From an uncultured Gammaproteobacteria bacterium (lineage in GTDB: Bacteria; Pseudomonadota; Gammaproteobacteria; CAWCPV01): a DNA stretch of 64,000 nucleotides. Each line of letters begins with the position of its first letter. The stretch's first letter is position 1. The stretch is from positions 96,001-160,000 of the forward strand of contig CAWCPV010000005.1 in assembly GCA_963797555.1 (NCBI GenBank), in the 5' to 3' direction. Shown one piece after another: positions 1 through 64,000 of this stretch. The position numbers and the translations under genes were made by a program. The notes under the pieces are model-generated. The model saw only the letters and a program-made list of their open reading frames with translations, was not told the origin of the DNA and ran no database searches.

Positions 1-609
1 CAAGTACTCAAGGACGTCGCACGGCCCCTGGCACCTGTCATCAAGGCTGGCAAGCCCCTGGTGATCTCGGTGGCAGCCGGCGTCCGGCGCGCCAACGTCG
101 AGGTCTGGCTGGGCGGAGCGGTGGCCGTAGTCCGCGCCATGCCTAACACCCCCGCACTGGTAAGGAGCGGGGCGACGGCACTGTGCGCAAACAAGCACGT
201 CGCACCCGCCCAACGAGACCTCGCGGAATCCATCCTGCGGGCCGTCGGCGTGGCGCTATGGCTGGATGACGAATCCCTGCTGGATGTCGTCACCGCACTG
301 TCGGGAAGTGGACCCGCATACTTTTTTCTAGTTATGGAGTCCCTCGAGGCGGCGGCCGTGAGCCTCGGCCTACCCGCTCCCGCGGCGCGTCTGCTCACCC
401 TCCAAACGGCTTTCGGCGCAGCAAAGATGGCCATGGAGAGTGCGGACGACATGCCGAGTCTCCGGCGGCACGTCACCTCGCCCGGCGGGACCACGGAGGC
501 GGCTCTGCGGGTCCTCGATGAGGGCAAGATTCGCGACCTGTTCCGGGAAGCAGTGGTCGCCGCTCACCGACGCTCGATCGAGCTGGCCAAGCACTTCGGG
601 GAGCAGTAA
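1..609 (+). CDS. proC: Pyrroline-5-carboxylate reductase (5' end outside window)
   Basis: Motifs ISVAAG, VRAMPNTP, TALSGSGPAY and VTSPGGTT. The frame is open from base 1 and is followed by yggT. Confidence 0.96.
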   Translation, partial: QVLKDVARPLAPVIKAGKPLVISVAAGVRRANVEVWLGGAVAVVRAMPNTPALVRSGATALCANKHVAPAQRDLAESILRAVGVALWLDDESLLDVVTALSGSGPAYFFLVMESLEAAAVSLGLPAPAARLLTLQTAFGAAKMAMESADDMPSLRRHVTSPGGTTEAALRVLDEGKIRDLFREAVVAAHRRSIELAKHFGEQ

Positions 610-1191
610 ATGGGAAACCCTTACCTCAGCAATGCCGGGGTCTTCCTCGTCAATACGTTGTTCGGACTCTACGTTCTGGCGGTGATGCTCCGGATGCTAC
701 TGGCCTGGGTACGCGCCGACTTCTACAATCCGGTGAGCCAGTTCCTGGTCGCAGTGACCAATCCCGTGTTAGTCCCATTGCGTCGAGTGATCCAGCCCCT
801 GGGGGGGTTGGACCTCGCGGCGGTGGTGCTGCTGGTGGGGCTGGAGCTACTCAAGCTCTTGCTCATCGGGGTCATCGCCGGCACCGTGTTCTCCTTAACA
901 GCCGTGCTTCTGCTCTCGATCGCCGAGCTACTGAGCACGCTGCTCAACATCTTCCTGTTCACCGTTATCGTCCAAGTCGTTCTGGGCTGGCTGGCACCGC
1001 GCACCTATCATCCCGTCACGGCCTTACTCTATCAGCTCAACGAACCACTGCTCGGCCCAGCCCGGAGGTTGATCCCGCCCATCTCTGGCCTCAATCTGTC
1101 ACCATTGGTCGTCATCGTAGCCATACAACTCCTCAAGATGCTCCTAGTGGCCCCGCTGACTGACATGGGCTGGGCCAGCGCTGCGGTATGA
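610..1191 (+). CDS. yggT: YggT family membrane protein
   Basis: Two YggT repeats (ADFYNPVSQF..TNP; HPVTALLYQLNEPLL..RRLIPP) and conserved proC-yggT order. Confidence 0.93.
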   Translation: MGNPYLSNAGVFLVNTLFGLYVLAVMLRMLLAWVRADFYNPVSQFLVAVTNPVLVPLRRVIQPLGGLDLAAVVLLVGLELLKLLLIGVIAGTVFSLTAVLLLSIAELLSTLLNIFLFTVIVQVVLGWLAPRTYHPVTALLYQLNEPLLGPARRLIPPISGLNLSPLVVIVAIQLLKMLLVAPLTDMGWASAAV

Positions 1192-1502
1192 ACGGGAGGG
1201 TGCCCTGCTATCGGTGGGAAGGCGCCGACCTGATTCTGAAGGTCCGTGTGCAATCCAGGGCGAAACGGGACACGGTCGTTGACCAGCACGGCGATGCGTT
1301 GCGCATCCGTGTGGCCGCACCCCCCGTCCACGGGCAGGCCAACGCCCGCCTCGTCGGTCTCCTTGCCGAGACCTTCGGGGTAGGGCGCGGGCAAGTGCAA
1401 CTCATCAGCGGTCACGGCGGGCGAGACAAACGCCTGCGCATTCACGCGCCCCAAATCCTGCCGCCAGGGTTCGCGCCTCGGAGGGAAGGTGGTCCGCGCT
1501 AG
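1188..1502 (+). CDS. yggU: DUF167/YggU family protein
   Basis: Motif LKVRVQ.RAK..LRIRVAAPPV.GQAN. ATGA overlap with yggT. Confidence 0.9.
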   Translation: MNGRVPCYRWEGADLILKVRVQSRAKRDTVVDQHGDALRIRVAAPPVHGQANARLVGLLAETFGVGRGQVQLISGHGGRDKRLRIHAPQILPPGFAPRREGGPR

Positions 1503-1563
1503 CGACCGGGTGCCGGAAGCGCTATAGTTTGCAGCCTGTCCGCCAGATTTGGAGGAGGCCCGG

Positions 1564-2016
1564 ATGTTGACGGCCCGCTACGCCACCCTCGTCATCGCGC
1601 TCAGCCTGTCGCTCGGCCTCCCCGCCTCCTCGCGCGCGGAGCAAGCCGTAAGCGTAGGTGATTACGAGGTTCACTACAACGCATTCACCACCAATACCCT
1701 GCAACCCGCCGTTGCTGGCCGCTACAAGATCACGCGCAGCAAGAACCGCGGCATGCTCACCGTGAGCGTCCTTCAGAAGGTGTTGGGTACGCTGGGCAAG
1801 CCGGTGCTGGCGACCATCACCGGCACTGCCACCAACCTCAACGGCCAACTCAAGACGCTGGAGGTCAGGGAGGTTCGGGAAGGAAATGCAATTTACTACA
1901 TCAGCGAGTTCCCAGTGGCTGACCAGGAGGTTCTCGATTTCAATCTGGAGGTGAGCATATCGGGCCAGCAGGCTCCCGTGACCGTTAACTTCCGCAAGCA
2001 ATTCTTCACGGAGTAG
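1564..2016 (+). CDS. DUF4426 family exported protein
   Basis: Signal peptide, then GDYEVHYNAF.T..LQP.VA..Y.I.RS and EG.AIYYI. Usual neighbour of yggT/yggU. Confidence 0.85.
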   Translation: MLTARYATLVIALSLSLGLPASSRAEQAVSVGDYEVHYNAFTTNTLQPAVAGRYKITRSKNRGMLTVSVLQKVLGTLGKPVLATITGTATNLNGQLKTLEVREVREGNAIYYISEFPVADQEVLDFNLEVSISGQQAPVTVNFRKQFFTE

Positions 2017-2049
2017 GAGAGCCGGCCGGTCGTCTCCCAAACGGTTGCG

Positions 2050-2736
2050 TCAGCGCAAACTTGCAACCAGCATCAAGCCGGCCAGTATCAGGATGACGCC
2101 GCCGACGATACGCCGCACCCAGCAGAGGTGCGCGAGGGTGGCTACCCTAGCCGCGACGGTTCCAGTGGTCACCAGCGTGGGGAGCGTGCCGAGCCCGAAG
2201 CTCAGCATCAGCAGTGCTCCCGATCCTGCGGATCCGGCCGCCATGGCCCAGACGAGAACACTGTAGACCAGTCCGCACGGCAACCATCCCCACAGCGCAC
2301 CAAGCAACAGGGCCTGTCTTAGCCGCTGTACCGGAAGCAGCCGTCGTCCAAGCGGTTGGACGTGAGCCCAGAGGCGGGCACCGACCCGCTCCACCCGACT
2401 CAGCCCCCCCGTCCACCATCCCGCCAGATAGACGCCCAGCGCTCCCATAAACAGCGCGGCGAGCCCTTGCAACACACGCTGGGCTTCGTGCAGGAACAAC
2501 AAGCGAGCGGTGAAGTACCCCGCTCCGCCGAGGAGCGCTCCAGCGGCTACATAGCTCGCGATGCGCCCCAGATTGTAGGCCAGCAGAAAAGGTAACAGGC
2601 GTCGCGTGCGGGCGCGTGTCTCCGGGGCCAGGCCGTACGCGAGAGCGGCCACGAGGCCCCCACACATGCCAACGCAGTGCACACCGCCCAGCAGTCCGAC
2701 CAGCCAAGCTGCAGCGTAACTGGCATCGACCGGCAT
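2050..2736 (-). CDS. DsbD_2 / TauE-SafE-like membrane protein
   Basis: Motifs GGVHCVGMCG, YNLGRI.SY, GWLPCGLVY and FGLGTLP. Confidence 0.88.
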   Translation of the reverse strand: MPVDASYAAAWLVGLLGGVHCVGMCGGLVAALAYGLAPETRARTRRLLPFLLAYNLGRIASYVAAGALLGGAGYFTARLLFLHEAQRVLQGLAALFMGALGVYLAGWWTGGLSRVERVGARLWAHVQPLGRRLLPVQRLRQALLLGALWGWLPCGLVYSVLVWAMAAGSAGSGALLMLSFGLGTLPTLVTTGTVAARVATLAHLCWVRRIVGGVILILAGLMLVASLR

Positions 2737-2853
2737 GACGATGTGCCTCAGACGGGGAAGAACGGGCAGCGCCCGCCCCCTACAACGGGACCGGGATGGG
2801 ATCAGCGCGCCGGCGCTTGGAGGCCGCTACGGGCTGCCGAGTCAGCCACCAAT

Positions 2854-3120
2854 CTACCGCGCTTGCCCATAGCAGTTGAAGTCATAGTCCATGTTCAGGG
2901 GGGGCGTAATCGGAGAACCGCTCGCGCTTTTGGATAGCGGTATCCCGGACCGTGGTCTTCAGACCGGGCGTGACGATCCGATAGTCGATCCGCCACGCGA
3001 CATTTTTCCCAAACCCGCCCACGATTCGACAACGAAAGTGTATTCCCTCGGCTCAGGATTGACCACCCGGAGAGCATCGAGCAGGCCCAGATCCCCGAAT
3101 ACCTTGTCCAGCCCAGCGTG
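2854..3120 (-). pseudogene. C-terminal relic of an exodeoxyribonuclease III (Xth/Crc-like) gene
   Basis: Manual translation across frameshifts gives LDKVFGDLGLLDALRVVNPEPREYT..SNRG..WRIDYRIVTPGLK..RFSDYAPL.MDYD. The N-terminus is replaced by the IS110 relic. Confidence 0.7.
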
Positions 3121-3139
3121 GAGCGTTGCGTTTCACGGA

Positions 3140-3790
3140 CAGGGTGCCGGGCGATCACGCGCAACTCGCGCAGTTTGGCCTTCGCCACGAAGGAGCCGCG
3201 CAACAAGCCGGCCCGGGAGAGCCAAGCCAGCCACCGGGCATCAGCGATGCGGGTCTTGCGTCCCGGGACCTGTTTGAGGTGGCGGGCATTGACCCCCTTT
3301 GGCCCGGATGCCCGCCGCCTCCAGGGCGGCGTCGGGGCTCTTCCAGTAGATGCCGGTACTCTCCAGGACCACCTCCTGGGGGCGAAACCCCGCGCACCAC
3401 TCGCCGAGCGCCCCGCGGTCTTTCTTTGAAGGCGCCGAATTGGCATTGCTCAACGATGACCCGCCCATCCGGCTCTTCGATGATCGCACCGGCGGTGACT
3501 TGCCCCCGATGCATATCGAGTCCGATGACCCGCTTGAAAAGAGATGCCCGTTCCATGCCGTCTCGGGTCTCAATACACTCAGAGATGGGAGACGGCGGAT
3601 GCCGGGACCGACTGAGCCTGAAGTCAGCAAGCCAGAAGTCGCTACACCCTGCGATAATGGCGCGTCAGTTGATGCCTGAGACAGCCGTTGCCATGGCGAG
3701 CGGGCCGCTAGCGTTACCGCGAACACGCGTCGCAAGCAGTCTTCGTCCCCTCGCCGGTTTGCCGGAAGGTTGGGGATTAGGGAGCCGTCA
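3140..3790 (-). mobile_element. IS110-family element relic: frameshifted N-terminal DEDD domain (ATG 3556) plus upstream non-coding end
   Basis: IGLDMH, VVLESTGIYWK and VNARHLKQVPGRKT..ADA.WLA are spread over three frames. The C-terminal domain is absent and the left boundary is approximate. Confidence 0.85.
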
Positions 3791-4056
3791 CGGCCCGAGC
3801 GCTGTGCCGGGAGCGGCGGAAGTCGCTATGAGCGGTGGACCTGGGACCCTCCAGCGTATGGAGTGCGCCGAGATAGTTGCGTTTAGGCCAAGCCGCCGTG
3901 GGCGACCGGCGGCTTCCCCTCGCCTCGGGCCCGCGGCCATCGACGCCTCACGGCGCTGGTGTCGGAGAACACGGACGGGTCCGCAGGCCGATTCCCTAGC
4001 ATAAGGCTACGGCGGCCGAACCGCGTCCACACAGCCTCGGCAGATGGTACCCCCCG

Positions 4057-5061
4057 TTGAGCTTCCCAGACATCCAGACCAAAGTCGACTTCCTCCGGCG
4101 TTGCGAGGCTTACCCCGACCAGCCTCGGCGCGTGGATGTCGTGGAGACGCATATGTCCTGGGTGTTCCTCACGGACCGCTATGCGTACAAGCTCAAGAAG
4201 CCGGTTCGCTACGACTTCCTCGACTTCAGCACCCTGCAGGCCCGCCAGCGCGATTGTGAGAAGGAGTTGAGGCTGAACCGGCCCCTGGCGGGAGACGTTT
4301 ATCTGGAGTTGGTCTCACTGGCCGTCGACGAGAGCGGAGATATGCAGTTGCAAGGCGCTGGGACCGTCGTGGACCGGCTCGTCAAGATGCGGCGCCTGCC
4401 CGCGGAGCGGATGCTGGACTCGGTCATCCGTGGCGGCACCGTCAGCCCAGCCGACGTGGAGCGAGTCGTCCGGGTGCTCGCCGACTTCTACGGCGCGGCT
4501 GCCCGCGTCCCTATCCGGCCAGAGCACTACCGGCGGCGTCTGGCGCGTGACGTTGAGGCCAATCAGAGGGCGCTGACCACGCCGGACGACCTCCCGCTCG
4601 CCCAGGTCCAATGGGTTCATCGGGCCCTGCTCGCCTTCGTGGACCGTGAATCCGCGTTACTCGGGCAGCGTGCCCGGCAAGGCCGGATCATAGAGGCACA
4701 TGGCGACCTCCGCCCGGAGCACATCTGCCTCGAGCCCCGTCCGGTCATCATCGACCGCATCGAGTTCAACCGGGGGTTCCGGGTCATGGATGTCGCCGAC
4801 GAGCTGGCATTCCTGGCGATGGAGTGCGAGCGGCTCGGAGCGCCGGATGTGGGCCGACGGGTGCTCAACATCTACGGCGACTTGAGCGGGGACCGACCCC
4901 CCGTTGCGCTGGTGCGGTTTTACCAGGCGTATCGGGCAAGCCTGCGCGCCAAGCTGGCGCTGTGGCACACGACGGAGCTTGGCGGCTCTCAGGCCGCTGC
5001 CTGGATGCCGCGGGCGCGGCGCTACTTGGACATCGCAGCGCTCCACGCGGCCCAGTGCTGA
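4057..5061 (+). CDS. Aminoglycoside-phosphotransferase-like kinase (COG2187 N-terminal type) without the C-terminal AAA/P-loop domain
   Basis: Motifs ETHMSWVFL, YKLKKPV, ELRLNR, HGDLRPEHI and IIDRIEFN. Confidence 0.82.
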   Translation: MSFPDIQTKVDFLRRCEAYPDQPRRVDVVETHMSWVFLTDRYAYKLKKPVRYDFLDFSTLQARQRDCEKELRLNRPLAGDVYLELVSLAVDESGDMQLQGAGTVVDRLVKMRRLPAERMLDSVIRGGTVSPADVERVVRVLADFYGAAARVPIRPEHYRRRLARDVEANQRALTTPDDLPLAQVQWVHRALLAFVDRESALLGQRARQGRIIEAHGDLRPEHICLEPRPVIIDRIEFNRGFRVMDVADELAFLAMECERLGAPDVGRRVLNIYGDLSGDRPPVALVRFYQAYRASLRAKLALWHTTELGGSQAAAWMPRARRYLDIAALHAAQC

Positions 5062-5085
5062 CCTGACTACCCACCGCCGGTGCGC

Positions 5086-6073
5086 TCACACCTCCAGCAG
5101 GTCCGCGATGGAGCCCCCAGTATGCAGGCGCCGGATGGCTTCCGCGAGGAGAGGTGCGGCGTCGAGTACCGTGACCTTCGACTGTGCGACGGCCGCCCCA
5201 AGCCGGAACGGCGGAACGCTGTCGGTAATGACCAGCCGGTCCAGGCCCTCGTCGTTCAGGACGGCCTCCGCTTTGCCCACGAAGATCCCGTGCGTCGCAA
5301 CAGCATACACGCGCGTGGCGCCCAGAGTGCGGCAGGCGCGGACCGCCCGGGCAATGGTAGTTCCCGTGCTGATCAGGTCGTCGACGATGACGGCGACCCT
5401 TCCCGCGACATCACCGACGATCGCTTCCCCGCTCACCACCCCTTCACTGCGCCGTTTCTCCATGAACGCTCCCCCGACGTTCTCGTCCCAGCGCCCGGCC
5501 AAGGGCTTCGCGGAAGGCGTCCGCCCGCTTAATACCGCCGACGTCCGGGGAGACTACGGCGACCGGCGCGTCAGCCAGCAGCGGAGTCAGGTGCTGCACG
5601 AACAGCATCTTCGCCTCCAGATGCTCGGTACGGCAGCGGAAGGCGTTCTGATAGGCCGCGAGGTTATGCACGTCGAGGGTTACGATGCAATCGGTAGCGA
5701 CCGCCTCGAATAGCGCGGCCACATAGCGGCTGGTCACCGGATCCCGGGGCTTGGTCTTGCGGTCCTTGCGCGCGTAACAGAGATACGGCACCACCGCCGT
5801 CACGCGGCCCGCTGCGGCATCCGCGAGCGCCCCGATGAAGAACAGCAGGCGGCACAGCTTGTCGTTGACGCTCTGCCGGGGATCGCCATAGAGCGACTGC
5901 ACAACATAGATATCCCGCCCACGCACGTTCACCAGGGGGCGAGCCTTGTGCTCACCGTCCTCGAACTCCCGCTCCTCGTGCTCGCTGAGTTGGATCCCCA
6001 GCCGTTGCGCGACTCTCAGACCGAACTCACGACCCGCGTCGAGAGCGAACAGGCGCAAATCTCCGAATTCCAT
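5086..6073 (-). CDS. prs: Ribose-phosphate pyrophosphokinase (accessory paralog) with a 1-bp frameshift near 5480
   Basis: Motifs [25 protein letters not shown] and [11 protein letters not shown]. The span is 988 bp (3n+1), split over ORFs 5444..6073 and 5086..5502. Confidence 0.88.
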
Positions 6074-6133
6074 GATGCTGTGACCCCTCTGCGGTCGGCA
6101 CTCCGTCCCGAGGCGCGCGAAGCGGCCCGACCT

Positions 6134-6571
6134 CTACGTCCGTCTGACTAGCTCGAAGCTCCAGGATGAGATCATGGTCCGGCCCCGGAACAGCGCCCCC
6201 CTGTTAAGGTAGCGGTCGGCCGTGAGCTGTTGCAGGTATTCCGTGCCGCTATGACGACCGTCGGTGCTCCTGGATGCCGAGAGGATCGAGTCGCCGACGA
6301 TGACGAATCGCCCCTTGATCTCCCCGAGGAGACCGTGCCTCAACCTCCACGAGGTCGTGTCGGACCCCGCATCCCACGGGGCGATTTCGTACCTGTTTTC
6401 GAATAGAGGGCTTCCGTCCCTGACGAGCCGGATGCTGGATTGGATGACCCAGAGCTCGGGCTCGTGCTGCACCGCGGCCTCGCCGTCCGCCTCGGTCATG
6501 CTGCCGTGCGCCCCGAAGACCTGTCCGACAGCGCGCCAGGTGTTGGGTTCCAAGAGATAAGTGTGGCGCAT
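6134..6571 (-). CDS. Hypothetical beta-rich soluble protein
   Basis: 145-aa ATG ORF, co-oriented with prs, with plausible composition. Confidence 0.65.
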   Translation of the reverse strand: MRHTYLLEPNTWRAVGQVFGAHGSMTEADGEAAVQHEPELWVIQSSIRLVRDGSPLFENRYEIAPWDAGSDTTSWRLRHGLLGEIKGRFVIVGDSILSASRSTDGRHSGTEYLQQLTADRYLNRGALFRGRTMISSWSFELVRRT

Positions 6572-6739
6572 TCAGCGGATTCCTTTTCCCATGAGGATGG
6601 CGGCGCCGACCGCTGAGATGGCGAGAACCGCGCCCCTCGCATAGCCTGTGCGCCGGGCACCTACCAAGTGACCGGCCACGCTGTGACCCGGCACGAAGCA
6701 CGAGGGGAGGTGCGGATCCCGCATCAACTCCTCGATCCT

Positions 6740-6847
6740 GACGCGTCGATAGATCTGCTGCACCCCCCGTTAGCCGCGTTGCCCAGTGTACCTCCTTGTA
6801 CGCCACCACCCCTGCGGGTTGGTCGCGATGGTTTCTTCACGCGCGCT
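6740..6847. repeat. MITE-like repeat, copy 1 (internally deleted, contains one GGA hairpin)
   Basis: GATCTGCTGC...CGTTGC, GTACCTCCTTGTACGCCACC and TCGCGATGGTTTCTTCAC align with the 11461-11754 copy. Confidence 0.65.
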
Positions 6848-7082
6848 AACTGGTCGGCGAAGTCCGGCCATATCACCATGATGAGGGAGCCGAGCAAATA
6901 GAGGAAGCCCAGTCGCAACCAGGCAGCCGGTGCGTTTCCGTACCCAAGAGAGGAGCGCCAAGACCGCGCTGACGGCGTCGGGGGAGTCGGGGCGGTCACG
7001 CCAACCAGCCGGTGCGACGCCGCCCGCCGCGTTGGACTATAGTTAATGCTCATCATGCAGGCGGGGGCAGGGGGGGAACGCC

Positions 7083-7700
7083 ATGGCTGGAGGCTTCGGT
7101 TGGTTCAGTGTCTGGCGACGCGCGGTCTTCATGGGCGGCGTCGCGTGCCTGGCGACGGTCCTGGTGCTGGCCGGATGCGGAGAGCAGACTGCCGCCGGGT
7201 CCAACGGCGTCGATGACCCAGTTCGGACTCCTGCGGCTTGGGAGACATCGGCGGCCCCGCACGGGCGCGCGTCGGCGGGTGCGGCCCGGGCCCCGCAGGA
7301 GGCCCCCCCCGGCCCGTACGATCTGGCTCTGGGCAGCCGAGTATTCCACGAGGCCTGCGTGATTTGCCATGGTACCGGTAAGGCCGGCACAACAGCGCTC
7401 GCCGAGGGGGACAGATGGCAAGGGCACACGGAGCAGGGCCTCGACGTCCTCATCCAACATGCTTTGGGCGGGCACCGAGGGATGCCGCCGAGGGGCGGTT
7501 TCGCTGATCTGTCCGATAACGAGGTGGCCGCCGCGGTCGCCTACGTGGTAGATCAGAGCACGCACATCATCACGCGTCCGGACGACGAGGGCCAGGCGGA
7601 AGGCTGCGACCCCCGAGGCGACGTTGAGGGTTGCAGCCTCAGCCAAATGAAGAAGCTTCTGGTCCTCCACATGCTGCGCTTGCTTGCCGGGAGGCACTGA
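7083..7700 (+). CDS. Cytochrome c5-family lipoprotein
   Basis: Lipobox LAGC, heme motif CVICH and axial-Met motif GMPPRGG..DLSD.EV.AAV.Y. Confidence 0.85.
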   Translation: MAGGFGWFSVWRRAVFMGGVACLATVLVLAGCGEQTAAGSNGVDDPVRTPAAWETSAAPHGRASAGAARAPQEAPPGPYDLALGSRVFHEACVICHGTGKAGTTALAEGDRWQGHTEQGLDVLIQHALGGHRGMPPRGGFADLSDNEVAAAVAYVVDQSTHIITRPDDEGQAEGCDPRGDVEGCSLSQMKKLLVLHMLRLLAGRH

Positions 7701-7755
7701 CTTCCGAGCCGCGCGCGATCGACCGAGGCCATGAATAGACCCGCCTCGCTGAGGG

Positions 7756-8016
7756 CTACAAGATCGCAGGCACCCCGAACAGGTGCGGATGCAAGCAGAC
7801 GAGGGCCACGTAGAGTGCGACGGCGACGATTACAACGAGCACGTCCCGGCCCAGCGGATACCAAGTCGTGGACTATACGGCACCCCTCAGGTTGGCGGCG
7901 AGCATGCCGAAGAGCGCAAAGGCGCCCAGCCCGCCGAACAGCAGCATGCCGACGAGATCGCCGTTCGCCAGCAAGTGGCCGACCGCCCACAGAGTGACCC
8001 CCAGAGCGTGCGGCGT
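7756..8016 (-). pseudogene. NnrU-family membrane protein relic (C-terminal half with an internal stop)
   Basis: Manual translation PHALGVTLWAVGHLLANGDLVGMLLFGG...GAV*STTW...LHPHLFGVPAIL* resembles the NnrU C-terminus. It is not in the ORF track. Confidence 0.65.
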
Positions 8017-8288
8017 GGACGATTCTATTCCCGGCCCACCGAGCCGGCGGTGGCGTCGCTGGTCGGCTCAGCCGTGACGAATTCGGCAGACCGCCTCGGC
8101 TGGCACAGGGCTCCGCGGCCGGTGGTCCGTCAGCGGCGAGAGGCGCAACCAGTTTGCTCCGCATGGCCGTGCCCGCGCCTGGCGCTGCGCCTCGTACGTA
8201 GGGTCCGTGCGCCGTGCCGTGAAGCTGACGCGCGGGTCCGACAAGGCATTGGCGCACATCTCCTGGCTAAGACCGCCCCGGAGTGCAT

Positions 8289-8885
8289 ATGAGGGGAACA
8301 GAGGCGGCGTTTTGCCGCTGTCCGTGGGTCGATCCGGGCAAGACGGGCTACCTCGACTATCATGATCGGGAGTGGGGTGTTCCCGTGCACGATGATCGCC
8401 GTCTGTTCGAGTTCCTCGTCCTCGAAGGCGCTCAGGCGGGGCTCAGCTGGTACACGGTACTGCGCAAGCGGGAGGGCTACCGCAGGGCGCTCGACGGTTT
8501 CGATGCCCAGAAGGTCGCCCGCTACGACGAGCGCAAAGTGGAGTCGCTACTGGCCGATCCGGGCATCATCCGCAACCGTCAGAAGATCCTCGCGGCGGTC
8601 AGCAACGCGAGACGGTTCCTGGAGGTCCAGGAGGAGTTCGGCGGTTTCGACGTTTACGTCTGGCGCTTCGTGGACGGGGCGCCCATCCTGCATGCCTTGA
8701 GGACACTGGCTGACTATCCGGCGACCACTCCGCAGTCAGACGCGATGAGCAAGGACCTGCGCGGACGCGGCTTCCGCTTTGTCGGCTCCACCATCTGCTA
8801 TGCCCACATGCAGGCCACCGGCATGGTCAACGACCACACCCTCGACTGTTTCCGCCGCCAGGAGATCATAAACAGCTATGCCTGA
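8289..8885 (+). CDS. tag: DNA-3-methyladenine glycosylase I
   Basis: Motifs RCPW..YHDREWGVP, LFEF.VLEGAQAGLSW, IIRNR.KI and GF.FVG.TICYA.MQA.G.VNDH..C. Confidence 0.96.
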   Translation: MRGTEAAFCRCPWVDPGKTGYLDYHDREWGVPVHDDRRLFEFLVLEGAQAGLSWYTVLRKREGYRRALDGFDAQKVARYDERKVESLLADPGIIRNRQKILAAVSNARRFLEVQEEFGGFDVYVWRFVDGAPILHALRTLADYPATTPQSDAMSKDLRGRGFRFVGSTICYAHMQATGMVNDHTLDCFRRQEIINSYA

Positions 8886-8990
8886 AATTGCCGCGCCGTG
8901 GACGCCCCCGCACGCCTGCCTGTACGGCTGGCCGGTGACAGGATATGCTTCGCATCACCCCTTGGAACCGATCTACGCGCGGTTCACATC

Positions 8991-10445
8991 ATGACCATCG
9001 ACTGGAAAGACTACCCGGTCAGCGGTCTGTATGACGAGTTGATCCGGTCTGCCGGCAGGCCCCGGACCGAAGCGGCGCCGCTGTGCCGTTTTCTCGCCGC
9101 GCTCGACGACCCGGAGTTGGTCGCGGTGCAGGCGGCTGCGGAGCTGGCCATCAAGGAGATGGGCGTCACCTTCACGGTCTACGGGGAGGAGGGCGGCTCC
9201 ATCGACCGGGCCTGGCCGTTCGACATCATCCCGCGGGTAATGTCCAGGCGCGAATGGGAGCGCACGGAGGCGGGGCTGAAACAGCGGGTGCAGACCCTCA
9301 ACCTGTTCATCGACGACATCTACCACGATCAGCGGATCGTGAAGGACGGGGTCTTTCCCGCCGAGGTTCTGGCGGAGTCCAAGAATTTCCGACCCCAATG
9401 CGTGGGTGTAGATCCGCCGCTGCGTATCTGGGCCCACATCTGCGGCTCGGACCTGGTACGCGACAAGGATGGCAGCTTGTACGTGCTGGAGGACAACCTG
9501 CGCGTCCCATCGGGCGTCTCCTACATGCTGGAAAACCGCTTGGTGATGAAGCGCGTGTTCCCCGAGCTATTCGAGAACTACCAGATCCTGCCGGTGGACG
9601 ATTACCCCTCGCAGCTCTTCGACACGCTGGCGGCGCTTTCCCCGCGCCCGGCCGAGATCCCGGAGGTGGTTGTGCTCACACCGGGGATCTACAACTCGGC
9701 CTATTTCGAGCACGCCTATCTCGCCCAGCAGATGGGCTGCGAGCTGGTCGAGGGACGCGACCTCGTGGCCGGGGACGACGACTGCGTGCACATGCGCACT
9801 ATCGAGGGCCTGGCCCGAGTCGATGTCATCTACCGGCGCATCGACGACCTGTTCGTGGATCCGGAGGCCTTCAGGCCCGACTCCGCTCTGGGTGTCCCGG
9901 GGCTGCTGCGGGCCTGGAAAAAAGGCAATGTGACGCTCGCCAACGCACCGGGCGCCGGGGTGGCGGACGACAAGGTGGTTTACACCTTCGTCCCCAAGAT
10001 GATTCGCTATTACCTCGACGAGGATCCCATCCTCCCCAATGTGCCGAGCTACCTGTGCACGGACGAGAAGGAACGGGAACACGTCCTGAGCCACCTCGAT
10101 ACCCTGGTGGTAAAACCCGCCAATGAATCAGGGGGTTATGGCATGCTCGTCGGGCCGGCCGCATCGCGCAAGGAGCGAGAACGTTTCGCGGAGCTCATCC
10201 AGCAGGACCCGAGGAATTACATCGCCCAGCCTGTCCTCACCCTGTCCACGGTGCCCACCCTGATTCACGACCACGCGGAGCCCCGGCACGTCGATCTCAG
10301 GCCGTTCATCTTGTCTAGCGACAAGGTCTACGTGACCACGGGGGGTTTGACGCGCGTCGCCTTGCGCAAGGGGTCGCTCGTGGTCAACTCTTCCCAGGGC
10401 GGAGGCAGCAAGGACACGTGGATCGTCGACGGGGAGGCCGGCTGA
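8991..10445 (+). CDS. Circularly permuted type 2 ATP-grasp protein
   Basis: Motifs VLEDNLRVPSGVSY, PGIYNSAYFEH, VIYRRIDD and LVVNSSQGGGSKDTW. Confidence 0.94.
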   Translation: MTIDWKDYPVSGLYDELIRSAGRPRTEAAPLCRFLAALDDPELVAVQAAAELAIKEMGVTFTVYGEEGGSIDRAWPFDIIPRVMSRREWERTEAGLKQRVQTLNLFIDDIYHDQRIVKDGVFPAEVLAESKNFRPQCVGVDPPLRIWAHICGSDLVRDKDGSLYVLEDNLRVPSGVSYMLENRLVMKRVFPELFENYQILPVDDYPSQLFDTLAALSPRPAEIPEVVVLTPGIYNSAYFEHAYLAQQMGCELVEGRDLVAGDDDCVHMRTIEGLARVDVIYRRIDDLFVDPEAFRPDSALGVPGLLRAWKKGNVTLANAPGAGVADDKVVYTFVPKMIRYYLDEDPILPNVPSYLCTDEKEREHVLSHLDTLVVKPANESGGYGMLVGPAASRKERERFAELIQQDPRNYIAQPVLTLSTVPTLIHDHAEPRHVDLRPFILSSDKVYVTTGGLTRVALRKGSLVVNSSQGGGSKDTWIVDGEAG

Positions 10446-10446
10446 C

Positions 10447-11400
10447 GTGCTGTCGCGCGTTGCTGAGAACATCTACTGGACGGCGCGCTACTTCGAGCGC
10501 GCGGAGAACACCGCTCGCATCATCAATGTCAACGCCAACCTGCTGCTCGACCTGCCGAAAGGAATCGCGCCGGGCTGGGCACCGCTCATCGCCATCATGG
10601 GAAGCTCCGATCTTTACCGGGAACGCTACGGGGACTGCGAGGAACGCAATGTCCTGAAGTTTCTGGTAGGCGACGCAGAGAATCCCGGCTCTATTTTCAG
10701 TTCCCTGGCGCTCGCCCGAGAAAACGCCCGTACCATCCGCGACTTCGTCCCCCGCGAGGTCTGGGAGCACATCAACGAGATCTACCTCTATGCGCGGGAC
10801 AACGTCCAGACCGGGCTCGCCAAGCGGGGCCGCTATCACTATCTCAAACAGATCATCCTCGGCGCCCAGACCCTGACCGGAATGCTGGCCGGGACGATGA
10901 ATCACGACGCAGGTTATGAGTTCCTGCGCATCGGTCGGAACCTGGAGCGGGCGGACATGACGACCCGCCTAGTGGATGTGCGGTCGGCGACTCTGCTGCC
11001 GGAGCAGGCGGGGCTGCGCCCGTTCGAGACTATCCAGTGGATGAGCGTGCTGAAGTCCCTGACCGGTTATCAGATGTACCGGCGCAAAATGCAAGTGCGG
11101 GTGCGCCGGGACGACGTGCTGCGCTTTCTGTTCCAGGACCGTGATTTCCCGCGGGCTTTCTACCACTGCGCCGGTCAGGTGGAGCAGTCCCTGAACGCAT
11201 TGGGCCGCAACGAGGGTCCCCTGCGCGTTGTGGGGCGTGTCAAGCGATTGGTTCTGAACGCGGATCTGGCAACGCTGGGGCAGAGCGAGGTCCACCAGCT
11301 CATCGATCAGCTTCAGATTGGCCTTCGGGACCTGCACGACGAGATCGTCCGGGCCTATTTTGTCATTCCCGTCGCGATGACTCAGGTCCAGGCTGCATAG
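10447..11400 (+). CDS. Alpha-E domain protein (DUF403)
   Basis: Motifs MLSRVAE.IYW..RY.ERAENTAR and GRNLERADMTTR. Directly follows the CP-ATP-grasp gene. Confidence 0.94.
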   Translation: MLSRVAENIYWTARYFERAENTARIINVNANLLLDLPKGIAPGWAPLIAIMGSSDLYRERYGDCEERNVLKFLVGDAENPGSIFSSLALARENARTIRDFVPREVWEHINEIYLYARDNVQTGLAKRGRYHYLKQIILGAQTLTGMLAGTMNHDAGYEFLRIGRNLERADMTTRLVDVRSATLLPEQAGLRPFETIQWMSVLKSLTGYQMYRRKMQVRVRRDDVLRFLFQDRDFPRAFYHCAGQVEQSLNALGRNEGPLRVVGRVKRLVLNADLATLGQSEVHQLIDQLQIGLRDLHDEIVRAYFVIPVAMTQVQAA

Positions 11401-11460
11401 CCCCGTTGAGACTCGCCGAGCGGCGCGGCGGATGCCGAGACCCGATGCCGCTCGAGGACC

Positions 11461-11754
11461 GAGCGATTGTAAACCGATCTGCTGCGCGTCCTGATAGCAA
11501 CGTTGCGCGGTGGTCATGGCGTACCTCCTGTACGCCACCCTTTCGGGGCGTCCTGCGGACGTGCCGAATAGCTGTCCTGCCATTCGGTCATGGCGTACCT
11601 CCCTGTACGCCACCCTTTTGGGCGTCCGGCGGAACTGCCGAATGGCTGTCCTGCCATTCGGTCGCTCCCCCCGCCTATCGACTCGATAGGTTTCGTCGCT
11701 GCGCCTCGTGCGCCGCGCTCTCCGGGCCGCTCGCGACGATTTCTTCACAAGACT
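11461..11754. repeat. MITE-like repeat, copy 2, with two tandem 74-bp internal modules (11512-11585, 11586-11659)
   Basis: Its ends match the reverse complement of 54813-54947. The unit GGTCATGGCGTACCTCC(C)TGTACGCCACCC...GCTGTCCTGCCATTC occurs twice and is followed by GGTC. Confidence 0.8.
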
Positions 11755-12008
11755 TCATACCCCACGGGGGCACCACACGGCATGAAATGGGGATAAGCTG
11801 ACGGGCGGCGGGACCAGCCCGTTCACGTTGCTGCCTGAGCCACCATATTTCCAAGTCAGCTCCGAGGCATAGCCGTAGCCCTACAAGACCAACGGTGGCA
11901 GTCAACTACTGTTCTTGGTATCCTGGTCGCAAACCACGTATTGCGCAATGGTACGAGCGTCCAAAGCGCGTCGTCGGCGGTGGGCAGAGACAAGGAGAGG
12001 CTTCGGGC

Positions 12009-12470
12009 ATGAGCGATCTGCGTACACTCTACGAAGAGGTGATCCTGGATCACAACCGCAACCCGCGAAATTACCCCAAGCGGCCGGAAGGTGCCAACTA
12101 CAGCTCTCACGGGTTCAATCCACTGTGCGGCGACGAGTTCCGCGTTCATCTCAGGGTGGATGACGACGGGGTCATCGAGGATGTCGGCTTCGAGGGTGGG
12201 GGCTGTGCCATCTCCACGGCGTCGGCCTCCATGATGACCGAGGCCATAAAGGGCAAGACCGTCGAACAGGCGGAAGCCCTGTTCGAGCAAGTGCACGACG
12301 TGCTCACCCGTGAAGGGGAGGGTATGGGGGGCCGGTCCGATCTCATGGGTAAGCTGTCCGTGTTGGTCGGCGTGAAGGACTATCCGCTGCGCGTGAAATG
12401 CGCCACCCTCTCCTGGCACACCATGCACGCGGCCCTCAAGGGCCATCACGCCACGGTCACGACCGAATAA
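12009..12470 (+). CDS. sufU: SufU/NifU-N family Fe-S assembly protein
   Basis: Motifs LYEEVILDH.RNPRN, NPLCGD, GCAISTASAS and RVKCATL.W. Confidence 0.9.
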   Translation: MSDLRTLYEEVILDHNRNPRNYPKRPEGANYSSHGFNPLCGDEFRVHLRVDDDGVIEDVGFEGGGCAISTASASMMTEAIKGKTVEQAEALFEQVHDVLTREGEGMGGRSDLMGKLSVLVGVKDYPLRVKCATLSWHTMHAALKGHHATVTTE

Positions 12471-12719
12471 TCTCTGTTTGGCACGGCCGCCTGCCCGCTC
12501 ATCTTCCGCCTCGACCCTACCGATCCGCCCAGTGCTGGAGCCCGTCCCGGAGGCTAGGGGCGCCACCACCTCGCCGCCGTTTTCCCGGGATTTCATTCCC
12601 TTGGGTGGCCGGCTCGCTGCCGCGATTGGCCCGGCCCACGCCGGCCGCGCTCCCTTGAGGCGTGACCCGGCCACGCGCGGGCAGCGGTCCTCGGCATGCA
12701 CCGCCAAGGTTTCCATCTG

Positions 12720-13601
12720 ATGGTCGTGCTGGAGGCAAGGCAGCTCGTCAAGCGCTACAAGCGCATCACTGCGGTCGATGGCATCAGCCTGGCCATCGCC
12801 AGAGGGCATTGCTTCGGACTGCTGGGTCCGAACGGCGCGGGCAAGACCACCAGCGTCGAGATGCTGGAGGGCATCAGTCGCCCGACGGCTGGCGCGGTTC
12901 TCTACAAGGGCCGACCCCTGGGAAGGAGGTTCCGCACCGAGGCCGGCATCATGTTCCAATTCACCGCGCTGCAGGACTTCGTCACTGTGCGCGAAACGCT
13001 GGAGATGTTTCGGTCCTTCTACGATAAGCCAGCGCCACTCGAGGATCTGATCGCCGCTTGCGCTTTGGGGGATCTGCTGGACCGTGACACACGGCGCCTC
13101 TCTGGAGGCCAGCGTCAACGGCTGCTGCTCGCCATCGCGCTAGCCAATGACCCTGACGTGCTGTTCTTGGACGAGCCCACAACCGGGCTCGATCCGCAGG
13201 CGCGGCGCAACTTTTGGGAGCTGATCGGCAGCATCAAGGCACGCGGCAAGACCATCGTGCTGACGACGCACTACATGGAGGAGGCGTACGTGCTCTGCGA
13301 TGAGATCGCCATCATGGACCACGGCAGGATCATCGCCCAGGGCTCCCCCCGGCAACTGCTGGCAGAGCACTTCGACAACGTCATCCTGCAGCTCCCCGCG
13401 GACGAGGTTCGGGATCTGCGTAGCGAGCTGCCGGCTGCAGTGCTGAGGAGCCAGGATACCGTGGAGCTGTCGACTGCGGACGTGACCGAGACCATCCGCA
13501 GGCTGCTCGCCATGGGGGTTTCCTTGGCGCGCCTGCGCATTCGCAGCCGCAACCTGGAAGACCTGTTCCTGGAGCTGACCGGACGGGAGCTGCGCCCCTG
13601 A
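12720..13601 (+). CDS. ABC-2 type transporter ATP-binding subunit
   Basis: Walker A GPNGAGKT, signature LSGGQ, Walker B LFLDEP and TTH motif. Confidence 0.95.
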   Translation: MVVLEARQLVKRYKRITAVDGISLAIARGHCFGLLGPNGAGKTTSVEMLEGISRPTAGAVLYKGRPLGRRFRTEAGIMFQFTALQDFVTVRETLEMFRSFYDKPAPLEDLIAACALGDLLDRDTRRLSGGQRQRLLLAIALANDPDVLFLDEPTTGLDPQARRNFWELIGSIKARGKTIVLTTHYMEEAYVLCDEIAIMDHGRIIAQGSPRQLLAEHFDNVILQLPADEVRDLRSELPAAVLRSQDTVELSTADVTETIRRLLAMGVSLARLRIRSRNLEDLFLELTGRELRP

Positions 13602-13621
13602 GTCCCAGACGCATTCTGGCG

Positions 13622-14611
13622 GTGCTGCGCACGCGCAACCAGGAGTTCTTGCGCGATCGTTCCGCCCTGGCGTGGAACATCCTGTTGCCGGTGTTCATCA
13701 TCGTGGGGTTTGCGTTCGCGTTCGCAGGCGATCGCCTGGATCTGTACAAGGTCGGGGTCTATCCGGGCGTCCCGCGGCAGGCGGGTGCAGACCGGCCCGC
13801 CTTCTTCCGCACTGCCCACCTGCAGTTTCTGCCGGTTAACGACCTGCATGCGGGCACCATCAAGGTTCAGCGCCACCAACTGGACATGCTGGTAGACCCC
13901 GGCGCGCGCCGATTCTGGGTGAACGACAGTTCGCCGCGGGGATACATCCTGGAGCGCGTGCTGCGCGGTACGGGGGGTGCCGCATTCCGGAAGCAGACAT
14001 TGAGCGGGCGACCGATCCGCTACGTCGACTGGCTGGTGCCCGGGGTGCTCGCCATGAACATGATGTTCAGCGCGCTGTTCGGCGTTGGGTACGTGATCGT
14101 GCGTTACCGCAAGAACGGAGTCCTCAAACGGCTGAGCGCCACGCCGCTGACCGCGTTGGAGTTCCTGGCGGCGCAGGTGGTGTCTCGGCTTTGGCTGATT
14201 GTGGCGATCAACGTGCTGGTATTCGTGGGTACCGATCTCCTCGTCGGCTTCACGATGTTCGGTTCTTATGTGGATCTGCTGGTGGTATTCACGGTCGGCG
14301 CCCTCAGCCTCGTCAGCCTCGGGCTCCTGGTGGCCGCCCGCACTTCCAGCGAAGAGCTGGCCGGTGGCCTGCTGAACGCCATCAGTTGGCCGATGATGTT
14401 CCTCTCCGGCGTATGGTTCTCCCTGGAGGGGGTCTACCCCTGGCTGCGCAAGCTCGCACTCGTCTTGCCGCTCACCCACGTGATCGACGCAGCGCGCGCC
14501 GTCATGATCGACGGCGCGGGGATCGCGGCAGTGTCCGGGCACCTGCTCGTTCTCCTCGCCATGACCGCGCTGTTTCTGGCGATAGGCGCCTACTTCTTCC
14601 GGTGGCAGTGA
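13622..14611 (+). CDS. ABC-2 type transporter permease (true start may be ~13598)
   Basis: Multi-TM protein with Y..WLVPG.LAMN, GVLKRL.ATPL and P.MFLSG.W motifs. Confidence 0.92.
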   Translation: MLRTRNQEFLRDRSALAWNILLPVFIIVGFAFAFAGDRLDLYKVGVYPGVPRQAGADRPAFFRTAHLQFLPVNDLHAGTIKVQRHQLDMLVDPGARRFWVNDSSPRGYILERVLRGTGGAAFRKQTLSGRPIRYVDWLVPGVLAMNMMFSALFGVGYVIVRYRKNGVLKRLSATPLTALEFLAAQVVSRLWLIVAINVLVFVGTDLLVGFTMFGSYVDLLVVFTVGALSLVSLGLLVAARTSSEELAGGLLNAISWPMMFLSGVWFSLEGVYPWLRKLALVLPLTHVIDAARAVMIDGAGIAAVSGHLLVLLAMTALFLAIGAYFFRWQ

Positions 14612-14755
14612 GCTGATACGGCTTCCGGGCTTGCGTCGGACAGCGCCCGGACGGGTGTGCGTCCGCGCCGACCGTTCAAAGGCTGCTGTATCATCAGCCA
14701 AGTCCACGAATGCACCGCAGAACCGACACCCAGAGAGCCAGCGGACGAGGTGGCG

Positions 14756-14872
14756 GAGTCTTTCAAGGCGCTGATCGGCGAGGCCCCGAGACCAGGGCGC
14801 AGGGCCGAGCCATACCCAGTCAGGCGAGGAGCGCACCGTACCGGGACGTACAACAGATTCATTCACAAGGTC
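14756..14872. repeat. MITE-like repeat, copy 3 (degenerate)
   Basis: GCGAGGCCCCGAGACCAGGGCGCA..CATA..AGGCGAGGAGCG..ACAGATTCATTCACAAGGTC aligns with 54813-54947. Confidence 0.55.
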
Positions 14873-15163
14873 CGAATGCAGGGAGTCACGATGAGCGGCA
14901 TACGCCGGCACATTCATGGCCCCGGTGTCCCCAGCCGCTCGGCGAGTCAGGATTGGACTCGCGCGAGGGCCTCGGGTCGGTCCGCAGGTTTAGCGTGCGG
15001 GGAAGGCTTGGGATGATGTCAAGGATGATGTCAAAGCACCAGCCGCGTGCGTTCCGTGATCTCCGAGAGGCACGCGGAGCATAGGCGGTTTAGTTTATAG
15101 TCCTGCATTCGGCACGGTATGCGAAAAAGGATTCTCTCAGGGGCCAGGATCTGCTCATACCAC

Positions 15164-15853
15164 ATGCACGCCAGGAGCCACGCCCAACTCGCCGGACCCC
15201 TTCTCTGCACGCTGGCGTTGCTCCTTGCCTCTCCGTCCTGGCCGGAGATCCAGCATCCGCCGTCGCCCCCGGCTGCGGCCGAGCTGCCGGAGAGCTGTCG
15301 GACCGGCTGCGCCACGCGGTACGGCGAGGTGCTGGGGGTGGCTTCCGGTGGCGTCACGGCGTACTCGAACTGCAGCGCCCGCTGCGTTGTGCCGGAGCCG
15401 AACAGACTGAACGGCAGGTACACCGGGCTCAGGTGGCAATGCGTCGAGTTTGCGCGCAGGTGGCTGCTCGAGACCCGGGGCGTCGTCTATGGCGATGTCG
15501 ACGTCGCCGCAGACATCTGGAGTAAGACAACTACGGTCACACGGATCGCCGACGGCCAGCGGCTCCCGTTTCGTGCCCACCTGAACGGCTCGACTGAGCC
15601 GCCCAAGGTCGGTGACCTGCTGGTGTACTCGAGGGAGTTCCTGAACACCGGCCATGTGGCCGTGGTGACGGCCGTGGACCGCGAGGTGGATCGCATCGAG
15701 GTTGCGGAGCAGAATTTCCGCAACGAGAAATGGCCCGACAGCTACGCGAGACCCATCGACGTGGTCAAGAAGGGGGGGAGATTCTGGGTCCTCGACCCCT
15801 ACCTCATCGGGTGGAAACGCGTTGCGAGTGACGGCACCGAGCAGGGTCCGTGA
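15164..15853 (+). CDS. Exported CHAP-domain amidase resembling the glutathionylspermidine amidase domain
   Basis: GLRWQCVEFARRWL (catalytic Cys), TGHVAVV (His), VAEQN and a hydrophobic N-terminus. Confidence 0.85.
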   Translation: MHARSHAQLAGPLLCTLALLLASPSWPEIQHPPSPPAAAELPESCRTGCATRYGEVLGVASGGVTAYSNCSARCVVPEPNRLNGRYTGLRWQCVEFARRWLLETRGVVYGDVDVAADIWSKTTTVTRIADGQRLPFRAHLNGSTEPPKVGDLLVYSREFLNTGHVAVVTAVDREVDRIEVAEQNFRNEKWPDSYARPIDVVKKGGRFWVLDPYLIGWKRVASDGTEQGP

Positions 15854-15958
15854 CTCAAAGAACGTGAGGTAGATCGCTCCCGGCTCTCAGTCCGGAACTC
15901 TGCGCCAGCGCGGGCCACCCCTGTGTTCAAGCCTTCCCGCGTTCCAGTGATCAGCCGA

Positions 15959-17470
15959 TCAGCGATCAGCGTTCGAGGAAATGGGGGACGAACACACCAA
16001 CCGAAAACCGAGAGGGCCGTTGCGGCTACCGGGGGCGCCGTGGTTGCGGAAAGCCGCGTGCGCGTAGGCCTGGCTGAAGTTCCAGGAGCCGCCGCGCACC
16101 ACCCGGGGCTCCTCCGGCGTCCGCGGAAAGCCCACATCGTCGGGATGCTCGAATGCGTTGAGACACCAATCCCAGAGCGTACCCGCCATGTCCAGCGAGC
16201 CGACCGGCGAGGCACCGTGGGGATACAGACCGACCGCCGTCGCCCCGCCGAGATCGCTCTCGTAGGTGTTCGCCCGCCAGGGCTCTGCCTTCGGGTCCCA
16301 ATCGCCACCCCAGGGGTAGCTTCGGCCCGGTTCGCCGCCGGTTGCGGCGAGCTGCCACTCGAACTCGGTCGGGAGCCGAATCTCGTAGCCGCGAGCACTC
16401 GCTCGCCCACTCGCAGAAGGCCATGGCGTCGTACCAGGCGACCGAGTCGGCCGGATAGCTGGGGTGGCGCGCGAGATGTTCGGGCGCCGGATAATCTTTC
16501 GACTCGGCGAGGAAGGTGGACCGCCAGCGGCCGCCCGCATAGCAGGCGTCCACGAAGGCCCGGAACTGGCAGACGGTGACCGGATAACGCGCCATCTCGA
16601 AAGGTTCCACCGTTCGAGTCAGGGTGCGGGCCACCGCCGAGTTCGGATTGTCCGGGTTCGACCGGATCTCGATGGTGACCGATCCGCCCTCGACCGGACA
16701 CCAGGCGATGTCGGGCAGGCCGTCGGCCCGCAAACGGTTCCCTCGCGGCCGTCGCCGCGCCGGGGATCGCCGAGCAAGGCCAGGCGCGCACCCACGCCCG
16801 CTCGCGCCGCATGGCCTAGGGGCAGCCGCCAGGCTTCCCCGTACGAACCGGCGGCCTCGGCCGAGCAGAGCGGCAGCGCATTGAGCTCGTCGCGCTCGGT
16901 CGGACCCAGGAATGCGCGCACCCGCCCGGGCTCCGCCACGTCATCGAGGGACACGCCGCTCGGCGCGATCTCGCCCACGGCGTCCATGACCCGCTCCTCC
17001 GGCCAGCGGCGACTCTCGTCCTGCCGCTGGGCGTCCCATTCGCAGGCCGCGTCCTCGATCTCGAGCTCGCAGGCGCAGCGCCTTGCGATCCAGCACCAGC
17101 CACTGCCGCAGCGTGTCCCAGACGCGGAACAGGGCCTCGTGGGTGACGCTCAGGGTCTCCTCGCCGTGGTCGGCGCCGGAGACCAGCAGGCGCTGGTCGA
17201 TGAACCGCTTCAGCACCTCCGCACAGGAGGCAGGCATACCGCTCTTGCGGGCGATACGGCGGGTAAACTGGCCTTCCTCGCCCACCTGTGCGAGCCGGTA
17301 GAAGGCGCGCCGCAGGTCGCGCAGGCGGGGGCTGTCGGGCGGCAGGCCCTGGTAGCCGGTCGCCTCGAGAATCCGGTCGGCGACGTGCTTGATGGCAGCG
17401 GAGACGCCGCGGAACACGGCGACTCGGCCGCTCTCCTCGCGGACCTCCACAGGGGGGAACAGGCCCTCGT
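15959..17470 (-). pseudogene. Relic of a STAND-NTPase-associated protein with a C-terminal FGE-sulfatase (C-type lectin fold) domain
   Basis: HEALFRVWDTLRQWL, RYPVTV.QF, V.WYDA.AF, RLPTE.EW, DMAG.LW.W and RVVRGGSW...GFRL occur across several frameshifts. The 5' part is missing. Confidence 0.8.
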
Positions 17471-17828
17471 AGCTATGATTAGGGGTATGGCGAGCCCCTG
17501 CGGATCGAACTGGCCTGCGGGCTCTACACGTCACTTCGCGCGGTGGTCGGGGCATACCAGGCTCGCTTGCAGCGGAGGACATGCTACCAGCACACATTGA
17601 CCGTCCACGGCGTGCCTGCTACCCTGCCAGTCTGGCCGGTCCGCAGACGGCCAGGAGACGGCGCGAAGAGCACCATGCCGTGCCGAGTCACGTTACGAGT
17701 CCCACTGGGAGCCAACGCGTCTACACAGAAATTGCGCGACTCCGGCGGCTGAATTCAGCAGTTTAACAAGACGTTTGTCGGCCGGTCTGTTGCCCGAACT
17801 GTAACTTTCTTCGTCAATCTCTGAGAGC

Positions 17829-18347
17829 ATGCCAAACCAGTACATCCTCCGAAGATTGAAGGGGGTTCGAGACCTCTTGATGTCCGCGTATGAGTGCGGA
17901 GGACCAATGGCTTCAGCCAGTAAGGGACAGGAGAGAGAATCTTTTGTTAGCAATTTCCTTTCTCGAATGCTCCCACCCCCATACAGGCTTGGGTCCGGGG
18001 AAGTGACGGATAGAGACGGGAATATTTCCGGACAACTGGACGTTGTGGTGGAACTACCGTTTCTGCCAAGTCTTCCAGTATTCGGTTCGTCAGGTCCACG
18101 CCTCTACTTAGCCGACGCTGTCTCCGCCGTAATAGAGGTGAAATCTGATTTGAGACGCCAATGGAGTAACGTAGAGGCAAGTTGTTCGAGCCTCAAGAAG
18201 CTAGACCGTACCCCAGGAACTTATGAGCTTCCACAGCTCCGTGGCCCGATAAACGCTGGATTGCCGCCTTCTACGACGAGGCAGAAGATACCGTTTATCG
18301 CGGTAGGATATAAGGGCATGGCGTTATACACATCTCCCCGTAGCTAG
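17829..18347 (+). CDS. PD-(D/E)XK nuclease-like protein (DUF6602-like), C-terminally truncated by the IS4 element
   Basis: Motifs KG.ERE.FV..FL...LP, SGEV.D..G.SGQLDVVV and AVIEVKS. Locally lower GC, and the last codons lie inside the IS terminal repeat. Confidence 0.7.
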   Translation: MPNQYILRRLKGVRDLLMSAYECGGPMASASKGQERESFVSNFLSRMLPPPYRLGSGEVTDRDGNISGQLDVVVELPFLPSLPVFGSSGPRLYLADAVSAVIEVKSDLRRQWSNVEASCSSLKKLDRTPGTYELPQLRGPINAGLPPSTTRQKIPFIAVGYKGMALYTSPRS

Positions 18348-18425
18348 GGCTGCTGCCCCTCTGGACACAGCCCCCGGAAGCTGATTCAATGCCCCCATCG
18401 TTCACCAGGTGACGAGGGGGAGCAG

Positions 18426-19298
18426 ATGGAGAAGGGGTTGCCGAGGTGGTTGGGTGGGCGCGTGCTGAGCGCGGGGGAGCTTGAGAGCATACGGCGGGAG
18501 GCTCGGCTGGCGGAGCCCCGAGTGCGAGCCGAGGTGGCGCGGCGGGTGTGTCGGGTGCTGGGGTGGACCGATGCAGCCGGTAGGCCCAAGCTGATGAGCT
18601 GTCGAGTCGGGCTGCTGCGGCTGCATCGGGCAGGCTGGATCGAGCTGCCGGCGCCGCGCAACGGTAACGGCAATGGGAAGGGGCTGTCGCGCGAGCCGCA
18701 AGATTGGCCCGCTGAGGTACCGGTGGTGGGCGCAGTGCGGGATTTGCAGGGTCTGCACTTGGCGCCGGTTGCTGACCCGGCGGACTCGGCGCTGTGGAAT
18801 GGGCTCATCGACCGGTACCATTATTTGGGCTACCGGCCGCTGCCCGGTGCCCAGCTGCGCTATCTGATTCGCTGGGACGCGGGTGTGGTGGGGGCCATGG
18901 GCTTCGGGGCCGCGGCCTGGAAGGTGGGCGTGCGCGACCGCTGGATTGGCTGGGATGCGCCAAGCCGTGCGCAGCACCTGGGGCAGGTGCTGAACCATGC
19001 GCGGTTTCTCATTCTGCCGTGGGTGCGGGTGGCGAACCTGGCCTCCAAGGTCCTCGGGCGGGCCGCGCGGCAGGTGCCGGGCGAGTTCGAAGAGCGCTAC
19101 GGGGTACGCCCGGTGCTGCTGGAGACCTTTGTCGAGGCCGGCCGGTTCGCGGGCACCTGCTACCGGGCGGCCAACTGGCATCATCTGGGGCAGACCACCG
19201 GGCGGGGCAAGCTCGACCGTGAGGCGCTGCCCATCAAGGATGTCTATGTGTATCCGCTCGATGGCCGCTTTCGCCGGGCGCTCGGGGGAGCCGCATGA
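18426..19298 (+). CDS. DUF4338 (Druantia DruA-like) domain protein inside the IS4 element
   Basis: Motifs LWNGLIDRYHYLGY, GAQLRYL, RDRWIGW, N.ARFLILPWV.V.NLAS, YG.RP.LLETFV and F.GTCYRAANW..LG.T.GRG. Confidence 0.85.
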   Translation: MEKGLPRWLGGRVLSAGELESIRREARLAEPRVRAEVARRVCRVLGWTDAAGRPKLMSCRVGLLRLHRAGWIELPAPRNGNGNGKGLSREPQDWPAEVPVVGAVRDLQGLHLAPVADPADSALWNGLIDRYHYLGYRPLPGAQLRYLIRWDAGVVGAMGFGAAAWKVGVRDRWIGWDAPSRAQHLGQVLNHARFLILPWVRVANLASKVLGRAARQVPGEFEERYGVRPVLLETFVEAGRFAGTCYRAANWHHLGQTTGRGKLDREALPIKDVYVYPLDGRFRRALGGAA

Positions 19299-20629
19299 AT
19301 GCCCTGGCCGAGGAGCTGGCCGCCATCGACTTGGGTGATGCGCGCCTCAACCGCCGGGCGCGACGCACCCTGGAGAAGCTGGGAGCCCATCCCATGCAGA
19401 GCATTCCCACCGCCTGTGGCGGCTGGGCCGAGACCTTGGCGGCTTATCGGCTGTTCGACCATCCCCAGGTCACCGCCCAGGCGGTGCTCGAGCCCCATTA
19501 CGCCTGCACCGAGCAGCGTATGCGCGAATACTCGGTGGTGCTGTGCATCCAAGACACCACGGAAGGGGACTATAGCGGCAAGAACGACATCGTCGGGCTG
19601 GGCCCGCTCAACTACGAGACCCGCCGTGGATTGTACCTGCACCCCACCCTCGCCGTGACCCCCGAGCGGGTGCCCTTGGGGCTATTGGATTTATGGAGCT
19701 GGACCCGCGAGGCGGGCAGTCTGGGCAAGGAGCAGGGCCGCCGGCCCATCGAGGAAAAAGAGAGCCTGCGCTGGCTGGAGGGTTATCGACGCGTCTCGGA
19801 GCTCATCGAGTCCCTGCCCGAGACCCAGTTGGTCTATGTCGCCGACCGCGAGGCCGACATCTACGAGGTGCTCGCGGAACGCGCCGCCACGCAGCCCTGC
19901 GCCGAGTGGCTCATCCGCGCCGAGCGCGCCCGGCTCGCAAGCGCGCCGGTGCTGGCCGAGGCCGAATTCGACCTGCCCGCCACCGCTAGGCGTCCGGCGC
20001 GGCGCATCCACCAGCAACTGCGCGTCGCACGCCTCACTTTCAAGGCCCCGCATCGCTCGGACCGCACCCTGGCGGACATCGAGGTGAGCGCCGTGCTGGC
20101 CCGCGAGGTGGACCCGCCCCAGGGCGAGGAGCCCATCGAGTGGCTGCTCCTCACCAGCCTCCCCGTCGAGACCGCCGAGCAGGCCCTGGAGAAGCTCCAA
20201 TGGTACCTCTGCCGGTGGCAAATCGAGGTGTTCTTCAAGATCCTCAAAAGCGGCTGCCGCATCGAGAAGCTGCAGCTCGAGACCCTCGAACGCCTGGAGC
20301 CCGCGCTCGCCTTCTACCTCATCATCGCCTGGCGGGTGCTCTACCTCACCCTGCTCGGGCGCGACTGCCCGCAGATGCCCTGCAACGTGGTGTTCGCCGA
20401 GGAGGAATGGCGCGCGGTGTATATCGTCACCAAGCGCCAGCCCCCGCCTGAGACACCCCCCTCGCTCGATGCGATGGTGCGTATGGTGGCGAGCTTCGGC
20501 GGCCTCCTCAATCGCAAGGGCGACGGCTTCCCGGGTCCGCAAAGCCTGTGGATCGGGCTGCAGCGAACCCGCGACTTCGTGCTCGCCATGGACGCACAAC
20601 GGGCCTCACAGAGCCCGAGATGTGTATAA
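19295..20629 (+). CDS. IS4/Tn5-type DDE transposase
   Basis: Motifs DLGDARL..R, IQDTT, VADREADIY, Y..RW.IE.FFK.LKSG (YREK) and RKGDG.PG..LW.G. Confidence 0.94.
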   Translation: MNALAEELAAIDLGDARLNRRARRTLEKLGAHPMQSIPTACGGWAETLAAYRLFDHPQVTAQAVLEPHYACTEQRMREYSVVLCIQDTTEGDYSGKNDIVGLGPLNYETRRGLYLHPTLAVTPERVPLGLLDLWSWTREAGSLGKEQGRRPIEEKESLRWLEGYRRVSELIESLPETQLVYVADREADIYEVLAERAATQPCAEWLIRAERARLASAPVLAEAEFDLPATARRPARRIHQQLRVARLTFKAPHRSDRTLADIEVSAVLAREVDPPQGEEPIEWLLLTSLPVETAEQALEKLQWYLCRWQIEVFFKILKSGCRIEKLQLETLERLEPALAFYLIIAWRVLYLTLLGRDCPQMPCNVVFAEEEWRAVYIVTKRQPPPETPPSLDAMVRMVASFGGLLNRKGDGFPGPQSLWIGLQRTRDFVLAMDAQRASQSPRCV

Positions 20630-20964
20630 CGACATGATCCCGAGCCCGTCGCCGCCTTCCAATGGGCCGCCTACCCGGTGCCCAACTCCCTGGCCGTCGC
20701 CTCGTTGGCGTTGCTCGGCGCGGTCTTTCCCCCGCTGATGGCGGGAAGGATCTTCCTTTCCCTGCTGCCTCTCTCGTGGTACGTCGTCCTGGGTCGATTC
20801 GTTCGCCGCATCGACGTTTCTCTGGACCGGGTTCATCGGTTACCAGATGGGAGTTGCTGATGACTTTGTTTGTTGCGCGCTTCAACGTCCAAACCAGACC
20901 CCAGGAAATCGGCCTTTTCGGGGTCCTGCTCTTTTTCGCGCATGCCATGACGTTTCTCATCTTC

Positions 20965-21790
20965 GTGGGGCAATCGAGCACTTGGGTGAGCGAGAACTCG
21001 GCCTGCAGGATGGACAGCGCGTATCGGTAACCCGCTTGCCAGTCCTCCGGGCGAAAGGGGTGAGGCAGCCGCGCCAGCCACTTGCGAAACACCGCTTCGA
21101 TCTTCTCGGCGTCCAGCTCCGCGCACAGTTGCTGCAGCCGCTGGGGGTTCTCGCACCAGAGCACACCGTTGTCGAGGGCAGTGAAGGCGATGCCCTCCTT
21201 GGCGAGCTGGCGCTTGACCCACTCGTGGCCATTGAGGCACACCTTGACCGCATAGGGGAAGTACGAGCAGAACTTGATAAACAGCGGCCCGAAGTCCTCA
21301 TCCAGGAGGTAGAAGTAATAGTGGTTGGGCAGGGCCGAGCCGCGCGTGATCCAAGGATAGCGCTGGCCGGTCTCGGGGTGCTTCCTGCCGGTGGTGCGGA
21401 ACACCGAGGCCTTCTCCTGGGCCTTGCCGATGAACAATACCCCTTCGGAGAAAGCACACCTTGCCAGGTACTCCTTCGCCACATCGTCCTTGCGCTGTCC
21501 TTTCTCGAAGTCGGGCTAGAGCAGGCGCTGCAAACCAAGGACCGGGAGGACCTGCGGGCGCGTCGCATCGAAGGAGAACTCCTGGGATGCGAGGGTAGCG
21601 GACATCCTCAGCCACTGTACCTCAACGGCTATGTGCCTGGGCTGCAGAGCGAAGGGGGCTTTGTGCATTTCGTGCGCAGTCACCTTGGCTATCCCATCGC
21701 CTCCACCGCGGTGATCGCCCCCATGACCGAGGCGTTCGTCCGCTCCATCTGGCGGTTTGCGCAGGAGAGGCGCATTGATGTGGTCGCCTT
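20965..21790. pseudogene. Fragment of an uncharacterised mobile-element protein, split by an inversion (N-part on + 21615-21790, continuation on - 21510-20965)
   Basis: LYLNGYVP.LQ.EGG...HLG.PIAS..IDVVAF on + joins in frame to FEKGQRKDDVAKEY...NHYYFY..D.DFGP.FIK.C.YFPY...LNGHEW on -. Confidence 0.7.
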
Positions 21791-21792
21791 CG

Positions 21793-22215
21793 CGGATTCG
21801 CGGGGTAGGGATACCGTAAGTGATTGAAATCGCGAGGGGTCACATGCCAAGGTCTGCACGACATCGCGGTGGCTGAGGCGGTGTGAACGGTGCTGATTTT
21901 CGGAGCTGGTTGCGCGGGCAGTTCGAGCTTCAACTGCGCGAGCAGCAGTCGCAGTTCGGGCTCAGGTTGGGTGTAGCGGGTGAATGTCAATTCGCGCCCA
22001 TCGGTGGTCGGCACCTGCATATCCACCATCTGCACGGCGGGAAATTCCCCCAGCACGCTGCGCGTGGTTAATCCGGGCGCAAGCGCATGCAAACGTCGCC
22101 CGAGCGTGACATGCAGACAATAAGCGAGAAAGGCGATGAAGATGTGGGCTTCGATACGCTCGATGTGTTGATGAAAGATGGGCCGAATGGCCAAATCACC
22201 CTTGAGATTCTTGAA
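21793..22215 (-). mobile_element. IS1634-family transposase C-terminal fragment and right end
   Basis: Motifs FKNLKGDLAIRPIFHQ..RIEAHIFIAFLAY and PTTDGREL.F.RYTQPE. Confidence 0.8.
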
Positions 22216-22217
22216 GC

Positions 22218-24350
22218 CGGGGCGCCCCTCTCACAGCTATCACACCTACCTCATGGCGGGGCTGGGGCTGGTCGTCGGCGCCGAGGTCAAGGCGGGCGAT
22301 GCGCACTCGGGCAGCCACAGCCTGCCGGGGCTGCTGAAGATACTCGACGCCCTCTCGCCCCCCAGACGACCGAAGCTGGTGCGCGGCGATTGCGGTTTCG
22401 GCTCCGACACCCTCACTGGCCCCGCTGGAGGAGCGGCAACCACCCTACCTGTTCAAGCTCAAGCTCTCGAAGAACGTCAAACGTCACATCGAGCGCATCT
22501 TCTGGCGCAGCGGCTGGTCCGATGCCGGTCAGGGCTGGGAAGGCAAGGACGGCAGCCTGCGTCTCGGTGGCTGGCAGGCGCCGCGGCGCGTCGTGGTGTT
22601 ACGCCGTCCGCTCCAGGGCGAAGTGCTGATTGCGCAGGACCATAACGGCCAGCAACTGCTGGGTTTCATCAAGGCGGACCGAAAGGTGGGTAAGAACATC
22701 ACCGGCTACGAGTATGCCGTGCTGGTGACCAATACCGACTACGAGATTCGAAGGCTCTTTCCGGAATCGTGTGGGTAGCAATGGCTATGGCGTGGGGGCA
22801 TCTGCCTGATCTCCGACACCAGCGGGTGTGTTGAACGGCGAGGCGGGCAGGTGGGCCAGGTTGCCGGCGATGAGGTAGGCGATGGTGATGAGCGAGTGCG
22901 TGGTGCGGTAGCCCCGGGCGCGAGCCTTGGCGGCCTGGATGAGGGAGTTGATGCCCTCGGCGCGGCCGTTGGTGAGGCCCGAGTGGAACGCAGCGAGCAC
23001 GCCGTCCCAATGCTCTTTGAGGGTGGTGGCGAGGCGCTTCATGGGCTGCAGGCGGCTACGCCGTGCCCAGCTATACCAGCGCCCGAGGGCGCTCTCGGCC
23101 TGCTCGAGGGTGCTGGCCGTGGCGTAGATATCGCGCAGCGCCTCCTTGAGGCGCCAGGCGCGGGCGGTCTTGAGGCGGGCGCGGGAGAGCCAGTGGAAGT
23201 CGGTGAGTTGGTCCCAGCCAGGTCCAGCGGGTGCCCCTGAGGGCGGGCTCGGTCTTGATCTCCTGGCGGCGCACCGCGTCGACCGCCTCGTTGGCGAGCT
23301 TGATGACATGGAAGGCATCGAAGCTCACCGTAGCCTGAGGCAGATGCTTGGCCACCCCGGCGCGGTAGGCGGCGGACATGTCGATGCACACCTGCTCGAT
23401 GGCCTGCGGGTCGCCGCCGTGCGCCTTGAGGTCGGCGGCGAAGGCCGCCACGGTGCTCTGGTCGCGGCCCTCGCAGGCGAACAGCAGGCGTTTTCCCGTG
23501 AGGTCATGGAACAGGCTGATGTAGTGCTGTTCACGCCGGGCAGCGGTCTCGTCCAGGCCCACAGCGCTCACCTGCGAGTGGTCCTCCTGAGCACGGGCCC
23601 TGCCTACGTAGCGATCGAGCACCCCCCACAGGCGCTCATCGCCCACACCCAGGTGCCGAGCCACGGTCGCCACCGGCATGGCCTGGCACAGCGTGACCAC
23701 CAGCGCCTCCATCAGCGCCGTGAAGCCACTGTGGGCGCGCGCCCACGGCGCTTCGACCTGGGTCGTCTTGCCGCAGGCCTCGCAGCGCACCCGCGGCAGA
23801 TGCGCGTGCAGGTACGCCCGTGACTTAAAGAAGCTCAGGTGCTGCCAACTGCGCTCCCGGGTGTCGTGCACCGGCTGGCCTTGCACTCCGCAGGCCGGGC
23901 AGGCAAAGCGGCTGCCCTTGGCAAACGCCACATCGAGATCGATGCGCCCAGCCTCGGGGTCGAACCGCACGTCGGTGACCTCCCAAGGCGCTGTCAGGCC
24001 CAGTGCCGTGGTAAACAGATGCGTGGGCTGCACGGTGCTCCCCCCTTGGATGACGGCCTGTGGATTTGTGGACGAGTCCTGCGGAGCGGCCCGCGTCCCA
24101 AGGACCGTGTGGACAACCTCCCGGTTGCCCACACTCGCGGGCCTCTCGCCCACAACCCCACAAGCCCAACCACAAGATGTTGTGATAAGCGACCAGTCAG
24201 GGCAAATGCTACTTCACCACCGCGACCCACACAATTTCCGAAAGAGCCGATTCGAAGCCTCGGCCAACTCTACCGGGACCGGGCCGACGCCGAGAATGCC
24301 TTCGAGGAGCTGAAGAACCAGTGGGGTTGGGGCGGCTTCACCACCCACGC
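22218..24350 (+). pseudogene. IS1380-like transposase fragment interrupted by ISL3 (parts 22218-22752 and 24249-24350)
   Basis: PGRPSH.YH.Y and VRGDCGFG are present. YEYAVLVTNTDYEIR|SLGQLYRDRADAENAFEELKNQWGWGGF reads continuously once the ISL3 is removed. Confidence 0.8.
22753..24248 (-). mobile_element. ISL3-family IS with both ends; transposase (~24033-22785) frameshifted or deleted near 23220
   Basis: TIRs GGCTCTTTCCGGAATCGTGTGGG / CCCACACAATTTCCGAAAGAGCC and an 8-bp TSD GATTCGAA (22745-22752, 24249-24256). Motifs CPAC/CEAC zinc finger, GLDET, CIDMS, FDAFH and TNGRAEG.N. Confidence 0.93.
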
Positions 24351-24488
24351 CTCCAGAGAGTATCACCATGATTATAGCCATTCGTAAACGACTAGAAATA
24401 TCAAATACCACTATACGTGGCACCATGATTCGGCTGATTTCCAACTGCCCGCCAGTCACCATGCCGCTTTGCGAGCCGGCACGCCCCG

Positions 24489-24581
24489 AGGACTGTTGAA
24501 GATGGGTCAGAGTGGCGGTTTCAACTTGCTCGCGAACTCAAGGCTGCAGGTCTTCCAGTTGATATGAACCAGGCAGTATAG
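24489..24581 (+). pseudogene. Short C-terminal relic resembling TIR-like nucleotide-binding proteins
   Basis: Manual translation EDGSEWRFQLARELKAAGLPVDMNQAV*. The resemblance is from memory of the family only. Confidence 0.4.
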
Positions 24582-24836
24582 CTTTAGACGCGGCCTAACT
24601 GGCGTACGTTGCCGACGGCCTTAGCTGTCACGAGGTCCCTGGAAAGCCCTACCTCAGGAATGTCCGCAGATAGCGCGCAACCCCGGCGCCAGAGGGCCAG
24701 GTTGAGAGGGAGGCGAGAGGGGGGGACACATGGGATGAGACGGGACGACGTGGGCCTACGTGGGATGGACTAGGGAGCGCTCGACCGGACCACCGGGCAA
24801 CCTATCGTTCCGGAGTGTGCCGACAGTGTGCCGCTG

Positions 24837-24878
24837 AAACCAGCAAGGCTTGAGCTTCAGCCTAAGCCTTGGTTTTTT
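24837..24878. terminator. Hairpin immediately downstream of tRNA-Gln
   Basis: Inverted repeat AAACC..CAAGGCTT...AAGCCTTGGTTT. Confidence 0.45.
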
Positions 24879-24879
24879 A

Positions 24880-24953
24880 TGGCTGGGGGACGAGGATTCG
24901 AACCTCGGTTAACGGAGTCAGAGTCCGCTGTCCTACCGCTAGACGATCCCCCA
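24880..24953 (-). tRNA. tRNA-Gln (anticodon CUG)
   Basis: The minus strand reads TGGGGGATCGTCTAGCGGTAGGACAGCGGACTCTGACTCCGTTAACCGAGGTTCGAATCCTCGTCCCCCAGCCA. This forms a cloverleaf with T-loop GTTCGAATC and encoded CCA. Confidence 0.97.
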
Positions 24954-25015
24954 AACAGGCGTCTGCGGGGCGGGGCACCCAGAAGCGCGGACCCGCAAGC
25001 GAGGGTATCCCGAGC

Positions 25016-25408
25016 CTAGCGCTTGGAGTACTGAGTCGCCTTACGCGCTTTGTGCAGACCGACTTTCTTGCGCTCGACCTGACGCGCGTCCCGCGTGAGG
25101 AGCCCGGCCTGACGGAGCGGGCTACGCAGGTTTTCGTCGTGAGCCACCAAAGCCCGGGTCAGTCCATGTCGGATGGCACCCGCCTGCCCGGTCATGCCAC
25201 CGCCCGCCACCGTAACATCAACGTCAAAACGCTCAGCAAGCTCCAAGAGGTCGAGCGGTTGCCGCACGACCATTCGCGCGGTCTCCCTGCCAAAGTACTC
25301 GTCAAGAGGTCGTCGATTCACTGTCACCCTTCCTGTACCAGGGCGAAGGAACACGCGCGCCGCGGCAGTCTTGCGGCGTCCAGTACCGTAATGGGGTCGC
25401 TCTGCCAT
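25016..25408 (-). CDS. rpsI: 30S ribosomal protein S9
   Basis: [13 protein letters not shown]...[22 protein letters not shown]. Confidence 0.98.
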
Positions 25409-25418
25409 GAGGCCCGCG

Positions 25419-25848
25419 TCAGATGTCCAGGGGCCGTGGCTGCTGAGCGGCGTGCCGATGATCCGCACCGGCGTATATCTTGAGCTTGCGAAGCATAGCT
25501 CGGCCCAACGGGTTCTTCGGAAGCATGCCTCGCACGGCGGATTCGATGATGCGCTCCGGCGCCCGCTCGACGAGCCGTTCGAAACTTTCGCCCTTGATGC
25601 CACCCGGGTAGCCCGAATGCCGGTAGTACATCTTATCCGCACCCTTCTTGCCCGTAACGTAGACCTTCGACGCGTTGACCACGATGATGTGGTCACCCGT
25701 GTCCACGTGCGGCGTGAACTCGGGCTTGTGCTTACCACGCAGACGCCGAGCAATCTCGCTCGCCAAGCGACCCAGCGTCTTGCCGCTCGCGTCGACGACG
25801 AACCAGTCCCGATTGAACGTCGGCCGGTCTTGCGCTGAACGTTGTCAT
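25419..25848 (-). CDS. rplM: 50S ribosomal protein L13 (apparent 1-bp insertion near 25813)
   Basis: [11 protein letters not shown] / [38 protein letters not shown]. The span is 430 bp (3n+1). Confidence 0.96.
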
Positions 25849-25888
25849 GGAGCTACGCCCGAGGCTGCCTGCCCAATGAAGAACGGTT

Positions 25889-25917
25889 ATCGTACGTTCG
25901 GGGACGCCGACTGTCAA
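25889..25917 (-). promoter_or_regulatory. Sigma70 promoter of rplM-rpsI
   Basis: TTGACA-17 bp-TACGAT on the minus strand, ~40 bp upstream of the rplM ATG. Confidence 0.7.
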
Positions 25918-25935
25918 GGTCGCTTGTTGCGAATA

Positions 25936-26372
25936 TGTTAGCCCCAAGTAGTAATGTTCCCTCTGTGCAAGGTAGAAATGTCCCCTTTTGGTGGCAACCG
26001 AGGGGGGTTAGGCGTTGGCAGAGGAGGTCTTGAGTGTGAGCAGGAAGGAGCTGGACCGGGTGTGGGTGATGCAGGCGTTGGTGGCGGGGCGGATGAAGCA
26101 GGGCGAGGCGGCTCGGCAGCTTGCGGTGAGTGTGCGTCAAGTGAAGCGGCTGCTGCGCGGCTACCGGCGCGAGGGCCCGCAGGGGTTGGTGTCGCGGCGC
26201 CGGGGGCGGCGTAGCAACCACCGGTTGCCGGAGCGGCTGCGCTGCCAGGTACTGGAGCGGGTGCGGGCGCATTACCCGGACTTCGGGCCGACGCTCGCCC
26301 ACGAGAAGCTCACCGAGGTCCATGGGCTGAGGGTGTCGGTGGAGACCCTGCGGGGCTGGATGATTGGAGACG
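25936..26372 (+). mobile_element. IS1202/ISNCY-type element: left end plus N-terminal HTH transposase fragment
   Basis: The end starts with TGT and has repeated AAGTAG(T/A)AATGT(T/C)CCC. The protein reads S.KELDR...EAA.QL.VSVRQVKRL...YPDFGPTLA.EKL.E.HG..VS.ETLR.WM. Confidence 0.78.
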
Positions 26373-26612
26373 GGGCGCCTCCCCATCTTCCTGATTGCGA
26401 GAAAAGTTGTGCCAACAAGGGGAGTCCTGCGGGAGGTGCCGGTCCGCCTGCTTGGGCCGCAGGAGGGGGGCGTTGAGATGCGCGGATGAAGGCACATCAC
26501 TTCTTGGACCTGCACGCGCTGCCCCCTCCTCCTCGCCAAACCCCAAACCCCGCCACTCAGCACCTGCACCCATCGACGGACTTTGACGGGACCGTGGCGC
26601 CCGCCTGGCTGG

Positions 26613-27350
26613 CTATGGCTGGTTGCACAGGACGGGTGTCCAATGCTGGCCCCGGGCCACCAGCGTGCTTACATGGTGTCGTCCTAGGTCCAGGTCACAC
26701 ACTGACCACTGCCCCGCAAGCGCGTCGCCCGACATGGGAATTGGGCTGGCACATTCCCACGGTAGGCCCGAGAGATCGAGGCCCGCCAGCCCGAGCAGCC
26801 CCTGCCCCGTCGCCTTCAAGAGGGCCTCACGCCGTGTCCAGTGAACCAGGAATCGGCGCGGGCGCAGGTCGGGAGGAAGACTTCTCAGCATCGCCAGCTC
26901 TCGCGCGGAGAAGAATCTGCGAGCCAAGGCGAGGCAATCGAGCGGGCGCGCCAGATCCTCCACGTCCACGCCGACAGGCCGGTCCAGACCGAAGGCGTAA
27001 ACGGCCAGAGCCTGTGAATGCGACAGATTGAACTCCAGGCGCGTTGCCCGAGTGAGCACTGGCTTGCCGCCTGGTTGATAGCTTATCTCCACCGCGTTGG
27101 AAGACGCGCCCAAGTAGCGCGCCAGCAGAGCCCTAAGCATTCCGCGGGCGATGACGAAACGCCGGCGGTCGTCGTCGAATCGGTAACGGGCTGCCCGCGT
27201 CATCTCTTCTGCGGATAACAGGCCCGCCAGCTCAGCAACCCGGGCTCCCCGGGTGTCGAGCGGGACGCACCACACATGGACATGGTCGCGGCGCAGCGGT
27301 GGGCTGTCCTTCGCACTCACGAGCACCCGTAGCTCCCGCCCCAACGGCAT
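26613..27350 (-). CDS. Sfp-type 4'-phosphopantetheinyl transferase
   Basis: Motifs LS.EE..RA.RY, GKP.L, FNLSHS, VGVDVE and WT.REA.LKA.G.GL. Confidence 0.93.
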   Translation of the reverse strand: MPLGRELRVLVSAKDSPPLRRDHVHVWCVPLDTRGARVAELAGLLSAEEMTRAARYRFDDDRRRFVIARGMLRALLARYLGASSNAVEISYQPGGKPVLTRATRLEFNLSHSQALAVYAFGLDRPVGVDVEDLARPLDCLALARRFFSARELAMLRSLPPDLRPRRFLVHWTRREALLKATGQGLLGLAGLDLSGLPWECASPIPMSGDALAGQWSVCDLDLGRHHVSTLVARGQHWTPVLCNQP

Positions 27351-27539
27351 CTCGCCTTCCGCCGGCCCACCGGTGATAATGTGTCGCCTCCACGGTTCCT
27401 CGTGCAGGCCGTCATGGTCTTGCTCTGGAGAACGCGGCTGCCAGCCGCGGAGTCCCCTAAGACATCGCAGCCGACTTGTGTCCTTTCACGACGTTCCAGA
27501 CCCGGCGCCCCGCACGACGATCATCTAGGCCCCTGACCG

Positions 27540-28403
27540 ATGTTCCTCGTACAGCTTCTGAAGGTCCTCTCCAGGCTGCCGCTGGGCATGCTGTACGCCT
27601 TTGGAACCTTCGCCTACGTCATCGCATACCATGTCATGCGGTTTCGTCGGGACGTGGTGCTGAGGAACCTGCGCAACTGTTTTCCGGACCTCGAACAAGC
27701 GCAACTCGCCCGCCTCTGCAGAACCTCCTACCGACACCTTGGCCAAGTGCTGGCAGAGGCCATCAAGGGCCTCACCATAAGTGAGGGCGAGCTGCGCCGG
27801 CGGGTGAGGTTCGTCAATCTGGAAGTCCTGGAAGAATTCGCCCAGCGCGGGGAGTCCGTCATCCTCCTCGCAAGCCACCAATGCAATTGGGAATGGCTGC
27901 TGCTGGCCGCTTGCCTGGAGCTGCCCTTCCGGGTCGATGCGGTGTACAAGCCGCTGCACAATGCGCCTGTCGACAGTCTTATGCTGGAGGCGCGATCGCG
28001 GTTCGGGGGCCGACCCATCCCCGTGCAGCGCTTTCTCACCGAAGTGATGCGGCGTAGGGGTGGCGCCCGAGGATTCGCGCTGGTCGCCGACCAGACGCCC
28101 CTGCGGCACGAGGAGAAGTACTGGACCAGATTCCTGAATCAGGATACGGCCTTCTACGTGGGACCACAGAAAATCGCGAAGATCACCAACTCCCCCGTAG
28201 TCTTCATTCGCATGATGCGCACCCGTAGAGGCCATTATGACGTCCGGCTGAGAACCTTGGCTTGCCCACCCTATTCTGCGGATGGGTATGAGATCATCGA
28301 GGCATATGTACGCGAAGCCGAGAGACAGGTACTGGACCATCCGCCCGACTGGCTGTGGATCTACCGCAAGTGGAAATACAAGAAGCCGCTGTACGCCTCA
28401 TGA
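27540..28403 (+). CDS. LpxL/HtrB-like lipid A or lysophospholipid acyltransferase
   Basis: Catalytic H-x4-E motif (SHQCNWE), RR.VV.RNL..CFP, VADQ.P, FLNQ.T.F..G and P.DWLW..RKWK. Confidence 0.9.
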   Translation: MFLVQLLKVLSRLPLGMLYAFGTFAYVIAYHVMRFRRDVVLRNLRNCFPDLEQAQLARLCRTSYRHLGQVLAEAIKGLTISEGELRRRVRFVNLEVLEEFAQRGESVILLASHQCNWEWLLLAACLELPFRVDAVYKPLHNAPVDSLMLEARSRFGGRPIPVQRFLTEVMRRRGGARGFALVADQTPLRHEEKYWTRFLNQDTAFYVGPQKIAKITNSPVVFIRMMRTRRGHYDVRLRTLACPPYSADGYEIIEAYVREAERQVLDHPPDWLWIYRKWKYKKPLYAS

Positions 28404-30356
28404 GACCAAGCCCCCCTGCAGATGGGCAGCCAGATCCGCGATGGTGGGATGCTCGAAGAGGTCTTGGATGTCCACCCTGCCGGGGAAGACCTTTTCCATC
28501 CGCTCGTAAATCTGGGCAAGAATTAAAGAGCTGGTTCCAATCTCGAATAGGTTGTCGTGCAGACCCACCTTCTTGCCCATCATGACGCTGTCGCAGATCT
28601 CCAGCAGAGTCCGCTCCACGGCCGTCGGCCCACCGGCCATCGCTTCCTCGTGTGTGGCCAGCAGCCTCTCCGTGTGCCTCAGGATCTCCGCGTGTTCCCC
28701 GAGCAGATACTCCTCGCCCAGCAGGTAGCGCTGGATCTTGCCGCTGGTGGTTTTCGGTATCCTGGTCACGGGAATGACGTGTGCCACCTCGACGCCCACC
28801 TGCTCGCTGATGTGCGTCTTGATCGCCCTGGCCATCGGAATAAAATCCCCGACAGGGCCTCGGTGCAGCACGAAGACCAATACCTCGTCCGTCGCGTCAC
28901 CTTCCCGTCTGACACCGCAGGCGGCCACCTTGCCGAGATCGACGTAGCCGCCCGAAACCGCGACAGCCTCCAGGTCATGAGGGAAGAAGTTCTGCCCGTT
29001 GACGAAGAGGATGTCCTTGGTCCGACCGGTGATTACGAGCCGGCCGTCCAGCATGAAACCCAGATCGCCGGTGTCCAGCCAACCGTCTGGACCGAGCACC
29101 GCGCGGGTCGCCTCCTCGTCGCCGTAGTAGCCGGCGGTGACGTTCCCGCCGCGGATCTGGATGTGACCGACGACCTTGTCGCCCAGGACAGCCCCCCGCT
29201 CATCGACGAGCCTCAGCTCGCAGTCTCGGATCGCACGGCCCACGCTCACGAAGATCGCCCGGTTCCCGGAGGCTGCGTCCACGAAACGCACGTGCGCCCC
29301 CACCCCCAGCACACGTCTGTCGACGGCGACCGACTGCACCCGCGCGCCAGGGTCAGGGAAGGTCACGGCCAGGCTCGCCTCAGCCAGCCCGTATACCGGG
29401 TACATGGCGGTCCGCTTCAGCCCGAACGGATCGAGCTTCGCGCAGAACTCGTTACACAGATCGAGAGCCACTGGCTCTGCCCCGTTGAAGATGAGACGCA
29501 CAGGCGCGAGATCAACGCCCGCGGCCTTTTCCGAAGAGAAGGCCCGCAGCAGGTGCTTGTAGCCAAAATTTGGGGAGCACGTGATGGTGGCGCGCTTCTC
29601 GCTTGCCTTCTGCAACCACAGCAAGGGGCGCCTCACGAACAGCTCGGTTGCCATGAGGAACTGGTTCACTCCCAGAACCAACGGCGTGAGGTGGAACCCA
29701 ATGAGCCCCATATCGTGGGTCAGTGGCATCCAGCTCAGGAAGGAGTCCGCCGCTGTCATCGCGCTGCTCGCGATGATGGCGTCGATGTTGACCATCAGGT
29801 TGCGATGCGTCAGCACCACGCCCTTTGGCTCGCTGGTGGAGCCGGACGAGAACTGAATGAACGCCGTGTCCGACGGGGCGGACCGGTATGGGTCGCCCGA
29901 GCGGGAGATGTCGTCGATCTCGTCCGCCAGGATGGTGCGCGGCCGCATCAGATCGAAGGCCGCAGCGAGTCCCTGGGTGCGGGCGAATGATTGCAGTCGT
30001 CCCAGGCTCTTGCGATCGGTATACAGGAACGGGTTGCGGAGCTTTCCGCCGACCCTCAATACTTTCAGACGGTGGTCGTCGGTGATCCCGAGCGCGAGCG
30101 GTACGGGCACGATTCCGCCGAGTAGACAAGCCCAAAAACCATCGACGAACTGCTCGTCGCTGCCGACCCAGAGAATCAGTTGGTCGCCCGGCCCCAAGCC
30201 TCGCCCTTGCAGGTGCCGCAGAATCCCAAGGGCTCGTTGGTAAAGGATCGGCAGCGAGACGGAGCGCTCATTACTCTCCCCGCCGATGTAGGTGATTGCC
30301 ACGTCGTCAGCGAGGCGCACATCAAGGGCCTCGGTCAGGGTGTTAAAGCTCCGCAT
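28398..30356 (-). CDS. Fatty acyl-AMP ligase (adenylation domain) fused to an acyl carrier domain
   Basis: Motifs QFSSGST..PKG, SWMPLTHDMGLIG, YGLAEA.LAV plus a FAAL-type insertion, TGDLG and PKT.SGK.QR. The C-terminal DNLFEIGTSSL...IQDLFEHPTI.DLA carries the Ppant serine. Confidence 0.92.
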   Translation of the reverse strand: MRSFNTLTEALDVRLADDVAITYIGGESNERSVSLPILYQRALGILRHLQGRGLGPGDQLILWVGSDEQFVDGFWACLLGGIVPVPLALGITDDHRLKVLRVGGKLRNPFLYTDRKSLGRLQSFARTQGLAAAFDLMRPRTILADEIDDISRSGDPYRSAPSDTAFIQFSSGSTSEPKGVVLTHRNLMVNIDAIIASSAMTAADSFLSWMPLTHDMGLIGFHLTPLVLGVNQFLMATELFVRRPLLWLQKASEKRATITCSPNFGYKHLLRAFSSEKAAGVDLAPVRLIFNGAEPVALDLCNEFCAKLDPFGLKRTAMYPVYGLAEASLAVTFPDPGARVQSVAVDRRVLGVGAHVRFVDAASGNRAIFVSVGRAIRDCELRLVDERGAVLGDKVVGHIQIRGGNVTAGYYGDEEATRAVLGPDGWLDTGDLGFMLDGRLVITGRTKDILFVNGQNFFPHDLEAVAVSGGYVDLGKVAACGVRREGDATDEVLVFVLHRGPVGDFIPMARAIKTHISEQVGVEVAHVIPVTRIPKTTSGKIQRYLLGEEYLLGEHAEILRHTERLLATHEEAMAGGPTAVERTLLEICDSVMMGKKVGLHDNLFEIGTSSLILAQIYERMEKVFPGRVDIQDLFEHPTIADLAAHLQGGLVS

Positions 30357-31677
30357 CGGAAGGGTCGGTTCGTCTGTGGGGAATCATATGGAGGTCATGC
30401 TTGGTGCGCAGGTTGATGTGCGCCTCCAGCGCCAAGGGTTCTCGAAGGACGTACTCGAAACGGACGTGTCGCGCCATGGCCGCAAGGTGCATCTGCATCT
30501 CCACGAGCGCGAGAAGCTCGCCGACACAGCCTCTCGGACCCGCGGAGAAGGGAACGTAGGCAAAGTGGGGCCTGGCCTTCACCCGATCCGGCGCGAAGCG
30601 GTCCGGGTCGAAAAGTTCCGGAGTGCGCCAGTACGCGGGGTGCCGGTGGATGATATAGGGGGAGATGAAGACCTGCGTCCCCGGCGGCGCGTGGTAGCCG
30701 CCGACCTCGTCCTCGCCCAGTGCCCTACGTGTGAGCAGCCAGCCCGGCGGGTAGAGCCGCAGCGCCTCTTGCGCCACCTGCAGCGTGTACGGGAGCCTCG
30801 CAAGACGCTCGATATCTGGAAGCTCAGCCCCCAGCACGGCATCTACCTCTTCGTGCAGCCTCGCCTCTACCTCAGGGTGCTGGGACAGAAGGAGCCAGGT
30901 CGAGTTCAGGGCACTGGCCGTCGTCTCGTGACCCGCCACGATGAGGGTCATCGTCTCGTCCAACAACTGCCTGTCCGACATCGGCTCGCCCGTCGTTTCG
31001 TCGCGCGCACTCATCAGCATGCCGAGAAAGTCTGCGCGTTCCCTTCCTTCGCTACGCCGACGCTGGACACACTCACGCACGATGTTCGCGAGTGAGCGGA
31101 ACTTGAAGGCGAACGCCAGGTTCCTCTCGGGCTCGTCGGTCAATAGGGCGAACGGGTTGCGCCCCTGCTCCTGGACGATGCGCTCGAGATCTTCGCCGAA
31201 GGTGGCACGCAGCGTAATGTCCAGCGTAAGCTCGCTGGTATCCTGCGTGACGTTCACCGCTTGGCCCGCACCAACATGCCGCAGCCACTTGTGCAGCAGC
31301 AGTCGGTTCGAGCTGACGATGAGGTCAGATAGCCTGCCAATCAGCTTGTGGTGGAAGGCGGGCTGGATCATTCGCCGCTGCCGGCGCCAGAAGTCTCCTT
31401 CGCTCACCATGATGCCGTGACCCAGCAGGATCTGCACCCGGTCTATCCCGACCCCTTTCTCGAAGTTCTTCCGATTCGTCACCAGCACGTGCTTGACCTC
31501 GTCGGGGTGGCTCAGGACGTAAATGTCACCGCCGCCAGCGGGTGCAAACAGGCGATAGACGTCACCATACTGCCGGAACAACGCGTACAGCCGCTCCAAC
31601 GACCCGTCCGGGAAGCTGATGTCGAATGCTTCCTGAGGCCCCGGCGGCGAGCGCTTGTCTCGGCAGATTTCCGTCAT
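30343..31677 (-). CDS. Cytochrome P450
   Basis: I-helix AGHETT, EALR (ExxR), FDPDRF and heme ligand FSAGPRGCVG. Overlaps the FAAL start by 14 bp. Confidence 0.96.
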   Translation of the reverse strand: MTEICRDKRSPPGPQEAFDISFPDGSLERLYALFRQYGDVYRLFAPAGGGDIYVLSHPDEVKHVLVTNRKNFEKGVGIDRVQILLGHGIMVSEGDFWRRQRRMIQPAFHHKLIGRLSDLIVSSNRLLLHKWLRHVGAGQAVNVTQDTSELTLDITLRATFGEDLERIVQEQGRNPFALLTDEPERNLAFAFKFRSLANIVRECVQRRRSEGRERADFLGMLMSARDETTGEPMSDRQLLDETMTLIVAGHETTASALNSTWLLLSQHPEVEARLHEEVDAVLGAELPDIERLARLPYTLQVAQEALRLYPPGWLLTRRALGEDEVGGYHAPPGTQVFISPYIIHRHPAYWRTPELFDPDRFAPDRVKARPHFAYVPFSAGPRGCVGELLALVEMQMHLAAMARHVRFEYVLREPLALEAHINLRTKHDLHMIPHRRTDPSDAEL

Positions 31678-31767
31678 GAGATGGAGTGGTCACGGGAAAA
31701 ACTGGCTATTTTAACGCAATCTTGGCCCGAGGACCGCACCGAGCCCTTTTCTTCCAACACGGCCCCG

Positions 31768-32260
31768 TCAAGTCAGGTCGTTCCACAGATGCCGTAGGCG
31801 GTCTCGGGCCTGCAGCAGTTGTTCCGGCGGCTGCGGCCACTGCTCCAGGACCACCGAGCCACAAAACCCTCGTCTCAACAGACGCTGGATGAGTGCCCGC
31901 AGCCCGCGGTCATCGTGAGCGGCGGGACCGGTGAAGAGCGTCAGGTGACTGTCCCCATCTCCCCAGTTCTCGTGGGCGTACCAGTGGATGATGGGAACGT
32001 GCTTCCCGAGGAGGTCCACGAAGCGCACATAGTCGTTCCGGGTGTCCGAGAACAGGTTGGCGTGTCCCGTATCAAGACACAGCCCGACCCGACCGGCGGC
32101 CTGGGGGATGGCGTCCAACAGCTTGAAGACGGCATTCACGTAGTCCGGGGAGGTCTCGGGGGTGTTCTCCAGGCTGAGGCGAAGGTGCGCGGTGCGAGCC
32201 GCCTCTAGCAGAGGTACGAGTGACTCCCCGAAGGGGCGGGACACGAACCTTGCTGCGAGA
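31768..32260 (-). pseudogene. Sugar phosphate isomerase/epimerase (TIM barrel) C-terminal part, truncated by an IS relic
   Basis: Motifs LSLENT, LCLDTGHA, H.HENWG..DSHL and VLEQW. The 5' end abuts the IS1380 fragment. Confidence 0.7.
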
Positions 32261-32279
32261 GCTTGGACGACTGCTGCGA

Positions 32280-32735
32280 AACATCCCTTACGAGTATGGC
32301 TACGAGTTCAAGGTGATTATCACCAACAAGCCCCAGCACGCCGCAGAGGTGGTGGCCTTCCACAACGGCCGCGGTGCTCAGGATGGGCTGTTCAAGTCGA
32401 CAACCAGCTCGACTATGTGCCCACCCGCACCTGGGTGGGCAGCCAAGTCTATCTGCTCTCGACACTGCTCGCCCACAACCTCAGCCGGGAGCTTCAGATG
32501 ATAGCGCGCCCACTACCCCGCCAGGTCTCGCAGAAACGGCCCGCATTGTGGGACTTTGCCCGCCTCAATACGCTGCGCTGCCGGCTCATCCAGCGCGCCG
32601 GTCGCCTGATCCGTCCCCAAGGTCGATTGACCCTGTCGTTGAGTGCCAATTCAGCCGTCCAGCACGAGCTGTGGCATTATCTGCAGGCTCTGCAGAAAGC
32701 GGCATGATCGGAAAGTTTTTGCAACGATAGGGTTT
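32280..32735 (+). mobile_element. IS1380-like transposase C-terminal fragment
   Basis: Motifs YEFKVIITNK...FHNGRG.Q, AHNL.RELQ and TLR.RLIQRAGRL.RPQG.L.L. Confidence 0.7.
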
Positions 32736-32971
32736 ACCCTTTACCCGTCAGGGATTATCCCAATTGACTGCACACGACCGGGTCACCCACACTCCTCGCC
32801 AAGCCCGGTGCCCGCCCACCGGATTTCCGATCCTTCGACTCCGGCTGTAGCCGAATCTGAAGCCGTGGAGCACTCTCGTCACTGTATCTAATTGTTCCCG
32901 AGGCTCGACCCAAAAGAGGCTGGGGCTTGGATTTCCAGGTTCCGGTAGGTTCCCAAAAGTAGGAAGATGCC

Positions 32972-33520
32972 ATGAGGCGATCTGGATTGCTGGTAGTGGT
33001 CGTGACCCTCGCGTTGACCCTGCTGGGCGCGCTCCGTGTGGCGCACGCGCTCACAACCATCAGTTTTGACCTCGTGCCACGGAACGCCACGTGCCTGCCG
33101 GATGCGACGGGGCAGGTGATCGTGCTCCATAAGGAGGATCCGCTGGGCGTCGATACCTTGCATTTGGATGCCAGAGGTCTGCCGGCCGACACGGACTTTG
33201 CGGTCTTTCTGACCTCGGCCGACGCCTTTGCGACGCCGCCCTTCGGCGCGGTGGCCTATATCGGGGACTTCAGCACCAATGCAGCGGGTATCGGGTCGCT
33301 CAAGGTCGATGCAATCATCGCCGAGGCGTTCGTCAGTACCGTGGGTACCACCCGGCTCCGAGAGGACCTGGACCACCTGGTCTTCTGGTTCGCCGATCCG
33401 GCACAAGTTCCAGCATGCTTCAACTTTGTGGGCTCTACCCCCTTTGATGGGGATGGGCAGGCCGGGCCGGCGGCGATGTCCTCGCAGGGGGCGACAGGGC
33501 TTGAGCAGTTCCCGGAATAG
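32972..33520 (+). CDS. Exported hypothetical protein
   Basis: Sec signal ending VAHA, two Cys residues and good coding composition. Confidence 0.75.
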   Translation: MRRSGLLVVVVTLALTLLGALRVAHALTTISFDLVPRNATCLPDATGQVIVLHKEDPLGVDTLHLDARGLPADTDFAVFLTSADAFATPPFGAVAYIGDFSTNAAGIGSLKVDAIIAEAFVSTVGTTRLREDLDHLVFWFADPAQVPACFNFVGSTPFDGDGQAGPAAMSSQGATGLEQFPE

Positions 33521-33680
33521 GCCCAATCCTAATACCGATTCGGTGAAAGCACAGAGGCCGCGAAGAGGATGGGCGGCTCAGGCGTGCCAGCCCCACAACC
33601 CGCGCACAGGGCGCGAAAGGAGAAGTATATGAATCTGGAATGCACTGTCGAATCAGACCACGCGTCGCATCCTGCCCATC

Positions 33681-34325
33681 GTGTGCTCCACTGCTCTCGC
33701 CGTGTCGTTCACGGTCTCGCTGCCGCAGCCGGCCCACGCCAAACAGGTCACGCCGCCACCCGTGCCCGACAACATTGAGGTGCCAGCGGGGAACACGGCG
33801 TTCCTCGTGGGTCACGCCACGGGCACCCAGAACTACGTCTGCCTGCCGTGCCCAAACCCGACCTGTCCCGACGCCTCCGCCGGCTCCGCCTACGTACTCT
33901 TCACGCCCGAGGCCACGCTGTTCGACGACCATGGTAAGCAAATCATCACCCACTTCTTCAGCCCCAACCTCGCCCCGACCGACCCGGATGAGATTAAGGG
34001 CACGATTCGCGCCACGTGGCAGGACTCGGACACGAGCACCGTCTGGGCCAAGGCGACCGCCTCCGCCACCCACGGCTCCGACCCCGGGTTCGTCGCGGAG
34101 GGTGCCGTCGCCTGGCTCAAGCTTATGGTGGTTGGTGCCCAGGACGGACCGAGGGGTGGCGACACGCTCTCGGACACCACCTTCATCCAGCGGGTGAACA
34201 CCACTGGGGGGCTAGCACCGACGGAGGCACCGGCGGACTGTACCTCGCTAACAGACGTTGGGAAGGAGGCGTTCGTGCCTTACACGGCCGACTACTTCTT
34301 CTACTCGGGCGATGACGCCAACTAG
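33681..34325 (+). CDS. DUF3455-like exported protein (start probably further upstream)
   Basis: HATGTQNY.C, PEA.LF, HFF, AV.WL.L, TFIQRVNT.GG.AP and VPYTADY.FY match the DUF3455 pattern. Confidence 0.8.
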   Translation: MCSTALAVSFTVSLPQPAHAKQVTPPPVPDNIEVPAGNTAFLVGHATGTQNYVCLPCPNPTCPDASAGSAYVLFTPEATLFDDHGKQIITHFFSPNLAPTDPDEIKGTIRATWQDSDTSTVWAKATASATHGSDPGFVAEGAVAWLKLMVVGAQDGPRGGDTLSDTTFIQRVNTTGGLAPTEAPADCTSLTDVGKEAFVPYTADYFFYSGDDAN

Positions 34326-34868
34326 GATCTTTGCACAAGGGCCGTGGAAGAACTGGACGGCACAACCGTCCGGTTCTTCTTGTCACGTAAAGCGTGATAT
34401 TGCCTGTGCACATCTACTTGAGCGACGGCCTGCAACACGTCCAGGGCTTGCCGCTGACGCCATCGCCGCGTCTCAACTCTCCTGTCGGGGATCACTGTCA
34501 GAGGCGAGACGGAGCAGGCTCCTCCCTCCCATGAGGTTCGGCCCTCGCGACGGCTCACGGAAGTGCTACTGCACCCAGGCACTATGGTCGGGGGCTAGCG
34601 TGCCCGCCAACTCCACGCTCGCAGCGAACGTCCCGTCAAGAGGGCGCTGCGGGATTGAAGGCTCGTTTACATGGCTTAGCGAAATACTTACGGCAAATTA
34701 ACCGCAAGCTTATGACTTCCCTGCGGTGCCAGCGAGATGATTTATGCGAAGCCCAACGGTCAGATGCCGACGAGGTCCACGGCGACTGACGGTGTCTAAT
34801 CGGACAGCAACGCCTGGGCGAGCCCCGCCTCGCCGCCCGTTCCGCCACTTCGAATGGAGGATTCACCG

Positions 34869-36395
34869 ATGAAGACCTCGCACTTAGCGACCACATTAGT
34901 CACCTTCACCACCTGCTTCCTGACGCTGCCAAACCCAGCGGTCGCCCAGAGCAAAGGCCTGGGCGACGTGGCCTCCAGGCTTGCAGCGGAGATCACCCCA
35001 CCACCCCCGTGCCACCCGAACCCCAGCGCGGTGCCCGACATCGTGAGCGTCCTCACCCGAGGAGACATTCGCAACCTGCCAGACGCGCTGACCGACCGCC
35101 TCGCCATTCTCGCAGGCCGGCCTCACAGCCAGCTACCCACACAGGCATACGCCGAAGCCCATTCTGACAAAGCACCCTTCAAACCCAAGCCGAGTGAGCT
35201 CTTCCAGTATTACTTGCTCGATACGAACGGCTTCGAACCCAATCCGTTCACGAGCCTGATACCGGAAGTCAACGACACCGCCATGCTCACCGCCACGGGC
35301 CCCGACTGTGGCCTACCCACCCTCGGCACAGTACGCGTGGTTCTGGAGCCCAAACCTGGCCTGCCGACCGACCCCAACGACGTCCGCGCGTTCATCGACG
35401 TCTTCACCGACATCTCTGGGCTCTTCGTCATCAACAACGAGAGCGGCTGGTACGAAGGGTGGATGATCCATGACCTGAGGGTTGCCCCAGTGAACGACAC
35501 GACGCGCCCCGACGGCCATGCGCAATTCGGCGCTATCCTGCAGGCTGACGCCGACGCGCTGAAGGCGATGGGCAGCGGCAACAACGTGCCACGCCACATC
35601 TTCACGACGGATGGCAAACCGGTGCACTTCCCCAGCCCGACAGACCGCTTTCCGGACCTCCAGACCAACGTCGTCCCGATCCAGCTTAGCATGGGCGCCT
35701 GGAACACGCTGCAGCAGAGTGACGGCCACGCTTACTGGGAGTTCAACTACACCACCGACTGGGTCCACCCCCTGTATGAACTGCCCTTCACCGGCGGTAT
35801 TCCCGGCACCTTCGAGAAGGGTCAGGTCGGCGCACTCTCGTCTCTCGTTCCCGGCTCGGGCCCCTCGGGCGTCAAGAACGATCCGCTCGAGTACGGCGAC
35901 AATCCCAACACTGTCGGCGTGCTACAGGCGTCCGGCCCGCGTGACCCGGATAAGTTCGATGCGGACGATGATTCGCAGCGCGAGTTCCGTCAGCGATTCA
36001 TCCCCAGCGGCCTGGCCAATGAGATCTTTCTGGACGTTTACGAAAGGCCGGCCTCCTTCCAGCCAGGTGTCACCGATTTCAGTCAACGTCTGTTCGACGC
36101 CTACGCCGCGGAGGTGGCAAGGGTTGACACCGGCGAGGGGTTTGACAACGGCAATGGCGTCATATCCGCCGCTGAAGGCGACGTGGACACTGCTTCGGAC
36201 GGATTCCCAGACAACAAACGGCTCTTCATTCCGGCCACGCAGTTCAATCGCTTCGCAGTCACGCGGGAGATTAACGACGGGTTGCTGGCACCCCGGTTTG
36301 CCCCCAGCCAGAAGGCTTGGGTACTGTCGGGAACGCTGGTACCCGTGAGTCCGTCCGTGCCTGCCTCGGAGGGCGAGGACGGCGACGATCGTTAA
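34869..36395 (+). CDS. Large exported hypothetical protein, acidic and Pro-rich
   Basis: Signal peptide ending AVA, GGAGG RBS upstream and a long clean ORF. No domain recognised. Confidence 0.8.
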   Translation: MKTSHLATTLVTFTTCFLTLPNPAVAQSKGLGDVASRLAAEITPPPPCHPNPSAVPDIVSVLTRGDIRNLPDALTDRLAILAGRPHSQLPTQAYAEAHSDKAPFKPKPSELFQYYLLDTNGFEPNPFTSLIPEVNDTAMLTATGPDCGLPTLGTVRVVLEPKPGLPTDPNDVRAFIDVFTDISGLFVINNESGWYEGWMIHDLRVAPVNDTTRPDGHAQFGAILQADADALKAMGSGNNVPRHIFTTDGKPVHFPSPTDRFPDLQTNVVPIQLSMGAWNTLQQSDGHAYWEFNYTTDWVHPLYELPFTGGIPGTFEKGQVGALSSLVPGSGPSGVKNDPLEYGDNPNTVGVLQASGPRDPDKFDADDDSQREFRQRFIPSGLANEIFLDVYERPASFQPGVTDFSQRLFDAYAAEVARVDTGEGFDNGNGVISAAEGDVDTASDGFPDNKRLFIPATQFNRFAVTREINDGLLAPRFAPSQKAWVLSGTLVPVSPSVPASEGEDGDDR

Positions 36396-36519
36396 GATTG
36401 GACGCTCGGGAGGAACCGGAGGGCCGGTTTTGAGCGCGCTCGGGGCCGCCCCATCAGGCTTCACTGAGATGGATGGGTGGCTGCGCGGGGTAACGCGCAG
36501 CCACCGGTGGGTAACGGAT

Positions 36520-36716
36520 CCTCTGACCGGAAGACCGCACTTCGGGGGATGAAGGACCTTGCGGCCTCTTACGGCTTCACCGTCGAAGGGGTTCTGGAGA
36601 CGCCAAGCTCAAGAGGAGACGCCGCGGCACCGGCCGAGGTGAAATACTGTAACCCGGACAACCCCGATCAGACGTGGGCCGGTCGAAGCAGGAAGCCGCG
36701 TTGCTCGTGGAGTTAC
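36520..36716 (+). pseudogene. H-NS family relic abutting IS630
   Basis: A..YGF.V..VL...VKY.NPDNP.QTW.GR.RKP resembles the H-NS DNA-binding motif. Confidence 0.7.
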
Positions 36717-37801
36717 TAGTGTAGTGCTTCATTCTGTTTAGAACTTAAACGTGCGTTGGCGCGGATGACCTTCTGCAGGATGTCCTTAGCCTTGGCGGTC
36801 CAGATGAAGGGTTTGGGATTGGCGTTGTGGGCATCGACATAGCGGTTGATGGCAGGGATCAACTCGGGGACGCTTCGAAACACGCCACGGCGCAACCGAT
36901 CCACAGTCAGGTCGCGGAAGAATCGCTCGACCATGTTCAACCAGGATGCTGAGGTGGGCGTGAAATGGATGTGGAAACGCGGGTGTTTTCCCAGCCATTT
37001 CTGAACGTTGGGATGTTTGTGGGTGGCGTAGTTGTCGCAGACCAAGTGCAGTTCCTTGTCCTTGGGCGTCTCGCGGTCGATTTGGCGCAGGAAGGTGAGC
37101 CACTCCGTGTGGCGATGGTGCGGCTCGCAGCGGGCAATCACGGAACCCTCCAAGGTGTTCAGGGCAGCAAACAGTGTCGTGGTGCCATGGCGCTTGTAGT
37201 CATGGGTCATGGTCGCAGCCCGCCCCTTCTTCAGCGGCAGGCCAGGTTGGGTACGATCCAGCGCCTGAACCTGACTCTTCTCGTCGCAGCACAACACCAA
37301 AGCATGCTCCGGGGGGGACAGATACAGCCCGACGATGTCCTCCAACTTCTCGGTGAATTTCGGGTCGCGCGATACCTTGAAGGATTCGACACGATGCGGC
37401 TTCAGCCCATGGGCATGCCACACGCGCAGCACCGTGGTGTCGCTCACTCCCATTTCCTTAGCCAGGGTCCGCGTACTCCACTGTGTCGCTGCTAAGGGCT
37501 GGGTCTGAGTCGTGCGTCGCACGATCTCGGCGGCATCCACCTTGGGCTGACGACCTCCGCGCGGCAGGTCACACTCGATGGCCGCCAGCCCGCCTTGCGC
37601 ATAGCGCTCCCGCCAACGCCCAACCTGCACACGCCCAATCTTGAGTTCCGCCGCGATGGCCTTGTTCTCCATGCCCACCGCCGCCAACAGCACAATGCGC
37701 GCTCGGCGGGCCAGCCTCACACTCGTGGTGTTCGAACGCGACACACGCCTCAGGCTCCGCTGTTCTTCCGCGCTCAGTCGGACCATCGGGGCTACTCGCA
37801 T
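36716..37801 (-). CDS. IS630 transposase
   Basis: HTH N-terminus and DDE motifs CCDEKSQ.QAL, HDYKRHGT, DNYATH and SWLN.VERFF. Confidence 0.95.
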   Translation of the reverse strand: MRVAPMVRLSAEEQRSLRRVSRSNTTSVRLARRARIVLLAAVGMENKAIAAELKIGRVQVGRWRERYAQGGLAAIECDLPRGGRQPKVDAAEIVRRTTQTQPLAATQWSTRTLAKEMGVSDTTVLRVWHAHGLKPHRVESFKVSRDPKFTEKLEDIVGLYLSPPEHALVLCCDEKSQVQALDRTQPGLPLKKGRAATMTHDYKRHGTTTLFAALNTLEGSVIARCEPHHRHTEWLTFLRQIDRETPKDKELHLVCDNYATHKHPNVQKWLGKHPRFHIHFTPTSASWLNMVERFFRDLTVDRLRRGVFRSVPELIPAINRYVDAHNANPKPFIWTAKAKDILQKVIRANARLSSKQNEALH

Positions 37802-37881
37802 CAGTGCTCTCCTGTCTTGGCTTCATAGCCCTGGACAGCGATAGATCATATATGTTCCGTTAATTACCAAGCACTACACTA
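36717..37881 (-). mobile_element. IS630-family element, apparently intact
   Basis: Inverted ends TAGTGTAGTGCTT / AAGCACTACACTA, with TA (CTAG context) at both ends. Confidence 0.92.
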
Positions 37882-37997
37882 GCGCCGTGTGCGCTTGCCA
37901 AGTCCCTTGCTTTAGCGCTCCTTACGATGGTAGCCTTCCCTCCATTCCAACCCTGAATGCGATTGGATTTCCTATCCTCCCGTCAAAGAGGATATAC

Positions 37998-38573
37998 GTG
38001 AGCGAGAGGCTCAGTCCGAAGTATCCCAGCGGTGCGCATCCGGTTTGGCTGGCCCTTCCGCTGGTGGTTTTCGCTCTTATCGCTGTCACCGTCGGCCTTG
38101 TGGCCGGCCGGACGGTTCGCGAGCCCTATGCAACCCCCTTCTTTCATCCCTTCTTCGCAGACATCCTGCAGATGAAGACGTGGCTGGTGACGGCAGCCCT
38201 GATGCTGGCCTGTGGTCAGTTACTGACGGCCGCACGTATCTACGAGCTGCTACGCTTTCCGCCCAAGGGGCGCTTCTATCACAGTGTCCATCGCTGGTCA
38301 GGACGGGCGGCAATCCTCCTGACGTTGCCGGTGGCCTACCACTGCATTTTCCTGCTTGGATTCGGCTCCGACAGCCCGCGCATCTTGATTCACTCGCTGC
38401 TCGGGTCGGCCCTCTACGGCGCCGTCGTCGTCAAGGTGCTCATGGTTCGATCGAGCAGGTTTGCGACCTGGGTGCTCCCCGGGGCTGGAGGTCTCCTGTT
38501 CTCGATCCTTCTGGGGCTGTGGCTGACTTCTGCGCTATTTTTTTTCCCCTTGCTCTCCCTGCTACATGAGTGA
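37998..38573 (+). CDS. DUF6529-like membrane protein (His-containing, cytochrome b-like)
   Basis: Motifs MK.WL, HRWSGR.A...TLPVAYHC, HSLLG...YG...K and W.LP.AGG. Confidence 0.65.
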   Translation: MSERLSPKYPSGAHPVWLALPLVVFALIAVTVGLVAGRTVREPYATPFFHPFFADILQMKTWLVTAALMLACGQLLTAARIYELLRFPPKGRFYHSVHRWSGRAAILLTLPVAYHCIFLLGFGSDSPRILIHSLLGSALYGAVVVKVLMVRSSRFATWVLPGAGGLLFSILLGLWLTSALFFFPLLSLLHE

Positions 38574-38900
38574 TCGGTGCCTGAGGCGGAACTGTGGATG
38601 CTTCATAGCGGGATTCTATTGGTGGCGGCAATCGTCTTGGCCGTGGCTATTCTTAGTTCTCAGGCGGTTTACGCGCCCTCGTTGGATATGCAGTTGGTCG
38701 GTTCCGCAAAGCGCAACGCAGCCACGCAAGCTTATACCTTCAAAGGAGGAGGGATCCTCGTTCGCCCCTCAGTCCTATCCGGAAGCTCTTCTGCCCAGGA
38801 TTCAAAGGTTTTTTCGTAACGGGGGAATAAATAAACTCCCGACGTCGCCCGTTTATAGCATGACATTGCTTGATGTCACATGCTGCGGAGGCTAACCGAC

Positions 38901-39884
38901 ATGACACACGATCCCCATTCCCACACTGAGGCAGTCCGCGATTCCATGGAGCTACCCGAGCTCAGCCGCCGGTCATTTCTCAAATGTTCCGCTTGGGCCG
39001 GAACCGGCGTCGTATGGGCGCTGGTGGGCGGCATTCCACGTGCGTTTGCGCTGGATGACACCACCCGCCGGCCTAGCAAGGCGCTGCTGGCCAGCGATTT
39101 TCACTTCGTTCAGATCAGCGACAGCCATATCGGCTTCAACAAGGAACCCAACCCAGACCCGCTCAAAACGCTGGGTGAGGCAATCGACAGGGTCAAGGCC
39201 CTGCCGCGCACGCCATCGCTCATACTGCACACCGGCGACATCACGCACCTGTCGAAACCGCAAGAATTCGACACCGCTGCGCACGTCCTGAAAGAATTGC
39301 CTGCACCCGTGCACTACGTGCCGGGCGAGCATGACACCCTGGATGAAGGCGGCGGCAAGCTCTACCTCGAGCGCTATGGGAAAGGCACGCAGGGCAATGG
39401 CTGGTACAGCTTCGACGATCACGGCGTCCATTTCGTCGCGTTGGTGAACGTGTTTGATTTTCGGCCGGGCCATGAGGCAACCCTAGGCGCCGCTCAATTG
39501 AAGTGGTTGTCCGATGACTTGAGGGGGGTCAGCACCAGCACGCCCATCGTGGTGTTTACGCACATTCCCCTGTGGACGATCTATGCGCCCTGGGGCTGGG
39601 GCACTGAGGATGGCGACCGCGCCCTGGCGCTGCTTCGGCGATTCGGCTCCGTGACGGTATTGCACGGCCATATCCACCAGGTGATCCAGAAGGTGGAAGG
39701 CAACATCACGTTTCATACGGCCCGTGGAACCGCCTATCCGCTACCGGCACCGGGCGCTGCGGCTGGGCTGCCTAACCCGCTAAAGGTCCCTGCGGACCAA
39801 CTGCGCAGCTATCTGGGCATCACCAACGTCAAGGCTACCCAAGGCGACCATCCCTTGGCGTTGATCGATTCCACACTTAGCTAG
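38901..39884 (+). CDS. Tat-exported calcineurin-like metallophosphoesterase
   Basis: Twin-arginine SRRSFLK and motifs DSH, GD, PGEHD, HIP and GHIH. Confidence 0.9.
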   Translation: MTHDPHSHTEAVRDSMELPELSRRSFLKCSAWAGTGVVWALVGGIPRAFALDDTTRRPSKALLASDFHFVQISDSHIGFNKEPNPDPLKTLGEAIDRVKALPRTPSLILHTGDITHLSKPQEFDTAAHVLKELPAPVHYVPGEHDTLDEGGGKLYLERYGKGTQGNGWYSFDDHGVHFVALVNVFDFRPGHEATLGAAQLKWLSDDLRGVSTSTPIVVFTHIPLWTIYAPWGWGTEDGDRALALLRRFGSVTVLHGHIHQVIQKVEGNITFHTARGTAYPLPAPGAAAGLPNPLKVPADQLRSYLGITNVKATQGDHPLALIDSTLS

Positions 39885-39900
39885 CGACACGGAGCACACC

Positions 39901-40221
39901 ATGAGACCGCTGTTAGGCGTTGTGGCGCTGAGCGTCCTGTTGGGGGCACCCGCAGCGCCGGCACAGGAGGCGAACGTCAGTATCAAGGAGTATGCCTACG
40001 GCCCTGCACAATTGACCGTTGCCGCCGGCACCAAGGTGACCTGGACGAACCACGACCAGGTGCCGCACACGGTCGTGGAAGAAGGTAAGAAATTCCGTTC
40101 CGCTGCTCTGGACACCAACGACAGTTACTCCTTTGTCCTCACGCAGCCCGGAACATACCGCTATTTCTGCTCGCTGCACCCGAAGATGGTGGGCACGATC
40201 ACGGTTGTGAAGGAGAAGTGA
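39901..40221 (+). CDS. Amicyanin/plastocyanin-like cupredoxin
   Basis: Signal peptide, PHTV and Y.CSLHPKM type-1 copper ligands. Confidence 0.92.
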   Translation: MRPLLGVVALSVLLGAPAAPAQEANVSIKEYAYGPAQLTVAAGTKVTWTNHDQVPHTVVEEGKKFRSAALDTNDSYSFVLTQPGTYRYFCSLHPKMVGTITVVKEK

Positions 40222-40792
40222 CCCGAGGCATTTCAGTGTAAGTCTGCATCGAGCGCCGGAGTTTTGGGGACAACGGAGCGCTGGTGCATGAATAGGGGCA
40301 ACGACAGACTTCTGGCGGGGAGAGAATGTACATGGAAGCGGCTAGTTCCATCGAGTCCAGGCAGTGCCCTGGCCCTGGCCACTCGTGCGTCGGGGTCTCT
40401 CAAATCGGGGGTGGAAGGTTACGCTTTCAACAACTCGGCGCATATCCTGGCCGAGCAGGGTTGTTTTGCTCAGGCGCGTTGCGCCGCCCGGGGCGGTCGC
40501 GATCGGCGGGCCCTCGAAGGCCGAAGTGCAGCGCATACTCAAGGACATCGCCCGGATGCGGCGGCGCCATAAGGGGCACAATCCTGTCGGGGCCCCAGCA
40601 AACCCCCGCCTCCCTACCCCGCAGTTTCCGAACCGCGGAGCATTCCGCCGAGGAATGCAGGGCAGGGGGGATATGGCAAGCCGAGCAGGGTTCTCCTCTT
40701 TCGTCGGAGGTCGTCGTCAGGCGAGGCTCCGATGTCATGTCCGAATCCGGCCGTTGACCGAGGCTCGGCCGAACAAGAGACCTGCGCCCGTC

Positions 40793-41905
40793 TCAACGCC
40801 CTGCCCCCATGGCCAGCGCACGACGGCGCTCCTCCCCCAGCTCGGCAGCCCGCCCTTCGGCGTCCCACTGCTGGCTTGCCTCCGGCCAACCCAGACTGTG
40901 CCGGAGGGCGAGGTCGGCCAGGAACTCGATGTGCTCGTCCCCGTCGTTCAGGGCCGGGACATACGTGTACTTCTCGCCTCCGGCGGCGAGGAACACCTCG
41001 CGGTTGAGCTGCGCGATCTCCTCCAGCGTCTCCAGGCAGTCGGCGGAAAAGCCCGGGCAGATGACGTCGACGCTGCGCACCCCACCCTGCGCCCAGTCGC
41101 GCAGCGTGTGGTCCGTGTAGGGAGTAAGCCATTCTTGCGGCCCGAACCGCGACTGGAAAGCGACGGCCCAGTCCCCGTCCTGCAGCCGCAGCTCCTCGGC
41201 CACCAGCCGCGCGGTCTTTTGGCACTGGCAGTGGTAAGGGTCGCCAGAGAGGAAGTAGCGCTTGGGGATGCCGTGGAACGAGAACAAGAGGCGCTGCGAG
41301 CGGCCGTTAGCCTCCCAGCTCGCGGTGACGGAGCGAGCGAGCGCTCGCGTGTAGCCCGGCTCATCGTGGTAGTGTGCGATGAAGCGTACGTCCGGCAGCC
41401 ATCGCCATGCCTTGAGGTGGTCCGCCAGGGCGTCGAAGGTGGACGCCGTGGTGGTCGCCGAGTACTGCGGATAGAGGGGCAGCACCAGAAGTCGCCGCGC
41501 GTTGGCGCGCCGCAACTCCTCCAGGGCCGAGCCGATGGACGGCTGCCCGTAGCGCATCCCCAGCCCAACTTGCACGGGTCCGGCAAATTTTTTCCGAAGC
41601 ACCCTCTGCAGGGCGTGCGCCTGGCGTTCGGACATGCGCGCCAACGGTGAGCCGTCCTGCTGCCAGACTTTCTCGTACAGGCGTGCCGAGCGACGCGGGC
41701 GCACACGCAGAATCACGGCGTGAAGGGCTAGCCACCAGACGGCCCGAGGGGTCTCCACCACGCGCCGGTCCGAGAGGAACTCGGCCAAGTACCGCCGCAC
41801 CGCCCGCGAGGTCGGGGCGTCGGGGGTGCCGAGGTTGGTGACCAGAACCCCGACGCAGGGTTGGGTACCGTGAGCGTAGCTCGAGTCGCCGACGAACCGG
41901 GACAT
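40793..41905 (-). CDS. hemH: Ferrochelatase
   Basis: Motifs NLGTP, YL.EFLSDRRV, PLYPQYS, FSFHGIP, FQSRFG..EWL.PYT and F.ADCLETLEEI. Confidence 0.97.
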   Translation of the reverse strand: MSRFVGDSSYAHGTQPCVGVLVTNLGTPDAPTSRAVRRYLAEFLSDRRVVETPRAVWWLALHAVILRVRPRRSARLYEKVWQQDGSPLARMSERQAHALQRVLRKKFAGPVQVGLGMRYGQPSIGSALEELRRANARRLLVLPLYPQYSATTTASTFDALADHLKAWRWLPDVRFIAHYHDEPGYTRALARSVTASWEANGRSQRLLFSFHGIPKRYFLSGDPYHCQCQKTARLVAEELRLQDGDWAVAFQSRFGPQEWLTPYTDHTLRDWAQGGVRSVDVICPGFSADCLETLEEIAQLNREVFLAAGGEKYTYVPALNDGDEHIEFLADLALRHSLGWPEASQQWDAEGRAAELGEERRRALAMGAGR

Positions 41906-42219
41906 GGCGAGATCTCGGGGTAAGGACGTTCCAGTATAGCGGTCACCGCCCGCTGCGTCAGGGGAGAGGAATCCGGGTCCAGGTCGGCCCACGACCCGTC
42001 TGAAGATAGAAGGTGCTTGGGAGGAAACCGCTGAGAAGGCTTTGAGGAAGAAGCACCCTCAAAGTGGAGGACGGACGCCCGGGAGAGACGACCCAACTGC
42101 CATTTCAGAACCTCGCGGGGACAAGAGCAATGCGTGCTGCTGTATTCCCGTTTCTAGATTCCGTTATCCGCTTGACTCCCTGTACGAGGCTCGGCTTTAG
42201 AAGGCAGCCCGGCAGCCCA

Positions 42220-42302
42220 CGCGCACACCCAGATGTCCACCCGCTCGGCTCCGGCGGCTTGGACTGCCCTGGCGAGTGCCTCCACCGTGTGACCGGTGGT
42301 CA
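42220..42302. repeat. 83-bp direct repeat of the comF 3' end (second copy 45056-45138)
   Basis: CGCGCACACCCAGATGTCCACC...GTGACC(G/A)GTGGTCA is identical in both copies except for one base. Confidence 0.92.
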
Positions 42303-42507
42303 CCGGACCGAACACACGTTAACATCCTGCCCTTCGCGCTGTCAGGCGCCCTGTACTACAGTCAAAAGAACGGGTTACAGCCGGTCAGCCCCTCGGCAGC
42401 GACTGACAGCGCGGCCGGGACTGCACTACCGGGACGTGCTGCCGGCCCCTGACAGGCGTTTTTAAGGGAGTGAACACCCGTCCAAGCGTACATGGGTAGC
42501 GGCCCTC

Positions 42508-43940
42508 TGTGCCAATAATGACTGAGACACGGGTTTCCTGGAATGTAAGTATGATTCGAGGGCGGACTGGAGGATGTCATGCCCAAGCCTGTTTCAGTTG
42601 GAAGTGGTACTGAGGTGGTAGCCAACCCTGAGCATGATCGGGGGCTGCATCGGCGCTTCTCGGCGAAAGGCGCACCTCGGCACGCGGCAAATCGGTATCT
42701 TTTCAGAATCCGCGCGTCCTCAACACCCCCACCGCTCCGACCACCGAGACGGACGCCTTTCCATATGAAAACCCAGGACTTTTCAGTCCTCCCCCAGCAA
42801 GGCATCAACGGGCGAGATCAGGGTCCTCTGAAGGTACTCAAGGATGCCAAGGACCGGCGCATCGAGGCGCTGGAGCGCGACAAGGCGATCCTCACGCGCA
42901 AGCTCCTCATCGCCGAGAAGCTCCTTGAGCTCCAAAAAAAGCCCAGGAGTTGTTGGCGGCCACCGAGAGCGAGCACGTGCCATGAGTGCGCTTCACTCGA
43001 AGCGCGTGACCCGGTGGTGCCGCTCAAGTCCGCCTGTGCGGCCCTGGGGCTTGCGCGGGCGACACTCTATCGGCACCGACCGCGGGTTACTCGGCCTGCC
43101 AGCGGTCCACGGTGTAGCCCACGGCGCCTGAGCGAGGCGCAGCGCCGGGAAGTGCTCGAGGTGCTCCACGAGGAGCGCTTCATCGACCAGCCCCCGGCTG
43201 AGGTCTACGCCAAGCTTCTGGACGAGGGGCGGTATCTGTGTTCTGTTCGCACCATGCATCGGCTGTTGGCCGAATCCGCAGAGTCGGGCGAGCGGCGCGC
43301 CATGCGCCCCAAAACTCACCATCCCGTGCCGCGCTTGGAGGCAAGCGCCCCCAACCAGGTCTGGACCTGGGACATCACCAAGCTCGCCACCCTGAGCCGA
43401 GGGGTGTTCCTGAATCTCTACGTGGTGCTCGACCTCTACAGCCGCTTCGTGGTGGCTTGGATGCTGGCGGCCCGCGAGAACAGTGCACTCGCCAAACAAC
43501 TGCTGGCAGAAGCCATCCATCGCCATGGCATCGAGCCACGCAGCCTGCGGGTCCACCAGGACCGCGGTGCCCCCATGACCGCACGGGGCTTTCTCGACCT
43601 CCTGGCGGAGCTGAAGGTGGAGCCCTCTCACTCCCGCCCCAGGGTGAGTAACGACAATCCCTTCTCCGAGTCTCAGTTCAAGACCCTCAAGTACCAGCCG
43701 GACTTTCCCGGTCGCTTCCGAGGTCTCGAGCAGGGGCGGGCTTGGTGCACCGAGTTCTTCGACTGGTACAACCACCACCATCAGCATTCGGGGCTCGCCT
43801 TGTTCACGCCCGCCAATTTGTTCTGCGGGCGTGTCGAAGCACTCCTTGCCACACGCCAGGTGGCGCTCGATGCAGCGTACGCAGCACATCCCGAGCGCTT
43901 CGTGCGCGGACGGCCCGTCGCTGCCCGGCCCCCCAAGGTG
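42508..43940 (+). mobile_element. IS3-family element (degenerate orfA, orfB integrase core)
   Basis: A7G slippery site at 42934-42941 and motifs PNQVWTWDITKL, LDLYSR.VV.W, HQDRG and SNDNP.SE..FKT.KY. Confidence 0.85.
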
Positions 43941-44171
43941 GTCGTGCCTTACCGAGTCTTCGATGAGCGCCGCGACGGGCCCGCTGACCGCAGCGCCGAT
44001 GACAAGACGCTCAACGAACGGGTCGACCAAGCCATTGTCCGCCTCGCCCCGGAAAGCCCCCGCAGATCACCCTTCCGGCGACCCTTGCGCTCCCACCCCA
44101 GACCAACCGCCACCCGCAAGAACAGCCCCTAACTCTCGCCTCAAGGGGACATTTTCTACTTTGGGTTGACG
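43941..44171 (+). mobile_element. IS1202/ISNCY-type C-terminal fragment and right end
   Basis: PYRVF...ADDKTLN.RVD. The end GGGGACATTTTCTACTTTGGGTTGAC is the inverted form of the 25936 left-end motif. Confidence 0.65.
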
Positions 44172-44334
44172 GGTCGGTCGCCAAAAAAAAGCGCGGCTGC
44201 TAGCCGCGCTGAAAACCACCAAAGGAGGATGGAGGAGCCTAAAGACTTTGCTGAACATCACAGCAAATCAGTACGTCAATATTGTCTAATATTAAAATCT
44301 TGCTGTCAAGGGGTGTGTTGCGAGCTAAATAAAT

Positions 44335-45010
44335 TGTCCAGGGTTGTAGCACGTGATCTGTCCGGTTACATGGTCTGCCCGGAGGTGGGCCATGAGACCG
44401 ACAGAACTGCTACAGGAGATCCGGACGATGAGGTTCGAGGAAACGTATGGAAGGTTGGCGGCAGGGGCGGCTGAGGCAAGAGGAGGCAGCCAGGCTCCTG
44501 GGAGGGGTGTGAGCGGACGTTTCGCCGTTACATCGACCGTTATGAGGACGAGGGCCTGGACGGACTCATCGACAAGCGGCTGTCGCAAATCTCCCATCGT
44601 CGGGCGCCGGTCGATGAGGTGCTGAGGCTGACGGAGCGCTATGCCAGGCGGCATCTGGGCTGGAACGTCAAGCACTTTTACAGCTGGTACCGGCGTGAGG
44701 GCGGTGGGCGCAGCTACACCCTGCAGGCGTCGGGGCTAGTGAAGAAGGCGAGCAGGCGGGGTACCCACCGCAAACGAAGGGACCGTGCACCCTTGCCTGG
44801 CATGATGCTGCACCAGTATGCCAGCCGTCATGAGTGGGTGGCAGGGCGATCTGGTGGTCACCATGGATGATGCGACGCATGAGCACTACGGCATGTTCTT
44901 CGTAGAGGAAGAGGGCACGGCCTCGAGCTTCCGAGGGGTGCAAGAGGTGATCGAGCTGCGCGGGCTATTCAGCTCGCTCTACACCGATCGGGGTAGCCAC
45001 GACTGGCATG
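44335..45010 (+). mobile_element. ISNCY/IS481-like transposase pseudogene with left end
   Basis: MR.TELLQEIR.MRFE, RTFRRY..RYE.EG..GL.DKR, PG.MLHQ.AS.H.W, MDDAT and SLYTDRGSH appear across several frameshifts. Confidence 0.8.
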
Positions 45011-45031
45011 CAGTGCACAGGCATCACGCAC

Positions 45032-45777
45032 TCAAAAGGCACGTCCCGTGGCCCGCGCGCACACCCAGATGTCCACCCGCTCGGCTCCGGCGGCTTGGAC
45101 TGCCCTGGCGAGTGCCTCCACCGTGTGACCAGTGGTCATGACATCGTCTACGATGGCCACGTGGCGCTCGAGGGGTTTGTCCGCCCGAAACGCACCGCGC
45201 ACGTTACGGCGCCGCAGATTGGCTGGGATGGAGGATTGCGCCGCCGTGGGCCTGACTCGACTGCAGGAGTCGAGATCGATGGGGATGCCGAGCCGGTGAG
45301 CGATGGGACGTGCGAGACTCCACGGCCTGGTTGAAGCCTCGTGCGCGCAGGCGCGTGGAGTGCAGCGGGACCGGGATAAGGCGTTGCGGCCATGGGCCTC
45401 CCTCTGACGCGAGGGCGGTCGCCATGAGAATCTCCCAAGGCCCGGGCCATGACCAGTCTCCCGTGGAACTTGAGTGCCGTGATCATGTGGTCCACGGGCC
45501 AGCCGTAGCGGAAGGCGGCCACCGTGTGCCGATAGGGCGGCGGGCGCTGCTGACAGTGCCCGCACACCGCAGACACCTGCAAGGGTGCGGCGCAGACGGT
45601 ACACCCTGCGGCGGGGCGTGGCAGCTCCGCGAGGCAACCGGCGCACAAATCCAGGCCCGGGAGTCCGCGGTCTCCGCAGAGCAGGCAGATGGCAGGCAAC
45701 AGGCGTTCGCGCAGGTGGCCTGCCAAGGAGCGGGCGGACCTCCGTGCGATTGACAGGCCGCGGCGAGCGCTTATCAT
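45032..45777 (-). CDS. comF: ComF family amidophosphoribosyltransferase-like protein (frameshifted in this sequence)
   Basis: Zinc-ribbon C..C motifs, PVPLH..RL..RGFNQA and VDDVMTTG.T. Divergent from the bio operon. Confidence 0.88.
45750..45777 (+). promoter_or_regulatory. Putative sigma70 promoter for bioFHCD
   Basis: TTGACA-16 bp-TATCAT upstream of bioF. Confidence 0.5.
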
Positions 45778-45864
45778 GAACACCGCGCTAGCATACCTCC
45801 TATGCAGGCTCTCCGGGCACGCCATAGCGCGGGCCCGAGCACCCGACTTGCCGACCCCTGCGAC

Positions 45865-47019
45865 GTGAGCGACACGTTCGACTTGGTCCCGGACCTCGCG
45901 CGGCTGCGCACGCAGCATCTGTACCGCACCCGCCTGATCCTGGAGGGGCCACAGGCTACCGAGGCGGTCGTGGGGGGTGCGAGTTATACGTCCTTCTGCA
46001 GCAACGACTATCTGGGGCTCGCCAACCATCCGGAAGTGCGGGAGGCTCTGAAGCGGGGGGTGGACGACTACGGGGTGGGCAGCGGGGCGTCCCACCTCAT
46101 CATCGGCCATAGCCGGGCGCACCACGCACTGGAGGAGGAGCTGGCTCATTTCACCGGGCGGCCCCGGGCGCTGCTCTTCTCGACGGGCTACATGGCTAAT
46201 TTGGGGGTCATCGCTGCCCTCCTGGGCCGGCGTGACCTAGTGGCGCAGGATCGGCTGAGCCACGCTTCGCTCATCGACGGAGCGCGGCTATCGGGTGCCC
46301 GGTTCAGGCGCTACGTTCATTGCGACGTTGCGGGGCTGGAACGATGCCTGGAGGGCGAAAGCGCGCCCCGCAAACTGGCAGTCAGCGACGGGGTATTCAG
46401 CATGGACGGCGACATAGCCCCGGTCTCCGAACTGGCAGAGGCGGCGGCGCGACAGGGCGCCTGGCTGATGATCGACGATGCCCACGGCCTGGGCGTTCTC
46501 GGTCCGTCCGGGAAGGGCACGCTCGATCACTACCGATGCGATTGGAAGCAGGTGCCCGTGCTGATGGCCACCCTGGGCAAGGCTTTGGGCACCTTCGGAG
46601 CGTTTGTGGCGGGCGAAGAGGCTCTCATCGACACCCTGATCCAGGGCGCGCGCAGTTACATCTACACGACGGCGCTGCCGCCGGCCCTGGCCGAGGCGAC
46701 GCGGGCGAGCCTGAAGGTGGTGCAGCGGGAGCCGTGGCGGCGCGAGTGGCTCATGCAGCTTGTGCAGCGCTTCCGGCGCGGCGCGGCGCAGTTGAGCCTG
46801 CCCCTGTTGCCGTCCGCCACACCCATCCAGCCGCTGGCGGTGCCCGATTCAGGCACGGCGCTCAGGTGGGCCGAGACGTTGCGGGGCGCCGGCATCCTGG
46901 TGCAGGCGATCCGCCCCCCGACCGTCCCCCGCGGGGCGCGGCTGCGCATCGCCTTCTCCGCCGCCCATACCGAGGAGCACGTGGACCGGCTTCTGGATGC
47001 CTTGGAAGGAGTATCGTGA
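45865..47019 (+). CDS. bioF: 8-amino-7-oxononanoate synthase
   Basis: Motifs FCSNDYLGL, GSGASHL, HASLIDG, FSMDGD, DDAHG, TLGKA and AIRPPTVP. Confidence 0.96.
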   Translation: MSDTFDLVPDLARLRTQHLYRTRLILEGPQATEAVVGGASYTSFCSNDYLGLANHPEVREALKRGVDDYGVGSGASHLIIGHSRAHHALEEELAHFTGRPRALLFSTGYMANLGVIAALLGRRDLVAQDRLSHASLIDGARLSGARFRRYVHCDVAGLERCLEGESAPRKLAVSDGVFSMDGDIAPVSELAEAAARQGAWLMIDDAHGLGVLGPSGKGTLDHYRCDWKQVPVLMATLGKALGTFGAFVAGEEALIDTLIQGARSYIYTTALPPALAEATRASLKVVQREPWRREWLMQLVQRFRRGAAQLSLPLLPSATPIQPLAVPDSGTALRWAETLRGAGILVQAIRPPTVPRGARLRIAFSAAHTEEHVDRLLDALEGVS

Positions 47020-47780
47020 CGCTGCACGTCGAGGTCGCGGGGAAAGGCTCTCCGCTGGTCCTGGTGCATGGCTGGGGTTTCGCCTCCAGCGTTTGGGAGG
47101 AGACGACGGCAGCGCTCGCCGAACGCTTTGAGGTCAGCCGGGTCGACCTGCCGGGTTTCGGCCGCAGTGCCCAGACGGCGGCTCCGAGCACCTTGCAGGA
47201 TCTCGCAGCGGAGCTGGCGCTGGCCGTGCCGCAGCCGGCCGCTTGGCTGGGATGGTCACTCGGGGGAATGGCGTGTATCCGGCTCGCCGCCGACTGGCCG
47301 GGCCAAGTAGACAGGCTGATCGTGGTCGCTGCCAGCGCGCGCTTCACGCGAGAGGCGGCCTGGCCGGGCGTCGATGCGGCGGTATTGGAGTCCTTTGCTC
47401 GGGATCTAGAACGGGACTACCGGGCGACCTTGCTGCGCTTCGTGTCCTTGCAGGTCCGGGGCAGCGAGCGGGCGTTGCAGGTGCAGCGCTGGCTGCGGCG
47501 GCACCTGAGCGTCCCCGGACCGGTGCCGGTGCGCGCCGTGCGTGCCGGGCTGCAGATCCTGCTGGAGGCTGACCTGCGGCCGTTGCTGAGAAGGGTGCGG
47601 TGCCCGACGCTGCTGGTTTTCGGGGATCGCGATCCGCTGGTACCCGCAGCCGCTGCACTAGCGATGAGAGAGATGCTTCCCGGTTCTACTTTAGAGCTGA
47701 TCCGCGGCGCCGGTCACGCGCCCTTCCTGTCGCACCCGCAGCGCTTCGTCGATGCCGTCCGGTGTTTTCTGGATGTCTGA
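47016..47780 (+). CDS. bioH: Pimeloyl-ACP methyl ester esterase
   Basis: Motifs LVHGWG, DLPG.G, GWSLGG, G..D.LVP and GHAPF.SHP. GTGA overlap with bioF. Confidence 0.93.
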   Translation: MTLHVEVAGKGSPLVLVHGWGFASSVWEETTAALAERFEVSRVDLPGFGRSAQTAAPSTLQDLAAELALAVPQPAAWLGWSLGGMACIRLAADWPGQVDRLIVVAASARFTREAAWPGVDAAVLESFARDLERDYRATLLRFVSLQVRGSERALQVQRWLRRHLSVPGPVPVRAVRAGLQILLEADLRPLLRRVRCPTLLVFGDRDPLVPAAAALAMREMLPGSTLELIRGAGHAPFLSHPQRFVDAVRCFLDV

Positions 47781-48651
47781 TCGGGATCGCTATGCTCTGG
47801 ACCCTCGGGACGTGCGCCGTTCGTTCCAGGAGGCCGCCCCTCTTTACGACGGTGTTGCGTTGCTTCAGCGGCGCGTGCGCGAATCCATGCTGGAGAGGCT
47901 GGAGCTGGTGAAGATCACGCCGCGCACGGTCCTGGATGCGGGCGCGGGGACCGGGCACACGGCGGCGGCGTTGGCGAGGCGCTACTCCGGCGCGCTGGTG
48001 GTCGCCATGGACTTGGCACCGGCCATGCTGGAGCAGGCCCGACGGCGCGCCGCATGGTTTCGCAAACAAGGGTTCGTCTGCGCTGACCTCCAGCGCGCGC
48101 CCCTGGCCGATGGCAGCGTGGACCTGCTGTTCTCCAGTCTCGCTCTGCAATGGTGCAGCGACTTGGACGCGGTTTTCGCGGAATTTCACCGCATCCTGGC
48201 GGCGGACGGCCTGCTCACTTTCTCCACCTTCGGACCGGACACGCTGAAGGAGCTGCGGGATGCCTGGCGACAGGCCGACGAGTTCAGCCACGTGAACGCC
48301 TTCCTGGACATGCACGACATTGGGGACGCACTGGTACGGGCCGGCTTCCAAGGAGCGGCGTTGGACGTAGAGCGTTTCACGCTGACCTATCCCGACGTGT
48401 ATGGTCTTATGCGCGACCTCAAGGCCATGGGGGCGCACAACGTGACCGCGGGACGCCGCCCCGCGCTCACCGGCAAGGGGCGAATCGCGGCCATGACGCG
48501 CAACTACGAGGCGCGGCGCACCGATGCCGGGCAGATCCCGGCGAGCTACGAGGTGGTCTACGGCCATGCCTGGACCCCACAGACCCGTGGACACGCGTCG
48601 GACGACGGTTTCCGGATACCGGTCTCGGCAGTGCGCCGGACCATTCGCTGA
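47773..48651 (+). CDS. bioC: Malonyl-ACP O-methyltransferase
   Basis: Motifs LDAGAGTG, SSL.LQW, STFGP.TL.EL, DMHDIGD and YEV.YG. Confidence 0.95.
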   Translation: MSDRDRYALDPRDVRRSFQEAAPLYDGVALLQRRVRESMLERLELVKITPRTVLDAGAGTGHTAAALARRYSGALVVAMDLAPAMLEQARRRAAWFRKQGFVCADLQRAPLADGSVDLLFSSLALQWCSDLDAVFAEFHRILAADGLLTFSTFGPDTLKELRDAWRQADEFSHVNAFLDMHDIGDALVRAGFQGAALDVERFTLTYPDVYGLMRDLKAMGAHNVTAGRRPALTGKGRIAAMTRNYEARRTDAGQIPASYEVVYGHAWTPQTRGHASDDGFRIPVSAVRRTIR

Positions 48652-48658
48652 CGGCGGG

Positions 48659-49342
48659 ATGATGCGCGGCTTCTTCCTGACCGGGACGGACACCGGCGTC
48701 GGCAAGACCTGTGTCGCCCTGGGGCTCATGGCGGGCCTGCAAGCGCGAGGCCATACGGTGCTCGGCATGAAGCCGGTGGCAACGGGCTGCCGCCCGACCC
48801 GCCAGGGTCTGCGCAACGACGACGCCGTGCGCCTGCGACGCCGGGCGTCGCTCCGCGTCCCCTACCGCTGGGTCAACCCCTATGCCTTCGAGCCGCCCGT
48901 GGCGCCACACATCGCGGCTGGCGAGTGCGGCGTATCCATCGATCTGTCCCTCATCGGTGCCAGCATGGCGCAGCTCGCGGGGCGAGCGGACTTGGTGGTG
49001 GTGGAGGGCTTGGGCGGCTGGAGGGTACCGCTCGGGCCCGACACGACGGTGGCCGACCTCGCCGTGACCCTGGGCGTCCCCGTCGTGCTGGTGGTGGCGG
49101 TGCGGCTGGGATGTTTGAACCACGCCCTGCTCACCTACGAGAGCATCCTCCGAGCAGAGGTACGTCTTGCGGGCTGGGTGGCGAACCGGGCGGATCCCCA
49201 TTGCGATCGCTTCGAGGCGAACATTGCAACTCTACGTCAACGTCTGGCCGCCCCCCTGATCGGCACGCTGCCGCACATGCCCCGACCGGGCGCAGTGGCG
49301 GCGGCACGCCTGCTGAATTTGGGGCTGTTCGCGGGGATCTAG
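48659..49342 (+). CDS. bioD: Dethiobiotin synthase
   Basis: Motifs TGTDTGVGKT, KPVA.G, VEG.GG and LG.LNHA.LT. Confidence 0.96.
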   Translation: MMRGFFLTGTDTGVGKTCVALGLMAGLQARGHTVLGMKPVATGCRPTRQGLRNDDAVRLRRRASLRVPYRWVNPYAFEPPVAPHIAAGECGVSIDLSLIGASMAQLAGRADLVVVEGLGGWRVPLGPDTTVADLAVTLGVPVVLVVAVRLGCLNHALLTYESILRAEVRLAGWVANRADPHCDRFEANIATLRQRLAAPLIGTLPHMPRPGAVAAARLLNLGLFAGI

Positions 49343-49848
49343 GGGAACGGCGGGATGGTGGGCTCGGTGCCCTCGATTTCGGCCTCGGGGTGGTGCTGCT
49401 TGACCATCTCCTCGATGGCCTCCACCTTGGCCTTCGGGACGTCCACCAACATCAGCACCTCCCCTTGCTCGATCGCCTTCGTGAACTCCTTGATGCGGCT
49501 ATTCGGGATGGAAGCGCCGATCATGCTCGATACCCACGCGCCGACGCCGGCCCCGGCCAGCGCGATGGCGAGCACCGCGCCGCCACCGAGGATCAACCCG
49601 GCTGGTGGAAAGGTGATCGCCGCCAGTCCGGCCAGCACCCCGGTCGCTCCCCCAATGGCCAAGCCCTTCTCCAGGGCCGGGACAAAGTCCGTTTTCTGCA
49701 GGAATGTCGCCTCCGGCAAGTCCTCCATCGGCGTCCCCTCCTTGGCGACCAGATGCATGTGCCTCTCCTCCACGCGGGCAAGCAGCAGCTCGTCCACGAC
49801 CTTCCGCGCCGTGTCGATGTCGGGTACCAGAAAATAGATTCTCCTCAT
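49339..49848 (-). CDS. DUF1269-like membrane protein
   Basis: MRRIYFL.PD, a Gly/Ala-rich hairpin and F..AIE.G.VL..VDVP. Confidence 0.75.
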   Translation of the reverse strand: MRRIYFLVPDIDTARKVVDELLLARVEERHMHLVAKEGTPMEDLPEATFLQKTDFVPALEKGLAIGGATGVLAGLAAITFPPAGLILGGGAVLAIALAGAGVGAWVSSMIGASIPNSRIKEFTKAIEQGEVLMLVDVPKAKVEAIEEMVKQHHPEAEIEGTEPTIPPFP

Positions 49849-50153
49849 TGGCGGTCTCCTGTCAGTAGGTCACCCTTATCTGTTTCAGCACCCACAGCAC
49901 TCGGCCCCTGAAGCTCCCGAGGCCCTGCTCCAACGCGTCGAGGGGCGCCGAGCGGGGGTGACGCCGGCCCCCTGGGACCTAAGGGCGCGGCGAGCGCTGG
50001 AGCAGGGCCACAGGCAGCGCAATCATATATCCCCCGCGTTGTGCTGACAAACCCCGCCGCGGTCTTGCGCCGGGCGGCTCTCCTACGGTATCCTGCCGCG
50101 CTGTTGTCGCGGGTCCCGATGGCTGCGAGACCCTGTCGGTGCGGCACGGGACA

Positions 50154-50690
50154 ATGGGTGTTTTCATGGTTCTCGCTCGGCGTGACCCGGACGCGGCTAA
50201 CTGGCAGTTCGTGATCCGCCCCAACCGCTCGCTTTCTTGGCGGGAGACCAAGGTTTTTTTTGCGCTGACGTGCGCCGTCTCCTTCACGATCGCGACCGTG
50301 TTTACAGCGCTGGGGGCGTGGCTGGTATTCCCTTTCGCCGGTCTCGAGATGCTGGCGTTGGGCGGCGCGCTCTATGTGAGCGCGTTGCGAGCAGCCTGCT
50401 ACGAGGTGGTAACTATCCGCAGCGGCGACCTCGAGGTCACCAAGGGCCGAAGGCGCATCACCGAGCGATGGGTGGTCCCTCGCCCTTGGGCTCAGGTTCG
50501 TCTGGAGCCAGGACGACACGAGTGGTACCCGAGCCAGTTGTGCATCGTGTCACGCGGCTGCGGCGTCGAGGTCGGCGGCTGTCTGAGCGAAGAAGAGCGC
50601 AGGTCGCTCGCCGCCGACCTGAAATCGGCTCTGCGCGCGAATGGTCCGGAGGGCCCGCGCGTGACGCTCGAACAAGAGACTATTGGGTAG
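50154..50690 (+). CDS. DUF2244 family membrane protein
   Basis: Motifs PNRSL, GAW.V.PFAGLE and VE.G..L.EEER..LA. Typical neighbour of cox operons. Confidence 0.85.
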   Translation: MGVFMVLARRDPDAANWQFVIRPNRSLSWRETKVFFALTCAVSFTIATVFTALGAWLVFPFAGLEMLALGGALYVSALRAACYEVVTIRSGDLEVTKGRRRITERWVVPRPWAQVRLEPGRHEWYPSQLCIVSRGCGVEVGGCLSEEERRSLAADLKSALRANGPEGPRVTLEQETIG

Positions 50691-50704
50691 ACAGAGGAAA
50701 CGAA

Positions 50705-51577
50705 ATGTCCGGTAACAGAGTGCCACTCGTCGCATGCTCCGGTGTCCTGGCGGCCCTGGACGCCGCTCCGGCAGCCGCGGACTATGCCGTGAACTTCCAA
50801 CCGCCGGTCACGCCGGTGGCGGCCGACATCTACGACCTCCACATGCTGGTCTTCTGGATCTGCGTGGTCATCGGCGCAGCAGTCTTCAGCGTCATGTTCT
50901 ACGCCATCTTCCGCTACCGGAAATCCGTCGGCGCCCAAGCCGCCCACTTTCACGAGAACACCGCGGTCGAAGTCATCTGGACGATCGTCCCCTTTCTCAT
51001 CCTCGTGGGGCTCGCGATCCCGGCCACGCGCACGCTCATCGCCATGGAGGACACGCGGGACGCCGATCTCACCGTCAAGGTGACAGGGTACCAGTGGAAG
51101 TGGAATTACGACTACGTGGATGACGGCGTCAGCTTCTTCAGCACCCTGTCCACACCCGGGGAAGCCATAGAGAATCGCGCACCCAAGGGAGAGCATTACC
51201 TGCTGGAGGTGGATCACGAGCTGGTCCTCCCCGTCGACAAGAAGGTCCGGTTTCTGATTACGGCGCACGACGTGATTCACTCCTGGTGGGTGCCCGCCTT
51301 GGGGGTGAAGAAGGATGCGATCCCCGGCTACATCAACGAGTCCTGGGCGAAGATCGAGAAGCCCGGTGTCTACCGCGGCCAGTGCGCGGAGTTGTGCGGC
51401 GTCGGCCACGGGTTCATGCCCATCGTCGTGCGCGCCGTCAGCGAGGGCGAATACAAGCGATGGATCGCACAGCAGAAGGCGGCCGCCCCGGCTCCGACAC
51501 CGACGAGCGGTGAATCGCAGGGCGAGGGGGCGAAAAAGGCGACCGCTGGGTCCGGCACAGCGGCAGGCAAAGTCTGA
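50705..51577 (+). CDS. coxB: Cytochrome c oxidase subunit II
   Basis: Motifs E..WT..P, GYQWKW.Y, DVIHSW and CuA motif CAELCG.GH.FM. No fused cytochrome c domain. Confidence 0.97.
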   Translation: MSGNRVPLVACSGVLAALDAAPAAADYAVNFQPPVTPVAADIYDLHMLVFWICVVIGAAVFSVMFYAIFRYRKSVGAQAAHFHENTAVEVIWTIVPFLILVGLAIPATRTLIAMEDTRDADLTVKVTGYQWKWNYDYVDDGVSFFSTLSTPGEAIENRAPKGEHYLLEVDHELVLPVDKKVRFLITAHDVIHSWWVPALGVKKDAIPGYINESWAKIEKPGVYRGQCAELCGVGHGFMPIVVRAVSEGEYKRWIAQQKAAAPAPTPTSGESQGEGAKKATAGSGTAAGKV

Positions 51578-51622
51578 CCCGACCGCGTCGTCCATCGATT
51601 GGATTCCAGTCAGGAGGGTTCG

Positions 51623-53194
51623 ATGAGCACAGCAGTGGCACACGGTGAGCACCACGAGATCCCAACGGGCATCAAACGCTGGCTGTTTACGACCAACCAC
51701 AAGGACATCGGGACGCTTTACCTGTTCCTGGCCTTGATCATGTTCTTCGTCGGCGGAACCATGGCGCTCATCATCCGCGCCGAGCTGTTTCAGCCTGGGC
51801 TGCAGATCACCACTCCGGCGTTCTTCAACGAGATGCAGACCGTGCATGCCCTGGTGATGATCTTCGGGGCGGTGATGCCAGCCTTCACCGGGCTCGCGAA
51901 CTGGCAGATCCCGATGATGATCGGGTCTCCCGACATGGCCCTGCCGCGCCTCAACAACTGGAGCTTCTGGCTCCTGCCGTTCGCTTTCACACTGCTGCTC
52001 TCGACGCTGTTCATGCCGGGGGGAGGTCCCCAGGGCGGCTGGACCCTCTACCCGCCGCTCGCCCTGCAGTTCGGCCCCGGGATGGACTTCGCGATTTTCT
52101 CCATCCACATCATGGGGGCTTCTTCCATTCTGGGTGCCATCAACGTGATCGCGACCATCCTCAACATGCGGGCCCCGGGGATGACCCTGATGAAGATGCC
52201 CCTGTTTGTATGGGCCTGGCTGATCACCGCTTTCTTGCTCATCGCCGTGATGCCGGTGCTGGCCGGAGCGGTGACCATGCTACTCACCGACCGGCACTTC
52301 GGCACCAGCTTCTTCGAGGCGGCGGGCGGCGGCGACCCGGTATTGTTCCAGCACATCTTCTGGTTCTTCGGGCATCCGGAGGTGTACATCCTGATCCTGC
52401 CGGCGTTCGGCGTGATCTCGCAGATCATCCCGACTTTCGCGCGCAAGCCGCTGTTCGGATACACCTCAATGGTATACGCCATCGCTTCCATCGCCTTCCT
52501 CTCGTTCATCGTCTGGGCACACCATATGTTCACTGTGGGGATGCCCTTGGCCGGCGAGCTGTTCTTCATGTATGCCACCGTGCTCATCGCAGTTCCGACC
52601 GGGGTGAAGGTATTCAACTGGGTGTCCACCATGTGGCGCGGCTCCATGAGCTTCGAGACGCCCATGCTGTGGGCGATCGCCTTCGTGGTGCTGTTCACCA
52701 TTGGCGGCTTCTCCGGCCTGATGCTGGGTGTGGCGCCGGCAGACTTCCAATACCAGGATACTTATTTCGTGGTGGCGCACTTCCACTATGTGCTCGTCTC
52801 CGGCGCGGTGTTCGCGATTATCGGAGCCGTGTACTTCTGGCTGCCGAAGTGGACCGGGCACATGTACGACGAGAAGCTGGGCAAGTGGCACTTCTGGCTC
52901 TCAGTCATCGGTATGAACGTCACCTTTTTCCCGCAGCACTTCCTGGGGCTGGCGGGCATGCCGCGCCGCATCCCGGATTACGCGGTGCAATTCACCGGGT
53001 TCAACGAGATCTCGAGCGTCGGCGCCTTCGTATTCGGGTTCTCGCAGCTCATCTTCGTCTACGTCGTCTACAAGACCATTCGGGGGGGCGCCAGGGCATC
53101 GGACCGGGTGTGGGAAGGCGCCAGGGGGCTGGAGTGGACGCTGCCGTCGCCGCCTCCTTATCACACCTTCGCGACGCCGCCGGAGGTCAAATAG
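51623..53194 (+). CDS. coxA: Cytochrome c oxidase subunit I (A1 type)
   Basis: Motifs [29 protein letters not shown] and GMPRR. Confidence 0.98.
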
Positions 53195-53248
53195 CAGGTA
53201 CGAGAAGCGGGCGGCCCGGCGTGGGCCGGCCGCAATGCGGCGCGACGG

Positions 53249-53365
53249 ATGGCGGATCAGGACCGAAAGACCCGGCGTGCGAACCTCCGCCTGCTCGTGC
53301 TGTTGTTACTGTTGGCTGCGGGAATCTATATCGCATTCCTCGTGGGGTACGGGTTTACCCGGTGA
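53249..53365 (+). CDS. 38-aa single-TM protein in the cox operon
   Basis: Manual translation MADQDRKTRRANLRLLVLLLLLAAGIYIAFLVGYGFTR*. Shorter than any ORF in the track. Confidence 0.6.
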   Translation: MADQDRKTRRANLRLLVLLLLLAAGIYIAFLVGYGFTR

Positions 53366-53610
53366 CGGGATCGACCCCACGAACCGCAGTCCGCGTCCTG
53401 CTGGTGATGCCGCTGAGCGTCGCCCTCGGCATCTCGGCTTATTCGGTCTTGCGCATCCACAGCGTCATCTGCAAAGGCGGCGATATCGGCCCGGGGAGCG
53501 AGCACCCCGCCAACCCCGCTATCGGGAGGCGCAGCCGCTTTGTTCACGATCTCGCGGATAGCGCGGGGTTGACTGGAGCGCAATCGGTGACACCATTCAG
53601 GGCAAGCTAA
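53362..53610 (+). pseudogene. 82-codon ORF at the ctaG/cox11 position, possibly a degenerate relic
   Basis: GTGA overlap with the upstream ORF. A TM segment is followed by IC, as in the Cox11 N-terminus, but there is no CFCF copper domain. Confidence 0.4.
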
Positions 53611-53624
53611 GAAGAGGAGCAGAG

Positions 53625-54503
53625 ATGGCACACGCACAGCACGGCGGTTACTACCTACCAGACCCTAGCCGATGGCCGGTCACGGCGTCGGCCGCGCTGT
53701 TCTTGATGGCGGTCGGGGCGGGCTCGTGGATCAACGGCCTCGGTGTGGGCAAGTACATCCTGCTCCTGGGATTCCTCGTCCTGCTCTATGTGATCGTGGG
53801 GTGGTTCGGCACGGTCATTCGAGAGAACGAGGGGGGAATGTACAACAGCCAAGTGGATAAGTCCTTCCGCTGGGGGATGATGTGGTTCATCTTTTCGGAG
53901 GTGATGTTCTTCGGCGCCTTCTTCGGCGCCCTGTTCTATTCCCGGGTGCTGTCGGTCCCCTGGCTGGGTGGGGAGGGCGCCAAGTTTGCGACCCACCACT
54001 ATCTGTGGCCGCATTTCGAGGCGATCTGGCCTCTGATTCACATGCCCAACCCCGCCAACTACTCGGTGCCCGAGGAGCCCATGGCGGCTTGGGGAATCCC
54101 GGCGCTCAACACGCTGATATTGCTCTCCAGCGGCGTGACCGTCACCTGGGCACACTGGGGCTTGAAGATGAACCGGCGCGCTCAGCTAATCGTCGGCCTC
54201 ATCTTCACCGTGGCGCTGGGCTTCCTGTTCCTGGCTCTGCAGGCGCATGAGTACGGGCACGCCTACGAGGAGTTGAACCTGAAGCTGACCTCGGGGATCT
54301 ACGGGACGACCTTCTTCATGCTAACGGGCTTCCACGGGCTGCACGTGACCCTCGGGGCCATCATGCTGAGCGTAATCCTCGGCCGTAGCATCGCCGGCCA
54401 CTTCAAGCCGGACGACCACTTCGGCTTCGAGGCCGTGGCGTGGTACTGGCACTTCGTGGACGTGGTCTGGCTGGGCCTGTTCATCTTCGTCTATTGGCTC
54501 TGA
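53625..54503 (+). CDS. coxC: Cytochrome c oxidase subunit III
   Basis: Motifs WFIFSEVMFF, NT.IL.SS, FF.LTGFHG.HV and WYWHFVDVVW. Confidence 0.97.
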   Translation: MAHAQHGGYYLPDPSRWPVTASAALFLMAVGAGSWINGLGVGKYILLLGFLVLLYVIVGWFGTVIRENEGGMYNSQVDKSFRWGMMWFIFSEVMFFGAFFGALFYSRVLSVPWLGGEGAKFATHHYLWPHFEAIWPLIHMPNPANYSVPEEPMAAWGIPALNTLILLSSGVTVTWAHWGLKMNRRAQLIVGLIFTVALGFLFLALQAHEYGHAYEELNLKLTSGIYGTTFFMLTGFHGLHVTLGAIMLSVILGRSIAGHFKPDDHFGFEAVAWYWHFVDVVWLGLFIFVYWL

Positions 54504-54519
54504 ACCGGATCGTCTCGGC

Positions 54520-54551
54520 AAGGGGCGCTGCCGCCGACGCAGCGCCCTTTC
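54520..54551. terminator. Bidirectional hairpin terminator between convergent genes
   Basis: AAGGGGCGCTGC-loop-GCAGCGCCCTTT. Confidence 0.6.
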
Positions 54552-54573
54552 TGTCGAAGGGCCTGTGCCGGTT

Positions 54574-54783
54574 CTAAAAGCCGGGGGCGTGGGGGCGTAT
54601 CAGGCCGAACGCGAAGCCGATGATGAGCAGCAGGAACAACGTGAGGGAGAGCGCGATGCGCCACGTCAACGCCTTCACCGTGCGATTGGTTTGCCCCTTG
54701 TCCTGAATGAGCGCAAAGAGGCCAAAGCCCAGCGCGGCCACGATCAGGAGCAGCATGAGGATGACAAAGAGCTTGGCTAGCAT
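54574..54783 (-). CDS. Twin transmembrane helix small protein (DUF2909-like)
   Basis: L..GLF.L..DKG...RTV.ALTWRI.LS..LF, at its conserved position between coxC and SURF1. Confidence 0.88.
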   Translation of the reverse strand: MLAKLFVILMLLLIVAALGFGLFALIQDKGQTNRTVKALTWRIALSLTLFLLLIIGFAFGLIRPHAPGF

Positions 54784-54812
54784 CGAAAGCCTCGCTGGAG
54801 GTGGGCAAGTCG

Positions 54813-54947
54813 GAGCTTGTGAAGAAATCGTCGCGAGCGGCCCGAGAGCAAGGCGCACGGAGCGCAGCGGCGAGACATATCGAGCAGATAGGCGAGAAGC
54901 GAGCGCCGCGCGACGCCGCTCTCTGCAGCAGATATATTCACAGGCTC
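54813..54947. repeat. MITE-like repeat, copy 4 (cleanest, 135 bp)
   Basis: Imperfect terminal inverted repeats GAGCTTGTGAAGAAATC / GATATATTCACAGGCTC (14/17). Confidence 0.78.
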
Positions 54948-54975
54948 TCAGTATAGCCCATGGATCGCCTCGGCC

Positions 54976-55755
54976 GTGACAGGCAGACTGGGTTTTCGCT
55001 GCGCCAGCGTCGAGTTCTCGGCCTCGTTCGGGGTAACTGCGCTGACCCTGCTGCTCGCGGCGATGCTGGTGAGTCTCGGGGTCTGGCAGTTGGAGCGTGG
55101 GTGGTACAAGGAGGCCCTGGAGGACCTGCACCGGGCGCGAACCACCGATGAGGCGGTCCGACTCTCTGTCCCGATCAAGGACGCCGAGGCGCTGCGTTAC
55201 CGCCGGGTGGTTCTGAGGGGGCGATATGACCCAGCCCATTTGGTGCTCTTGGACAACCGCGTCCAGGCGGGACGGGTTGGCTACGAGGTCTTCAGCCCCC
55301 TGCAACTCGAGACGCCAGACTTGTGGCTCCTGATCGACCGCGGCTGGGTGCCCCTAGGGGAAACGCGGGCGCAGCTCCCGGAAGTGACCACCCCGACAGG
55401 CGTCACTGAGCTGGCGGGGCTCCTCGATTTCCCCCCAGGGAAGACCTTGACCCTGGGCGAAACGGAAACGCCTGGCTGGCCGAAGGTGGTGCAGTATGTG
55501 GATCTGCGGCAGCTTTCGCAACGCCTCGGTCACCCACTGCAACCCATGGTCGTCCTGCTGGACGCGCGGGCACCCTTCGGCTTCCTGCGCCGCTGGCAGG
55601 TCACTCCGATGGGTGCGGGACGGCACTTCGCTTATGCAGTCCAATGGTTCGCAATGGCGGTCCTTCTGTTGGTGCTCTACGGACTGCTTCACTCCCACCG
55701 CGCATCGCCAGCTACCTCTGATGGACACGCCGCACCTGCAAGCCCCGAGCGTTAG
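54976..55755 (+). CDS. SURF1 family protein
   Basis: Motifs LG.WQL.R, LLDNR...G..GY.V..P, IDRGWVP and H..YA.QWF. Confidence 0.94.
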   Translation: MTGRLGFRCASVEFSASFGVTALTLLLAAMLVSLGVWQLERGWYKEALEDLHRARTTDEAVRLSVPIKDAEALRYRRVVLRGRYDPAHLVLLDNRVQAGRVGYEVFSPLQLETPDLWLLIDRGWVPLGETRAQLPEVTTPTGVTELAGLLDFPPGKTLTLGETETPGWPKVVQYVDLRQLSQRLGHPLQPMVVLLDARAPFGFLRRWQVTPMGAGRHFAYAVQWFAMAVLLLVLYGLLHSHRASPATSDGHAAPASPER

Positions 55756-56332
55756 CGCCGGCCGGCGGATGTTGCTGCTCATAGCGCTGCTGTTCGCGGC
55801 GCCGGTACTGCTCGGCTGGGCCGTGTACGCCACGCGAGGCTGGTGGAATCTGGAAACGGTCAATTACGGCGAGCTGATCCGTCCTGCACGCCCCCTCCAA
55901 GATCAGGCGCTGCGGCGGCTGGGTGGCGGCGCCCTGCGTCTCGATCACCTGCGAGGGAAGTGGACCCTGGTATACCTGGGTCCTTCCAGTTGCCCGACGA
56001 ACTGCCGCGACAGCCTGTACAAGATGCGCCAGGTGCGGCTCGCGCTTGGCGAGGACAGCCTGCGGGTGCAGCGGCTGTTTGTGCTCACCGACAGAGGGGA
56101 CCCGGGAGCCCTGCCGCCGCTTCTGGCTCAGCATCCCGGACTGACGGTGGCGACGGCGGAGGGGCCGGCGCTGCATGAGCTGGTGGGAGAATTCTCCCCG
56201 CGCGGTCTCGATGACGCGGTCTATCTCGTAGACCCCCTCGGGAATCTCATGATGCGCTATCCTCAGGGTTTCCAGCCGAGGGGGATGTTGCGGGACCTGC
56301 AGCGGCTGCTCCAGGTCTCGAGTATCGGGTAA
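55721..56332 (+). CDS. SCO-like/thioredoxin-fold membrane-anchored protein of cox operons
   Basis: Motifs NYGELI.P, GKW.LVY, C...C and DPLGN.MM.Y. Confidence 0.82.
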   Translation: MDTPHLQAPSVSAGRRMLLLIALLFAAPVLLGWAVYATRGWWNLETVNYGELIRPARPLQDQALRRLGGGALRLDHLRGKWTLVYLGPSSCPTNCRDSLYKMRQVRLALGEDSLRVQRLFVLTDRGDPGALPPLLAQHPGLTVATAEGPALHELVGEFSPRGLDDAVYLVDPLGNLMMRYPQGFQPRGMLRDLQRLLQVSSIG

Positions 56333-56444
56333 CGGCCAGAGGCGGCTGGTCTGCACTGCCCTCATGGCAGGCGGCAGCGGGCCATCCTCCGGCAAGGTGT
56401 CGGTGGGAGACTCAAGGGGCTCGGCCCCACGGGGAGACTCTGAG

Positions 56445-57380
56445 ATGTCTAGAACGACAGCGACCAGGCAATCCTGGTGGGCCGGCGACAGACCGACTCC
56501 GTGGCGGGAATATCTGGAGCTCTGCAAGCCGCGGGTCGTCGTGCTGCTGGTGTTTACGGCCATTGCGGGTATGTTCCTCGCCACGCCGGGCATGGTGCCC
56601 GCGGGCATTCTGGTGTTCGGTGCGGCCGGAATCGGTCTGGTGGCTTCCGCCGCCGCCGCCATCAATCACGTGGTCGACCAACGCGCCGACGCCATCATGG
56701 CGCGCACCCGACATCGCCCGCTCCCTGCCGGCCAGGTGAGCACCTCTCAGGCCCTGCTCTTCGCCGCGGTGCTGGGGGTTTCAGGAACTGCGCTGCTGAC
56801 CGCTGTGGTCAATTCCCTGACGGCCGTACTGACCGTCGTATCCCTCATCGGGTATGCGGTGGTCTATACGTTATTTCTCAAGCGCGCGACGCCGCAGAAC
56901 ATCGTGATCGGCGGGGCGGCCGGGGCCGCGCCCCCCGTGCTCGGTTGGACGGCGGTCACGGGCCAGTTGGACCCTCATGCTCTGCTGCTGTTCTTGATCA
57001 TCTTTGTGTGGACGCCGCCGCATTTCTGGGCCCTCGCCATTCATCGCCGCGACGAGTACGCGAGCGCGGGCATCCCGATGCTCCCGGTGACCCACGGAGT
57101 CGATTACACGCGACTCCAGATACTGCTCTATAGCGTGTTGCTGCTCGCCGTGAGCGTCCTGCCCTTCGCCACCCACATGTCCGGTCTGCTGTACCTCGTC
57201 GGGGCGCTGATGCTCGGGGTGGGGTTCCTGTACCATGCGGTGATGCTCTTCAGGTCCAGCGACGGGCGGTGGGCACTGCGCACCTTCCTGTACTCCATCC
57301 ACTACTTGACCGCATTGTTTGCGCTCCTCATGGCCGACCACTACACGCCGCTCCTCGCCGGCTGGCTGCGGAGCGCGTGA
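56445..57380 (+). CDS. cyoE: Heme o synthase (protoheme IX farnesyltransferase)
   Basis: Motifs L.KPRVV, D...D..M.RT..RP, LKR.TPQNIVIGG.AGA and WTPPHFWAL. Confidence 0.96.
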   Translation: MSRTTATRQSWWAGDRPTPWREYLELCKPRVVVLLVFTAIAGMFLATPGMVPAGILVFGAAGIGLVASAAAAINHVVDQRADAIMARTRHRPLPAGQVSTSQALLFAAVLGVSGTALLTAVVNSLTAVLTVVSLIGYAVVYTLFLKRATPQNIVIGGAAGAAPPVLGWTAVTGQLDPHALLLFLIIFVWTPPHFWALAIHRRDEYASAGIPMLPVTHGVDYTRLQILLYSVLLLAVSVLPFATHMSGLLYLVGALMLGVGFLYHAVMLFRSSDGRWALRTFLYSIHYLTALFALLMADHYTPLLAGWLRSA

Positions 57381-57632
57381 GGGAGGCACCGCGCACCGTC
57401 GACGGACGACGCGCACCCCCCATGCAAGGCCGGCGTTTCGTTGCGGCCGGTCGCATTGCGAGCCGCACCGGTCCGGAGTGGGAATGCGGCGGTGATGCCC
57501 GGCCATGCGGCCGCTGATGCGTTTCGACGGGATCTTGGATACCTTCGGCGTCACGCGCAGCCTGTGAGAGGTCCAGGACGCACGGATGCGCCAATCTACC
57601 GCAGAGGTACGGTATCGAGTTGCCGAGCTACT

Positions 57633-59351
57633 ATGATCGAGAAACCGTGGTTCTACCTTACGGAGGTCCACCTGCGATTACCGCGTTTTTCCGTCCCCGA
57701 ACGGCTGTATCCACTTGTGCTGGTTTTGCTGTGGGCGCTGCTGACTCTTCCCTCCCTGGCGCTGACCCCACTGTTCGACTTGGACGAAACGGTATACGCC
57801 CAGGCGGCCGCCGACATGCTGCGCGGTGGCAACTGGATCATTCCCAGCGTCAACGGCGTTCCGTTCTTCGACAAGCCGCCCATCGTTTATTACCTCATGG
57901 ATGTTTCTTTCCTCATCTTCGGAGAAAACAGCTTTTCCGCTCGTTTGCCCTCCGCCATTTTTACACTGATGACCGCCCTTTACCTGTTTTACTTTGGTCG
58001 AACCGTTCGCGGCCCCCGTTTCGGCCTGATGGCTGCCTGTGTTTTTCTTACGACGTTGGAGGTTGGCTTGCTCGCGCACGCAGCCATTCTCGATGCCACG
58101 CTGAACTTCTGCCTGGTTCTTTCCATCCTCAGCTATTTTCTCTGGAATACGCGGGGTATTAAGCGCGATGCGTACCTCAGCGCCCTGGCGGCAGGCGCAG
58201 CCGTCAGCGTGAAAGGCCCAGTTGGCGTGGTCATTCCCGTCGTCGTCGTGGCACTGGACGGCTTGCTCAGCGGCACGTTGAAAGCGTTCTTCCGCAACTT
58301 CCCCTGGTTTCGAGGGGGTGTGGCGTTTCTGGCGGCGGCCCTGCCATGGTATGGCCTCGTCGCCCTCAACCACACTTGGGGTTTCTTTAAGGATTTCATT
58401 CTGGTGCACAACATCGGGCGCGCCGAGCATCCGATGGAGGGACACGGCGGCGGCTGGTATTACTACCTCGTTGTGTTCGCTGTCTCGACACTCCCCTGGC
58501 TGGCATGCCTGCCGTGGGCGTGGCGCCAAACTCTGCAGCGCTGGCGTGTATCGTCGGATACCGATGCCCTGTCGCGCCTGGCTTGGTTATGGATGTTGGC
58601 GGTGATGCTGATGTTTACCCTCGCACAAACCAAATTGCCGCAGTATATCTCCAGTATCTATGCCGGCGTTGCGCTCGGCCTGGCGGCGGAATGGTATGAC
58701 GCGCCCCCCGATTTGCGGACGTTGCGTCGTATGCTGGGCGCTGCTGCCGTCCTGGTACTGCCCCTGGCGTCGGTCTTGAGTGCGCTTCCTAGGGTCTATC
58801 GCGATCTGCCCCGCTGGGTGCACGATCAGCGCGCCCTGGCGCTCTTGGCCCAGCCTATAGCGCCGCCATGGTGGATTTCGATGATCGGCTTGCTGCTCGC
58901 GGCAATGGGTGTCGGCGTCTTTCTAAGCCGCGGACGACTTACCCGATGGGCGCTGCCCACGTTGATAGTGATCTCCGCGGCTTTGCAGACGGGATTGTTA
59001 ACCGGGATCGGTGTGTTCGGCGGCAGGCTCATCCAGGGCCCCTTGCTTGTCATTGCCGATGCCATACGGCACACCCCATCGACTACGCCGGTATTCAGCC
59101 TCGACCTGAACTACCCTTCGGTCTCCTTTTACGGGGGGAGACCCTACACCATGCTGCACGGCGAAAAAGGCATGAAACGGCTAGCTGCTGCGCGCGGAGA
59201 CTATCTGCTGGTACTCCGCGATGAGAACATCAAAAGCCTGCGAGTCCCCGCTCTACGCCCGCTCGTAACTCAGGGTGGGTTTACGTTGCTTGCACATGCC
59301 GCCGACGCAAAGCGCGAGCGCATCACGCCCCCTCTGAGCCTACTCGTCTGA
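57633..59351 (+). CDS. ArnT/PMT-like GT39 membrane glycosyltransferase
   Basis: Motifs D.DE..Y, F.DKPP, ARLPSA, KGP.G, PWY and TKLP.YI, with many TM helices. Confidence 0.9.
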   Translation: MIEKPWFYLTEVHLRLPRFSVPERLYPLVLVLLWALLTLPSLALTPLFDLDETVYAQAAADMLRGGNWIIPSVNGVPFFDKPPIVYYLMDVSFLIFGENSFSARLPSAIFTLMTALYLFYFGRTVRGPRFGLMAACVFLTTLEVGLLAHAAILDATLNFCLVLSILSYFLWNTRGIKRDAYLSALAAGAAVSVKGPVGVVIPVVVVALDGLLSGTLKAFFRNFPWFRGGVAFLAAALPWYGLVALNHTWGFFKDFILVHNIGRAEHPMEGHGGGWYYYLVVFAVSTLPWLACLPWAWRQTLQRWRVSSDTDALSRLAWLWMLAVMLMFTLAQTKLPQYISSIYAGVALGLAAEWYDAPPDLRTLRRMLGAAAVLVLPLASVLSALPRVYRDLPRWVHDQRALALLAQPIAPPWWISMIGLLLAAMGVGVFLSRGRLTRWALPTLIVISAALQTGLLTGIGVFGGRLIQGPLLVIADAIRHTPSTTPVFSLDLNYPSVSFYGGRPYTMLHGEKGMKRLAAARGDYLLVLRDENIKSLRVPALRPLVTQGGFTLLAHAADAKRERITPPLSLLV

Positions 59352-59527
59352 GGCCGCACATGACGCGTGTGCCCCAGGCTACACGGTACACACGTCCAAC
59401 TATCGGGTGGAGGAAGATTCCTGGTGGCGGCTCAGTGCGGTGTCTTGGCAGCAAGCCGGGCGGCAGAGGGACCTGCGTATTATCCGCCCAGGCGGCCCGC
59501 GCAGGAACCGGGGCCGGTCCAGAGGGG

Positions 59528-59648
59528 GCACCTGGAGACCATCTCTCGGCTTCGAGGGCGGCCGAGCACGGGCGTTTCGACCTAGTATGCCGGTTCGTGC
59601 AGCGGGAATTCCGCCGCTATCTCGAATGCGGGATCCTCGCCGCAGGGA
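59528..59648 (+). pseudogene. Small IS91-type transposase zinc-binding-domain relic
   Basis: HLET.. and RFVQREFRRYLECGILA.G. Confidence 0.55.
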
Positions 59649-59720
59649 GAGGAGACACCTCGGTGCGACCCGATGGTCAGGCTAGACACCCGCACCTACC
59701 CGATGGGCGGCCGTCTCGTT

Positions 59721-60110
59721 TCACAACTGCTGCACTCGAAGAAAGACCCAAGGCGCGACCGTAACCCAAGCCAGCACCAACAGCCAAAGGCGCCCAGCGA
59801 GAAGGTCGTAATCATGAAGGAGACGGCTCCACGGCAGACGCCTGACATAGCGGCCGAACAGGAACTCGAACGTGACCGTGAATGCAAGCCACATCAGGCC
59901 AACACCGAGAGCGTATTCGGAGGACTCCGGGCGCCAGACGCGCACAATGACCCAGATATAGACGCCCAATACCAAAATTCCGCTGACGCTAGAGATCTGG
60001 TGGGCCGGAAGCTCACCCATGTGCTTTGCGAACCACGCCTCGCGGGCCGCGCCATTGGCGATGGCGATCAGAACCATGGGTATCCAGGCTAAAGCGTACT
60101 TCCACATCAT
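59721..60110 (-). CDS. Four-TM hypothetical membrane protein, possible gene cassette
   Basis: MMWKYALAW..M..IAIANG..RE, G..W...T..FEF.FG and Y....GRLW. Confidence 0.75.
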   Translation of the reverse strand: MMWKYALAWIPMVLIAIANGAAREAWFAKHMGELPAHQISSVSGILVLGVYIWVIVRVWRPESSEYALGVGLMWLAFTVTFEFLFGRYVRRLPWSRLLHDYDLLAGRLWLLVLAWVTVAPWVFLRVQQL

Positions 60111-60417
60111 GGCGCTTGCTTCCTCGGTCGGGGACTGAACAACTCGGCTGAGGCGCGCGGGTTGCTGCCTCGCCTCCAGTCGATGGGGCACGCTCGGCCC
60201 GGCCCGGGCTGGCTCGCATGGTCTGAAACTCAGAAAAAATAAATCCAGCATGGTTCGGGGTCGAACTTACCCGGCCCATGAAGATAGAGCCAGCCGATGT
60301 TGGAGACAGTCGCCCAGGTGGTAACCCGAGAATCGCGGCTCCCGCCCGGCCGGACGCGCCGTTCTCATGGCTGGACCACGAAAAGGCTCCTCGGGTGGCC
60401 CATATGCCCGCCGTACC

Positions 60418-61327
60418 CTACCCTTCGGTGAAGTAGTCCGAGTCGATCCTCTTGACCTCGTAGGAGGCGACCGGGCTCACGCCGACGTTGTGGTCGACCA
60501 TGAGGTGCGCGAGGGCCTCGCCGTCGATGAGGATGATCCGGGTGTCGATGCGCGAGGCATAATCTTCGGCGTCCTTGGTGAAGGCCGAGGTCGTGATGAA
60601 TATCCCCTTTCTAGCCCGGTGGCCCTGCAGCGCACCAGCAAACTTCTGAACCTCGGGCCGCCCCACCGGGTTGTCCCAGCGCTTGGCCTGCACATAGATG
60701 ATGTCGAGCCCAAGACGGTCCTCTTTGATGATGCCGTCAACGCCCTCATCGCCGCTTCTGCCGACGGCCTGCCCGGCGTCTCTGCGCGTACCGCCGTACC
60801 CCATCTTCACGAGGATGTCGACCACGAGGCGCTCGAAGAAGGCCGGGGAGCAGCCCTTGATGGTCTGTAGAAGCTCGGAGGCCAGGCCCTGCCGGAGCGT
60901 GAGATAGGCGGCCTCCAGGGCCTCTTCTGGGGTCTGTTGGGACTGGGTGTCTCGCTCGCCGGAGTCGACCCCGGACTCCTTTCTGAGCAATCGGAACTCC
61001 ACGAACTCGGGGAACCGTTTCAGGTAGTCGATATCAATCTCTCCGGGGTTCTGCTGCAGCACAGACAGACCACGTGAAGTAATCTTGAGGTAGCCCCGCC
61101 GGGGGCTCTCCAGGAGACCCGCCTTCTTCATGTAGGTACGAGCCCAGCCGACCCGGTTGTCGAATGTCGCCTGCCGGCCGCTCGGTAACAGCTCCTTGCG
61201 TTCCTCGTCGCTCAGCCCGAACTGATCGGCGAGCGCCTCGATGGCCCCCCCGAAGCGGGTGCTCCTCGCGGTCTGCGGCGAGCCGAAGCAGCGGCAGCAT
61301 GATCGACTGATAGTCGGGTATGCTCAT
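60418..61327 (-). CDS. mrr: Mrr type IV restriction endonuclease (1-bp frameshift in the G-run near 61250)
   Basis: Motifs MSIPDYQ..M.PLL, FE.LV..IL..MGYG, DEGVDG, YVQAKRW, G.FITTS.F and LIDG. The span is 910 bp (3n+1). Confidence 0.92.
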
Positions 61328-61746
61328 GCACTATTGTCCTCCACAGCGTGACCGCAAGCTCGGATGGCAACGGCCGCTCGGCCGTATTTCCCTGGACGAC
61401 ACACACCTCGGGGAGTTGGGCGGCCGACCGGCTAACACGAGATCGCCATCGCTCAGGGTCCGGGCAGGGTCGCCAGCCATTCGGCTGGGGTGGGGCAGAT
61501 GGATGTCTGGCTTGGGCGGCGCTGGCCGCCCACGGGGTGACCGTGGAGTTCCTTTGTCCCGAGACGCAATCTCTTCGTTTCTGTTGGCCCATTGATCAAG
61601 AAAATCGGCCACAATCATTGCTCCTCGATCCGCCGCCAGTTGCGGGTCACGCGGTTCATGTCCTCATTGGGACGACTTCGGCCCCTTCTTCAATGCGAAG
61701 TGGCCGACTACGACTTTCTGCGGCTCTCGGTGTCTTGGCGCATTGC

Positions 61747-62091
61747 TCAGTCCGTGAGTGACAGCAACCGCTTGACGGAATCGAGCACCGCTTCGCCATC
61801 GGGCCTGGCGAGTCGGCCGAGACGACCACGGATGAGCTGATGGTCCAGAGTGAAAAGCTTCATGCGCACGAGGGAGGCTACAGGCAGCCCGGCGGCCGTG
61901 AGGTCCTGGACCGGCACGTCGAGCGGCCAGGCTGACCGCTTGGCCGAGGTGATCATGGCCAGGACGCTGTGGCCGGCCGGCTCGTTGAACGCGGCGGCCA
62001 AGGATAGCACAAGGGCGGGGCGCGCCTTGGTGGCGCTTCGGTCGTTGAAGGGAAAGGGTACCCGGACCACATCGAAGCGTTCATAGGTCAT
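61747..62091 (-). CDS. PemK/MazF-family toxin
   Basis: FDVV.VPFPF.D...K.RPALV.S...AMITS and GL...S.VR.KLFT. Confidence 0.9.
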   Translation of the reverse strand: MTYERFDVVRVPFPFNDRSATKARPALVLSLAAAFNEPAGHSVLAMITSAKRSAWPLDVPVQDLTAAGLPVASLVRMKLFTLDHQLIRGRLGRLARPDGEAVLDSVKRLLSLTD

Positions 62092-62311
62092 GGTAGGCAT
62101 CCTCATCCTCCGGGGAAGCCCACTCGCTAAGGGTGCCTTCAACGGCCTTGAGGTATTCCAAATCCGTCGGGCGGACTCGGCGAACCCGGACGCTGCCATC
62201 CTTCTCGATTTCCCACGCCAGCAGGTCGCCGGGTCCAGCCTGAAGCGCCTCGCGGATCTCCTTTGGGATCGTGGTCTGCCCTTTGCTGGTGATTCGAGCA
62301 AGTGTCCTCAT
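62081..62311 (-). CDS. AbrB/MazE-family antitoxin
   Basis: ITSKGQ.TIP..IR..L...GD and an acidic tail EW.S.EDE.AY..L. Overlaps the toxin start. Confidence 0.9.
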   Translation of the reverse strand: MRTLARITSKGQTTIPKEIREALQAGPGDLLAWEIEKDGSVRVRRVRPTDLEYLKAVEGTLSEWASPEDEDAYHDL

Positions 62312-62850
62312 GAATGCATCCTGTAAGGATGGCCTTACGTCCTTACATTCTACCAGGCGGCCAGTCGTCCGCCATCTGGGTGGAAAATTCCCGCCCGGAC
62401 CGACAGACTACTTGCGCTCCACCCGCTCTCGTTCCAAGTCCCGGAATAGCTGGTCAGCTCCTGTTGGCTCAGCAGGGCGGTGAGCCTGGCGTTGGGCCTG
62501 CCGGTCTGCTTCTGCAGCCGCGGCCTCGGTCTTGGCGATGAGGTCCTGGGTCCGGGCGCGCACTTCGCCGAGGTGCTCCCGCACCACGCCGTTCGAGGTC
62601 GCGGTCGACCCAGGCGCACTCGGGACGAGCGAGCAAGGCTAAAACATCGGGCTCTTCCGGCTTCAGCGGCCGCGCAGGACCCACGCGATCACGGCAGCGG
62701 AGACGATCCCCTCCTCAGAATTCTGGGAAGTCTTGGTCGGAATCTGCGGGGCCGCCGGCGCGGACATCCCGTCCCGCCAATCGCACGGCTTCCGCCGCCG
62801 AGCGCCATGCCTTGGTTTCTTGATGATGGATTTGTCAGCAGGATGGCTGG

Positions 62851-63342
62851 TCACGGCAACAGCCCGGTGTGCGGAACGAGGCCGAGGGCCCACACGAGCC
62901 AGGCAAGTAATCCGATGTCGAGAGCCCCCTCCGTCGCGCCTCCACTCTTGAAGCTCAGGGGAGCCTGGAACCGGCGGCGCCATGGCCAAAGCAGCGGGAT
63001 ACCGCCGACGGTGAGCCAGTCTCCGGCCAAGTGGCTGAGGTAGCCGGTGGCCGCAGCAGCCGTCAGCTCCTGATCCCAAGCCAGTCCGCGCAGCAGGAGC
63101 CAGATCCACAGGCCGATGGCGAGCAACGAATGGGTCATCCCACGGTGCCCTAGAACTGCGGCGAGGGGTACCGACAGGAACCAGAGGCGGCGACCCACAA
63201 AGCTCTTGGGGTGATCGATATCGGGAAGCAGACTGCCCGCCATCGCCGCGGCCACGCTAGCGGCCTGGGCTGGCGCAGCGCCCCAGCGACATAGCGCCAC
63301 CCAGCTTCCGGCGCCAAACAGCAGGTGGGAATAGGCGCGCAT
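62851..63342 (-). CDS. YdjM-like membrane-bound metal-dependent hydrolase
   Basis: Motifs SH, LLPDIDHP, HRG.THS, SHL.GD and G.PLLWP. Confidence 0.88.
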   Translation of the reverse strand: MRAYSHLLFGAGSWVALCRWGAAPAQAASVAAAMAGSLLPDIDHPKSFVGRRLWFLSVPLAAVLGHRGMTHSLLAIGLWIWLLLRGLAWDQELTAAAATGYLSHLAGDWLTVGGIPLLWPWRRRFQAPLSFKSGGATEGALDIGLLAWLVWALGLVPHTGLLP

Positions 63343-63792
63343 GGGTGAGACATCAAAAAACACGCGCCCCATGAACGCGAGTCCACGGGGCGCCGAGGAA
63401 CCAACCCTGTTCTTGTTGTTAGCTCTCAGGTATCCGAGTTATCGGCAGCGATATTAGAACACCAGCCTTGCGCGTACAACCCCCCATCTTTCTGTCGGTA
63501 CCCGGTGCATCCGCGGGCCTCGCGCCGCACCGGAGCGGCACCTGCGTCCGTGAGTCGGGCCTCTCTTGGTCGGTGCGGCATGCGTCATCGGCACGCGAGC
63601 GGCCGCCGTGCGGTGCCTCCACGACCACCGGGACATGAGGCAGGACCGCGGCGGGGGCGAGCAAGTCTCTGCGATCCGCCCGGGCCGTCCGGCCACCCAA
63701 AGAGTATCCGCGGCCCTCACGACTATGCCTTGAGCGGCTCGCCCTGCGTGCGTCTCCGCAGCCTACCCGGCGCGGCCGCCGATAGCGGGCGG

Positions 63793-64000
63793 TCAGCCGC
63801 CCGGTAGGCTTGGCAAGACGTAGGTCACTTCGCATGCTCGCGCAGGCAACGTCGACCTTGCCGCTGCGGCGCCCGGAGCTTGCGGAGAGATGGAGTCCAG
63901 CCCTCTGAGACGCAACGAGTTCGCGACCACCAGTAGCGAGCTCGCCGCCATGCCCAAAGCCGCTGCCCACGGCGGAACCAGCCCGAACGCCGCAGCCGGC
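63793..64000 (-). CDS. C-terminal end of a heavy-metal P-type ATPase (CcoI/FixI-like), continuing beyond the window
   Basis: Manual translation PAAAFGLVPPWAAALGMAASSLLVVANSLRL. Confidence 0.82.
   Translation of the reverse strand, partial: PAAAFGLVPPWAAALGMAASSLLVVANSLRLRGLDSISPQAPGAAAARSTLPARACEVTYVLPSLPGG

Follow-up and report, generated by a model that had tools for sequence, protein, structure and literature searches.

A candidate private acyl-donor module for an LpxL-family acyltransferase in an uncultured gammaproteobacterium

Four contiguous genes of an uncultured gammaproteobacterium code for a P450, a FAAL-ACP didomain protein, an Sfp-type PPTase and an LpxL-family acyltransferase (AT). 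Do they work together and, if so, on which lipid? The initial annotation of the window (the whole stretch of 64,000 nucleotides analysed) proposed an undescribed load-oxidise-transfer route that places an oxidised acyl chain on lipid A or another membrane lipid. Literature searches found no description of such a module in print, as that proposal had supposed, and the module is compact and widely conserved but apparently uncharacterised. If the reading developed below is true, bacteria would have a new means of decorating their outer membrane.

Gene content and setting

The four genes at 26613-31677 were intact, with catalytic motifs present in all four translations (Table 1). The P450 stop lay over the FAAL-ACP start in a 14-nt overlap (30343-30356), the 3' ends of the AT and FAAL-ACP genes shared 6 nt (28398-28403), and the PPTase gene was divergent from AT, as had been described. 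IS relics were found on both flanks, a HTH-only fragment on the left and a DDE_Tnp_1_4 fragment on the right, with further transposases on each side. The module thus lies between IS relics, upstream of rplM-rpsI, and the host probably acquired it horizontally. No lpx or waa gene adjoined the cassette in the window.

Table 1. Features of the cassette and its flanks (window positions)
Feature	Position	Strand	Size or evidence
Left-flank Tn5-type transposase	19295-20629	+	
Left-flank ISL3-type transposase	23071-24153	-	
Left-flank IS relic	26015-26476	+	transposase N-terminal HTH fragment, no catalytic domain; Pfam HTH_28, HTH_32, HTH_29 only
PPTase gene	26613-27350	-	245 aa
PPTase-AT divergent intergenic region	27351-27539		189 bp; presumed shared promoter region, from coordinates
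LpxL-family acyltransferase (AT) gene	27540-28403	+	287 aa
FAAL-ACP didomain gene	28398-30356	-	652 aa
C-terminal carrier (ACP) domain	28419-28571	-	Pfam PP-binding 5.5e-10, residues 596-646
FAAL-type adenylation domain	28692-30308	-	Pfam AMP-binding 1.1e-45
P450 gene	30343-31677	-	444 aa
Right-flank xylose-isomerase-like TIM-barrel gene, N-terminally truncated	31768-32244	-	Pfam profile positions 105-247 of 249
Right-flank DDE_Tnp_1_4 C-terminal fragment	32162-32707	+	Pfam profile positions 342-433 of 435
Right-flank IS630-type transposase	36716-37801	-	

A Pfam search of the host assembly detected no ketosynthase (PF00109), condensation (PF00668) or thioesterase (PF00975) domain on contig C5, so the reported lack of such genes nearby holds for the contig. 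The PF00109 matches were on contigs C14, C17 and C3, those of PF00975 on C7 and C17, while PF00668 had zero matches across the whole assembly.

The PPTase matched Pfam ACPS (4.7e-16) and AASDHPPT_N (1.3e-11) and reached 180 bits with NCBIfam HetI, under the cut-off of 370. With the motifs FNLSHS, GVDVE and WTRREALLK, it is by sequence an Sfp/HetI-type 4'-phosphopantetheinyl transferase; a tblastn search of the host assembly returned only the gene itself.

PRK09192, a fatty acyl-AMP ligase model with a cut-off of 600 bits, was the best NCBIfam match of the FAAL at 364.6 bits, and the motifs SSGSTSEPKGV, YGLAE, GRTKD and PKTTSGKIQR were present. The GTSSL motif of the ACP domain (residues 607-611) holds the presumed phosphopantetheine site, Ser610, unchanged in 36 of 36 aligned orthologues. 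The nearest solved structures to the adenylation domain were McyG A-PCP 4r0m, 6ulw, E. coli FAAL 3pbk, Legionella FAAL 3kxw and FadD32. Since McyG, the nearest of them, loads a non-fatty acid, the substrate may not be a plain fatty acid.

The P450 (Pfam p450, 2.1e-79) carried AGHETT, EALR and FSAGPRGCVG, the last with the heme Cys384; this cysteine, AGHETT and ExxR were kept in all 37 P450 sequences compared. A redox partner gene was absent from the four-gene cassette. Known P450s that act on acyl-ACP include BioI (CYP107H1), which the initial annotation had cited as an example. The window's P450 is not BioI-like, as its nearest solved relatives were CYP97 (2.1e-63), 7wzl, CYP170A1, CYP4B1, CYP46A1, CYP3A4 and CYP102, none of CYP107 type. 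Oxidation of a free acid prior to loading is therefore no less likely than oxidation of the ACP-bound chain.

The AT matched Pfam Lip_A_acyltrans (PF03279) at 5.9e-35, with H113-x4-E118 unchanged in 18 of 18 aligned sequences. It reached about 92 bits with the best NCBIfam LpxL models and scored far under every curated LpxL/LpxM cut-off. Its N-terminus has a hydrophobic stretch, read from sequence, which was modelled as helices (AlphaFold model, pLDDT 89.1). A fold search with this model gave LpxM 5knk as the best match (TM 0.75) and PatA as the second (TM 0.68). A branch with SH-aLRT 100 split the AT clade from the canonical LpxL proteins found in relatives of the class, to which the AT is only 22-29% identical; by these comparisons, the clade is distinct from housekeeping LpxL.

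Conservation of the neighbourhood

The survey covered the 80 best AT loci, 67 with at least 2.2 kb downstream and 55 with room on both sides. FAAL-ACP was convergent with and adjoining AT in 38 of 67 loci and present anywhere in the locus in 46 of 67. The window's complete four-gene layout was repeated in 13 of the 55 loci, while 11 had AT+FAAL+PPTase, two AT+FAAL+P450 and three AT+FAAL only; a PPTase orthologue adjoined AT or FAAL in 37 of the best 80. The layout recurs in many genomes, across orders and two phyla, and is therefore not a chance adjacency, in line with the initial annotation. No KS/C/TE cluster recurred among the neighbours, so the homologs do not look like fragments of larger NRPS/PKS clusters. 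RND pumps adjoined the cassette in 14 of the best 80 loci, in four unrelated subfamilies (24-46% identity) and thus not as a conserved part of the module.

We observed that the AT and its proposed donor also occur apart. For five genomes without FAAL at the AT locus, a full-length orthologue was found elsewhere in three and a frameshifted copy in one. In the class sample (401 genomes), 14 of 400 had an AT-type gene and 24 of 401 a FAAL-ACP match; eight had both, compared to about 0.8 expected under simple independence, which relatives do not satisfy. An AT-type gene stood without a FAAL-ACP orthologue in six of these 14 genomes, four of them 99-100% complete, and the same was seen in the complete Cyclobacteriaceae chromosome G041. 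The AT is therefore not strictly dependent on a FAAL-ACP donor.

The P450 was directly beside FAAL-ACP in 15 of the 19 class-sample loci fetched, so the adjoining pair does recur. On the other hand, it was absent from 16 of 32 loci that have an adjoining FAAL-ACP and room for a P450, and 12 Cycloclasticus-type loci were without it. The P450 is thus an accessory rather than a core member of the module.

Besides AT, the P450-FAAL-ACP pair has an alternative partner. A DUF374 gene adjoined the pair in 12 of 13 fetched class-sample FAAL-ACP loci without AT (the identity of six members was checked by Pfam). DUF374 corresponds to LpxJ, a family of late acyltransferases in which every characterised member has lipid A as its acceptor (excerpts of PMC6148475).

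Proposed route and rival readings

We consider the chances about even that the cassette is self-contained and supplies a late acyltransferase of lipid A type with its own 'private acyl donor'. All steps proposed here are drawn from knowledge of the families, as are their order, the oxidation site, donor, acceptor and chain length. The PPTase would turn the ACP domain of FAAL-ACP into the holo form at Ser610. The FAAL would then adenylate a free carboxylic acid (a long-chain fatty acid is most likely) and load its own ACP, bypassing CoA and the housekeeping FAS II ACP. The P450, presumably translationally coupled to FAAL-ACP, may hydroxylate the chain, either as the free acid before activation or as the ACP-bound acyl group, a step that would be optional in the wider family. 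Transfer and release would fall to the AT, esterifying a membrane acceptor with the acyl group from the ACP; the most probable acceptor, on indirect support, would be lipid A or a precursor of Kdo-lipid IVA type, which would gain an acyloxyacyl group as its secondary chain. The AT may take the role held elsewhere by LpxM or LpxJ. Of the route first proposed, conserved linkage and independence from PKS/NRPS clusters stood, while a BioI-like P450 as an integral step did not.

The host assembly has LpxC and WaaA, and a profile search found no DUF374 gene in it. Only two other PF03279 matches were detected, a 36-bit gene on contig C17, with an ACP and a KS-family hit as neighbours, and a 20.7-bit match under the family cut-off. 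By sequence, the AT is the only credible late acyltransferase found in this assembly, which is 84.6% complete by marker count; the missing part could include a canonical LpxL. LpxC was present in five of five further cassette genomes checked. A canonical LpxL was also present in four of five cassette genomes, and the module is therefore supplementary and not the main route.

The same donor logic could serve another envelope lipid, a possible though clearly less favoured reading: a lyso-aminolipid, a glycolipid, a hopanoid-type or other polyol lipid, or a phosphoinositide-like lipid as with PatA. PatA, the second-best fold match, belongs to PF03279 and acylates phosphatidylinositol mannosides, no curated LpxL model comes close to the AT, no lpx gene adjoins it, and the LPLAT superfamily also yields aminolipid O-acyltransferases (PMC11631085, in excerpt). 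The neighbouring RND pumps would suit such a lipid too, but, as noted above, the module does not include them as conserved members, and no OlsB/GlsB-type N-acyltransferase or glycosyltransferase recurred beside AT in the surveyed loci. Moreover, the alternative partner DUF374/LpxJ points to lipid A, and three of five Cytophagales genomes have no PF03279 gene outside the AT clade, which lies amid housekeeping genes there.

That last setting also argues against a minimal secondary-metabolite cassette, in which the AT would release a (hydroxy)acyl chain onto a soluble acceptor (amino acid, sugar or signal molecule), as do the modelled N-terminal helices of AT and an assembly free of condensation domains. 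We regard this reading as quite improbable, even with McyG as the nearest solved adenylation domain and although both FAAL-ACP didomains and PPTases of the Sfp type are characteristic of natural-product pathways (PMC11837247, in excerpt). Salvage or repair is unlikely as well: FAAL-ACP would take up free (oxidised or exogenous?) fatty acids, the AT would re-acylate lyso-lipids in the manner of Aas, and the P450 would serve fatty-acid or alkane metabolism. The P450-less layout does occur in MAGs titled Cycloclasticus, a hydrocarbon-degrading genus, and the FAAL matches models of the acyl-[ACP]--phospholipid O-acyltransferase Aas (6.3e-30). Proteins in which a FAAL is fused to a lysophospholipid acyltransferase are also known (excerpts of PMC8460268 and PMC12820801). 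However, the partner enzymes here are LpxL-type or DUF374-type, not PlsC-type (PF01553), and a specific product is suggested by the cassette's own PPTase and the tight coupling of P450 and FAAL. Least probable by far is that the cassette is what remains of a larger PKS/NRPS cluster or an IS-made adjacency; the IS relics would fit it, but the intact genes, the recurring layout and a contig free of KS, condensation and thioesterase domains contradict it.

Comparison with known systems

The private-donor reading has partial precedents. The AcpXL/LpxXL system of Rhizobiales uses a dedicated ACP to feed an LpxL-family late acyltransferase, which puts a hydroxylated very-long secondary chain onto lipid A. 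The likeness lies in an ACP separate from the FAS II AcpP; however, the AcpXL chain is built by dedicated Fab-type enzymes and its hydroxyl comes from biosynthesis, whereas the window has no KS or Fab gene, and the FAAL would capture a free acid for the P450 to oxidise. Oxidation of a lipid A acyl chain is also the work of LpxO, the secondary-chain 2-hydroxylase, which is an Fe/2-oxoglutarate dioxygenase and not a P450.

The AT model matches LpxM best (structure 5kn7/5knk), and the P450-FAAL-ACP pair has DUF374 (LpxJ-family) genes as alternative partners, but we know of no LpxM or LpxJ with a private FAAL-ACP donor. The characterised ones draw on housekeeping acyl-ACP (excerpts of PMC6148475). 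E. coli Aas and the FAAL-LPLAT fusions share the path from an ANL-family ligase through an ACP to an LPLAT-superfamily acyltransferase that acylates a membrane lipid (PMC8460268 and PMC12820801, in excerpt). Aas differs in its PlsC-type domain, housekeeping ACP and role in lysophospholipid repair, compared to an LpxL-type AT with its own ACP, PPTase and P450.

The V. cholerae AlmEFG system has the same three-part logic of ligase, carrier and transferase with clustered genes: the ligase AlmE loads the phosphopantetheinylated carrier AlmF, and the transferase AlmG modifies lipid A (excerpts of PMC4278540). AlmE takes glycine, whereas the window's FAAL-type ligase would supply a fatty acyl chain; its carrier is fused to the ligase, and the cassette further includes a PPTase of its own and a P450.

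Composition of the four-gene cassette

All four open reading frames (ORFs) of the cassette were found where the initial annotation had placed them, and the coordinates agreed with the overlaps that it had described: a 14-nt overlap of the P450 and FAAL-ACP genes and a 6-nt convergent overlap of the FAAL-ACP gene with the LpxL-family acyltransferase (AT) gene. They also give a 189-bp spacer between the divergent PPTase and AT genes. The cassette packs its four genes into about 5 kb. The catalytic motifs were intact in all four proteins and were kept in the orthologs. The best NCBIfam matches were a HetI-type PPTase, LpxL/HtrB models, PRK09192 and terpenoid-type P450s; since every score was below the curated cut-off, no named enzyme has an equivalog among the four genes.

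Positions of the cassette genes and of other features noted in the window
Feature	Position	Strand	Match
PPTase	26613-27350	-	Pfam ACPS + AASDHPPT_N
AT	27540-28403	+	Pfam Lip_A_acyltrans 5.9e-35
FAAL-ACP	28398-30356	-	Pfam AMP-binding 1.1e-45 + PP-binding
P450	30343-31677	-	Pfam p450 2.1e-79
rplM (L13)	25419-26007	-	L13 domain
rplM, frame with complete L13 domain	25419-25844	-	L13 domain
rplM, expected N-terminus in other frame	25732-26007	-	
ArnT-like glycosyltransferase	57441-59351	+	PRK13279
Long ORF	8898-10445		
Long ORF	11856-13118		
Long ORF	13271-14917		
Long ORF	34854-36395		
Long ORF	40364-41650		
Long ORF	52210-53610		

In the ligase part of FAAL-ACP, all the core motifs of the ANL type (SSGSTSEPKGV, YGLAE, GRTKD and PKTTSGKIQR) were found, and the top NCBIfam match was the FAAL model PRK09192, with 364.6 bits compared to a cut-off of 600. 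As regards the insertion by which FAALs block the use of CoA, the AMP-binding match covered 395 residues over 375 profile positions. In the ranking of solved structures, the McyG A-PCP didomain and 6ulw stood above the FAALs 3pbk (E. coli) and 3kxw (Legionella), with FadD32 also near. A fatty acid is the most likely substrate for adenylation, with another carboxylic acid possible. The predicted phosphopantetheine attachment residue of the fused PP-binding domain, Ser610, was invariant in 36 of 36 sequences. The PPTase had two lobes with the motifs FNLSHS, GVDVE and WTRREALLK, scored 180 bits against the HetI equivalog (cut-off of 370 not reached), and was the only Sfp-type gene detected in the host by tblastn.

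The P450 carried the FxxGxRxCxG heme-thiolate loop, the I-helix AGxxT motif and ExxR. Cys384, AGHETT and ExxR were kept in 37 of 37 sequences, with F377, G380, R382, C384, G386, E251, T252, E304 and R307 as invariant columns. The P450 is not like BioI, which the initial annotation had cited as a P450 acting on ACP-tethered chains: no BioI or CYP107 name appeared among the 60 solved-structure matches listed, and the nearest structures were those of CYP97 carotenoid hydroxylases, 7wzl, CYP170A1, CYP4B1, CYP46A1, CYP3A4 (CYP3A) and CYP102. The long hydrophobic chains that these CYP types oxidize are mostly free substrates. No redox partner gene is encoded in the cassette. A complex predicted for the P450 and the ACP domain from our own alignments (A2 and A3) scored 0.01 against a mark of 0.32, which speaks neither for nor against binding.

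Linkage of the genes across genomes

A profile of AT and 17 homologs (alignment A1) detected at least 568 related loci in species-representative genomes. The best 80 were kept, and neighbors were counted by tblastn with the four proteins of the window. By record titles, these 80 loci came from Betaproteobacteria/Burkholderiales, Gammaproteobacteria (Cycloclasticus, Thiomargarita, Steroidobacteraceae and Pseudomonadales) and Bacteroidota (Cytophagales).

Among these best 80 of at least 568 loci, 67 had at least 2.2 kb downstream of AT; a FAAL-ACP gene was convergent and adjacent in 38 of them and present anywhere in the locus in 46. With at least 3.6 kb downstream, the adjacent gene was seen in 32 of 59 loci, and a P450 was present in 16 of these 32 and absent in the other 16. 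Still within the best 80, the four-gene order of the window was repeated in 13 of the 55 loci whose flanks were long enough on either side. The same 55 included 11 loci with AT, FAAL and PPTase and no P450, two with AT, FAAL and P450, and three with AT and FAAL only, while an adjacent FAAL was missing in 26 (eight of which had a FAAL elsewhere in the locus). The conservation of the neighborhood across genomes, which the initial annotation had put forward as a check, therefore holds in the adjacent FAAL-ACP genes as well as in the full layout. The four-gene module that it had described is real and self-contained; its view of the P450 as a core part did not stand, given the even split among loci with an adjacent FAAL-ACP. 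The P450 is accessory.

The order AT> <FAAL <PPTase, never with a P450, was found in 12 loci; the record titles name Cycloclasticus or Piscirickettsiaceae for 11 of them and Methylococcaceae for the other. In all 12 Cycloclasticus-type loci (L065, L067-L070, L072, L074, L075, L077, L080, L081 and L086) a 780-aa protein was encoded divergently from the PPTase (at about 13.6-16.0 kb in L065). This protein combined a weak PlsC-type acyltransferase match with a lysophospholipase-like alpha/beta-hydrolase, and its position may reflect a functional link or mere genus synteny.

For five genomes with no FAAL at the AT locus, a full-length ortholog (49-52% identity) was located elsewhere in three, in one of them together with its P450 at ~14 kb from AT. 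The fourth genome had frameshifted copies of both the FAAL-ACP and the P450 genes, and the fifth, a complete Cyclobacteriaceae chromosome, had no FAAL-ACP ortholog. At locus L123 (G042:C21:56793-60632), the P450 and FAAL-ACP orthologs were broken across several frames, as pseudogenes or through long-read indel errors.

The remaining neighbors of AT were lineage-specific housekeeping genes. RND pumps (AcrB-type with membrane-fusion partners) were immediate neighbors of the cassette in 14 of the 80 loci (L037, L039, L042, L049, L053, L078, L087, L091, L102, L104, L107, L108, L111 and L114), and in Steroidobacteraceae-type loci AT came right after the pump gene in the same orientation. We considered these pumps as a possible exporter of the product and rejected them as a conserved part of the system, as they belonged to four unrelated subfamilies (24-46% identity) with no close ortholog in the host.

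A second view of the linkage came from 400-401 genomes drawn evenly from the class of the host (thresholds of E <= 1e-35 for AT and E <= 1e-100 for FAAL-ACP). The AT clade was detected in 14 of 400 genomes and FAAL-ACP matches in 24 of 401 (including the unpublished genome G309, counted only), with both present in eight. Two of the 24 FAAL-ACP matches were 35-40% identical and lay inside long ORFs (1430 and 2523 aa). Thirteen FAAL-ACP loci were fetched from class genomes that had no AT-clade gene. A P450 was directly upstream of FAAL-ACP in 12 of the 13, one of them cut by a contig end, and a divergent gene belonging to a single cluster stood beside the P450-FAAL-ACP pair in 12 of the 13; the lone locus without it ended 30 nt past a P450 fragment. 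The cluster was assigned to DUF374 by Pfam in five of five members scanned, as was the corresponding gene of L102, and a PPTase gene was sometimes wedged between the DUF374 gene and the pair. DUF374 corresponds to the LpxJ family, which replaces LpxM non-orthologously in the 3'-secondary acylation of lipid A (PMC6148475). Taken together, the linkage and the class-sample counts therefore define an invariant core of FAAL-ACP with a PPTase somewhere, a P450 as usual companion, and a partner from either family known as lipid A late acyltransferases (LpxL-type or DUF374).

The acyltransferase clade and the host

The Pfam match of AT ran over the full length of the family profile (residues 4-279 against positions 20-294 of 295), and its H113-x4-E118 dyad (HX4D/E) was invariant in 18 of 18 sequences and aligned with the LpxM motif. 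The AlphaFold model (pLDDT 89.1) had LpxM of A. baumannii as the best fold match (5knk, TM 0.75, E 4e-13), followed by PatA (TM 0.68). The scores were below the curated LpxL/LpxP/LpxM cut-offs (92.1 bits compared to 248 for PRK08419 and 91.7 compared to 297.8 for TIGR02207). In a maximum likelihood tree of 99 sequences (quick search), the ACYLTRANSFERASE tree, all AT-type sequences formed one clade (SH-aLRT 100; stem length 3.19 substitutions per site), set apart from the canonical LpxL homologs of class relatives (22-29% identical). On this sequence evidence, AT belongs to a distinct clade of PF03279. The AT of the window grouped among Burkholderiales-type sequences (nearest relative 62% identical), a placement without strong support.

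Canonical LpxL (194-233 bits) was present besides AT in four of five genomes carrying a related cassette, so AT is an extra paralog in those four. In three of five Cytophagales genomes, the AT clade provided the sole PF03279 gene, set among housekeeping genes such as lepA, sua5 and a WbqC-like gene, as is expected of a late acyltransferase that acts on lipid A in a housekeeping role. Ten records of a plasmid collection matched AT at 26-44% identity, all from Bacteroidota; the best one, a Chondrinema litorale plasmid, had AT alone and no FAAL. Two tandem copies of the AT-clade gene stood beside one FAAL-ACP in a Burkholderiales MAG (L048, at 491 and 1420) and likewise in class genome G163 (L145, 9048-10785), which suggests two acylation sites or two acceptors served by one donor.

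The host assembly (5.35 Mb in 20 contigs, GC about 0.645, marker completeness 84.6%) encodes LpxC and WaaA, so the host makes Kdo-lipid A. LpxC was also present in five of five further cassette genomes, including three titled Streptomyces/Streptomycetaceae and one Chitinophaga pinensis. Burkholderiales-like cassettes occurred in MAGs titled Streptomyces, Streptomycetaceae, Chitinophaga pinensis and Bordetella parapertussis (L047, L057, L061, L042 and L078). LpxC was present in the genomes of L047, L057, L061 and L042, the four tested. The titles look mis-assigned.

Besides the cassette AT (121 bits), the host had just two PF03279 matches, of 36 bits and of 20.7 bits (sub-threshold). The former (L118, G000:C17:24549-31614) adjoins a PRK09184-type phosphopantetheine-binding ACP and lies about 3.5 kb from a KS-family match (C17:24549-24971), an arrangement that we take to resemble an aryl-polyene-type lipid cluster. 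The latter adjoins a Wzt-like ABC ATPase. With these matches weak and no DUF374/LpxJ gene in the 84.6% complete assembly, the cassette AT is the only credible late acyltransferase found in it.

The nearest named relatives of the host BioF were from Sedimenticola, Thiohalophilus, Chromatiales and Thiocapsa (62-69% identity), and the nearest genomes compared share only the class with the host, which is probably a deep-branching gammaproteobacterium. IS relics lie on both sides of the cassette, as had been noted initially. The Burkholderiales-type placement of AT, these IS flanks and the Chromatiales-like housekeeping gene point to horizontal acquisition of the cassette. None of the RNA datasets was listed as carrying the window, and DNA datasets carried at most 0.27 of its sampled words.

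A putative route of lipid A modification

The analysis shows that the genes are intact and their linkage conserved, gives a family and fold for every part, and reveals a pairing with two families of late acyltransferases. These results partly support a role of the cassette in carrier-dependent late modification of lipid A, with the chemistry deduced from the protein families. The PPTase would prime the ACP domain of FAAL-ACP, the FAAL would adenylate a free acid and load it onto its own ACP, and the P450 would hydroxylate the chain before or after loading. AT would then transfer the chain from the private ACP onto an acceptor in the membrane; this is most probably lipid A, which would receive it as a secondary chain.

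The cassette could also be read as a relic of a PKS/NRPS cluster. We rejected this reading, as the assembly search gave no KS (PF00109) or thioesterase domain match on contig C5, which carries the window, and no condensation domain in the whole host assembly, C5 included; the initial annotation had likewise noted no such genes nearby. As for an aminolipid product linked to OlsB/GlsB, no neighbor of that type turned up among the 10 proteins scanned that flank AT or in the recurrent neighbor clusters.

The known system closest to this route is AlmEFG of V. cholerae, whose ligase and carrier protein work with the transferase AlmG to put glycine on lipid A (PMC4278540). The cassette likewise has an adjacent adenylating ligase, a carrier and an LpxL-related transferase, all conserved, but its ligase is of the FAAL type and not of the amino-acid type (AlmE/DltA-like). 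The AcpXL/LpxXL system uses a private ACP and a hydroxylated chain built by Fab enzymes. The private ACP and the hydroxylated chain (predicted for the cassette) are shared, whereas the dedicated Fab/KS genes are not: PF00109 genes were absent from contig C5 and did not recur among neighbors in the related loci. Aas and FAAL-LPLAT fusions use PlsC-type domains (PMC8460268 and PMC12820801).

Among the papers listed, our literature search gave no report that joins FAAL with LpxL, LpxJ or DUF374, or that connects the acylation of lipid A to a P450, though the supplementary tables of PMC12820801 and PMC8460268 may list the architecture. The available portions of a FAAL review (PMC11837247) and of an aminolipid review (PMC11631085) do not mention the module, which is apparently undescribed. 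The following proposal goes further, and we consider it rather doubtful: the cassette would represent the first late acylation of lipid A from a free fatty acid via a private FAAL-ACP (not FAS II acyl-ACP) and the first P450-dependent LPS modification, with a transferase of the LpxL or LpxJ/DUF374 clade installing an omega- or in-chain-hydroxylated secondary chain. To our knowledge, the late acyltransferases described so far all draw on acyl-ACP from FAS II, except for PatA, which takes acyl-CoA.

The acyl chains of lipid A determine the permeability of the outer membrane, resistance to antimicrobial peptides and recognition by innate immunity. If the proposal were true, the module may take the place of LpxM/LpxJ in many Proteobacteria and Bacteroidota of the environment, giving an outer membrane with a lipid A composition that tracks available fatty acids and with a further derivatizable hydroxyl. 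It would open a new input route (free fatty acid, with P450 oxidation optional) into the synthesis of envelope lipids, add a new class of LPS modification, and provide a function for the widespread orphan FAAL-ACP/P450 pair, otherwise read by genome-mining tools as a stray natural-product fragment. Since the cassette is compact, it is directly testable by heterologous expression.

IS elements (Tn5-, ISL3-, IS630- and IS3-type) abound in the window, as do genes with no assigned family. Six long ORFs (420-548 aa) had no NCBIfam match at E <= 1e-10; the one of them scanned with Pfam (34854-36395) likewise had no match. The frame of rplM with the complete L13 domain has no in-frame start codon. 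This apparent 1-nt frameshift in an essential gene is most likely an assembly indel error and would fit the low completeness score of the assembly; the next gene is the single-copy rpsI, which really starts near 25408. The ArnT-like gene, 26 kb from the cassette, scored 138 bits against a cut-off of 567 for the lipid IV(A) L-Ara4N transferase model PRK13279 and is a possible further gene of lipid A or envelope modification.
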